Shown here: one piece after another, positions 1 to 64,000 of the stretch
Position numbering within the stretch: the stretch's first letter is position 1
Layout: each line of letters begins with the position of its first letter
Source: Paragordius varius
Lineage: Eukaryota; Animalia; Nematomorpha
Length of the DNA stretch: 64,000 bases
Assembly (NCBI GenBank): GCA_964247055.1
Contig: OZ176056.1
Span: forward strand, 2,108,001-2,172,000
Direction: 5' to 3'
Position numbers and translations under genes: made by a program
The notes under the pieces: model-generated
The model's database searches: none
What the model saw: only the letters and a program-made list of their open reading frames with translations
What the model was told of the DNA's origin: nothing

Positions 1-1
1 T
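1..1 (-). other. ACC: First base of the predicted ATG of a second ACC copy extending left of the window
   Basis: Bases 1-1790 align nearly identically to 33129-34910, and 33129 is the A of the ACC ATG. Confidence 0.75.
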
Positions 2-249
2 AAAATTTGATTATAATAATTTAAAGCAAAAAAACACGCGTTTTTACGTGATTGTATGATATTGAAGCTGTGCCAATTTATTATACGAGAACAAGGGTAC
101 TTTTGTTAAGCTCAAAATTATTTTTGTAGGTCCTTACTTATGATTTATTTATAAAGTATGGCAAATACTTTACTGTTGCAAAATACTAGCCAAATAAAAA
201 CTAAAAAAAAATAATATTATAAATTCAAGATAAAAAAAGAGTTTATAAA

Positions 250-620
250 TTAGTTTAGAATATGTTTGGTAATTATGATTGGTGCTTAATATTTCGCGAT
301 TACATATAGGGTGATTATTGATCGAGAGTGCTCCCAATGGTATCCAAATCTTAAAACACGTATTCTATGGCTTTGGTGCAGTGTGCGAAAATATATTTAA
401 AACTGTATGATTTAAAAAAATTTACTTAACCTATTTTTTTGGTGTATATTTTAGAAAAAAACTAAAATTCTTTATATTTTTCCATTTTAACACTTTATAT
501 CCTTTTGAGGTAGTGTTAATCATAAAAATATTTTAAGCGTTAGGCTAAATTTAATGATATGCTGTTTTAGCCTCTTAGTATGATAAAATAAGGTAAAAAT
601 GCCTGTAAACTTTTTTCCTT
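250..620 (-). mobile_element. Highly decayed hAT-related fragment upstream of ACC (also at about 33380-33750)
   Basis: 515-605 aligns with 63896-63985 inside the hAT remnant (gcgt(t/c)aggctaaatttaatgat.tgc.gttt.agcctcttag). Boundaries are approximate. Confidence 0.5.
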
Positions 621-3600
621 AATATTTTTATATCGCAAATACAACAGGCAAATAAATGTATCATTATGAAAAAGCTTTCGGATTATAGAAATTTTTGATA
701 TTTATCTAATATCAGCTACTTGCTTCAATCATGTTTTGGAGTTATCCGTTAGAATTAAAAATGTTAACTGTAAAAATTATAAATATTTTTATCTAGAAGA
801 CATATTGAAAAACAATTTTCAGTCCAATTGATTTTGAAACCGTTATTTTACGAAAATCTCTGGATTAGAAAACCCCCTCAACATGCCATCTCGTACAGAT
901 AATGTAATAAATTGTTGACCATTTATTTAGTTTTGGAGTGAGTCTTTGGTTTTAAGTGTGAAATTAAGAGTTAAGAAACTAGAATTTATAAAATATAACA
1001 CTTATCTAATAAATTTAAATTAATTTTTATTTTATGGTTCTGACGTACAAATACCCCAAAATATTTTTATCTATTCCACGTGCATAAAATAAAAGAAATG
1101 TTTATTCATTGAGGTAACATTTATAGAACAGCGGTTTATATATCAAAGGATATAGTTTGAAAAAATAAAAAGATAAAAGGGGAGTTAAATGGCTAAACTA
1201 AAATTATGTAATATAGGCATTTAAAAATACTTTATCAAATTTCAAACGTAAAAACAATTGTATCCCGTTTTTTCCAATAGGGTAGATGTACATGTAGATA
1301 TATTGTTTTAAACATTAATTTTTATAAGATTTTGTGAGCGAATGTTTGCCAATTATGATTTTCCTAATATTAGGTCGCACGTGAGGTCTTGGAGGGCCGC
1401 CTATTGGACAAATCTGGCTTGAATCAATTTTTTTCGAAGCATGTTATGGGCCGTTTTGAGATGTATTTATAATTATATATTTTTTCAGAAGCAATGCAGT
1501 TTCTGTTTTAAATTGTATTTTACAAGTTACATCTAATATTAACAATAAGTTACTAAACGATTAGTCTGCTTTATTTTTCCCTTCAATTTTCGAAATAAAA
1601 AAAAATCAAATTTATTTATTGGATAAACAACTTTGTGAATAGTTTTGCTACAATATATCTATAGTATTCATATGGGAAATCTTCCAAAAATATTATATAT
1701 TCAATAACAAATTAATTATTCAGGCGCTGGCTTTAGATTTCCAATGGCTTCTTCCAAAACTTCTAAAATTATGAATTAAATACAGTTACAATTATAATTA
1801 TAATGTTTAACACTGTATGTTATAGTTTAAAATATATTTGTTATCTATATATATATATATATATATACCTTTTGATATTTCAGGATCCTCCAATCCTAAT
1901 GCATCTAGGATTATTATAAAAAATTGTTTATTTGGTTAAAGTGGAATTTTATTAATCCAGTGTAGTAAATAACAAATAAGATAATGTATTAAGTATTGTT
2001 AAATATTTTTCATATCTTAGGATGTATACTGTAAATAAAACTTCATTGTCAATTTATACCGAGGATTTCAAATTTTCTAGTTCTTAATTATTAGGAGTTT
2101 TTTATGTGTGACAGGATTATCAATTTGCTTATATTACAATCGATATAAAAATTAATAAAATAATTTTTATAAATAATAAATTACTCTCAAATCCTTCTGG
2201 AAACATGGCGCCTATATCATTAAGAAAATATATAAAGTTATGCCATATAACCAAATATTTGATATATTTAAATTAACAATATTTAAATAAAAAAATATAT
2301 AATTAATTAAGTAATTTGTCAAGTTTTTTGATAAATTTTTTTCCTGCATTTTATTTAACAATTAATAATAATAATGTTAAAATTAATTACTTTCATTTGC
2401 TTTGTCGATTAAATCTAATTTAAGGTAGCATAATTATGAAAAAGTGATTCGCTATTATTTTCATAACATAAGGGTTTAATTGTTGAATGGATAAATATTT
2501 GATTTTTATTGATTAATTTTTTTTGAACATTCATAATTTTTTTGGTTTTATTATAGTGCTTCATGGATCTTCTTTCAAATTAAACCTATATGCTTCATGG
2601 ATGTTCTTTCAAATTAAAACTGTAATTAGCTTTAAAATATAATTAATAACTATAAGCGGAGTAAAATAATTTATTTTTAAAGTAATATAATATAAAATGG
2701 TTATAATGACACTTTCCGAGAAGTTTTCGCGTTTGATAAAAAGATATGCTTTATACCTTGAATAGTGTCCATCATATCTATATACATTGTTTAAAGCCGA
2801 AAATATTTTTTTGTATTTGAATACATTAAAATACAAAAAATATACTGCTAATGCGCTCTTTCAAAGCTAAATTTGATATATATAATTTATTGATTTGTGA
2901 AATTTTTTAATTTTTAGTATTATAAAGCATACATTTTATGGATATTTTCATGCCGTCTAAATAATTTATAGAAATATTAAACAAAAGACAATAAGGTAAC
3001 CTAACAAAAATCTTTCTCAAATATAAAAGAGTACTTGAAAAGTACCTGTCATTTTTTTCAAAATATTTAACAATTTTAATCCTATATGTGAGGTTGGAAA
3101 TCAGCGTGTCTCCGAAACCTAAATGGCTTAAATAAATATATTTTAAAAACCGGCAGTTTTAATAATTATTCGAATTTATTGTTATTACTAATTTAGGTGA
3201 TTTTAAACAAATGTCGTCAATTAATACACAATAATTTTTTTAAACATTATATAAATTTCATAACTTATCACAAAATTTATCACAATGTGGGCTCTTATAG
3301 TAATCTTTACATACAATTTTTTTTTCATTAAACCAATTTTATTTTAATTGTTTAAAAAAAATACCAATTTTGGCCCGATCTATATAAAATTTAATGATTT
3401 AATTTAAAATTTTATAAATTATATTGCCATTAAAATTACTTATATTTTCTGGACCTAATCAAGAAGTAAAATATTTTAAAATATAATTTTTATAATGAAA
3501 ACTATATAATAAAAATATATTACTGATATTTCGCGTTTCCTCCAAAAAGTTTTTTGATTCTAATTATATATATGGATAATTTTAATTAAAGATCTTTAAA

Positions 3601-6600
3601 AAATAAAAATAATTGCTACTAAAACATAAAAATGTTAAGATTAGATCCTAAATTGTATTGAAGAGTATATTGAAATACAAAGCTATTTTGATTTAAAAAT
3701 GAAAGGTAAGTAAAAAATAAATATATATGTCAATAAATTAAAAATTTGATGGTATTTAAAACTTTATTAGAGTCTTCAGGAGTTCTTGGGAAAAATACAT
3801 AAACATCATTTAATCAAAAAAACTTTTATAAGTTATTACGTATTAAATCACATGATTCTATAAAACATTTTTTACCAAACGCAACATTTACTATCCAAAC
3901 GAAATAAAAAAAGTTTCTTTTAGTTGAAAAAATGTTGCGATGAATGAATGTTGCATTTGATTGAAAATGGTATAATTATAATTAAACGGGCTTTTTGAAA
4001 ATTCAAATTAAATTTTAAAAAAATCAAAATATATCAACTGCCATAAAGTAATTTTAAAAACCTTATTGGAATCTTTATAAATTATTATAAGTCATACAAT
4101 TAGATATAAAACATGAGATTTAAGCTTTTTCGATTTTTAAAATTTTGATATTTTTTGTTATTACAAATATGGTAAAATTTTTAAACCTTCACATTTTAGA
4201 TAAAAGAGTTGAAACACAATCTATTTTTCTTGATTCACTATTATTCTTTTAGGGTATTGGCCGCTAAAAAGAATTTAAGGGAATTTGAAGAACAATCGCA
4301 GTGGTTTTTCTTAAAAATTTTGACGAGCCGTAGAGCTTTTAGGGCTGCGGTTTAAATTAAATTATTAGCTTTATACAAAAACCCAAGTCTCTTAAAAGCG
4401 TACAACCAGTATAAATTCACAAACGCCAATTAAAAAGAGTGGAAAATTATGAAGACTAGTGACCTGATTTTTAAAATTAGCCAGCAATATAATGTCCACC
4501 AAGGCAACTCAAGTTTTTAGTAAGACTATGTTTTTAAACAAACTTCTTGAATATTTTTTATTTTTACAAATATTATGGATCATTATAATTCATTAAAGCT
4601 AATGAATAAATTATACATTAACTTTCATCATTCTTCCAATAAATTTTAATTTATAACAGCTGAATTTTGGTTTATATTTTATAAAACGTATTTTTTGAAA
4701 AGTCAGTAACCATCTAAGAGAACGGTATCAATGTTAAAAACCGGTATTAAAAGTTATACTGTAAGCCAGGTCTTCCAAATTTTAAGAGATATGCTGTTTA
4801 TTTTAAATTTTTACAACCCGATTGTGATTATAAACGAGCAGAAACCATTGAAATTTTGGTTCCACTTTTTTTTGACTTGGTTTTCCGGGCGTTAGTTTTC
4901 ATGTTTTGTCCTTATAATTTTAATTTTTATCAATATAGATTCTAAGTAAGACATATACCTTCCATAAGATTGGATCCTTCTGCAGAGGTAAAATAAATAT
5001 ATTCAATACATCAGTAAATTACTAAGTACCTGTATTCAAATTTTCGACATCTGAAATATATGGTTTATATCATTAAAATCATAACGATATATGTGCAAAA
5101 ATGATTTTCAAAAATTGCTCAATTATCTTTAAAAGATGTGTTTTATAAAAATATTTAATATATAAGAAATTTAGAATTGAAAAACATACGCTCCAATATT
5201 TGTCGGCCTATAAAATTAAAGTGAAATAAAATTCTTTTTTTTTGAAAAAAATTAAATAATATAATTTTTTCGAATTGTACCTTGAACGATTCTGTCATGA
5301 CTAGTTTTAAATCTTTTGCCTTATGTAAAATATTATAAAAAGTATACTTGGTCGAAGTTCTAATTGATATAGAAACGAATTATAAATTGGTAATTAACCT
5401 TAATCGTATTTAGGTCAAATTTATCCAATCTATAATAAATTTTGATAGCGGTATTTTATGTGTTTATTTAAAGTAATAAAAAGTTTTTTGGTTACCCTTT
5501 TTTCAGAAAAAATATTTTTTTTTAACTTAATGCTAAATTAAATGAAATTTACAATCACAAATGACTTTATAAAATTAATTAATTCACTTATGTTCTTTAA
5601 GTGCTGATTACCCAATTTTATTTTTTGAAATTAATAAATTAACCAAGATTTAATATGTTATAAAAAATGAAGTCTAGATTACTTATAAATATGAAATAAT
5701 CCCTCTATTTAAACAATTTTTTTATTATTTCAAAAAATATCGGCTTTTGAAATATAAATATTTCTTTTTTGCATTAAAATGTAAGTTATACCGCTTATAT
5801 CATCCTCACCTACATCATAGTCTAAATTTAGGGAAATATATATATATATGTATACTCCATCAGAACTGGAATCAACAAAAAATATATGGAGTCTTAAGAA
5901 CTAACTTAATTTCGGCCTTAAAATTTGAATATTGTCAACTGACCTTAAGTTTATGCATTAATCTTTACAAGGATAATATAAATTAGCCAAATTTATAAAA
6001 TAATATAATATTTCGTGATTATTCTTAAACTTTTATGTAAATTATGGTTTTTTATTGTCATACATCTTTTTAAAGATGTCTATTTTGATTGCATATTAAT
6101 TAAAAGGTTAAAAAAATTTTCATCAGTTTTTTTGGAGACCTATTTTTATAATTTGGTTCATGTTGTGTGATATGGAATCATACATTTCATAATTGATATA
6201 ATATTTAGCCGACCTAGGGTTAAACTGCTTATATGTTAAAAAACTTTGGTAGCAAAAAAATATATGTGCTAAAAAAGTTTGGTTTTTAAAATTATTTAAA
6301 AAAATTACAAAACATTAATAAAGGTAATATTAATTAAATTAATACTGCAATTTTATCTAAAAATTGTACATCCACCATATCATATCATATTTTTAAAAAT
6401 TTATGAAAGGCACGGCTAAGGTCATATAAACTAATAATTTTTTTTATAAAAATCTACTTCTTTGAAGACCGGATGGTCCAGGTTGGGGTTCTGTGGCCTC
6501 TGTTTAAAATATAATTGGAAAAAATAATATGTATATCATAAAAATATTTAGCTAGTATTTTAATTAAAACCTGATGTGCTTTGTGGGGTAATTTTAGATA

Positions 6601-7793
6601 TGGTATTATCAGAACCTGAAGAAAATATATTTTTTAAATAAAAGTATATAAATCACAGCTAATTTTTCAACAACAATAGTATTTTCTAATTTTCTTATTT
6701 ATATTACCATAAAATAATGTATAAATAGATAGAACCGAATTAAAAAAAAACCTTCAGTTGATGCTGGATTTACACTGGGCCCTGATAAAAATTAAATATT
6801 TGCTTTTAGTTATAAAGTATGTTTTTTTAATTTTTGAACATAAACCGCCAAAGATACTTAGGTTAGGGTATAATACAGTCAAAAAAGTAAAAATTGTTTC
6901 TAAAAATAACGGTATCTGAACAAATTTTAAAATTTGTTAATTACTTTGTCATCAAAAATTAACACTAATTTGTCATTACCTGGTTCTAATTGAGCCAATT
7001 CGCCTCCATCATCTAGATTTTTAGATTTATTTTTAATCATATCAATTTATAAAAATTTCCAAAATAGATTTTAATTGGTTTCAAATAGTTTAGCGAAGCA
7101 AATATTTCAATTAAATAATTTTATACAATTTGCAATGTGTTTAATTACTTATTGTAATATTGAAAAACCAGAAATTACAAAACAAAAAGTTATTTTTATA
7201 TGAAACAATTTAATTATTATATATATTATTACCAGTATTATCAATTGTTTCAACCAATTTAGCTGCTTCAGTGATTTCCACTATTTCAAAAAAAATAAAA
7301 TTTATAAACCAAAGTAAAATTTAAAATATATGGTTAATTTGATAATTAATTTTTATCATAACATATAATTTTTTGGATGATTAAATTATATACCTCCATC
7401 TACAACATTTTAATTTTTAAAAAATTATTTGAGTTTTACCTGTGAGTAGAGTAGCTAATGTTTAAAAATATGTATTTTATAATATATTTTTATATAATTT
7501 ATAATATTAAAAACTTTGAAGTGACCGTTTTTTTAACAAAGCAATTAGTAAAAAATTATTTAATTAAAATAACAATACAAAGTTGCAAATTTATACAAAA
7601 ATTAAATCACAAGGCTATAGCTTATGTTTTTATGGTATATTAGGTGAATTACTTATCCAAACTCTATTCGTTATTAAAGAAAATTTATGATAATATATGT
7701 TATATTATTGCAATTTTTAAAGAAGTCTTTTGTCTTTGTAAATAAGTAAAAATGACAATATGCAAAATTAATTTTTTGAAAAATCAGAGTCCT

Positions 7794-7876
7794 TATACAT
7801 TCGAGACCCGCCTTAATTGGCCCTCCCAGCAAACTATAGCAACGCGCAAAAAAATAAGCTCATGTTTCGATGTATA
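7794..7876. mobile_element. 83-bp mini-element with inverted ends and 9-bp flanking direct repeats
   Basis: tatacattcgagac ... gtttcgatgtata, flanked by cagagtcct and cagagtctt; absent at about 41240 in copy B. Confidence 0.55.
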
Positions 7877-8188
7877 CAGAGTCTTGCTTCAAATAATAGT
7901 TTTGACTTGTTAGGTTTTTGGGGACCTCATAAAGAGCAAAAAGCAATAAAATCAATTAAAATGTAATCATTTTTAGGCTTTTAAAAATAAAATATGGAAA
8001 TTTATTTAAAAACATGTCATAGAATAAATAAAATTTGCGAACGGTTTCGTAGACTATAACGTACGTCCGTCCTCAGCGTTAAAAAATGGCCAAAATATAT
8101 TGTTGATATTTTGCAAATAAATCTGAAATATTCTTTTTCCGTATCAAATTTCTCGGTATGGTAATGTTTCGGTTTAGTGTTAAATGTA

Positions 8189-8761
8189 CAGTAAAAATTG
8201 AAATTATACGGACAAATTCTAATAATATAAAGACAAATATTTTCTTTCTAAAAGATAACCATACTTTTTAAATTTTAATTTATTTAAATACAGTAAAATT
8301 GAATTTATACGGACAAAATCTAAAAATATAAAGACAAGATTTTTTTCTAAAAGACAGTCACACTTTATAAAACTGAGATTTCAAAATTTTAATTGTTAAA
8401 AAATTGTAAAATAGGATATATAAATATATTGATAACACAATCAATTACATATTTTATATTTTAAATGTAAATAATTTATATGGAAAAATTTAGATTTAAA
8501 AAAGTATGGTTGTCTTTTAGTAAAAATATTTGTCTTTAAATTTTTACATTTTGTCCGTATAATTTCACTTTTTACTGTATAATTCCTTGTTTTAAACTGT
8601 AAATTATGAAATAGAGATATATATTAAAAACATAATTAATTATGTATTTTATTGCGATATTTATAGGATAAATTTATGGGTTAAAAAATATGGTCATCTT
8701 TTAAAATAAAAATATTGTCATTACATTTTTACGTTTTGTCCGTATAATATCAATTTTACTG
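8189..8761. mobile_element. Tc1/mariner-type MITE family 1, with a second copy nested at 8291-8577
   Basis: TA-flanked inverted termini cagtaaaaattgaaattatacggacaaa... at 8189 and 8291, with reverse copies ending at 8577 and 8761; absent at the matching site in copy B (about 41440). Confidence 0.8.
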
Positions 8762-10113
8762 TACTGTATATATATAAAGGTTAAATGAAGCAATTTTAAA
8801 TGCAGCTCAAAGAAAATAAGTAATGACTGGACAGAAACATTATTTACATATTATTACTTCATAAAATAAAAGATACTAGCCAATAATTTTAAATTAAAAT
8901 AGGGAGAGTTAGGATCAAATATGTACTAGATATATTCATACTAACTAATTTTATAAATTTATTTCCTAAAAATCTCAAATCAGTTAACCTTGAATCAAAA
9001 CATATTCTTTATTGTTGTAAGACTTAATTCTGTGAAACTATACGGACAAAACGTACAAAAAAGGATTCCTCACAAATTAAAACATTCGTTTGCCTTGATT
9101 TTTCCCCATTTTAATTTTATGTTTTTATTTAGTTTTTTTAACATTTTAAATTATAATTTATCATTTTTTAAACGACAAAAGGCTGAGTTGATTTTATAAA
9201 ATGTCAACATTTTAAGAAAGGGTTGGCTTTTATAGAAAGCTTTTCTTTGAGTTTTTCCGTTTTGTATGATAGGGTAAAATATTAATTTGAAAATAAAATT
9301 ACATTTTACATTATAAAAATACCCGAACTTTTACCCGGTAATATTAAAATATTTGCAATATAAATTAAATCATTATCGTTTACCTGCCACTGAAAATATA
9401 AATAATATAACTTTATAAAAAATATTTTTAGTGTGATATTTTTTTAAATTGATAAATTTTAATCATAAGAATTGCACGTTCATTTTAACCATTAATAATA
9501 ACTAGTTTGAAATATGTATGTGAAATTTAAAAATTTTGTCCAAGATATAACAAAAAACTAATTTAAAGTAATTTTAAAAGAATTAAATCTTTACAATGTG
9601 ATAACTTACCAAAAAAATATAAATAATTTATCAAATATTGGATAAAATATAATTTATTTTAAATCATTTCAATATATTTTATTAATTTCAACGGTTAAAA
9701 TTACTAAATTTTATGTTAGATGTAAATTATTATTAAAAATACCTTGTGGAGTTAGAGCACCTAAGAAGTTTATAAAGCAAAATATTTCGAGAGATTGATA
9801 GAAAAGACAAATATGTATCGTACCAAATCCGATCGCTGCAACAACTAATTTATATCAATGATAAAATAAAATTAGCAAATAATCTTTGAGATTTTTCTTT
9901 TTGAGCTTAAAATGATGTAATTTTTAAAATAATGTTTTATTCAGGGGTATCCTACACGCAGAAACATTTTGTGAATTATCAATTGAAGATTTATAATGAA
10001 TGGCAAATATATGCCCATAAAATCTTTAAATATTGATATTTATTTTATTCAAATTTTCTAGACAAATTTTGCTAAATTGGTGAATAATTAGTAATATATA
10101 TATTAGGAATGTA

Positions 10114-10345
10114 AACTCATGTATCCTTTATTTTATCAAAAATTAATTTTTTTTCGTTAAATGGGTATAAATATTTGGTAAAGAATGGAAAAACAAGAGC
10201 TTTATGGTAATTCTTATACCTTTTTGATGAATATGATATACTGTTAATACCATAGAGCACTTGTTTTTTCCATTTTTTAACAAATGTTTATACCCATTTA
10301 ACGAAAAAAAAATAAATTTTTAATGAAATAAAGGATACATGACTG
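10114..10345. mobile_element. Fold-back MITE family 2 (about 95-bp inverted arms, end cagtcatgtatcc)
   Basis: Long inverted repeat; absent in copy B at about 42820; sister copies at 15259-15465 and 46634-46774. Confidence 0.8.
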
Positions 10346-11466
10346 TAAGTCGAAAATGCGTTCCATGAAGCCATTTGTATTAATTACCCTTTTTTTACCC
10401 ATTCTTATATTATTTATTTGTATAAATTGTGAGTCAATCAAAATAATTAATTTTATTATATCTTAAAATGCAAATTTAATGTTTTTATTTTTATTAACAT
10501 TTTAACTTTAATTTTTATTCAGGTAAAATGTATTGACAATAAATGCCATTAAGTCTAATTTTTGTTCAAGGTGTCTCATTTAAGATCCTAATAAATGATA
10601 AATATAAGTAGAAATAGTATACCAGGAGAAGCAGCTAAAAGTTTTTTTCCATCAATGACAGAATCCTTTTTATATTAAATATTTTTATACTTGAGTCCGA
10701 CCTTTGTAAATTGGGCTTGTTTTGTTGGGCCTTTCATACTTCTCCTAAAAATTATAACCTTGCTATAAAGTTTTATTTAATTTCAATTTTATATCACTGA
10801 ATTTATTTCAATCATGTGGCCATGATTTTCAAAATTTTATGCTACTAAAATTCTAAGCAGGGAAAAAAATCAGTATAAATCTCATAAATATAGAAAATGT
10901 AAAAGCAAATTGAGTTTTTTTTGATAATATGATGCAATATCAGCAATAATAATTTGTTGAATTTTCATTAGATTTCTCTAACTTCTTCGGACAAATACAT
11001 AAATAAAGCCTGATTAATGCATTTTATATATATACCGTTTTATTAGGGTCTTTCTTTATATTCGCAGCTAAATTGAAAATAAATAAGATTCACAATTATT
11101 ATATAAAAACATCACATTAAAATCTTTAACCATTTTAACAACACGTTAAAAAATGATTCGACATTGTATTCCAAATCGGTCAAAGCACTTTCTAATTTTT
11201 ATTCTTATTATTATCGTTAAGCTTTTTTATTTTAAATAAATGGACGCTCTTTATTTCAATCCTAACTATGAGCTTTAAAATATTGCCCAATATCTGCATT
11301 TTTCCAATATAGAACAAATTTTTAATATTTATAAGTATCGTTGGTTAACATTGTATAAAATAATTTTTATTGTAACCAAAATAAAAACCGCTTTATTAAA
11401 AATGCGGCAATCAATTCTTTTTAATAAAAATAAGATATATACAATTGAACAAAGGCTGTTAATATA

Positions 11467-11661
11467 CAGTATGCATTTATGTTTGCGCTTATTTCACAAC
11501 ACTTTAGTAGGGGGCAATTTGCAGCACAGTTAGCAGTGTATGGAAAAAAAGAAAGGAATAAATTCTTTATTCAACATTTTGTTGTTTTTTTCCATACACT
11601 AATACTGTGTTGCAATTGCCCTACTATAGTGTGAAATGAGCAGCCATTAAAATTCATACTG
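11467..11661. mobile_element. Fold-back MITE family 4 (ta-cagtatg...catactg-ta); orthologue at 43883-44028
   Basis: About 80-bp inverted arms (tagtagggggcaatttgcagcacagttagcagtgtatggaaaaaaa versus ttttttccatacactaatactgtgttgcaattgccctactatag); present in both copies. Confidence 0.75.
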
Positions 11662-12521
11662 TAATAAAAATTTATTTCTTAATTTTCTATTGTTTTTTTA
11701 AAACATGTTCAAATACTTAAAATTTAAATAGAATAAAACCCACACGCTTTTACTTGTTTCTCCTGGCCCTGCCTAAAAAAGTATGATTAATTTTTGTAAA
11801 GGCTAAATTTATATTTTATAGTAAAAATTGGAATTCTAAGACAAAACCTGAAAACATAAAGAAAAATATTTTTTCCAAAAGCAATCATATTTTTGAAATC
11901 TAATTTATAAGTAGAATATATAAAGGTTACCAATTAACATCTTTATTTCATACTTTGCAGTTTGATATAATGAGTTAAAATAGAAATAAAATCTCAAAAA
12001 CTATAGCCGTGTTGAAAAAATATTGGTATTTATATTTTTACGTTTTGTCTGTATAATATAAATTTTTATTGTAAATATTATTATACATAACATAAAAAGT
12101 TTTATAATTACGAGACCTGTTCATAATAATATTTATCCATCGACTGAGTTTCATTTGAATCTGAAAAAATAAAACAAATGTTACAATTATTTTATTGACT
12201 TCGGTTACGAATTCGTCGTGTAAATATAAAAAATAACCAGTCAGTACTTAAACAATTTTAACAATATGATATCGTTTGAAATAAAATATAAATTTGACCT
12301 ATGATAAACTAAATTTTTTGACCAAATAAGTATTTTTAATAATATATATATATATGGTCAACCATTTAACTCTTTATATTATTAAAGCGGGAATTGCATT
12401 TATAAGCAATAAGACCGTTATTTTTTAATCGGTAAACCAATATTTCTGTTATATGGAACCCTTAATTAAACAAAGAATCATGTACAATACGTAGTTTAAT
12501 TATTATATTATAATCCAAAAC

Positions 12522-12776
12522 CAGGGGTATCCAACACAAATGGCTTCGCGGGTCTTTTTGATTCAAAAAATCGGCGGGCAGCAACCGAATGTATATATAA
12601 TTATATATATAAATATTTGATCTTTTGAAAAATATTAAAAAATAAATTAATTTCTATTATTGTGTTTCGAATAAAATAATTCACAAAATTTTGTCAGAAA
12701 TATTATTTTATATTCATAGGAATATTTTTGAAAATATGATTCCAAATTTTTTGCGGGCCGTGGGTCGCACACCCTG
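12522..12776. mobile_element. Non-autonomous hAT-like element (caggggtatccaac ... gggtcgcacaccctg)
   Basis: Imperfect CAGGG inverted ends typical of hAT elements; no 8-bp TSD found; diverged orthologue at about 44880-45480. Confidence 0.5.
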
Positions 12777-15258
12777 CTTACCAATTAAAAATTTCTACAT
12801 TTAAATAATCTAAAAAATATTACTTATTGCAAATTCAGTAACTGACACGTTGGGTATTTTAGTGAGATTCTGCAAAAGCAAAAATTTGAATTAGACAATT
12901 AATTATTGCCTAATAAAAATAATTATGCTAACAAAAAAGGGATTATATTTAATTATAACTTGAATATTTTCTGAAATTTCTAATAATAAATATATAAAAT
13001 ATAAATTAAAATATCGATTAAACCAGCATTGTATTTGTAATCGAAACCGCGGTAATAAACATTTTAAAAATTCTCATTTTCCTTTTTAAAAATCTCTCAT
13101 AATGTATGATTTAGGATCATACGATGTCCGGTTATACATTCTTTCCATAAAAATGTATTTATAATTAAATATGGAATCAAGATTTGCCAATGACTTCAAA
13201 AACCAGCTGTTTCAAAGACAATAAAACTAAAACCGAAATGGTATTTAAACCATAAAAGTTTTATTTAAAAAATTATGTGGATCAAAACAAAAAATTGTTT
13301 ATTAGGAACCAATTTTAAAAAATAATTCTAGTATCAACCATTGCAATGCTTATTTAGATATTTTTTCGACAAAAGCATATATGTATACTTTGTTCAATGT
13401 CCGTTCTGGATTGATTAGTATTAGGTGAATAATTGTCATCCTTGATCTCAATAACTAATTTACAATAAAATGTTAACTATATGCAAAAAATATCAATTGA
13501 CTTTTACTAACTTATTTTTTTCATAAAAAAATTTTGTTTATATTAGTTAAATATGGTTGGTGTAGTGTATATCCTTACCGAATACAATTTGTTTACGATA
13601 TGCTATATAATTTTATAAAAAAATTTATTAAAATATAGCACATATTAATATATAAAACCGGTCGATTGGCTTTGTAATACAATTATTTGCAAACTTTTAT
13701 CAATATTTTTAAAAAATATACCATTAGCTCCTCAAATTTATTCTTAAACACTTTTCACCCTCAAGTATTTTAAAATAATTCTAAAAAATTATGTTTTGAA
13801 TATTTTAAAATACATAAATTTATGTATAATAAAATTTTTAAAATTATAATACTATAGAAATGCCATGGTATTGAAAAATATGCAAATTATTAAAAAGCTA
13901 AAATTTGTCAAGATGAAGAGGTGTGTTATAATATAAACTAAACTTAACATATCACAATCAATATTGCTAATAAATAAAACAATAATATTGTTAAAATTTT
14001 TTTGCATTTAATATACAGTAAATTATTATTCATTAAAAAAACGTTTATTTTACATATTTTAAGCAAATATAGTTAAATATATATTTTTTCACTAAAAACC
14101 ACATTATAAGTTAATCAATAAGGATTAAAGCTACGCATTATTAAATTATTCCATTGAAGTTTTAAACCGACTTTAAAAATGCTATTATACGAATGCATAA
14201 TGTCATGTCATAATGTTGATAATGGCGAATTATATAATGATTGATTTAACATAATCGATTTAGTTATATTTTATTAGTATTACAATAAATCAAATTTATA
14301 TATTGTTGGTATTTTATAGAAACTCAAAATTTAGAAACTGCTTAGCTCAAGTATAAAAAGGTTATTGGACGGATATGAAGTAGAGACATATTATTATTGT
14401 TAAAGGTAACTAATAAGTGAATGTCTGTTTTTATATCTATTTAGTAACATTGACGAATCCTTATTCAATCTAATCAGAAGACCATATCACTCGAAATATA
14501 AGTTTTACAGTGAATATCTAAAGAATCTGAAAATTATTTTTAAAATTAAAAATTGACATAATTTGCCATTTAAAGCAGTCAAAAAGTTTTCCTAAAACCA
14601 CAAATTGGCGCAAATTACCTGTCGTTTGAGTTAGTAGAATACATGCATTAAAATTATAAATTAATGTTCGCATAATGGCATTCATCATCGGAATATTAAA
14701 TAAAATACTTTTTAAAAAAATATTTGGATATTCACGTTGAAAAAACATTTTATAAGGTCAGATACATAGTACAAGGTACGCTCCAACTACAATGTAATGC
14801 ATAAACAAGTTAACAAACATTCTTACTTAAAAGTTATAACAGCCTAAGCAAATTAAAGTTAATTTGCGTTTAAAATTTTAAAATATTTTGCAATAATACT
14901 TTGTGAACAATTTTAATTATTAAGGGATTTGTAAATCCGTCCTAAAACAAGTATTTACGCAACAATATAAGTTTTTTAAGTAAATAAATTTATAATTTTA
15001 AGCAAAAAATATCCTTTTTCACATTGTTTCAGGTTAAGTTAAATACATAAATATATATTCCAATATTTTAATTTTAAATGTTACGATTAGACCATTTATT
15101 ATTTAAGTTTCGCTAATTATGGAATTTAAATGCAAAAAGGATGGATCAATGATAACTGATTCATTCAAATTGAAGGCAGTCAGTCAGCTCAAAAATATCG
15201 TCAAATATTTTTATAGAGTTAAAACGCAAGACCATTACAGCCACCATATAATTAATTA

Positions 15259-15465
15259 CAGTCATGTATCCTTTATTTTATCAAAAATTTATTTTTTTTC
15301 GTTAAATGGGTATAAATATTTGGTAAAGAATGGAAAAAACAAGAGCTCTATGGTATTAACCATATCATATTAAAGGTATAAAGAACTAATATAGGGCTCT
15401 TGTTTTTTCCATTCTTTACCAAATATATATGCCCATTTAGCGAAAAAAATTTTTTTGATAAAATA
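15259..15465. mobile_element. MITE family 2 copy, specific to copy A
   Basis: ta-cagtcatgtatcctttattttatc... followed by its inverted arm; absent at about 47650 in copy B. Confidence 0.75.
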
Positions 15466-16947
15466 TTTTGGAATTCAAATCATATATTTAAAATTGTTCG
15501 CATTAGTTAATAAAATTAAAAATTTTAAGAAATTGCCGGAACCAGTTAACCAATAAAACACATTCTATGTGAGAAATTTTTAAACCTTAAAAATACAATA
15601 AGATTTGGTCGTCGCATGATATCAATTTAAAAACCAAAAGCAGATCCAGTATTCATCACATTACTATTGAAAAGCTGGACATACATAACGAATTAAATAA
15701 ATCCTATAAAAAATTTTCCAAACAAATATGTCAGACAAAATACCCAATTCTCAACTATTTTAAACAAAATTAATTCTGAAATGCCTCTAATTGGCAATAC
15801 ACCAAAAACTCTCCTATGTCGGCCAAATTATAGGATAAAAAAACTTTTTTAAATAATAATTCAATGATAAACTTTCTTATCACATCGGAATTTGAATTAA
15901 ACGTTTGTTTGCTTCCAAATTGTTTTGTAAAAATATATATGCAACTTAAACTTAAACAAACTATTTTTTAATCGAAATTCTAGGATGATATGTTAAGCAT
16001 TATTAATAATATAAAAAAGTCTTTTTATAAATTTTCAAAGCGTATATTTAAACTGCGTTCGTCATGTATGTTTGAAAATGGCATGCAATACGGCTTCAAC
16101 AAAATACTTGCCAAAATTTTAGGTTTAAAACATTTTTCTAAAAATAAATTTTTATTAATGTCGCGCGATCTGGGCATTTTGCGTTATTTTAGGGGAACCA
16201 TTCATTTTAGGATTCTTCCGTGGTTCACAATCTAATGGTAAGACCCAAAACAAAAGCAACATATAATTTTTAACATTTTTTATCACAATATATAATTGGG
16301 TATTTTTTTATACCACCCCCGATTTGTGAACATTTAAATTTATTAATATTTAAGAACTTCTAAAACTAGATAATTCCTACATAAACCAATAAGTATATAA
16401 TATGATCGTGGATAAATCGATATTACTTTGCAACACAAAACGGTGATTCTATATAATATGGTAATCTTTTATAAAGCCTTTATGTTTTTAGTTTTTAAGT
16501 TTTATCTCTATTGTATAATTTTTAAGAATTTTTAAATAAATCCTGCCAATAACTTTTAATTTGGTTAAAAAATTGAAGGTAGTATACGAAATCGCTGTCT
16601 GCCCTAATTAATTTATATCAAGATATCTAAACTATAATAAATAAAATAACCACACAATATTTGAATATTATATACGATTAAAATTATTTATTTTTTATTT
16701 TGTAAGGTGTTATGACCCCATATTTGGGGTTATATATGTATTATTTAATTAAAACATTAATAAATATTGGATATCAAAATAAATGTAATGGCTGAAAGTC
16801 TTTTGTAGTTTGTTTCGAGAGTTGGAGAATAAGATATGTGACAAATATAAGATTGAGAAAGGCAAATTGAAATCGTATGAAAAATGTGGTAATGCTATTA
16901 AGATGTTTTTGATGTATCGATAAAAAACCTTCTGGCCTAGTCTTTTA

Positions 16948-19900
16948 TATCCATTCATCACCGAAGCCCCAATTCAGTAACAAGATAGATAGTGTTTTAG
17001 TTGTTAACGAGTTGAGAATTGATTGAAAACAGATTTTGCCGGACGGTTTATTGTAAAGACTTGGCTAACTTGAGTTTACTGTAAAGAACTAAACAGATTA
17101 AAGTATTATTGTGTACATCCACTCATCACCGAAGCCCCAATTCAGTAACAAGATAGACGGTGTTTTGGTTGTTAACGAGTTGAGAATTGATTGAAAACAG
17201 ATTTTGCCGGACGGTTTATTGTAAAGACTTGGCTAACTTGAGTTTACTGTAAAGGACTAAACAGATTAAGTTATTTTGTGCTTCCACTCATCACCGAACC
17301 CCGCAATCTAGTAACAAGATAAGTTGTTAACGAGTTGAGAATTGATTGAAAACAGATTTTGCCGGACGGTTTATTGTAAAGACTTGGCTAACTTGAGTTT
17401 ACTGTAAAGGACTAAACAGATTAAAGTATTATTGTGTACATCCACTCATCACCGAAGCCCCAATTCAGTAACAAGATAGACGGTGTTTTGGTTGTTAACG
17501 AGTTGAAAATTGATTGAAAACAGATTTTGCCGGACGGTTTATTGTAAAGACTTGGCTAACTTGAGTTTACTGTAAAGGACTAAACAGATTAAAGTATTAT
17601 TGTGTACATCCACTCATCACCGAAGCCCCAATTCAGTAACAAGATAGACGGTGTTTTGGTTGTTAACGAGTTGAGAATTGATTGAAAACAGATTTTGCCG
17701 GACGGTTTATTGTAAAGACTTGGCTAACTTGAGTTTACTGTAAAGGACTAAACAGATTAAAGTATTATTGTGTACATCCACTCATCACTGAAGCCCCAAT
17801 TCAGTAACAAGATAGACGGTTTTTTGGTTGTTAACGAGTTGAGAATTGATTGAAAACAGATTTTGCCGGACGGTTTATTGTAAAGACTTGGCTAACTTGA
17901 GTTTACTGTAAAGGACTAAACAGATTAAAGTATTATTGTGTACATCCACTCATCACCGAAGCCTCAATTCAGTAACAAGATAGACGGTGTTTTGGTTGTT
18001 AACGAGTTGAGAATTGATTGAAAACAGATTTTGCCGGACGGTTTATTGTAAAGACTTGGCTAACTTGAGTTTACTGTAAAGGACTAAACAGATTAAAGTA
18101 TTATTGTGTACATCCACTCATCACCGAAGCCCCAATTCAGTAACAAGATAGACGGTGTTTTGGTTGTTAACGAGTTGAGAATTGTTTGAAAACAGATTTT
18201 GCCGGACGGTTTATTGTAAAGACTTGGCTAACTTGAATTTACTGTTAAGGACTAAACAGATTAAAGTATTATTGTGTACATCCACTCATCACCGAAGCCC
18301 CAATTCAGTAACAAGATAGACGGTGTTTTGGTTGTTAACGAGTTGAGAATTGATTGAAAACAGATTTTGCCGGACGGTTTATTGTGGGCTAACTTGAGTT
18401 TACTGTAAAGAACTAAACAGATTAAAGTATTATTGTGTACATCCACTCATCACCGAAGCCCCGATTCAGTAACAAGATAGACGGTGTTTTGGTTGTGAAC
18501 GAGTTGAGAATTGATTGAAAACAGATTTTGCCGGACGGTTTATTGTAAAGACTTGGCTAACTTGAGTTTACTGTAAAGAACTAAACAGATTAAAGTATTA
18601 TTGTGTACATCCACTCATCACCGAAGCCCCAATTCAGTAACAAGATAGACGGTGTTTTGGTTGTGAACGAGTTGAGAATTGATTGAAAACAGATTTTGCC
18701 GGACGGTTTATTGTAAGATTTGGCTAACTTCATTTTACTGTAAAGGACTAAATAGATTAGTTATTTTTGCATCCACTCATCACCGAAGCCCCAATTCAGT
18801 AACAAGATAGATGGTGTTTTGGTTGTTAACGAGTTGAGAATTGATTGAACACAGATTTTGCCGGACGGTTTATTGTAAAGACTTGGCTAACTTGAGTTTA
18901 CTGTAAAGGACTAAACAGATTAAAATATTATTGTGTACATCCACTCATCACCGAAGCCCCAATTCAGCAACAAGAGAGATGGTGTTTTAGTTGTTAACGA
19001 GTTGAGAATTGATTGAAAACAGATTTTGCCGGACGGTTTATTGTAAGACTTGGCTAACTTGGGTTTACTGTAAAGGACTAAACAGATTAACGTATTAATG
19101 TGTACATCCACTCATCACCGAAGCCCCAATTCGTGTTTTGGTTGTTAACGAGTTGAGAATTGATTGAAAAGAGATTTTGCCGTACGGTTTATTGTAAGAC
19201 TTGGCTAACTTGAGTTTACTGTAAAGGACTAAATAGAGTAGTTATTTTTGCATCCACTCATCACCGAAGCCCCAATTCAGTAACAAGAGATGGAGTTTTA
19301 GTTGTTAACGTGTTGAGAATTGATTGAAAACAGATTTTGACGGACGGTTTATTGTAAGAATTAGCTAACTTGAGTTTACCGTAAAGAACTAAACAGATTA
19401 AAGTATTATTGTGTACATCCACTCATCACCGAAGCCCCAATTCAGTAACAAGATAGATGGTGTTTTAGTTGTTAACGAGTTGAGAATTGATTGAAAATAG
19501 ATTTTGCCGGACGGTTTTTTGTAAGACTTGGCTAACTTGGGTTTACTGTAAAGGATTAAACAGATTAGTTATTTTTGCATCCACTCATCACCGAAGCCCC
19601 AATTCAGTAACAAGATAGACGGAGTTTTAGTTGTTAACGTGTTGAGAATTGATTGAAAACAGATTTTGACGGATGGTTTATTGTAAGATTTGGCTAACTT
19701 AATTTTACTGTAAAGGACTAAATAGATTAGTTATTTTTGCATCCACTCATCACCGAAGCCCCAATTCAGTAACAAGATAGATGGTGTTTTTGTTAACGAG
19801 TTGAGAATTGATTGAAAACAGATTTCGCCGGACAGTTTATTGTAAGAATTAGCTAACTTGAGTTTACCGTAAAGAACTAAACAGATTAAAGTATTATTGT

Positions 19901-22895
19901 GTACATCCACTCATCACCGAAGCCCCAATTCAGTAACAAGATAGATGGTGTTTTAGTTGTTAACGAGTTGAGAATTGATTGAAAATAGATTTTGCCGGAC
20001 GGTTTTTTGTAAGACTTGGCTAACTTGGGTTTACTGTAAAGGATTAAACAGATTAGTTATTTTTGCATCCACTCATCACCGAAGCCCCAATTCAGTAACA
20101 AGATAGATGGAGTTTTAATTGTTAACGTGTTGAGAATTGATTGAAAACAGATTTTGACGGACGGTTTATTGTAAGACTTGGCTTGAGTTTACTGTAAAGG
20201 ACTAAACAGATTAAAGTATTATTGTGTACATCCACTCATCACCGAAGCCCCAATTCAGTAACAAGATAGATGGTGTTTTAGTTGTTAACGAGTTGAGAAT
20301 TGATTGAAAATAGATTTTGCCGGACGGTTTTTTGTAAGACTTGGCTAACTTGGGTTTACTGTAAAGGATTAAACAGATTAGTTATTTTTGCATCCACTCA
20401 TCACCGAAGCCCCAATTCAGTAACAAGATAGACGGAGTTTTAGTTGTTAACGTGTTGAGAATTGATTGAAAACAGATTTTGACGGATGGTTTATTGTAAG
20501 ATTTGGCTAACTTAATTTTACTGTAAAGGACTAAATAGATTAGTTATTTTTGCATCCACTCATCACCGAAGCCCCAATTCAGTAACAAGATAGATGGTGT
20601 TTTTGTTAACGAGTTGAGAATTGATTGAAAACAGATTTCGCCGGACAGTTTATTGTAAGAATTAGCTAACTTGAGTTTACCGTAAAGAACTAAACAGATT
20701 AAAGTATTATTGTGTACATCCACTCATCACCGAAGCCCCAATTCAGTAACAAGATAGATGGTGTTTTAGTTGTTAACGAGTTGAGAATTGATTGAAAATA
20801 GATTTTGCCGGACGGTTTTTTGTAAGACTTGGCTAACTTGGGTTTACTGTAAAGGATTAAACAGATTAGTTATTTTTGCATCCACTCATCACCAAAGCCC
20901 CAATTCAGTAACAAGATAGATGGAGTTTTAGTTGTTAACGTGTTGAGAATTGATTGAAAACAGATTTTGACGGACGGTTTATTGTAAGACTTGGCTTGAG
21001 TTTACTGTAAAGGACTAAACAGATTAAAGTATTATTGTGTACATCCACTCATCACCGAAGCCGCCATTCAGTAACAAGATAGATGATGTTTTGGTTGTTA
21101 ACGAGTTGAGAATTGATTAAAAACAGATTTTGCCGGAGGGTTTATTGTATGACTTGGCTAACTTGAGTTTACTGTAAAGGACTAAACAGATTAAAGTATT
21201 ATTGTGTACATCCACTCATCACCGAAGCCCCAATTCAGTAACAAGATAGATGGTGTTTTTGTTAACGAGTTGAGAATTGATTGAAAACAGATTTCGCCTT
21301 ACAGTTTATTGTAAGAATTAGCTAACTTGAGTTTACCGTAAAGAACTAAACAGATTAAAGTATTATTGTGTACATCCACTCATCACCGAAGCCCCAATTC
21401 AGTAACAAGATAGATGGTGTTTTAGTTGTTAACGAGTTGAGAATTGATTGAAAATAGATTTTGCCGGACGGTTTATTGTAAGACTTGGCTAACTTGGGTT
21501 TACTGTAAAGGATTAAACAGATTAAGTTATTTTGTGCATCCACTCATCACCGCCCCAATTCAGTAACAAGATAGATGGTGTTTTGGTTGTTAACGAGTTG
21601 AGAATTGATTAAACACAGATTTTGCCGGACGGTTTATTGTAAAGATTTGGCTAACTTGAGCTTACTGTAAAGGACTAAACAGATTAAAGTATTATTGTGT
21701 ACATCCACTCATCACCGAAGCCCCAATTCAGTAACAAGATAGACGGTGTTTTGGTTGTTAACGATTTGAGAATTGATTGAAAACAGATTTTGCCGGACGG
21801 TTTATAGACTTGGCTAACTTGAGTTTATTGTAAAGGCCTAAACAGATTAAAGTATTATTGTGTACATCCACTCATCACCGAATCCGCCATTCATTAACAA
21901 GATAGATGGTGTTTTGGTTGTTAACGAATTGAGAATTGATTGAAAACAGATTTTGCCGGACGGTTTATTGTAAGATTTGTATAATTTGAGTTTACTGAAA
22001 GGACTAAACAGATTAACTTTTATTTCTACATTCACTCATCACCGAAGCCCCAATTCAGTGACAAGATAGACGGTGTTTTAGTTATTAACGTGTTGAGAAT
22101 TGATTGAAAACACATTTTGCCGGACGGTTTATTGTAAGATTTGGCTAACTTGAGTTTACTGTAAAAGACTAAACAGATTAAAGTATTATTGTGTACATCC
22201 ACTCATCACCGACGCCCCAATTCAGTAACAAGATAGACGGTGTTTTGGTTGTTAACGAGTTGAGAATTGATTGAAAACACATTTTGCCGGACGGTTTATT
22301 GTAAGACTTGGCTAACTTGAGTTTACTGTGAAGGACTAAACAGATTAAAGTATTAATGTGTACATCCACTCATCACCGAAGCCCCAATTCAGTAACAAGA
22401 TAGACGGTGTTTTGGTTGTTAATGAGTTGAGAATTGATTGAAAACAGATTTTGCCGGACGGTTTATTGTAAGATTTGGCTAACTTGAGTTTACTGTAAAG
22501 GACTAAACAGATTAAAGTATTATTGTGTACATCCACTCATCACCGAAGCCCCAATTCAGTAACAAGATAGACGGTGTTTTGGTTGTTAACGAGTTGAGAA
22601 TTGATTGAAAACAGATTTTGCCGGACGGTTTATTGTAAAGACTTGGCTAACTTGAGTTTACTGTAAAGGACTAAACAGATTAAAGTATTATTGTGTACAT
22701 CCACTCATCACCGAAGCCGCCATTCAGTAACAAGATAGATGGTGTTTTGGTTGTTAACGAGTTCAGAATTGATTGAAAACAGATTTTTCCGGACGCTTTA
22801 TTGTAAGATTTGGCTAACTTGAGTTTACTGTAAAGGACTAAATAGGTTACCGTTTTATTGTTTTTTACCACCACTCATCACCGAACCCACCGATT
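16948..22895. repeat. Satellite array A, 162-168 bp monomers (about 36 copies)
   Basis: Tandem monomer ...catccactcatcaccgaagccccaattcagtaacaagatag...; 168-bp period at 17439-18279; 813-bp five-monomer higher-order repeat at 19416-21042. Confidence 0.98.
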
Positions 22896-23375
22896 TTCAA
22901 AACAAGAAAAGGTTGTAGGGTTTATGTATTCTATTTGTGTGTTATTATTTAAAAAACATTAACTTTAATAAAATGATTGTTGCTTAAATTATATATGCTC
23001 ATGTTTTAAGCATTTTGTACAATAACGAGAAAAGGCTATTTCACAAATATTAATATTACAAACACAACATGGAAAAATTGAAAAATATTTTTTTAAAAGA
23101 CTACTCTACTTATTCATAAATTATAATTCCCATGATTATAAAAATAAGATAATACCAATTTACATCGCTAATCCCCATTTCACAAACCAAAGAGTTTATT
23201 AAAATTTAAAAAAAACAAAAAAAGATATGGTTGTTTTTAATTTTTACATGTTGTCTCTGTAATTTGAAATACTGTAAGTTTCGTTTGAAATAATGCGAAA
23301 ATTGTAAAAATATTACAATTACAACATAAGTATATCGACTTTTTATAAAATAACCAGGTCTCATATTTTTACCAA

Positions 23376-23548
23376 CCAATTTAAGTTTTGATATAAACCG
23401 ACCTCCACAATCTGCTTGCAATTTACTCGTATAAGACAACCTTAAACATCAATCTTGTTACTGAAAAATGGCGACTTTGGTAATCAGTGGATGTGAAACA
23501 CAATAATACGATAATCTGTGTAGACCGTTACAGTAAAATCAAGTTAGA
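23376..23548 (-). repeat. Single inverted, diverged satellite monomer
   Basis: The reverse complement (aacttgattttactgtaacggtctacacagattatcgtattattgtgtttcacatccactgattaccaaagtcgccatttttcagtaacaagattga...) aligns to the satellite monomer. Confidence 0.85.
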
Positions 23549-23946
23549 TTCCTATCCGTAGGTTAGTGATAATAAATAAATTGATATTGATTAATGTGTT
23601 ACAACAAGTCATCTCCTAATATTTCTCAATCAAACTGGGGTCCATAAAATAAATCACGGGTAGATATTGAAACATCGGAGAGAGATCATTTATCAAAAAA
23701 GCGTAATGTAGAATATTAAGCAAATAAAACCCCAACAATTCAATTAGGTGTATATATTTATATCTGTTAGCCATAATAACTAAAATTTATTTGTACTTTC
23801 CAGGATATACTATAGATTAAAAAAGGTTAGGTTAATATCTGTAAATGTATTAATCAAACATATCACATCGTAGTTTAAACCACCGCCCGATAACCCCCCA
23901 TATTTATTTTAATTATGTAGTTTTTTTAAAAAATTCAGTTTCATCA

Positions 23947-25043
23947 TTAGCAGTGATTCGTTTGAACATAAACACGATGGGAACTTGCTTCTGTGGATAC
24001 GGCATCTTGATCTATAAAGACTGGTCTAACCACAATTTCGTATTCCGTATCGGGCAAAACATATGCGAAGCGATAATTATCAGAAACCGCCTAAAAAAAG
24101 AAATGCACACATTAGTTTTTATACAAATACATAAAATTTTTGGGTCGTACGAATATATATACAAAGAAATACAGTAAAATTAAATTTTATACAGACAGAA
24201 CATCTCTCAAAAAATTTTACAGTAAAAATTGAAATTATAGAGATAACAGTAAAAATATAAAGACATATACTTTTTCAAGATAATCATACTATAAACCACT
24301 TACAGAAATTATTTTATTACAATTGGAAAATAACATAATTAATATATCACTAAATTAGATTTTTATTTCTTACTTTGAAATTCCAAAACTATGAATAATA
24401 TTTAAAAATATGTTTAATAAATTACAGCATACTTTAAAAAAATATTGTCTTTATATTTTCACGTTCATCCGTATAATTTCATGATTTACTGTAAAAAAGG
24501 CAAATTTTATAATATAAATTTAGACAACTAGTTATAAAACGTACTCGTCTGCCTTTATATTATAATTCAAATATGACTCCTGTTAACCACACATACATTG
24601 TCATAAAGACTTATATTTCGTCGTTTAAAACCGAAGATATTTATAGTTTCAGATTTTGGGTAAAAAAGCTTGTCATAAATTTAAAATTATTAAAAATCTA
24701 TCAAAAATATACCGAAATAAATCCTCTTCTAGCAGGTAAATCTTTCCCCGGGCTACTCAAAAAAATGTCTAGGCCACGGATGTCTTTTGCTTTTTCAGGA
24801 TAATTAATTAAGGGGTTGGCAAGAAAAACTAATAAATCTAAAGAATTTGTATTTCCAGCGGTTGTGCCATTTATCAGGGATATGCCTTTTATTTTGACCA
24901 CCCATCTTGACAAATCTATATATAACGTTAAAAAGATGTTTTTAAAAAAATATGCGTAAATTACAAAATTTAATGTATATTACCTTCCTGATTAAGAACA
25001 TATTGTCCCACATTGTTAAGACTAACTACACCATATATCAAAG
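23947..25043 (-). CDS. Orphan spliced reading frame (exons 25043-24984, 24915-24713, 24668-24597, 24090-23947); last exon resembles the C-terminal half of a fibronectin type III domain; 5' end unresolved
   Basis: Four GT-AG-bounded segments join in phase without stops (introns of 68, 44 and 506 nt). The last exon reads AVSDNYRFAYVLPDTEYEIVVRPVFIDQDAVSTEASSHRVYVQTNHC*, resembling the FN3 L.P.T.Y.V.V pattern. Confidence 0.5.
24172..24491. mobile_element. MITE family 1 copy in the 506-nt intron of the orphan gene
   Basis: Forward arms at 24172 and 24220; inverted arm ending actg-ta at 24491. Confidence 0.65.
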
Positions 25044-25419
25044 CTTGTTTAAAATCAATCAAACATCAATCTAATTAAAACCGTTTATACAATAAAATCG
25101 ATGTAAAATTTTGTGAAAACCAAACGTTAACTTTTTAATATTATTATTGCTTTATTTAAAATTATATGACGCGTTCAATTGTTTTTAAAAGATCAGATAA
25201 CTGAGAAACTATTTATTCCAATTACAAATTGAAGTTTTCAGGAATCAGTAAAAGTAAGAAAATGTATAAAATTCCATTTTATATATACTTATAATAAATT
25301 TAATGGCCTTAAATACATAAATTTAAATATAATTAAGCAAATATTTAATACTTTAAATCTTTATTTAATAAAAAAATCCTAAAAATTGATCTTAGGTAAA
25401 ATAAATTAACATATAATAC

Positions 25420-25570
25420 TTGAAATTTTTCAGCAATAAGTTTATCCAACCATTCGGTATCAAAATTATTTTTTTGAAAACTTTCCGTTTCCAACAAAGT
25501 TATAAGGTATTCAACAGTAGTTCTAAAATCACCCTTAATCGATAACTCTTTAAGGCCAACAACCAAATTC
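25420..25570 (-). CDS. ACC: ACC exon 11 ([22 protein letters not shown]...IAEKFQ), last recognisable ACC exon
   Basis: Overlaps ORF 25345..25566; phase matches exon 10; donor gtatta at 25419. Read-through adds 24 aa and stops at 25345. Confidence 0.93.
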
Positions 25571-25907
25571 CTAAATTAATTAAGAATTAAGCGAAACAAA
25601 TTGTAAATTATTCGAAATTAAATTGGAAATGTACTAAATTTGTAAAAAAAATTATTTAATAAATTAAAATTTTTTAAAAATAATACCCGGAAAATGTAAT
25701 TCAAAAATTATATTTAACACCCCAAAATAACATATTTTTTAAAAAAGTTTATGAAAGATTAATATTATTGTCAAACTTTGACTCAAAAATCCGAAATCTA
25801 ATATATGACTAATATATATATATATATATATATATTAATAGAAATAAAGTTCAATAAATATATAGAAAAGTCAACATTATATTTTACAAAAACCAAAAAA
25901 TTTAATT

Positions 25908-25946
<39 letters not shown>

Positions 25947-28900
25947 TACATATAAATGCTAGGTATCACTTTTTTAGATAAACACCCAAAATTTTTGATA
26001 AATTATAACTCCACATTAACTTTTTATATTAAAAAATATAAAAGTATATTAACTATACTATATATACATATCCATTTTCAAAAAAACATTCCAACATTTT
26101 TATGAATTATAACTCTATTATCTGAACATTTTTGTCAAAAGTTTCAAAACTTAAAATATATTTAAAAGATAGAAGTTTTAAAAGTTAAAATAGATTTAAC
26201 GGAATACTGTCGAGCCTCATCACGGTTTTCACCCCATGAAAAGCAATGTCCAAATTGGGAATCGGCAAATTCATGCAAACCGCCCGAAGCTCCAACACTA
26301 AAATATCCCCAAATATTTTTGTTACTCCGGAAATTAAGTTCCTAAAAAAATGTATGTTAGAAAATATTAATTCAATTAAATGATTGAATTAAATTATAAT
26401 GGATATTCAAGGTAAAAATTGGATTTAAAAAAAATCATATAAAAATATATTGTTAATGAGTATTTGTCATTTCTAGATCATAATTCCAGTTTAATTGCAA
26501 ATTTATATTTTTTTATAATACAATACAAAATTTTTAAGTTATTGAGAGTAAAACTCCCTAAACCCAAAATAGATATATTGTTTTAATTCAAAATTTACAT
26601 ATTCTTAACTAAGGTATATATTTACTCTTGTATTATTAAATATTTATACAGATATATTACGTCAAGCTATTGAATTAACTTTTAATTTTTTAAATATTTT
26701 AGCAAAAATAAATCTATTACTATTTAAACCAACGACCCTAGTGCTACGTATTTTTGAGTAAAACGCATGAAATCCCAATATTTTTCATCTGTCATTGTTT
26801 GTTCAAATTATGTTACCAAAAAAACAAAGTTTAAGAAAGAAAAGCTGTCCATTTTATATTTAATTTACTTACAATTTTTCAAAACAACAAATAAAAACTA
26901 ACACAACTTTGAACTTTACAAAACTTATAAAACCCTTAAAATCATATATTTAACAAAAAATTTTCAAATAGCTAGCTCACTTGAATTTGCCCCGATGTTG
27001 GTTTAAAACCTTCGTCAGGATTTTCGCTCGTTATCCTACAAGCTATGACATGTCCCCGGGGTCGCGGTTTATATTGAGAATCTACGCTGGCTGCTGACAA
27101 GATTGAATATCCATCAGTAATGGAATTTAAGCGTTGATTTCGAACCAAAATATTTTCTAGCGGGCCGGAATTAGCATTTTCATTTTCATTAATAAAATTT
27201 TCAGATATTTCAGTTTTTTGACCTGAAATTTGCATTTTATCATTTTGGTTAGTAGGGGGAGTTTCCGTACCAGTTTGTTTTATTATGGCATTTGTATTGG
27301 CTGTTATGGGTACTAAAAACACCATAAAAGATTAATAATGAGGCATTTAAGAATGATTATTTTGAGTGAGCAAATTATATGTTTTCCCTTAATTTTGTAA
27401 ATATAACTCAAACAGTTTCAAGCTATAATCTATATTATTAAAATAAATCTAATTTATAATCCAAAATAAGAGGGATATCTAAAAAAGTATTTTTCTCCAC
27501 ATTTTGATTTATAAAAAATTATTATAAAATTAAATTTATAATTATAAAGCCCTCAAAAATTCCTGATATTTACCGATTTCCAAATAATTGCATTTTTCTA
27601 TCTCAAAAAATTGAAAAATTAAATTTACTTTGAGATAAGGGTGATTCTACCATAAACCACGGAGATAAACCCATATAAACTCGAATATCTTTTATACGGT
27701 AAAGTGGTAAGCCCATCGCGATCTAAAAAAATAAAATTTGATCAAATAATAAATTAAAAGTAATTTAAATTAGAAATTATTTTTAATTTAAAATATTTTT
27801 AAAATAGGAAATTCGATTTAAAATTAATATAATACTGAAAAAATATAGACTATACCATAAGAATATATTTCATATTAATGATGAGTTAAATTAGCCTAAA
27901 ATCATTATTTATTTTAGGGTAAATTTGAATTGTTCGAGAGTGAAATTAAATTGTTCAAGGGTGAATTTGATTTTAAATGGTATATATTTAATTAAAAAAC
28001 CAACAAAAAAATTCGGAAATTATATTACATATTATTTTGAAAAACTATAAAACTTTAGATAAACTCTAAACATTACATATATATACCTGTAATTGACAAG
28101 CCGGTAAATTAATGTCACAAATCATTTCTGTACACGGATGTTCAACTTGAAGTCTAGGATTTAGTTCTAAAAAGCAAAAAGTGCCTTTCGCCGTATCATA
28201 CAAGTATTCAACGGTTCCTGCACTAACGTAGCCTACCATACGAGCTAACCTTACAGCGGCCTACAGATATATAAAAAGAGTTTTTTCCTATTCACATCTC
28301 ATTAAATTTGTTGATTAAATTGTGGACAAAATTTGATTTATTTTATATGCTACTGTGTTACAATTATGTGAATTGGATAACACAAATGTTACTCTATATA
28401 TATATATATATGGTTGCAAATATTTCAGTATAAAAAAAGAGAATATTTATGGTAATTTTAATTTTTCTAAAACAAATGTAGCTACTTCTATGAGCCCAAC
28501 TACAAATTATTAATCGTCCAAATCTAGTTAGGTTGGATAATAAAACTTGCATTATTTTAACAAAAACGAATGATTCTGTAAATTTGGCTGTGAAGATGAA
28601 TACATACATTGATAAGGCAAGTTTTTTAATGTTATAAACTATAATATAAGCTATTATAAAAAGCATCACAAGACTCAGTATTACCTTTTCAGCTCACAAG
28701 AAACTTACACTTTTTGGTGTTTTTTTTAAAAATAATATCATATTGACCAAATATTAGAACATATCTATCATTTAATTTTCAATTTTTAACACAATTTAAT
28801 TACCTAATACCTTTTAATAGTCCCCAAAACCAAAAAGCTCTAAAACTTTAACCTTTTCCATTTCTTCAATCACGTGGGCGGTTGCTATGGTAACGGGTGC

Positions 28901-31900
28901 TTCCTCAATAATCTTTTGATGACGTCTTTGAATGGAACAATCTCGACCAAACAGAGAAATAGCTATTCCATAACTATCAGCCAGCAATTGAACTTCCAAA
29001 TGCCTACAATGGCTAGCCAAGGCCATCAAGAAAATGGGTGATCCTGGGACTTCAGTTTGGACCTTTTAGTAAATAGCATTTATTATTGATAAAATAAAAT
29101 TTAGCTCAAATACGTAATTTTATATTTCGTTTATCACAGTACTTTTTGCAATATGTTTATACTGTGGTATTAATAATTTTCTTCCATTATTAAAAGAAAA
29201 ATTATCGCATTTGAACCATAATTTATTTTTATGCGAAATCGTAATAATAAAATAAAATTGTGTTGAGAAAAAAAAGCTGTATATATACCAATTACAATTC
29301 AAATTCACCCTTTCAATCATTTTCGAACAATTCAAATTCACGTGAAATATGTTTTTTAAGATTAAAAATTACCTATATTTGTATATATTTTTAACAATTA
29401 AAAATTTTGTTTAATACTGAAAAAATAACAAATTATGCCATAAAAAAATTTTCATATTAATAATGAGTTATATTAATTGAAAAACACAAAATTTATTTTC
29501 AGAGTGAATATGAATTGTTCAGGATGAATTTGAACTGTTGACATGTATAGAGGCAACTTAATTGATGTTGCACAATAAAGAATAGAGATGTAAATTATTA
29601 ACACAATTAATAACATAATTGGTAAAAATATAAATGTTATAATCACCACAATTTTCAATTCCTTGATAAACAAATCAATTTCCTTATTTTAAGTCGATTA
29701 TATTGAACCAAATTTTTAGTTAATAAATTTCCATAGTGATAATAAAAATATAATTTATCAATAACTGTTTTTATATAACCTATTTTACGGACATGGACAT
29801 AATTCTTTGAAACAAATAAGGTAAATTTAATAAATTTATAATTTTAAAAATTTTTTTAAAAAAAATTGATACCTGTTTAAAAAAAATAAAAATTAATACC
29901 TGTTTAAAAGCTATTGGAAAATCTTCTGGTTTTAATACTTTACGTATCCCTTTACCTCCACCACCTTCAGAAGCTTTAATCATAATGGGATATCCAATTT
30001 TTTTGCTCATCTGAAAAAAAATTTTGTTCAAAATATAAAAATATTAATTATATTTTTACCAAAATTATATATTTATGTAAAAATTTTATATGGCAGGAAT
30101 AAAAAGAATATAATATTTTTTAATATATTGTTTTGAATAGCAATACAAATAATTTAGAATTTGTCTCAATTATGCAAGGTATAAAGCTAAAATCAAAAAT
30201 AAACATAAATGGTTTCTTTACAAAAATATAATATCCTTCATTTGTTTTTAACCAACATAACTCATAAATACATATATACATATGTATCAATTTCACTAAA
30301 TTTTTTACAATTAAACCTTCAAAAAACTAATAAAATTTTAATTAAAAAACTCTAAAACACCCTTAAAAACCCAAAAAACTCGAAAATGTTTCTAACTTGT
30401 AATCCTTGTTCACAGTTTGAAATACAAGCCGATTCATAAATTTCAGTTGGAATTAGGTTATTCAAATTATCCAAATCATAATAGGTTGTAGCGTTTTGCG
30501 ACGCTGAGGTAGAAACACTATTTCCTACATTGGTTATTTGTTTGGTTGTTGAAACAGTAATACTTTTTGCCATGAGGGATTGATTAACAAAATGTTCGGC
30601 ATTTATACTTTGTTGTAGGGAGCGACTTTTGACCTCTAAATTTTCAATCTCTATGCCTGCATTTAAGTTTCAATAATAAAATTATTTCAATTAAAAAACG
30701 GATAAAATGTGAAAAAAATAAAATTCTTTTTAAAAGATTGCTATTCCTTATCCCACATAAACTGAATTAAAATTTAAAATTATGTAATTGAGTTAAATAT
30801 TTATATATCCATTTTTGAAACCAAAACAATAAGTTAAATTAAAAAAATCAAGATACAATAATATGGGTCTTTGATTCTTTTAGATTTTATGTTTTTTCTG
30901 TATAATTTGAATTTTTACTGTAAATTAACTAAAAAACGGTAATAAATTTTTATTTTTACATAATCTCAATATGATAATATATAATTTTACTAGTATTTGC
31001 TTAAGGTTTATAACATAAATATAATTTAAGAATTTGCTTTTTTAAAAAATGCATTATATTACGGTATGACAAAAGGGTTTTTTAATATTCCGGTACAACT
31101 AAAAAATTTAGAGCGATATAAGTCTTATAATAAGTTGCAACATTAAAATTATAAAATATCACTATAATTTATTTCAATACAACAATATTTTTACCATTCA
31201 ACCATATATTGGTTCTTACCTTAAAATTATTATGTGCACAATATCATATATATTTATAATTCAAAGCAGATTTGGAAAGTATGTAGCTTATGGTCTAATT
31301 CTTTAATTGATGAATCATTTAAAATTATTAATTGATTTAACTAATCCCCATCAAATCAAAATAGAAACGCGCCCAAACTTATACAAATAGCCATAAAACA
31401 AAAAGTATTTGTTGGAAATAAACCTCCTCTTTAAATTCCAAATAAATCATTCGCTTATATATTAAATTTCTTAGAAAAAAAAAACTCACAAAACCGTTTA
31501 AACCCTTCGGTATTTCTAACCTTGTTGAAAAACTCCCCTTTAAATTCTTATAATCATTACCTTATATATTCAATTTCTGCGCCAAAAAACTCACAAAACC
31601 GTTTCAACCCTTCGGTATTTCTAACCTTTAAAACCACCCATCAAAAAACTTCAACACAAATTATTCGCTTATATATTCAATTTCTTAGCCAAAAAATTCC
31701 AAAACCATTTACAACCTTCGGTATTTTTAACCGTTAAACCACATTTCAAACCTTTAAATTCTAATATCATATTCAATTCTTAACCAAACCAAAACTCACA
31801 ATAACCGTTACAATAATAAAAATTAATAAAAATTCCTCAAAACTTAAAAAGTTTAGAAACCACAAAACCTCAACAAATTTTTTACGTTTAAACCTGATCC

Positions 31901-33129
31901 ACTCCAGGCTAGGGTAGGAACATGCGCGCTTTGTGCAATCAGGGTGGATGCTATTTTATCACCCAGGGCATGCATAGCAAATGCCGATGGGCCCAAGAAA
32001 GCCAGGCAGCGGTCCGCTAAAGCAAAGGGCAGGGCCGGATTTTCACTGGCATGACCCCAACCGGCCCAAACTGCATCCGCCCCGGTCCGAACACAAATCT
32101 CTACAATGAGTTCAACGTTGGCGTAATTGTGATTGTTGGAACCGCCTGGAACCGGGACATATTGATCCGCCATTTTTATGTACTCTATTAATTTTAAAGG
32201 AAATGAATATATATGGATGAAAGGAAGATATATTTTAATATTTGAAAACTAAGAGATGATATATACTTTATAATTATATATATATAATTATTTAATAGGA
32301 TAACCTTCCCCATAAAAACCCCGGAAGTGGGAAAAATAGATAATTTATTTACGCATCAATCATGCTTTTTTAAAGAATATGTTAAAGTTAAATTGTGAAA
32401 TTTAAAATTTAATTTTTTGTATGATATAAAAAAATATTAATTTATAAATTTAAAATAATATAAATTGAATGGTGAATCAGAGTGTTTTATAATATCCACA
32501 AACCAATTCGGGAAGAGGTTCACTTTTAAACGATTATATTAGGGTTTAATTTAAATTAAAGAGTTCATGAAAAACAGCAAAAGTTAATTATTTTATAGGC
32601 GTTTTTTAGAAAATCTTATATATGAGGTGATTAAAGGGGGTACATTTTTATTGGAAAATCGAAAATTAAATTACGTCAATAAATTAATTTTTGATTTAAA
32701 TTTTCATTTCGAAACTTATGTTCTATAAAAAAAGTAAACTATGGAAAAACAAGCCGAATTTAATTAATCAACAGTCAAAATAAAAAAAAGTAATTTTAAT
32801 ATAATTGTTTTTGCTTATAATGACGTATATTTTACCAGCATTAGCTTTTAAATCTTCGGGAGTCACCATGACAACAAATTTTATCGCTCGTTCGTTTCGA
32901 AACATTTCGTATGCCCATCTTCGAATAGATCGCATACATTTAACCGCAGCTATACCATTGTTGGCAATAAGGATCTAAATTTAAACGTTATAAAAATTAC
33001 CTTTTGAATTAGAGTGGTTCCTCCAAATTTTATAACAAATTCTTCGGGATTGGATAGCGTAAGCGAACCATGTTTTGAAGTACTTATATTATTAATTGAT
33101 GTATCCAAAACACTAATATCGGATGACAT
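25420..33129 (-). CDS. ACC: Acetyl-CoA carboxylase, animal type; 11 exons encoding only the N-terminal biotin carboxylase domain (675 codons); downstream ACC exons absent
   Basis: Manual splicing at GT-AG sites gives one continuous frame. It contains [153 protein letters not shown] and [19 protein letters not shown]. Exon phases are all consistent. Confidence 0.95.
25812..25942. repeat. Two (AT)n microsatellites in ACC intron 10
   Basis: (AT)n runs near 25812-25834 and 25915-25942; similar runs at about 1846-1867, 28396-28410 and 42795-42811. Confidence 0.8.
26208..26341 (-). CDS. ACC: ACC exon 10 ([16 protein letters not shown]...GENRDEAR)
   Basis: [18 protein letters not shown] motif; phase-2 donor gtattc. 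Confidence 0.95.
26981..27312 (-). CDS. ACC: ACC exon 9 (N/T/E-rich insert plus [27 protein letters not shown])
   Basis: Overlaps ORF 26972..27325; the phase-1 tttttag acceptor matches exon 8; gtgagc donor. Confidence 0.88.
27629..27722 (-). CDS. ACC: ACC exon 8 ([31 protein letters not shown])
   Basis: Conserved [13 protein letters not shown]; ttttag acceptor; phase-1 donor gtaaat. Confidence 0.9.
27780..27975. mobile_element. Partial MITE family 3 copy in ACC intron 7
   Basis: Internal region and right arm (agggtaaatttgaattgttc, aagggtgaatttga) match 45100-45290. Confidence 0.6.
28087..28260 (-). CDS. ACC: ACC exon 7 ([21 protein letters not shown]...PACQLQ)
   Basis: [13 protein letters not shown] motif; ctgtag acceptor; gtatat donor; 174 nt. 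Not in the ORF track. Confidence 0.95.
28853..29062 (-). CDS. ACC: ACC exon 6 ([13 protein letters not shown]...EEMEK)
   Basis: Overlaps ORF 28814..29029; [17 protein letters not shown]; AAG acceptor; 210 nt. Confidence 0.94.
29295..29537. mobile_element. MITE family 3 copy in ACC intron 5
   Basis: caattcaaattcaccc ... gaatttgaactg inverted termini; internal sequence similar to 45040-45220. Confidence 0.7.
29900..30010 (-). CDS. ACC: ACC exon 5 ([25 protein letters not shown]...AFKQ)
   Basis: ATP-grasp glycine loop; ttttcag acceptor; gtatta donor; 111 nt. Confidence 0.95.
30397..30656 (-). CDS. ACC: ACC exon 4 (S/T/N-rich insert plus [19 protein letters not shown])
   Basis: Overlaps ORF 30352..30573 with an open upstream extension; aaatgcag acceptor in phase 1; gttaga donor. 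The exact 5' boundary is less certain. Confidence 0.8.
31440..31815. repeat. About 105-bp degenerate minisatellite (about 3.5 copies) in ACC intron 3
   Basis: ttatatattcaatttct...aaaactcacaaaaccgttt.aacccttcggtattt.taacc recurs near 31451, 31560, 31665 and 31767. Confidence 0.75.
31894..32184 (-). CDS. ACC: ACC exon 3 ([15 protein letters not shown]...TLAWSGSG)
   Basis: Overlaps ORF 31853..32173; taatag acceptor; the phase-1 donor fits exon 4. An alternative donor 8 nt further on is possible. Confidence 0.92.
32836..32974 (-). CDS. ACC: ACC exon 2 ([12 protein letters not shown]...PEDLKANA)
   Basis: Follows a 26-nt GT-AG intron; highly conserved BC N-terminus; phase-1 donor gtaaaa. Confidence 0.95.
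33001..33129 (-). CDS. ACC: ACC exon 1 ([43 protein letters not shown])
   Basis: ATG at 33129-33127; [10 protein letters not shown] matches the conserved ACC start motif; GT donor at 33000. Confidence 0.88.
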
Positions 33130-35707
33130 AAAATTTGATTATAATAATTTAAAGCAAAAAAACACGCGTTTTTACGTGATTGTATGATATTGAAGCTGTG
33201 CCAATTTATTATACGAGAACAAGGATACTATTGTTCAGCTCAAAATTAATTTTGTAGGTCCTTACTTATGATTTATTTATAAAGTATGGCAAATACTTTA
33301 CTGTTGCAAAATACTAGCCAAATAAAAACTAAAAAAAAATAATATTATAAATTCAAGATAAAAAAAGAGTTTATAAATTAGTTTAGAATATGTTTGGTAA
33401 TTATGATTTGTGCTTAATATTTCGCGATTACATATAGGGTGATTATTGATCGAGAGTGCTCCCAATGGTATCCAAATCTTAAGACACGTATTCTATGGCT
33501 TTGGTGCAGTGTGCGAAAATATATTTAAAACTGTATGATTTAAAAAAATTTACTTAACCTATTTTTTTGGTGTATATTTTAGAAAAAAACTAAAATTCTT
33601 TATATTTTTCCATTTTAACACTTTATATCCTTTTGAGGTAGTGTTAATCATAAAAATATTTTAAGCGTTAGGCTAAATTTAATGATATGCTGTTTTAGCC
33701 TCTTAGTATGATAAAATAAGGTAAAAATGCCTGTAAACTTTTTTCCTTAATATTTTTATATCGCAAATACAACAGGCAAATAAATGTATCATTATGAAAA
33801 AGCTTTCGGATTATAGAAATTTTTGATATTTATCTAATATCAGCTACTTGCTTCAATCATGTTTTGGAGTTAAGAATTAAAAATGTTAACTGTAAAAATT
33901 ATAAATATTTTTATCTAGAAGACATATTGAAAAACAATTTTCAGTCAAATTGATTTTGAAACAGTTATTTTACGAAAATCTGTGGATTAGAAAACCCCCT
34001 CAACATGCCATCTCGTACAGATAATGTAATAAATTGTTGACCATTTATTTAGTTTTGGAGTGAGTCTTTGGTTTTAAGTGGGAAATTAAGAGTTAAGAAA
34101 CTAGAATTTATAAAATATAACACTTATCTAATAAATTTAAATTAATTTTTATTTTATGGTTCTGACGTACAAATACCCCAAAATGTTTCATCTATTCCAC
34201 GTGCATAAAATAAAAGAAATGTTTATTCATTGAGGTAACATTTATAGAACAGCGGTTTATATATCAAAGGATATAGTTTGAAAAAATAAAAAGATAAAAG
34301 GGGAGTTAAATGGCTAAACTAAAATTATGTAATATAGGCATTTAAAAATAATTTATCAAATTTCAAACGTAAAAACAATTGTATCCCGTTTTTTCCAATA
34401 GGGTAGATGTACATGTAGATATATTGTTTTAAACTTTAATTTTTATAAGATTTTGTGAGCAAATGTTTGCCAATTATGATTTTCCTAATATTTCGCAGGT
34501 CGCACGTGAGGTCTTGGAGGGCCGCCTATTGGATAAATCTGGCTTGAATCAATTTTTTTCGAAGCATGTTATGCGCCGTTTTGAGATGTATTTATAATTA
34601 TATATTTTTTCAGAAGCAATGCAGTTTCTGTTTTAAATTGTATTTTACAGGTTATATCTATTATTAACTATAAGTTACTAAACGATTAGTCTGCTTTATT
34701 TTTCCCTTCAATTTTCGAAATAAAAAAAATCAAATTTATTTATTGGATAAACAACTTTGTGAATAGTTTTGCTACAATATATAATCTATAGTATTCATAT
34801 GGGAAATCTTCCAAAAATATTATATATTCAATAACAAATTAATTATTCAGCGCTGGCTTTAGATTTCCAATGGCTTCTTCCAAAACTTCTAAAATTATGA
34901 ATTAAATATAACATGAGCTAATATATATTGATAGTTTTGCTGCATGTTATCTATATTTATCTATATATATACCTTTTGATATATCAGGATCCTCTAAGCC
35001 TAATGCATCTAGAATTATATAGTTTATTTGGTTAAAGTGGAAAGTGTAGTAAATAACAAATAAGATAATGTATTGAGTATTGTCAAATATTTTTTATATC
35101 TTAGGATGTATACTGTAAATAAAACTTCATTGTCAATTTATACCGAGGATTTCAAATTTTTAGTTCTTAATTATTTGGAGTTTTTTATGCGTGACAGGAT
35201 TATCAATTTGCTTATATTACAATCGATAATAAATAATAAATTACTTTCAACTCCTTGTGGAAACATGGCGCCTATATCATTTAGAAAAATATATAAAGTT
35301 ATGCCATATAACCAACTATTTGATATATTTAAATTAACAATATTTTAATAAAAAAAATTATTTAATTAAGTATTGTCAAGTTTTTTGATAAATTTTTTTC
35401 CTGCATTTTATTTAACAATTAATAAAAATTATAATATAAAAATTAATTACTTTCAGTTGCTTTGTCGATTAAATCTAATTTAAGGTAACATAATTATGAA
35501 AAAATGAAGCCCGCTATATATAAGGATCCTTTGTTGTTAAATGGATAAAAAGAATATCTTTAAAAATTGAATTTTGGTTTTTATAAATTAAGACCAAATA
35601 TTTAAAGTATTTTTATTGAAAACACTCATTTTGGATTTATATAGCATGGATGTTCTTTCAAATTAAAACTATAAATATCCCTATATTGTGATTAACTTTT
35701 AGATATA

Positions 35708-35920
35708 CAGTAAAAATTGGATTATACAGACTAAATGTAATTTCAAAATACAACCATACTTTTTATACCTTTATTTTTCTTATATAAAATATTTACTACC
35801 CATAAAATATAAAATTGATTGTTTTTTCAATATTCATCAGATGACTTAAAAATAAGATTTGATAGTTGTCTTTTAGAAAAAAATGTCTACGTTTTGTCCG
35901 TGTACTTCCAATTTTTAATG
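35708..35920. mobile_element. MITE family 1 copy, specific to copy B
   Basis: ta-cagtaaaaattggattatacagac... with inverted ...ttttgtccgtgtacttccaatttttaatg-ta; no counterpart near 2650 in copy A. Confidence 0.7.
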
Positions 35921-38900
35921 TATTAGTAAAAAACTGATAAATAATAAAATGCTATAAAAAATTAATTAAATTATTATAAATTTATTTTAATCCTAAATAA
36001 ATTTTTTTTGGGAAGTTGTTGCGTTTGTTAAAAAGATAATCTTTATGTCACCTTGAATAGTGTCCATCATATCTATATAAATATTGTTTAAAGCCAAAAA
36101 TATTATTTTCATATATTAAAGTCTGCAATAAAATTAGACATGCAAAAAATATACTGCTAATGCGCTCTTTCAAGGCTAAATTTGATATATATAATTTATT
36201 GATTTGTGAAATTTTTTAATTTTTAGTATTATAAAGCATACATTTTATGGATATTTTCATTCCATCTATGAAATAATTTATATAAATATTAACAAAACAC
36301 AAAGAGGTAATCTACCTAAAAATCTCTCTCAAATATAAAAGAGTACTTGAAAAGTACATGTCATTTTTTTTCAAAATATTCAACAATTTTAATCCTATAT
36401 GTGCGGTTAGAAAATCAGCGTGTCTCTGAAACCTAAATGGCTTAAATAAACATATTTTAAAAACCGGCAGTTTTAATAATTATTAGAATTTATTGTTATT
36501 AATAATTTAGGTGATTTTAAACTAATGTCGTCAATTAATACACAATAATTATTTTGAGCATTATATAAATTTCTTAACTTATCACAAAATTTATCCCAAT
36601 GTGGACTCTTATAGTAATCTTTACATACAATTATTTTTTTTATTACACCAATGTTTAATTAATTATTAAAAATTACCAATTTTGGCCCGATCTATATTAA
36701 ATTTAATGATTTAATTATAATTTTATAAATTATATTGCCATAAAAATTACTTATATTTTCTGGACCTAATCACGAAATAAAAAATTTTAATAATTTTTAT
36801 AATGAAAACTATATATAAAAATATTTTACTAATATTCCGCGTTTCCTCCAAAAAGTTTTTTGAATCTAAATATATATAGGGATAATTTAAATTAAAGATA
36901 TTTAAAAAATAAAATTAAAATTGCTGCAAAATGTAAAATAAAACATAAATAGAATTACGATTAACTAAAATGTATTGAAGATTATAATGTAACGCAAAGC
37001 TATTTTGATTTAAAAATAAAAGGTCATTGATTAAATATAAATCAATATATATGCCAAAAATTTAAAAATTTGATGGTATTAAAAACTTTATTAGAGTCTT
37101 CAGACTCCTTGGGAAAATACAATAAAATCAAAAAAAAAAATTTTTTTAAGTTTTTCCGTATTAAATCACATAATTTTATATACCATTTTATAACCAAATG
37201 CAACTAATTATAGCCATAGGAAAATAAAAATGTTTGTTTTAGTTAAAAATGTTGCGTTTGGTAAAATGTTACTTTTGACTAAAAATCATATAATTATAAT
37301 TAGACGGGCTATTTGGAAATCAAATTAAATTTTATGAAAATATATCAGCTGCCATAAAGTAATTTTAAAAACCTTATTGGAATCTTTATAAATTATTATA
37401 ACATTCGTTAAGATATAAGATTTAAGCTTTTTCGATTTTTATGTTTTGAAATTTTTGTTATTACAAATATAGTAAAATTTTAAAACGTTCTACATTTTAA
37501 AAGAGTCAAAACACAAAACATTTGTTTCTCTTGGTTACTTGCGTTTATTTATCTATAGAGCACTGGCCTCTCATTAGAATTTAAGGGAATTTGAAAGTCC
37601 ATCGCAGTGGTATTTCCTTATAAATTTTAACAGGCTGTATAAAAGCACTTTTAGGGCCGCGGTTTTAATTAATCTATTGGCTTTATACAAAAACCTAATT
37701 AAAAGCGTACAAGGGGTAGAAATTCACAAACTACGCCAATTAAAAAGAGTGGAAAAATATGAATACTGACCTGATTTATTAAAATGCTATGTTTTAAATC
37801 GTTACGATGAATTATATATTTAATTTTTACAAATACTTTTTGATCATTTCAATTCATTAAAGCTAATGAATAAATTATACATTAACTTCACACTTTTTAT
37901 ATCATCATTTTTCCAATAAATTTTAATTTATAACAGCTGAATTTTGGTTTATATTTTATAAAACGTATTTTTTGAAAAGTCAGTAACCATCTAAGAGAAC
38001 GGTTCCAATGTTAAAAACCGGTATTAAAAGTTATACTGTAAGCCAGGTCTTCCAAATTTTAAGAGATATGCTGTTTATTTTAAATTTTTACAACCCGATT
38101 GTGATTATAAACGAGCAGAAACCATTGAAATTTTGGTTCCACTTTTTTTTGACTTGGTTTTCCGGGCGTTAGTTTTCATGTTTTGTCCTTATAATTTTAA
38201 TTTTTATCAATATAGATTCTAAGTAAGACATATACCTTCCATAAGATTGGATCCTTCTGCAGAGGTAAAATAAATATATTCAATACATCAGTAAATTACT
38301 AAGTACCTGTATTCAAATTTTCGACATCTGAAATATATGGTTTATATCATTAAAATCATAACGATATATGTGCAAAAATGATTTTCAAAAATTGCTCAAT
38401 TATCTTTAAAAGATGTGTTTTATAAAAATATTTAATATATAAGAAATTTAGAATTGAAAAACATACGCTCCAATATTTGTCGGCCTATAAAATTAAAGTG
38501 AAATAAAATTCTTTTTTTTTGAAAAAAATTAAATAATATATTTTTTTCGAATTGTACCTTGAACGATTCTGTCATGACTAGTTTTAAATCTTTTGCCTTA
38601 TGTAAAATATTATAAAAAGTATACTTGGTCGAAGTTCTAATTGATATAGAAACGAATTATAAATTGTTAATTTAACCTTAATCGTATTTAGGTCAAATTT
38701 ATCCAATCTATAATAAATTTTGATAGCGGTATTTTATGTGTTTATTTAAAGTAATAAAAAGTTTTTTGGTTACCCTTTTTTCAGAAAAAATATTTTTTTT
38801 TAACTTAATGCTAAATTAAATGAAATTTACAATCACAAATGACTTTATAAAATTAATTAATTCACTTATGTTCTTTAAGTGCTGATTACCCAATTTTATT

Positions 38901-41900
38901 TTTTGAAATTAATAAATTAAAGATTTAATATGTTATAAAAAATGAAGTCTAGATTACTTATAAATATGAAAAAATCCCTCTATTTAAACAATTTTTTTAT
39001 TATTTCAAAAAATATCGGCTTTTGAAATATAAATATTTCTTTTTTGCATTAAAATGTAAGTTATACCGCTTATATCATCCTCACCTACATCATAGTCTAA
39101 ATTTAGGGAAATATATATATATGTATACTCCATCAGAACTGGAATCAACAAAAAATATGTGGAGTCTTAAGAACTAACTTAATTTCGGCCTTAAAATTTG
39201 AATATTGTCAACTGACCTTAAGTTTATGCATTAATCTTTACAAGGATAATATAAATTAGCCAAATTTATAAAATAATATAATATTTCGTGATTATTCTTA
39301 AACTTTTATGTAAATTATGGTTTTTTATTGTCATACATCTTTTTAAAGATGTCTATTTTGATTGCATATTAATTAAAAGGTTAAAAAAATTTTCATCAGT
39401 TTTTTTGGAGACCTATTTTTATAATTTGGTTTCATGTTATGTGATATGGACTCATACATTTCATAATTGAAATAATATTTAGCCTACCTAGGGTTAAACT
39501 GCTCATATGTGTAAAAAATTTGGTAGCAAAATATATATGTATTAAAAAAGTTGGCTTTTTTAAATTATTTTAATAAATTACAAATCATTAATTAACGTAA
39601 TATTAATAATTAATACGCTTGCAAATTTAACTAAAAATACATGTTAAATATAATTGTACATCCACCATATCATATGATATTTTTGAATATTCACGGCTTA
39701 GGTCATATAAACTAAAATAGTTTCGTATAAAAATCTACTTCTTTGAAGACCGGATGGTCCCGGTTGGGGTTCTGTGGCCTCTGTTTAAAATATAATTGGA
39801 AAAAATTAATATGTATTTCATAAAAATAGTTTTAGTCCCGTAAAATATAAAAAGCTTAGAGCATTTATAAAAAATTAAAACCAGATGAGCTTTGTGGGGT
39901 AATTTCAGATATGGCATTATCAGAAACTAAAAAGAAAATGAATAATTTTTAGTTCAAAATTATATAAATCGCAATTGATTTATTATATTATTTCCCTTCC
40001 TTAATATTAGTCTTAAACTTGTATGGACAATAATTGATAATGTATAAATAGATAGAGCCGAATTAAAAAATACCTTCAGTTGATGGTGGATTTACACTGG
40101 GCCCTGATAAAAATTATATATTTGCTTTTAGTTAAAAATTAGGTTTTTTAATTTTTGAACATAAACCGCCAAAGATACTTAGGTTAGGGTATAATACAGT
40201 CAAAAAAGTAAAAATTGTTTTTAAAAATAACGGTATTTGAACAAATTTTAAAATTTGTTAATTACTTTGTCACCAAAAATTAACACTAACTTGTCATTAC
40301 CTGGTTCTAACTGAGCCAATTCGCCTCCATCATCTAGATTTTTAGATTTATTTTTAATCATATCAATTTATAAAAATTTCCAAAATAGGTTTTAATTGGT
40401 TTCAAATAGTTTAGCGAAGCAAATATTTCAATTAAATAATTTTATACAATTTGCAATGTGTTTAATTACTTATTGTAATATTGAAAAACCAGAAATTACA
40501 AAACAAAAAGTTATTTTTATATAAAACTATTAAATTATTTTTTATAAAAATATTTGTGTAACATAAATTGACATCATCAATATTGGAATTAAAATTGCTT
40601 TTTTTGGTAGATTATAATTATTTAGATAAATCACTAATACTTATCCCATAATTTATCAATTAAACTTTTTATTTTTTTAAAAAAATATAATTACCAATAT
40701 TCGCAATTGTTTCAACCAATTTAGCAGCTTCACTGATTTCAACTATTTTATAATAAAATAAAATTTAGAAAAAAACCAAATAAAACAAAATTTTTGATAA
40801 TATATGGTTAATTTTTATCATAACATATAATTTTTAGGGTCATTGAATTATATACCTCCATCTACGACATTTTTATTTGTAAAAATATATTTGAGTTTTA
40901 CCTGTGAGTACAGTAGCTAATGTTTAAAAATATTTATTATAAATTACATTTTTATATAATTTAAAAATAATAGAAATTATATCATTGAAGTGACCGTTTT
41001 TTAACAAAGGAATTAGTAAAAAAATTTATTTAATTAAAATACTAAAATAAAGTTGCAAATTCATACAAAAATTAAATCACAAGGCTAAAATTTATGTTTT
41101 TATGTTTATATTAGGTGAATAACTTATCCAAACTATACTAGTAATTAAATAAATTATGTTAAAATTTCATATATTTTATCAATTACCTTTTCAATTTCAT
41201 GTAAAAAAATGTGCTAAAATTATTTTTTAAAAAATCAGAAAGCTCAATTTCCTATTTTTATATTAGAGTCTTGGCTTTAAATAACTAGTTGTTAGGTTTT
41301 TGGGGACCTCATAAAGAGCAAAAAGCAATAAACTCAAATAAAATATAATCATTTTAAAACAAATTTATAGTTCTTGCAAATGTAATTTTCTTTATTCCTT
41401 AACGAATTTCTCGGTATGGTAATGTTGTCGGTTTAGAACGTATATACTGTTAATATACAAGTTTAAATGGGGTAACTTTGAATGCAACTCAAAGAAAAGT
41501 AATGATTGGACAGAAACAATATTTTCATATTTTCCTTTTATAAAAAAAAGATTATAGGCAATAATTTTGAATTAATATAGGGAGAGTTAGGATCAAATAT
41601 ATACGCTAAATATATTCATACAAGCCAATATAATAAATTCATATCTTAAAAAGGTCAAATCAGTTAGCCTCTTTGAAACAAAACACGTTCTTTATTGTTG
41701 CAAGAATATGCTTTATACGGACAAAACGTATAGAAAAAGATTTGTCACAAAGTCATACATTCTTTTGCCTTGATTTTTACCCGCATTTTAATTTATTAAG
41801 TTTTTTTACAATTTAAATTTCGATTTATCATTTTATAAACGACAAAAGGCTGAGTTAATTTTATAAAAAGTCATGATTTTAAGAAAGAGTTGTCTTTTAT

Positions 41901-44900
41901 AAAAAACCTTCTTTGAGTTTTTCTGTTTTGTTCCTATGATTTAGGTCATTTTTTTATTTTACCATGATTAAATACTAAAAAAATTACATTTTACGTCGAA
42001 TAAATACCCGAATTTTTATCCGGTATAAAATATTTGCAATATAAATTAAATCATTAACGTCTACCTGCCACTAAAAATATAAATAATATAACTTTATAAA
42101 AAATATTTTTAGTGTGATATTTTTTATAAATGGTAAATTTTAACGATAAGAATTACACGTTCATTTTAACCATTAATAATAACTAGTTTGAAATATGTAT
42201 TTGAAATTTAAAAATTTTGTCCAAGAAACATAATAACAAATTTAAAGTAATTTTTAAAAAAATTAAATCTTTATAATGTAATAACTCACAATAAATATAA
42301 ATAATTTATCAAATATTGGATAAAATATAGTCTAGTATTAATTATTTCTATATTTTTTTAACGGTTAAAACAACGAAATTTTATGTTTAATATATAGCAA
42401 TTATTAAGAAATACCTTGTGGAGTTAGAGCACCTAAGAAGTTTATAATGCAAAAATATATTTCGAGAGATACAAATATGTCGTACCAATTCCGATCGCTG
42501 CAACAACTAATTTAAATCAATGATAAAATTAAATTGGTAAATAAATTTTTAAGACAAAACTTTTCGATATTCACACAAAAAAATTTAAATAACTGGTTTA
42601 ATTAAATTTTTTAGCTTAAAAATGAGGTAATCCTAAAAATAATGTTTTATCCAGGGGTATTCTGCACCGCAGTCCTCCAAAACATTTTTTAGAATTAATT
42701 CAATTAAATATAAAATATTATGAATGGCAAAAATATGCCCACTTATTTTATTCAATTTTCTGGAAAAATTTTGCTAAATTGGTGAATAATAAGTATATAT
42801 ATATATATATATTTATATTACGAATGGTATTAAGTCGAAAATGCGTGCCATGAAGCCATTTGTATTAGTTACCCTGTTTTTTACCCATTCTTATATTATT
42901 GGTTTGTATAAATTGTGAGTCAATCAAAGTAATTAATTTTATTATATCTTACTTAAAATGTAAATGTACTGTTTTTATTTTTATTGATCTCCTAAATTCT
43001 TAAAATTTCTACTGTTTAAAATCCAATAAATGTTGACAATAAATGCCATCATGTTTAATTATTTGTTCAAACTGTCGCATTTAAGATGTATAAAATAAAT
43101 AAAATATAAGTAGAAATAGTATACCAGGAAAAGCAGTTAAAAGTTTTTTTCCATCAATGACAGAATCCTTTTTATGTTAAATATATTTTTATACTTGAGT
43201 CCGACCTTTGTAAATTGAGTTTGTTTTGTTGGGCCTTTCATACTTCTTCTAAAAATTTTAATATTGCTATAAAGTTTTATTTAATGTCATATCACTGCAT
43301 TTATTTCAATGTGGCTATAACATTCAGAATTTTATACTACTAAAATTCTAAACACGGAAAATTATCAGTATAAAATCTTAAATATAATAGTAAAAGCAAC
43401 TTAAATTTTTTTTAGAATATGATGCAATATCAGCAAAATAATAATAATTAATGAATTTTCATTAGATTCCTCAAACTTCCTCGGACCAACACAAAAATAA
43501 GCCTGATTATTAATACATTTTCAAATATAAATACCGTTTTATTAGAGTGTTTATTTATATTGGCAGCTATATTAAAAAAGGATAAGAAATTTCTATTTAA
43601 AAACATCTCTTTAAAATCTTGACCCATTTTGAAAACAAGTTATAAAATCGGTTTCGGCACTGTATTCCAAATCGGTCAAACTTTTAAAAATACTAATTCC
43701 CAATAAGTGCATTTTATTATATAAATAAATTTTTAATATTTATAAAGATCGTTGGTTAAAAATGTATAAAAATAATTTTAATTTTTATTGTAACCGACAT
43801 AAAAACCGCTACACTAAAAAATACGACAATTTTTTTTACACCAAAATAGGATATATTCAATCGAGCAAAGGCAGTTAATATACATTATGCATTTTAATGG
43901 TTGCTTATTTCACACTATAGTAGGGCAATTTGCAACACAGTTAAGTGTTGTTTTTTTCCATACACTAACTACTGTGTTGGAAATCGTCCTACTAAATGTA
44001 AAATAAGCAACCATTAATATGCATACTGTAGTAAAAATGTATACGTATTCTTATTTATCTATTATTTTTTTAAAACACGTGCAAATACTTAAAATTTTTA
44101 AAATCAACACCATTTTTACTTGTTTCTCCTGGCCCTGACTAAAAAGAATGATTGAAATTTTTTGTTAAAACCTAAATTTATATTGTACAGTAAAAATCGG
44201 AATTCTAAGACAAAAGAAAAATAAGGACAAATATCTTTTTCAAAAGCAATTATACGTTTCGTTTTAATTTTTCCTGAATAAACTATTATTTACATTTGTA
44301 GAATATATAAATTGTGTTACCAATATACATCTCTATTTGATACTTTGCAGTTTGAAACAATGAGTTAAAATGGAAATAAAATCTCGAAAACTATAGCCGT
44401 GTGAAAAAATATTGGTATTTACGTTTTGTCTGTATAATATAAATTTTTACTGTAAATATTATTATACATAACATAAAAAGTTTTATAATTACGAGACCTG
44501 TTCATAATAATATTTATCCATCAACTGAGTTTCATTTGAATCTGAAAAATAACACAAATTCATTAAAATTAACCAGTCAATACTTAAACAACCATATGTT
44601 ATGGCTGGAAATAGAAATATGAATTTGACATGTGGTAAACTCAATTTTATGACCAAATAAGTATTTTTAATAATATATATGGTCTTAAAAAATTAAATTT
44701 CTGTTTAAACCATTTAACTGTTTATCATATTATAGCGAGAATTGCATTTCTAAGCAATAAGACCATTATCGGCTAAATCAATATTTCTCTAGTATGGAGC
44801 TCTAATTAATCATTTGACCACTTAAAATAAGTTATTATCATATTAAATATTTAATTTTAACCTTTAAAACAAGAACATAAAATAGCTTTGGGGGCTTTTT

Positions 44901-44957
44901 GAATCAAAAAATCGGCGGGCCGCATTCGAAGTATATATAAGCTAAATATAGCATTTA

Positions 44958-45290
44958 CAGTTCAAATTCACCCTTGAACAATTCACCCTTGAACAATTCA
45001 CCCTTGTATAATATAAATTCACCCTCGAAGAATTCAAATTCACCCTAAAATAAATTGTATTTTTTAAGATTAAAAATTACCTTTAAAAATATTTTTAAAA
45101 TATCAAATTCCGTTTAAAATTAATATAATGCTGAAATAATAATCTATGTCGTAAAAATATATTTCATATCAATGATGAATTATATCATTCCGAAAACACA
45201 TAATTTATGTTTAGGGTGAAGGTGAATTGCTTAGGGTGAATTTGAGTGGTTCGACGGCGAATTTGAATTGCTCAAAGTTAAATATGAATT
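44958..45290. mobile_element. MITE family 3 (end cagttcaaattcacc with aattcaccct subterminal repeats)
   Basis: Repeated aattcaccct(tgaac) at the left and agggtgaatt at the right; inserted within the hAT-like element of copy B; relatives in ACC introns. Confidence 0.7.
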
Positions 45291-46633
45291 ATAAATGGTA
45301 TATATTATCATTCAGCCATAAAAAATAAAATTTTAAACAACATTGATTTCTAGTTTGTTGCCAGAGAAGGTGAAATTTTTTAGGAAATATTAATTTTATA
45401 TTCATAAGAAAATTTTTTAAAAATATATTTCCAAATTTTCCGAGTGACGCACGGATCACGGAAGTGTGGTACACCCCTACTTTATGCATGAATTATATTT
45501 TAATCCAAAAAGTATTACTTATTGCGTATTCAGTAACTGACACGTTTGGTATTTTAGTGAGATTCTTCAAAATAAAAAATTTGAATTAGCCAGTTAATCA
45601 TAATAAAAATAATTATGGTAACGAAAAAGGGATATATTTAATTATAACTTGTATATTTGAAATTCCTAATAATAAATATTTAAATATAAATTTTATTATA
45701 ATACGATAGAAACAGCATTGTATTTGTAATCGAAACCACGGTAATAAACAGTATCTCATTTTCCTTTTTAAAAATCTCTTATAATGTATAATTTAAAATC
45801 ATCCGATGTCCGGTTCTTTATAATATTTTAAAAAATATGAAATCAAGATTTGACAATCACTTCAAAAACGAGCTGTATCAAAGACACTAAAACTAAAACC
45901 GAATTTAAAATGAAACCATAAAAGTTTTTTTTTCAAAAAATGTGTGGAAAAGTCAAAACAAAAAATTGTTTATTCATATTTGGAACCAATTTTAAAATAT
46001 AATTCTAGTATCAACCATTGCAATGCATATTCAAATATTTTTTTCGACAAAGGCATAAATATACTTTGTTCAATGTCCGTTCTGGATTGATTAGTATTAA
46101 GTGAATAATTGTCATCCTTGATCTCAATAACTAATTTAACATGTTAATAAATATCTATATGTAATAAATATCAATTGACTTTTGCTAATATTTTTAAAAA
46201 AAAAGTTTTGTTTATATTAATTAATCATAAATATTAATATTCTGAAGTAATTTAATAAATCATAATCAGGTAAAAACATAAAAATATGTAAGTGTATATC
46301 TTTACTGAATACAATCTGTTTATGATATGCTATATAATTTTATAAAAAATTTATTAAAATTCGTATAGCACGGATCAATATATAAAACCGATCGATTGGC
46401 TTATATACAATTATTCGCAAACTTTTATCAATATTTAAAAAAAATTTACCATTACCTCCTCAAATTTACTCTTTAACATTTTAAATTCACCCTCAAACAT
46501 TTTAAAATAACTCTAAAAAAATATGTGTTTTTGAATATCTTATATTACACATATTTTTGTAAAACAAAATTGGAATATTATTATTAAATACGGAAAAACA
46601 ATGACATGGCATTGAGAAACCAATCAATAAATA

Positions 46634-46774
46634 CAGTCATTTATCCTTTATTTAACAAAAATTTATTTTTTTCGTTAAACGGATTTAGATATTTGGTAAA
46701 GAATGGAAAAAACAAGAGCTCTATGGTAATTCTTATATTTTTTTGATGAATATGATATACTGTTAATACCATAA
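46634..46774. mobile_element. Truncated MITE family 2 copy, specific to copy B
   Basis: Left arm and spacer match 10118-10255; right arm missing. Confidence 0.7.
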
Positions 46775-48928
46775 TGGTTATTGGTTGGATGTGCAGGAGA
46801 GACATATTATTATTGTTAAAAGGTATTTAATAAGTGACTGACTGTTTTTATATCTATTTACTAACATTGACGAATCCTTATTCAATCTAATCAGAAGACC
46901 ATATCACTCGAAATATAAGTTTTATTGTGAAAATCTAAGAATCTGTAAAATATTTTTAAAATTAATTGACATAATTTGCCATTTAAAGCAGTCAAAAAGG
47001 TTTTCCTAAAACTACAAATCGGCGAAACTTACCTGTCGTTTGACTTATTCGCATAATAGGAATCATCATCATCGGAATATTTAATAAAATACTTTTTAAA
47101 AAAATATTTGGTTATTCACGTTAAAAAACATTTTATAAGGTCAGTTATCTATAGTACAAGGTACGCTCCAGCTACAATGTAATATATAAACAAGATAACA
47201 AACATTCTTTCTTAATAGTTATAACAGCCTAAGCAAAACAAAGTTAAATTACGTTTAGGATTAAAAATTATTTTGCATAAATACTTAGTTTACAATTTAA
47301 TTTTAAAGGGATTTGTAAATCCGTGCGAATAACAAGTATTTAAACAACAATATAAGTTTTTAAAATGAATAAATGTATAATTTGAAGAAAATAACAACCT
47401 TTTTCACATTATTACAGGTTAAATAAAATATATAAGTACTTATTCCTGTAATATTTTAATTTTAAATATTACGATTATGCCATTTATTATTTAAGTTTCG
47501 CAAATTATGGAACTTAAATGCAAAAATCATGGATCAATGATAACTGATTCCTTCAAATTGAAGGCAGTCAGCTCATGTCAAAAAAAATCGTCAATTATTT
47601 TTAGTAGAATTAAAACGCGAGACCATTACAGTCACCATATAATTAATTATTGCAAAAAATATTGGGAGGAAGCTAGTAGTTGAATTATATATATATACTG
47701 TGTGCAAAAAAGAGGGTCATTTTGATTTAACGAAATTTTTTTTTAATGAGATAGCTTATGACCAGCGTAGCCGCAAAATTTTTTATTTGTTGACAACCTA
47801 GTTTTTGAGATATTGAAAGAAAATCGAAATCGGGCAAAAATGGAAAAATAAGGATAATTAAGGATAATTAAAAAAATAATGATAAAATTTGAAATACTAC
47901 GGTTTATTATCATTTTAGGAGATATTTTCAATATATCAACCAACAATCCTTACAATTTCCTGTAACAAGTCTGTATGACAAATTAATATTTGTGTTGGCA
48001 TTTGTACGGATTGTTGGTTGATATTCCACTAATTTTCAATCCTATCATGCATAAATTAATACTTAAAAATTCCCACTCATTTAAGAATTCAAAATAAAAC
48101 AGTAAAAATAATTATACACTCATAAACCAGATGACAAAAAGGTGCAAAAATAAAAAACAATATTTTTGGTTTTATTTTGATATAGAAGTTTATTTTACTG
48201 AATAAAATATAAATGTTAAGATTATAATAGTGAGTTTAGGTAGTAAATAATTAAAAAAATATATTTTAATATATTTGTTAACATTTAAATTTATTTATAT
48301 TTACGAATTTACAACAACTATTTATTTAAAAAGATAACCAACTCTTTTAAAACTAGATAATTCCTACATAAATTAAAATCAATCTTTTTATGTTTATAAA
48401 ATGATTGTCTCAACATTTAATATACCATACTTTGCACAAACGGTGATTCTATAACATATGGTTATGAAATATGGTAATAATTTATCTCTACTGTATAATT
48501 TTTAAGAATTTTGTATTTGGAAATAAATCATGCCAATAACTTTGAATTTGGTTAAAAAAATTGAAGGTAGTATACGGAATCGCTGTGTCTGTCTTAATTG
48601 TTTAATATCAAAATATATAACATATATTATTAAAAAATAAAACCATACAATATTCGAATATCATATACGATTAAATTATTTATTTTTTATTTTATAAGGT
48701 GTTATGACCCCATTTTTGGGGTTATATATGTATTATTTAAGAAAACATTAAAAATATTGGATATCAAAATAATAATGGCTGATTTTCTTTTGTAGTTTGT
48801 TCCGTAGAGAATAAGATATATGACAAAAAATAAGAGTGAGATAGGCAAATTGGAATTATATGAAAAGCAAAATACGGTACTGTTAGTTTTTGCTGTATCG
48901 ATAAAAAACCTTCTGGCCTAATCTTTTA

Positions 48929-51900
48929 TATCCACTCATAACCGACCCCCGCAATTCAATAACAAGATAGATGGTGTTTTGGCTGTTAACGAGATGAGAA
49001 TTGATTGAAAACAGATTTTGCCGGACGGTTTATTGTAAGATTTGGCTAACTTGAGTTTACTGTAAAGGACTAAACAGATTAAAGTATTATTGTGGACATC
49101 CACTCATCACCGAAGCCCTAATTCAGTAACAAGATAGATGGTGTTTTAGTTGTTAACAAGTTGAGAATTGATTGAAAACAGATTTTGCCGGACGGTTTAT
49201 TGTAAGATTTGGCTAACTTGAGTTTACTGTAAAGGACTAAACAGATTAAAGTATTATTGTGGACATCCACTCATCACCGAAGCCGCAATTCAGTAACAAG
49301 ATAGATGGTGTTTTGGTTGTTAACGTGATGAGAATTGATTGAAAACAGATTTTGACGGACGCTTTATTGTAAGACTTGGCTAACTTCATTTTACTGTAAA
49401 GGACTAAATAGATTAGTTATTTTTGCATCCACTCATCACCGAAGCCCCAATTCAGTAACAAGATAGATGGTGTTTTAGTTGTTAACGAGTTGAGAATTGA
49501 TTGAAAACAGATTTCGCCGGACAGTTTATTGTAAGAATTAGCTAACTTGAGTTTACCGTAAAGGACTAAATAGATTAGTTCTTTTTGCATCCACTCATCA
49601 CCGAAGCCCCAATTCAGTAACAAGATAGATGGTGTTTTAGTTGTTAACGAGTTGAGAATTGATTGAAAACAGATTTTGCCGGACGGTTTATTGTAAGATT
49701 TGGCTAACTTGAGTTTACTGTAAAGGACTAAACAGATTAAAGTATTATTGTGGACATCCACTCATCACCGAAGCCCCAATTCAGTAACAAGATAGACGGT
49801 GTTTTAGTTGTTAACAAGTTGAGAATTGATTGAAAACAGATTTTGCCGGACGGTTTATTGTAAGATTTGGCTAACTTGAGTTTACTGTAAAGGACAAAAC
49901 AGATTAAAGTATTATTGTGAACATCCACTCATCACCGAAGCCCCAATTTAGTAACAAGATAGACGGTGTTTTAGTTGTTAACAAGTTGAGAATTGATTGA
50001 AAACAGATTTTGCCGGACGGTTTATTGTAAGATTTGGCTAACTTGAGTTTACTGTAAAGGACTAAACAAATTAAAGTATTATTGTGGACATCCACTCATC
50101 ACCGAAGCCCCAATTCAGTAACAAGATAGATGGTGTTTTGGTTGTTAACGTGATGAGAATTGATTGAAAACAGATTTTGACGGACGCTTTATTGTAAGAC
50201 TTGGCTAACTTCATTTTACTGTAAAGGACTAAATAGATTAGTTATTTTTGCATCCACTCATCACCGAAGCCCCAATTCAGTAACAAGATAGATGGTGTTT
50301 TAGTTGTTAACGAGTTGAGAATTGATTGAAAACAGATTTTGACGGACGCTTTATTGTAAGACTTGGCTAACTTCATTTTACTGTAAAGGACTAAATAGAT
50401 TAGTTATTTTTGCATCCACTCATCACCGAAGCCCCAATTCAGTAACAAGATAGATGGTGTTTTAGTTGTTAACGAGTTGAGAATTGATTGAAAACAGATT
50501 TCGCCGGACAGTTTATTGTAAGAATTAGCTAACTTGAGTTTACCGTAAAGGACTAAATAGATTAGTTATTTTTGCATCCACTCATCACCAAAGCCCCAAT
50601 TCAGTAACAAGATAGATGGTGTTTTAGTTGTTAACGAGTTGAGAATTGATTGAAAACAGATTTTGCCGGACGGTTTATTGTAAGATTTGGCTAACTTGAG
50701 TTTACTGTAAAGGACTAAACAGATTAAAGTATTATTGTGGACATCCACTCATCACCGAAGCCCCAATTCAGTAACAAGATAGACGGTGTTTTAGTTGTTA
50801 ACAAGTTGAGAATTTATTGAAAACAGATTTTGCCGGACGGTTTATTGTAAGATTTGGCTAACTTGAGTTTACTGTAAAGGACAAAACAGATTAAAGTATT
50901 ATTGTGGACATCCACTCATCACCGAAGCCCCAATTCAGTAACAAGATAGATGGTGTTTTAGTTGTTAACGAGTTGAGAATTGATTGAAAACAGATTTTGC
51001 CGGACGGTTTATTGTAAGATTTGGCTAACTTGAGTTTACTGTAAAGGACTAAACAGATTAAAGTATTATTGTTGACATCCACTCATCACCGAAGCCCCAA
51101 TTCAGTAACAAGATAGACGGTGTTTTAGTTGTTAACAAGTTGAGAATTGATTGAAAACAGATTTTGCCGGACGGTTTATTGTAAGATTTGGCTAACTTGA
51201 GTTTACTGTAAAGGACAAAACAGATTAAAGTATTATTGTGGACATCCACTCATCACCGAAGCCCCAATTCAGTAACAAGATAGACGGTGTTTTAGTTGTT
51301 AACAAGTTGAGAATTGATTGAAAACAGATTTTGCCGGACGGTTTATTGTAAGATTTGGCTAACTTGAGTTTACTGTAAAGGACTAAACAGATTAAAGTAT
51401 TATTGTGGACATCCACTCATCACCGAAGCCCCAATTCAGTAACAAGATAGATGGTGTTTTGGTTGTTAACGTGATGAGAATTGATTGAAAACAGATTTTG
51501 ACGGACGCTTTATTGTAAGACTTGGCTAACTTCATTTTACTGTAAAGGACTAAATAGATTAGTTATTTTTGCATCCACTCATCACCGAAGCCCCAATTCA
51601 GTAACAAGATAGATGGTGTTTTAGTTTCTAACGAGTTGAGAATTGATTGAAAACAGATTTTGACGGACGCTTTATTGTAAGACTTGGCTAACTTCCTTTT
51701 ACTGTAAAGGACTAAATAGATTAGTTATTTTTGCATCCACTCATCACCGAAGCCCCAATTCAGTAACACGATAGATGGTGTTTTAGTTGTTAACGAGTTG
51801 AGAATTGATTGAAAACAGATTTTGCCGGACGGTTTATTGTAAGATTTGGCTAACTTGAGTTTACTGTAAAGGACTAAACAGATTAAAGTATTATTGTGGA

Positions 51901-54900
51901 CATCCACTCATCACCGAAGCCCCAATTCAGTAACAAGATAGACGGTGTTTTAGTTGTTAACAAGTTGAGAATAGATTGAAAACAGATTTTGCCGGACGGT
52001 TTATTGTAAGATTTGGCTAACTTGAGTTTACTGTAAAGGACTAAACAGATTAAAGTATTATTGTGGACATCCACTCATCACCGAAGCCCCAATTCAGTAA
52101 CAAGATAGATGGTGTTTTGGTTGTTAACGTGATGAGAATTGATTGAAAACAGATTTTGACGGACGCTTTATTGTAAGACTTGGCTAACTTCATTTTACTG
52201 TAAAGGACTAAATAGATTAGTTATTTTTGCATCCACTCATCACCGAAGCCCCAATTCAGTAACAAGATAGATGGTGTTTTAGTTTCTAACGAGTTGAGAA
52301 TTGATTGAAAACAGATTTTGACGGACGCTTTATTGTAAGACTTGGCTAACTTCCTTTTAGTGTAAAGGACTAAATAGATTAGTTATTTTTGCATCCACTC
52401 ATCACCGAAGCCCCAATTCAGTAACACGATAGATGGTGTTTTAGTTGTTAACGAGTTGAGAATTGATTGAAAACAGATTTTGCCGGACGGTTTATTGTAA
52501 GATTTGGCTAACTTGAGTTTACTGTAAAGGACTAAACAGATTAAAGTATTATTGTGGACATCCACTCATCACCGAAGCCCCAATTCAGTAACAAGATAGA
52601 TGGTGTTTTGGTTGTTAACGTGATGAGAATTGATTGAAAACAGATTTTGACGGACGCTTTATTGTAAGACTTGGCTAACTTCATTTTACTGTAAAGGACT
52701 AAATAGATTAGTTATTTTTGCATCCACTCATCACCGAAGCCCCAATTCAGTAACAAGATAGATGGTGTTTTAGTTGTTAACGAGTTGAGAATTGATTGAA
52801 AACAGATTTCGCCGGACAGTTTATTGTAAGAATTAGCTAACTTGAGTTTACCGTAAAGGACTAAATAGATTAGTTATTTTTGCATCCACTCATCACCAAA
52901 GCCCCAATTCAGTAACAAGATAGATGGTGTTTTAGTTGTTAACGAGTTGAGAATTGATTGAAAACAGATTTTGCCGGACGGTTTATTGTAAGATTTGGCT
53001 AACTTGAGTTTACTGTAAAGGACTAAACAGATTAAAGTATTATTGTGGACATCCACTCATCACCGAAGCCCCAATTCAGTAACAAGATAGACGGTGTTTT
53101 AGTTGTTAACAAGTTGAGAATTTATTGAAAACAGATTTTGCCGGACGGTTTATTGTAAGATTTGGCTAACTTGAGTTTACTGTAAAGGACAAAACAGATT
53201 AAAGTATTATTGTGGACATCCACTCATCACCGAAGCCCCAATTCAGTAACAAGATAGATGGTGTTTTAGTTGTTAACGAGTTGAGAATTGATTGAAAACA
53301 GATTTTGCCGGACGGTTTATTGTAAGATTTGGCTAACTTGAGTTTACTGTAAAGGACTAAACAGATTAAAGTATTATTGTTGACATCCACTCATCACCGA
53401 AGCCCCAATTCAGTAACAAGATAGACGGTGTTTTAGTTGTTAACAAGTTGAGAATTGATTGAAAACAGATTTTGCCGGACGGTTTATTGTAAGATTTGGC
53501 TAACTTGAGTTTACTGTAAAGGACAAAACAGATTAAAGTATTATTGTGGACATCCACTCATCACCGAAGCCCCAATTCAGTAACAAGATAGACGGTGTTT
53601 TAGTTGTTAACAAGTTGAGAATTGATTGAAAACAGATTTTGCCGGACGGTTTATTGTAAGATTTGGCTAACTTGAGTTTACTGTAAAGGACTAAACAGAT
53701 TAAAGTATTATTGTGGACATCCACTCATCACCGAAGCCCCAATTCAGTAACAAGATAGATGGTGTTTTGGTTGTTAACGTGATGAGAATTGATTGAAAAC
53801 AGATTTTGACGGACGCTTTATTGTAAGACTTGGCTAACTTCATTTTACTGTAAAGGACTAAATAGATTAGTTATTTTTGCATCCACTCATCACCGAAGCC
53901 CCAATTCAGTAACAAGATAGATGGTGTTTTAGTTTCTAACGAGTTGAGAATTGATTGAAAACAGATTTTGACGGACGCTTTATTGTAAGACTTGGCTAAC
54001 TTCCTTTTACTGTAAAGGACTAAATAGATTAGTTATTTTTGCATCCACTCATCACCGAAGCCCCAATTCAGTAACACGATAGATGGTGTTTTAGTTGTTA
54101 ACGAGTTGAGAATTGATTGAAAACAGATTTTGCCGGACGGTTTATTGTAAGATTTGGCTAACTTGAGTTTACTGTAAAGGACTAAACAGATTAAAGTATT
54201 ATTGTGGACATCCACTCATCACCGAAGCCCCAATTCAGTAACAAGATAGACGGTGTTTTAGTTGTTAACAAGTTGAGAATTGATTGAAAACAGATTTTGC
54301 CGGACGGTTTATTGTAAGATTTGGCTAACTTGAGTTTACTGTAAAGGACAAAACAGATTAAAGTATTATTGTGGACATCCACTCATCACCGAAGCCCCAA
54401 TTCAGTAACAAGATAGACGGTGTTTTAGTTGTTAACAAGTTGAGAATTGATTGAAAACAGATTTTGCCGGACGGTTTATTGTAAGATTTGGCTAACTTGA
54501 GTTTACTGTAAAGGACTAAACAGATTAAAGTATTATTGTGGACATCCACTCATCACCGAAGCCCCAATTCAGTAACAAGATAGATGGTGTTTTGGTTGTT
54601 AACGTGATGAGAATTGATTGAAAACAGATTTTGACGGACGCTTTATTGTAAGACTTGGCTAACTTCATTTTACTGTAAAGGACTAAATAGATTAGTTATT
54701 TTTGCATCCACTCATCACCGAAGCCCCAATTCAGTAACAAGATAGATGGTGTTTTAGTTTCTAACGAGTTGAGAATTGATTGAAAACAGATTTTGACGGA
54801 CGCTTTATTGTAAGACTTGGCTAACTTCCTGTTACTGTAAAGGACTAAATAGATTAGTTATTTTTGCATCCACTCATCACCGAAGCCCCAATTCAGTAAC

Positions 54901-57900
54901 AAGATAGATGGTGTTTTAGTTGTTAACGAGTTGAGAATTGATTGAAAACAGATTTCGCCGGACAGTTTATTGTAAGAATTAGCTAACTTGAGTTTACCGT
55001 AAAGGACTAAATAGATTAGTTATTTTTGCATCCACTCATCACGAAGCCCCAATTCAGTAACAAGATAGATGGTGTTTTAGTTGTTAACGAGTTGAGAATT
55101 GATTGATGACAGATTTCGCCGGACAGTTTATTGTAAGACTTGGCTAACTTGGGTTTACTGTAAAGGACTAAACAGATTAAGTTATTTTGTGCATCCACTC
55201 ATCACCGAAGCCCCCATTCAGTAACAAGATAGATGGTGTTTTAGTTGTTAACGAGTTGAGAATTGATTGAAAACAGATTTTGCCGGACGGTTGATTGTAA
55301 GACTTGGCTAACTTGAGTTTACTGTAAAGGACTAAACAGATTAAAGTATTATTTTGTACATCCACTCATCACCGAAGCCCCAATTCAGTAACAAGATAGA
55401 CGGTGTTTTGGTTGTTAACGAGTTGAGAATTGATTGAAAACAGATTTTGCCGGACGGTATATTGTAAAGACTTGGCTAACTTGAGTTTACTGTAAAGGAC
55501 TATACAGATTAAAGTATTAATGTGTACATCCACTCATCACCGAAGCCCCAATTCAGTAACAAGATAGATGGTGTTTTAGTTGTTAACAAGTTGAGAATTG
55601 ATTGAAAACAGATTTTGCCGGACGGTTTATTGTAAGATTTGGCTAACTAGAGTTTACTGTAAAGGACTAAACAGATTAAGTTATTTTGTGCATCCACTCA
55701 TCACCGAAGCCCCCATTCAGTAACAGATGGTGTTTTAGTTGTTAACGAGTTGAGAATTGATTGAAAACAGATTTTGCCGGACGGTTGATTGTGAGACTTC
55801 GCTAACTTGAGTTTACTGTAAAGGACTAAACAGATTAAAGTATTATTGTGTACATCCACTCATCACCGAAGCCCCAATTCAGTAACAGGATAGACGGTGT
55901 TTTGGTTGTTAACGAGTTGAGAATTGATTGAAAACAGATTTTGCCGGACGGTTTATTGTAAAGACTTGGCTAACTTTATTTTACTGTAAAGGACTAAATA
56001 GATTAGTTATTTTTGCATCCACTCATCACCGAAGCCCCAATTCAGTAACAAGATAGATGGTGTTTTAGTTGTTAACGAGTTGAGAATTGATTGAAAACAG
56101 ATTTCGCCGGACAGTTTATTGTAAGAATTAGCTAACTTGAGTTTACCGTAAAGGACTAAATAGATTAGTTATTTTTGCATCCACTCATCACCGAAGCCCC
56201 AATTCAGTAACAAGATAGATGGTGTTTTAGTTTCTAACGAGTTGAGAATTGATTGAAAACAGATTTTGACGGACGCTTTATTGTAAGACTTGGCTAACTT
56301 CCTTTTACTGTAAAGGACTAAATAGATTAGTTATTTTTGCATCCACTCATCACCGAAGCCCCAATTCAGTAACAAGATAGATGGTGTTTTAGTTGTTAAC
56401 GAGTTGAGAATTGATTGAAAACAGATTTTGCCGGACGGTTGATTGTGAGACTTCGCTAACTTGAGTTTACTGTAAAGGACTAAACAGATTAAAGTATTAT
56501 TGTGTACATCCACTCATCACCGAAGCCCCAATTCAGTAACAAGATAGACGGTGTTTTGGTTGTTAACGAGTTGAGAATTGATTGAAAACAGATTTTGCCG
56601 GACGGTTTATTGTAAAGACTTGGCTAACTTGAGTTTACTGTAAAGGACTAAACAGATTAAAGTATTATTGTGTACATCCACTCATTACCGAAGCCGCCAT
56701 TCAGTAACAAGATAGATGGTGTTTTGGTTGTTAACGAGTTGAGAATTGATTGAAAACAGATTTTGCCGGACGGTTTATTGTAAGACTTGGCTAACTTGAG
56801 TTTACTGTAAATAACTAAACAGATTAAAGTATTAATGTGTACATCCACTCATCACCGAAGCCCCAATTCAGTAACAAGATAGACGGTGTTTTAGTTGTTA
56901 ACAAGTTGAGAATTGATTGAAAACAGATTTTGCCGGACGGTTTATTGTAAGATTTGGCTAACTTGAGTTTACTGTAAAGGACTAAACAGATTAAAGTATT
57001 ATTGTGGACATCCACTCATCACCGAAGCCCCAATTCAGTAACAAGATAGACGGTGTTTTAGTTGTTAACAAGTTGAGAATTGATTGAAAACAGATTTTGC
57101 CGGACGGTTTATTGTAAGATTTGGCTAACTTGAGTTTACTGTAAAGGACTAAACAGATTAAAGTATTATTGTGGACATCCACTCATCACCGAAGCCCCAA
57201 TTCAGTAACAAGATAGATGGTGTTTTGGTTGTTAACGTGATGAGAATTGATTGAAAACAGATTTTGACGGACGCTTTATTGTAAGACTTGGCTAACTTCA
57301 TTTTACTGTAAAGGACTAAATAGATTAGTTATTTTTGCATCCACTCATCACCGAAGCCCCAATTCAGTAACAAGATAGATGGTGTTTTAGTTTCTAACGA
57401 GTTGAGAATTGATTGAAAACAGATTTTGACGGACGCTTTATTGTAAGACTTGGCTAACTTCCTTTTACTGTAAAGGACTAAATAGATTAGTTATTTTTGC
57501 ATCCACTCATCACCGAAGCCCCAATTCAGTAACACGATAGATGGTGTTTTAGTTGTTAACGAGTTGAGAATTGATTGAAAACAGATTTTGCCGGACGGTT
57601 TATTGTAAGATTTGGCTAACTTGAGTTTACTGTAAAGGACTAAACAGATTAAAGTATTATTGTGGACATCCACTCATCACCGAAGCCCCAATTCAGTAAC
57701 AAGATAGACGGTGTTTTAGTTGTTAACAAGTTGAGAATTGATTGAAAACAGATTTTGCCGGACGGTTTATTGTAAGATTTGGCTAACTTGAGTTTACTGT
57801 AAAGGACAAAACAGATTAAAGTATTATTGTGGACATCCACTCATCACCGAAGCCCCAATTCAGTAACAAGATAGACGGTGTTTTAGTTGTTAACAAGTTG

Positions 57901-60900
57901 AGAATTGATTGAAAACAGATTTTGCCGGACGGTTTATTGTAAGATTTGGCTAACTTGAGTTTACTGTAAAGGACTAAACAGATTAAAGTATTATTGTGGA
58001 CATCCACTCATCACCGAAGCCCCAATTCAGTAACAAGATAGATGGTGTTTTGGTTGTTAACGTGATGAGAATTGATTGAAAACAGATTTTGACGGACGCT
58101 TTATTGTAAGACTTGGCTAACTTCATTTTACTGTAAAGGACTAAATAGATTAGTTATTTTTGCATCCACTCATCACCGAAGCCCCAATTCAGTAACAAGA
58201 TAGATGGTGTTTTAGTTTCTAACGAGTTGAGAATTGATTGAAAACAGATTTTGACGGACGCTTTATTGTAAGACTTGGCTAACTTCCTGTTACTGTAAAG
58301 GACTAAATAGATTAGTTATTTTTGCATCCACTCATCACCGAAGCCCCAATTCAGTAACAAGATAGATGGTGTTTTAGTTGTTAACGAGTTGAGAATTGAT
58401 TGAAAACAGATTTCGCCGGACAGTTTATTGTAAGAATTAGCTAACTTGAGTTTACCGTAAAGGACTAAATAGATTAGTTATTTTTGCATCCACTCATCAC
58501 GAAGCCCCAATTCAGTAACAAGATAGATGGTGTTTTAGTTGTTAACGAGTTGAGAATTGATTGATGACAGATTTCGCCGGACAGTTTATTGTAAGACTTG
58601 GCTAACTTGGGTTTACTGTAAAGGACTAAACAGATTAAGTTATTTTGTGCATCCACTCATCACCGAAGCCCCCATTCAGTAACAAGATAGATGGTGTTTT
58701 AGTTGTTAACGAGTTGAGAATTGATTGAAAACAGATTTTGCCGGACGGTTGATTGTAAGACTTGGCTAACTTGAGTTTACTGTAAAGGACTAAACAGATT
58801 AAAGTATTATTTTGTACATCCACTCATCACCGAAGCCCCAATTCAGTAACAAGATAGACGGTGTTTTGGTTGTTAACGAGTTGAGAATTGATTGAAAACA
58901 GATTTTGCCGGACGGTATATTGTAAAGACTTGGCTAACTTGAGTTTACTGTAAAGGACTATACAGATTAAAGTATTAATGTGTACATCCACTCATCACCG
59001 AAGCCCCAATTCAGTAACAAGATAGATGGTGTTTTAGTTGTTAACAAGTTGAGAATTGATTGAAAACAGATTTTGCCGGACGGTTTATTGTAAGATTTGG
59101 CTAACTAGAGTTTACTGTAAAGGACTAAACAGATTAAGTTATTTTGTGCATCCACTCATCACCGAAGCCCCCATTCAGTAACAGATGGTGTTTTAGTTGT
59201 TAACGAGTTGAGAATTGATTGAAAACAGATTTTGCCGGACGGTTGATTGTGAGACTTCGCTAACTTGAGTTTACTGTAAAGGACTAAACAGATTAAAGTA
59301 TTATTGTGTACATCCACTCATCACCGAAGCCCCAATTCAGTAACAGGATAGACGGTGTTTTGGTTGTTAACGAGTTGAGAATTGATTGAAAACAGATTTT
59401 GCCGGACGGTTTATTGTAAAGACTTGGCTAACTTTATTTTACTGTAAAGGACTAAATAGATTAGTTATTTTTGCATCCACTCATCACCGAAGCCCCAATT
59501 CAGTAACAAGATAGATGGTGTTTTAGTTGTTAACGAGTTGAGAATTGATTGAAAACAGATTTCGCCGGACAGTTTATTGTAAGAATTAGCTAACTTGAGT
59601 TTACCGTAAAGGACTAAATAGATTAGTTATTTTTGCATCCACTCATCACCGAAGCCCCAATTCAGTAACAAGATAGATGGTGTTTTAGTTTCTAACGAGT
59701 TGAGAATTGATTGAAAACAGATTTTGACGGACGCTTTATTGTAAGACTTGGCTAACTTCCTTTTACTGTAAAGGACTAAATAGATTAGTTATTTTTGCAT
59801 CCACTCATCACCGAAGCCCCAATTCAGTAACAAGATAGATGGTGTTTTAGTTGTTAACGAGTTGAGAATTGATTGAAAACAGATTTTGCCGGACGGTTGA
59901 TTGTGAGACTTCGCTAACTTGAGTTTACTGTAAAGGACTAAACAGATTAAAGTATTATTGTGTACATCCACTCATCACCGAAGCCCCAATTCAGTAACAA
60001 GATAGACGGTGTTTTGGTTGTTAACGAGTTGAGAATTGATTGAAAACAGATTTTGCCGGACGGTTTATTGTAAAGACTTGGCTAACTTGAGTTTACTGTA
60101 AAGGACTAAACAGATTAAAGTATTATTGTGTACATCCACTCATTACCGAAGCCGCCATTCAGTAACAAGATAGATGGTGTTTTGGTTGTTAACGAGTTGA
60201 GAATTGATTGAAAACAGATTTTGCCGGACGGTTTATTGTAAGACTTGGCTAACTTGAGTTTACTGTAAATAACTAAACAGATTAAAGTATTAATGTGTAC
60301 ATCCACTCATCACCGAAGCCCCAATTCAGTAACAAGATAGACGGTGTTTTAGTTGTTAACAAGTTGAGAATTGATTGAAAACAGATTTTGCCGGACGGTT
60401 TATTGTAAGATTTGGCTAACTTGAGTTTACTGTAAAGGACTAAACAGATTAAAGTATTATTGTGGACATCCACTCATCACCGAAGCCCCAATTCAGTAAC
60501 AAGATAGACGGTGTTTTAGTTGTTAACAAGTTGAGAATTGATTGAAAACAGATTTTGCCGGACGGTTTATTGTAAGATTTGGCTAACTTGAGTTTACTGT
60601 AAAGGACTAAACAGATTAAAGTATTATTGTGGACATCCACTCATTACCGAAGCCGCCATTCAGTAACAAGATAGATGGTGTTTTGGTTGTTAACGAGTTG
60701 AGAATTGATTGAAAACAGATTTTGCCGGACGGTTGATTGTAAGACTTGGCTAACTTGAGTTTACTGTAAAGGACTAAACAGATTAAAGTATTAGTGTGTA
60801 CATCCACTCATCACCGAAGCCCCAATTCAGTAACAAGATAGATGGTGTTTTAATTGTTAACAAGTTGAGAATTGATTGAAAACAGATTTTGCCGGACGGT

Positions 60901-62490
60901 TTATTGTAAGACTTGGCTAACTTGAGTTTACTGTAAATAACTAAACAGATTAAAGTATTAATGTGTACATCCACTCATCACCGAAGCCCCAATTCAGTAA
61001 CAAGATAGACGGTGTTTTAGTTGTTAACAAGTTGAGAATTGATTGAAAACAGATTTTGCCGGACGGTTTATTGTAAGATTTGGCTAACTTGAGTTTACTG
61101 TAAAGGAACAGATTAAAGTATTATTGTGTACATCCACTCATCACCGAAGCCGCCATTCAGTAACAAGATAGATGGTGTTTTGGTTGTTAACGAGTTGAGA
61201 ATTGATTGAAAACAGATTTTGCCGGACGGTTTATTGTAAGATTTGGCTAACTTGAGTTTACTGTAAAGGACTAAACAGATTAAAATATTATTGTGTACAT
61301 CCACTCATCACCGAAGCCCCAATTCAGTAACAAGATAGACGGTGTTTTGGTTGTTAACGAGTTGAGAATTGATTGAAAACAGATTTTGCCGGACGGTTTA
61401 TTGTAAGATTTGGCTAACTTGAGTTTACTGTAAAGGACTAAACAGATTAAAATATTATTGTGTACATCCACTCATCACCGAAGCCCCAATTCAGTAACAA
61501 GATAGATGGTGTTTTAGTTGTTAACGAGTTGAGAATTGATTGAAAACAGATTTTGCCGGACGGTTTATTGTAAGATTTGGCTAACTTGAGTTTACTGTAA
61601 AGGACTAAACAGATTAAAGTATTATTGTGGACATCCACTCATCACCGAAGCCCCAATTCAGTAACAAGATAGATGGTGTTTTAGTTGTTAACGAGTATGA
61701 TTGAAAACAGATTTCGCCGGACAGTTTATTGTAAGAATTAGCTAACTTGAGTTTACCGTAAAGGACTAAACAGATTAAAGTATTATTGTGGACATCCACT
61801 CATCACCGAAGCCCCACATCAGTAACAAGATAGACGGTGTTTTGGTTGTAAACGAGTTGAGAATTGATTGAAAACAGATTTCGCCGGACAGTTTATTGTA
61901 AGACTTGGCTAACTTGGGTTTACTGTATAGGACTAAACAGATTAAAGTATTATTGTGTACATCCACTCATCACCGAAGCCGCCATTCAGTAACAAGATAG
62001 ATGGTGTTTTAGTTGTTAACGAGTTGAGAATTGATTGAAAACAGATTTTGCCGGACGGTTGATTGTAAGATTTGGCTAACTTGAGTTTACTGTAAAGGAC
62101 TAAACAGATTAAAATATTATTGTGTACATCCACTCATCACCGAAGCCCCAATTCAGTAACAAGATAGACGGTGTTTTGGTTGTTAACGAGTTGAGAATTG
62201 ATTGAAAACAGATTTTGCCGGACGGTTTATTGTAAGATTTGGCTAACTTGAGTTTACTGTAAAGGACTAACCAGATTAAAGTATTATTGTGTACATCCAC
62301 TCATCACCGAAGCCCCAATTCAGTAACAAGATAGACGATGTTTTGGTTGTTAACGAGTTGAGAATTGATTGAAAACAGATTTTGCCGGACGGTGTTTTGT
62401 AAAGACTTGGCTAACTTGAGTTTATTGTAAAGGCCTAAACAGATTAAAGTATTATTGTGTACATCCACTCATTACCGAACCCACCGATTT
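48929..62490. repeat. Satellite array B, same family, mostly 167 and 162 bp monomers (about 82 copies) with higher-order repeats
   Basis: Same monomer as array A; ORF-track offsets of 658, 2308 and 3458 bp reveal higher-order repeats. Confidence 0.98.
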
Positions 62491-63016
62491 TCAAAACAAG
62501 AGAAGGTTGTAGGTTTTATGTATTCTATTTGTGTCTTATTATTTAAAAAACATTAACTTTAATAAAATGATTGTTGCTTAAATTATATATGCTCATGTTT
62601 TAAGCATTTTGTACAATAACGAGAAAAAGCTATTTCACAAATATTAATATTACAAACACAACATGGAAAAATTGAAAAATATTTTTTTAAAAGACTACTC
62701 TACTTATTCATAAATTATGATTCCCATAATTATAAAAATAAGCTAAACCAATTTACATCTCTAATTCCCATTTCACAACCCAAAGAGTTAAATAGAAAAA
62801 ACAAAAAAAAGAAATGGTTGTTTTTAATTTTTACTTATTGTCTGTGTAATTCAAATTACTGTAAGTTTGATTATACACATTTTAAAAATGTGAAAATGTA
62901 AAATAATCATTTTAAACTACCGAAAATGTTCATTAAAAATAAAAACAAGGATTTTTTCATAAGATATCCACCTTATCAAATGACCCCACATGCTCAATGA
63001 AAATGGGCGAACACTG

Positions 63017-64000
63017 CAGTGACTTACCGAGCAGGCGCCCGGGGCATAAAAACGATCTTGACCCATCGTCGATCGCATATATGTTAAAATAAATTTTAGT
63101 TTGCTGGAGGTTTCAAAACTAGCGACTGACGTTGAAATAGTTAAAAGTATTTGAAGTGCAATCCTTGTATTGGGAAACACCGCCGCATAAAATTATAAAG
63201 GTTAAGAGTTCTAAAGGAGTTTCAGGTTTGACACCTTTTCGACTTAGGAGTACTATCCTACAATCACAAATTTCATTAAATAGATCTGTTCCATTAAAAT
63301 CTCTATTGCAAAATTCGCCTATATATTTACTCTTATTTTTAAATCTTATTGTTATTTATTATCAATATTTTTGATATCTACAAAAATCTATAGTTTTCAT
63401 ATAATTTTAGCTTTTTTATGGCTTCCTCAAAAATTTGATTCCAATATCATTAGTTAAGGATTCAAGGTCCTTAAATGCTTCATTAAAATTAATTTTAGGA
63501 TCTTGCAATCTATGTTAAACCCTATTGATTCTTTTTCGTATTTGCTTGAAAAAAATTAACGTTAGAAATTAAAAACACTCTGGATTAAAACGGATGCCTC
63601 ACTTCTTGTTTCACTAGTATTTGAAGTATTTTTACTTAAATCTCTAATAGCTCTATCAAATCATTTATTCCCTCAACAATGCCATTTGCTTGAATTCTGA
63701 CACTCCATCGGGTTTCAGACTCACGCTTAACAGTTTTTTTAGTTTCTTTTTTAGTATGTCCCATCTAATAGTTGAACGTAAAAAAGATAGATATTTTAAA
63801 TTATTCCGGCGCAGGTCACAACAATAATATCTTGTTTTGATTTTTTCCATTTCAACATTTTATGAAGTATTACAACCAAATGCCCCTTAAAATATCTCAA
63901 AAAATATTTTTAGCGTCAGGCTAAATTTAATGATGTGCAGTTTAAGCCTCTTAGGCACATGATAAAGCAAATAGGTAAAAAATCTCCATATACTTTTCGG
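63017..64000 (-). mobile_element. Decayed hAT DNA transposon (ZMYM1-like transposase pseudogene)
   Basis: FPNTRIALQILLTISTSVAS...SKLKFILTYMRSTMGQDR matches the hAT dimerisation domain. DLFNEICDCRIVLLSR..PETPLELLTFI and STIRWDILKK lie upstream with stops and frameshifts. Putative terminus cagtgacttacc at 63017. Confidence 0.88.

Follow-up and report, generated by a model that had tools for sequence, protein, structure and literature searches.

Eukaryotic ACC is one long polypeptide whose biotin carboxylase (BC) domains must pair for activity, and isolated eukaryotic BC domains, such as the recombinant human ACC2 and yeast ACC constructs used for crystallography and with soraphen (PDB 2hjw, 3jrw, and 1w96), are largely monomeric and inactive. 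Bacterial stand-alone AccC is likewise a BC-only polypeptide; it has the same three Pfam domains and works with separate BCCP and CT subunits. As regards gene architecture, chimeric genes arising at the junctions of tandem segmental duplications form a general class, in which one gene contributes the 5' part and promoter and another the 3' terminal exon and poly(A) signal, the two being fused within a head-to-tail repeat. We analyzed a 64-kb stretch of DNA (the window) from the horsehair worm Paragordius varius, whose genome is AT-rich, and found a truncated ACC copy that can be compared with each of these systems.

The BC domain of the truncated copy was clearly of the same type as that of animal multidomain ACCs (human ACC1 and ACC2; PDB 6g2i, 2hjw, and 3gid), but the copy stops at ACC1 residue 622, with the BT, BCCP (biotin site), central, and CT regions absent from the window, and it adds two low-complexity insertions and a predicted foreign tail of 47 amino acids. 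Its extent is nearly equal to that of the recombinant BC constructs, the end of exon 11 corresponding to residue 555 of the 573-residue 2hjw construct; those constructs, however, are laboratory truncations, whereas here the truncation is genomic and amplified. In sequence, the copy is far closer to eukaryotic ACC than to AccC, and no partner subunits of the AccC kind were found in the 64-kb window. It differs from other junction chimeras in that the unit, satellite array included, was amplified many times and in that a single catalytic domain, no more and no less, has been retained with canonical features. A search of the literature on truncated or tandemly repeated BC domains of ACC returned nothing relevant and, within the reach of our searches, no BC-only form of ACC that is encoded in a genome, amplified, and constrained has been described previously.

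Rebuilding the exon model from the letters of the minus strand (33129-25420) reproduced exactly the 11 exons and 675 open codons (2025 nt, no stop) of the initial annotation. All 10 introns are GT..AG, including the 26-nt intron 1 (33000-32975), so the copy is not a processed (retro) pseudogene. Ciliate and other alternative genetic codes were discarded, as the standard code reads the exons cleanly and the long open reading frames seen with table 6 are satellite. Exon 1 (33001-33129, ATG at 33129-33127, 43 codons) aligns with residues 101 to 120 of the ACC1-like protein P0132. Biotin_carb_N (PF00289) starts in exon 2 (32836-32974, profile positions 5-39), where 43 of 46 residues equal those of P0132, and is completed by exon 3 (31886-32184, positions 41-110), which is unusually GC rich (53%, GC3 of 0.48) and matched human ACC2 in the PDB with an E value of 8e-41. 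Exon 4 (30397-30648) gave no Pfam match, ATP-grasp profile positions 1-33 going undetected there, and is ACC-like in its last ~19 codons only (local alignment to P0132 residues 281-299); its 5' part of ~65 codons has no homology support and follows a weak acceptor (37% pyrimidine), leaving the 5' boundary uncertain, with an alternative in-frame acceptor at 30633. The ATP-grasp domain (PF02786) proceeds through exon 5 (29900-30010, glycine-rich loop, positions 34-67), exon 6 (28853-29062, positions 89-141), and exon 7 (28087-28260, catalytic core, positions 144-199). Exon 8 (27629-27722) was matched by tblastn to ACC residues 464-485, its splice sites being those of the exon model. Biotin_carb_C (PF02785) begins in the 3' ~30 codons of exon 9 (26981-27312), while the 5' ~80 codons form an insertion of low complexity that lacks homology; a putative RNA contig of the other ACC has no space for this insertion, and alternative in-frame acceptors lie within it at 27222, 27093, and 27081. 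The domain goes on through exon 10 (26208-26341, positions 23-64, 90.7% identical to P0132) to exon 11 (25420-25570, positions 71-107 of 108, PDB match to ACC1 residues 573-622), whose end corresponds to residue 622 of the 2346 of human ACC1 and is followed at 25419 by an intact phase-0 donor (CAA/GTATTA). Given the unsupported 5' parts of exons 4 and 9 and their other in-frame acceptors, the figure of 675 residues may overestimate the length of the true protein.

Searched exon by exon, the copy thus covered Biotin_carb_N positions 5-110, CPSase_L_D2 positions 34-199, and Biotin_carb_C positions 2-107 of 108, and the glycine-rich loop and catalytic-core motifs read from the translation were intact, placing it among the biotin carboxylases of the ATP-grasp type. 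The best PDB matches were human ACC2 and ACC1, which points to a BC domain of the eukaryotic type; E values were ~1e-40 for eukaryotic ACC versus ~1e-6 for bacterial AccC chains. The copy is therefore not a bacterial-type AccC, its closest relatives being others and the partner genes being absent from the window. Identity to vertebrate-type ACC reached 74% across 504 aligned residues. A set of 55 full-length ACCs defined 108 columns with conservation of at least 95% and 83 columns with 80 to 95%. In a local pairwise mapping, used because mafft --addfragments misplaced the low-complexity exon parts, the copy kept 107 of the former and 77 of the latter; bona fide ACCs themselves miss 0 to 3 of the near-invariant columns. 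We then looked for the remainder of the enzyme by tblastn on both strands of the 64-kb window with nine full-length ACCs (2232-2686 aa) and E values up to 1. Matches fell only on the modelled exons, none beyond about residue 622, and no BT, BCCP, or CT exon was detected, in agreement with the earlier statement that the gene is BC-only and ends at the BC boundary. Because neither a BCCP domain with its biotinylated lysine nor a carboxyltransferase domain was found, the copy counts as a fragment or derivative of an ACC gene and not as an ACC enzyme (EC 6.4.1.2); the suggestion that it might be half of a split ACC gained no support either, as the BCCP/CT partner is absent from the window. Taken together, the exon model and these matches show that the copy is a truncated 5' duplicate of an ACC gene of animal type, with the complete BC domain in exons 1 to 11.

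No sister copy, whether from this genome or from a closely related one, turned up in the sequence collections searched, the best identity being only 64 to 71% in a word search with exon 3 and in an exhaustive search. Database ACC-like proteins of 294 to 745 aa were considered as possible BC-only families and rejected, since the named ones are partial predictions from ticks, vertebrates, algae, and plants. Rfam gave no match in the whole window.

Regarding the 3' end of the gene, read-through after exon 11 does add 24 codons before a stop at 25347-25345, yielding 699 aa, and the AG at 25071 that would add IDV and a stop does exist, as previously noted; neither, however, is the likely end, because a candidate terminal exon had been overlooked. 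This exon (23947-24090, minus strand) lies 1.33 kb downstream of exon 11, is in frame with it, and comprises 47 codons (24090-23950) and a TAA (23949-23947), with an AATAAA at 23908-23903 after the stop. Its acceptor (74% pyrimidine, YAG) is the sole strong one before the stop in 25400-23950, and the exon forms a GC island (42% versus ~22% around it). The tail showed no Pfam family at E values up to 10 and no PDB match, and Pfam likewise gave no match in the remaining open stretches on the way from exon 11 to the satellite. A protein atlas gave a weak fn3 lead (rank-3 cluster, fn3 in 11% of members, score of 0.89). By eye only, the tail has a pattern like FN3 strands F and G, at most half a domain, which we regard as a lead. 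The arrangement shows that a rearrangement, as reconstructed here, cut the gene after exon 11 and left a foreign terminal exon with a strong acceptor, a stop, and AATAAA, and splicing of exon 11 to this 47-codon terminal exon would probably yield a BC::tail chimera of 722 aa.

The intact phase-0 donor of exon 11 and the conservation of the 5' flank among copies would also suit a giant ACC gene with alternative 5' modules, in which every BC cassette would be driven by a promoter of its own and exon 11 would be spliced across tens to hundreds of kilobases to a common set of BT-BCCP-CT exons where the array ends. We consider this very improbable, since the strong in-frame acceptor, stop, and AATAAA just 1.33 kb downstream would capture the transcript, since the intervening DNA contains 6 kb of satellite, 15 kb of spacer, and the promoter of the next copy, and since no later ACC exon occurs within 25 kb.

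The initial annotation had described the copy as an ACC paralog; it is not a single paralog but one unit of a tandem array. Positions 1-23281 of the window match 33129-62868 head to tail, position 1 corresponding to the A of the truncated gene's ATG. The spacer of the left unit (1-15258) is homologous to the one upstream of the truncated copy (33129-47649), which includes the 5' flank. Identity between the two spacers is a mosaic, with some blocks at 58 to 85% and others at 97 to 100%, the latter range holding across ~1.6 kb of the 5' flank. Pfam found no match in the conserved spacer blocks. Downstream of the gene lies a 167/168-bp satellite array (16949-22885; 36 copies, with a 329-bp higher-order repeat), and the end of the repeat unit is at 22886-23281, where homology to the right-hand unit stops at 23281, equivalent to 62868; the next unit upstream carries 82 copies of the satellite (48930-62479). 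Head-to-tail order, defined boundaries, and multiple copies in reads identify a tandem segmental duplication. The truncated copy is thus shown to be one unit of a large tandem array of gene fragment, ~15-kb spacer, and 167-bp satellite, the full extent of which lies beyond the 64-kb window.

Satellites and near-identical units are hard to assemble, and a collapse or mis-join in such DNA could have lost the remaining ACC exons. The reads make this extremely unlikely. Contigs of a DNA run matched copy-private stretches of 331 to 441 nt without differences and at single-copy depth; among them were unitigs from introns 4 and 9 (371 and 441 nt, 0 differences, depth of ~215 to 236). The stretch just downstream of exon 11 had unitig depths of 2400 to 3100 versus ~220 for private stretches, i.e., it is present ~11 to 14 times over, and it recurred with 0 to 2 differences in a run from a second study with a second organism label. 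A one-off misjoin, earlier named as what would overturn the BC-only reading, is thus improbable. In the DNA run, depth sums were 3000 to 9000 for exon-containing bins versus 480 to 1900 for intron-only bins; with summed contig depth as a rough proxy for copy number, read depth indicates many truncated copies. The single-copy depth of the unitigs from introns 4 and 9 means that they share no 31-mer with any other copy, from which we infer that these introns diverge by at least ~3% from the other copies.

We then considered what keeps the reading frame open. Between adjacent units, the spacers have diverged by 7.3% in substitutions and by 2.0% in indel events per site. In simulated neutral drift, a frame diverged by 2% escaped a new stop with a probability of 6%, and from 6% divergence upward this probability was 0. 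Drift at the rate of the flanking spacer would thus destroy the frame, implying that it is held by selection or by gene conversion. Among the differences listed between copies, the count of synonymous and nonsynonymous changes covers five exonic sites, four synonymous and one at a variable residue, and one indel (ATT at 27124) is in frame. These comparisons show that the reading frame and the conserved residues have been fully preserved despite the old, much-diverged noncoding DNA of the unit, whose mosaic divergence also fits poorly with the earlier idea of a young nonfunctional fragment.

The copies could nevertheless be nonfunctional debris of a macrosatellite-like amplification, with the BC exons as passengers and the frame kept by recent copying of, or gene conversion templated by, a functional full-length ACC located on this chromosome, which we judge possible, if somewhat doubtful. 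The 97 to 100% blocks adjoining blocks as low as 58 to 85% in neighboring units reflect recent homogenization, so that conversion from a functional full-length ACC could account for the intact exons even if the truncated product were under no selection; the surroundings are satellite, and a terminal exon is in frame by accident one time in three. Moreover, contigs of two runs of the same species label, which appear to be RNA, contained no transcript of the truncated copy or its family, the only ACC transcript present being a different, GC-rich one, ~83% identical. (Shared intron positions were not accepted from the piecewise match of that contig, as an RNA contig laid on genomic exons is silent on the introns of its own gene.) Against mere debris, introns 4 and 9 appear private, with single-copy depth and no shared 31-mers, while the exons are open and canonical, so that conversion tracts would need to be restricted to exons. 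The exonic differences listed are mostly synonymous, and the two homology-free insertion segments in exons 4 and 9 are also open; of the intron codons, no more than 3.5% fall within open stretches of at least 80 codons and 6.1% within stretches of at least 65.

We tentatively favor, with confidence a little short of even, a chimeric BC-only gene that has been amplified, is under constraint, and would be noncatalytic on its own. In this explanation, the conserved 5' flank of the unit would drive its transcription, exon 11 would be spliced to the terminal exon to give a protein of ~722 aa or less with a BC domain and the 47-aa tail, and purifying selection would hold the copies open. Because BCCP and CT are missing, such a protein would be unable to make malonyl-CoA. 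Since eukaryotic ACC activity needs BC-BC dimers, its most likely action would be to bind the BC domain of full-length ACC as a noncatalytic partner or inhibitor. The complete proposal, that this parasite genome has amplified, under purifying selection, a BC-only ACC::tail family acting on full-length ACC through the BC dimer interface, we regard as rather unlikely.

Should the array be silent, it would be a clear example of satellite-adjacent tandem arrays holding gene fragments intact, and it would caution annotators, since every unit has the looks of a good gene. Should it be expressed, it would offer a natural test of regulation through the BC interface, in a species reported to live, as an adult, off stored lipid. 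If the proposal is true, evolution would have produced in this family a dominant-negative or regulatory version of an enzyme central to lipid metabolism, with copy number setting the dose.

The acetyl-CoA carboxylase (ACC) copy was rebuilt on the minus strand as 11 exons, starting with an ATG at 33129 and closing with a phase-0 donor (CAA/GTATTA) after 25420. Exons 1 to 11 comprise 2,025 nt, or 675 codons with zero stops, and all introns are GT..AG, the first being just 26 nt long; coding sequence in the window follows the standard genetic code. This model is identical to that of the initial annotation, whose two proposed endings, a 699-aa read-through past exon 11 and a splice to the AG at 25071 that adds IDV and a stop, were also reproduced. 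Homology support is missing for the first ~65 codons of exon 4, whose acceptor is poor, and for the first ~80 of exon 9, and since alternative in-frame acceptors are available for both exons, 675 aa is one among several open models. Both segments are open; among intron codons, only 3.5% belong to open stretches of at least 80 codons and 6.1% to stretches of at least 65. The GC content of the window is 22 to 25% outside the two satellite blocks, in keeping with the 26.9% of a published hairworm genome (10.1101/2023.06.26.546503). Exon 3 (31886-32184) has a GC content of 53% and a GC3 of 0.48, versus 30 to 43% and 0.16 to 0.36 for the other exons, a difference that conversion from an ACC gene of higher GC content could have left behind. 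Intron 3 carries a short tandem repeat of ~109 bp (31420-31813; 3 to 4 copies, 73 to 77% identity).

Database searches with single exons as queries covered positions 5 to 110 of Biotin_carb_N, 34 to 199 of the ATP-grasp domain and 2 to 107 of the 108 of Biotin_carb_C (Pfam), the closest solved structures being human ACC2 and ACC1 (exon 3, E = 8e-41). The end of exon 11 corresponds to residue 622 of the 2346 in ACC1, nearly where crystallised biotin carboxylase (BC) constructs end. When nine full-length ACCs (2,232 to 2,686 aa) were searched by tblastn against both strands of the whole window at E values up to 1, matches were confined to the exons of the copy and no ACC sequence past about residue 622 was found, confirming that the copy is BC only.

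Both endings proposed initially had overlooked a candidate terminal exon. Between exon 11 and the satellite, a distance of 1.9 kb, lies a 47-codon open stretch at 24090-23950, a GC island (42% versus ~22% around it) with a strong acceptor (a T run then AG, 74% pyrimidine), a TAA stop at 23949-23947 and an AATAAA at 23908-23903. It is in phase 0 and thus in frame with exon 11. Just two AGs between 25400 and 23700 passed a simple acceptor filter, the second lying past the stop, and the implied intron of 1,329 nt is similar to intron 3. The predicted product, BC::tail, would comprise 722 aa, the BC domain plus a 47-aa tail. This tail had no match in Pfam or PDB; a pattern resembling FN3 strands F/G, seen by eye only, and a weak fn3 hit in an atlas search are a lead rather than a finding. 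Because the terminal exon and its poly(A) signal lie just 1.3 kb away, alternative BC cassettes within one giant gene are quite unlikely.

Described initially as a single paralog, the copy proved to be part of a tandem array. Positions 1-15258 are homologous to 33129-47649, position 1 being the counterpart of the A of the ATG, and the homology runs on through a 167-bp satellite to stop at 23281, equivalent to 62868; the gene fragment therefore lies within a head-to-tail repeat unit of ~33 to 40 kb. The satellite (35 to 36% GC) flanks every unit, forming a left array at 16949-22885, with a 329-bp higher-order period, and a right array at 48930-62479; a lone monomer at 23383-23547 runs in the opposite orientation to the arrays. 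Directly past 62868 lies a weak remnant of a hAT-transposase dimerisation domain (PF05699, E = 0.016; 62920-63180 and 63636-63764, minus strand). On the strand opposite to the ACC copies, a GC island containing an open frame of 44 codons is conserved ~1.3 kb upstream of each one (1311-1500 and 34431-34620, plus strand). It has no match in Pfam and may belong to the promoter region or represent an exon of a divergent gene. A very high-copy interspersed repeat occupies 27684-28081 (intron 7), 29276-29673 (intron 5) and 45063-45295; its summed contig depth of up to ~1e6, versus ~220 for single-copy sequence, implies thousands of copies, and those in introns 5 and 7 are partly inverted, and the reads show many rearranged joints.

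Identity between units is a mosaic, reaching 97 to 100% in block 4637-6235 and across the 1.6 kb that directly precede the ATG, and falling to 58 to 85% in many other blocks. Blocks 4637-6235 and 6767-7200, which match 37,9xx-39,5xx and 40,2xx-40,5xx at 97 to 100% while the remaining spacer stands at 58 to 85%, may represent either recent tracts of conversion or a conserved element; their open stretches gave no Pfam match. Such blocks show that conversion or recent copying does happen, in line with the main rival reading, somewhat less probable than the favoured one, that the copies are inert debris whose frame is kept by homogenisation from a functional ACC.

The reading frame was compared with neutral expectation. 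Exons were placed one by one, through local alignments, on a multiple alignment of 55 full-length ACCs. Of the 108 columns conserved at 95% or more, the copy retains 107 (genuine ACCs in this set miss 0 to 3), and of the 83 conserved at 80 to 95% it retains 77; across 504 residues its identity to a vertebrate-type ACC is 74%. In the aligned spacer (13.6 kb), units differ per site by 7.3% substitutions and 2.0% indel events. Under AT-biased neutral substitution of the joined coding sequence, the simulated probability of no new stop was 25% at 1% divergence, 6% at 2%, 0.7% at 4% and 0 at 6% and beyond, and indels at the spacer rate would add many frameshifts. With their frame intact, the exons cannot have evolved at the average rate of the spacer.

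Sequencing runs, all available as contigs so that depths are rough, bore on the number and likeness of the copies. In DNA run X1, stretches of 331 to 441 nt of introns 4, 5 and 9 matched with zero differences at a depth of ~207 to 236, and sequence directly after exon 11 reached 3092 (24635-24835) and 2415 (25011-25194), ~11 to 14 times that private depth. Summed depth was 3000 to 9000 in exon-containing bins versus 480 to 1900 in intron-only bins, which we read as many copies with exons at least 80% alike and most introns less so. The private intron unitigs mean that these introns share no 31-mer with other copies, from which we infer a divergence of at least ~3%; the exons are nevertheless open. 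Among the differences between copies listed, four of five exonic ones were synonymous, the fifth being Ile/Thr at a variable site, and the one indel was an in-frame ATT, small numbers that are suggestive only. DNA run X5, from a second organism label and study, also contains the post-exon-11 stretch, with 0 to 2 differences in every ~250 nt. A one-off misassembly that removed later ACC exons, raised initially as a refuter, is therefore very unlikely.

Expression was assessed in X10 and X12, guessed to be RNA runs of the same species label, by comparison with a 6-kb stretch that excludes the terminal exon (24090-23950). No contig in either run matched the copy or its family at 90% likeness or above. 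Both contained a GC-rich ACC transcript matching exons 6, 9, 10 and 11 at ~83% (25474-28960), which leaves the exon 9 insertion no space and differs from the exons almost entirely by synonymous changes: of 17 differences listed, 14 affect the third base of a codon and a single one surely changes a residue. None of its variants occurred at matching places in X1 or X5 DNA contigs, and it may come either from a separate ACC gene or from RNA of another organism in those samples. This result neither demonstrates silence of the array nor supports its expression.

Taken together, the structure is very probably a truncated 5' fragment of ACC that keeps its own 5' flank, is joined to a foreign terminal exon and has been amplified together with a satellite. 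Tentatively, and at slightly under even confidence, we favour a constrained, expressed BC::tail protein over inert debris: selection on a BC-only product would hold the frame intact, a reading supported by private introns versus canonical exons, mostly synonymous differences between copies and open insertion segments. Lacking BCCP and CT, such a protein would be unable to carboxylate acetyl-CoA. Because ACC activity needs BC dimers and soraphen acts at the BC-BC interface, heterodimerisation with full-length ACC would be its most plausible activity.
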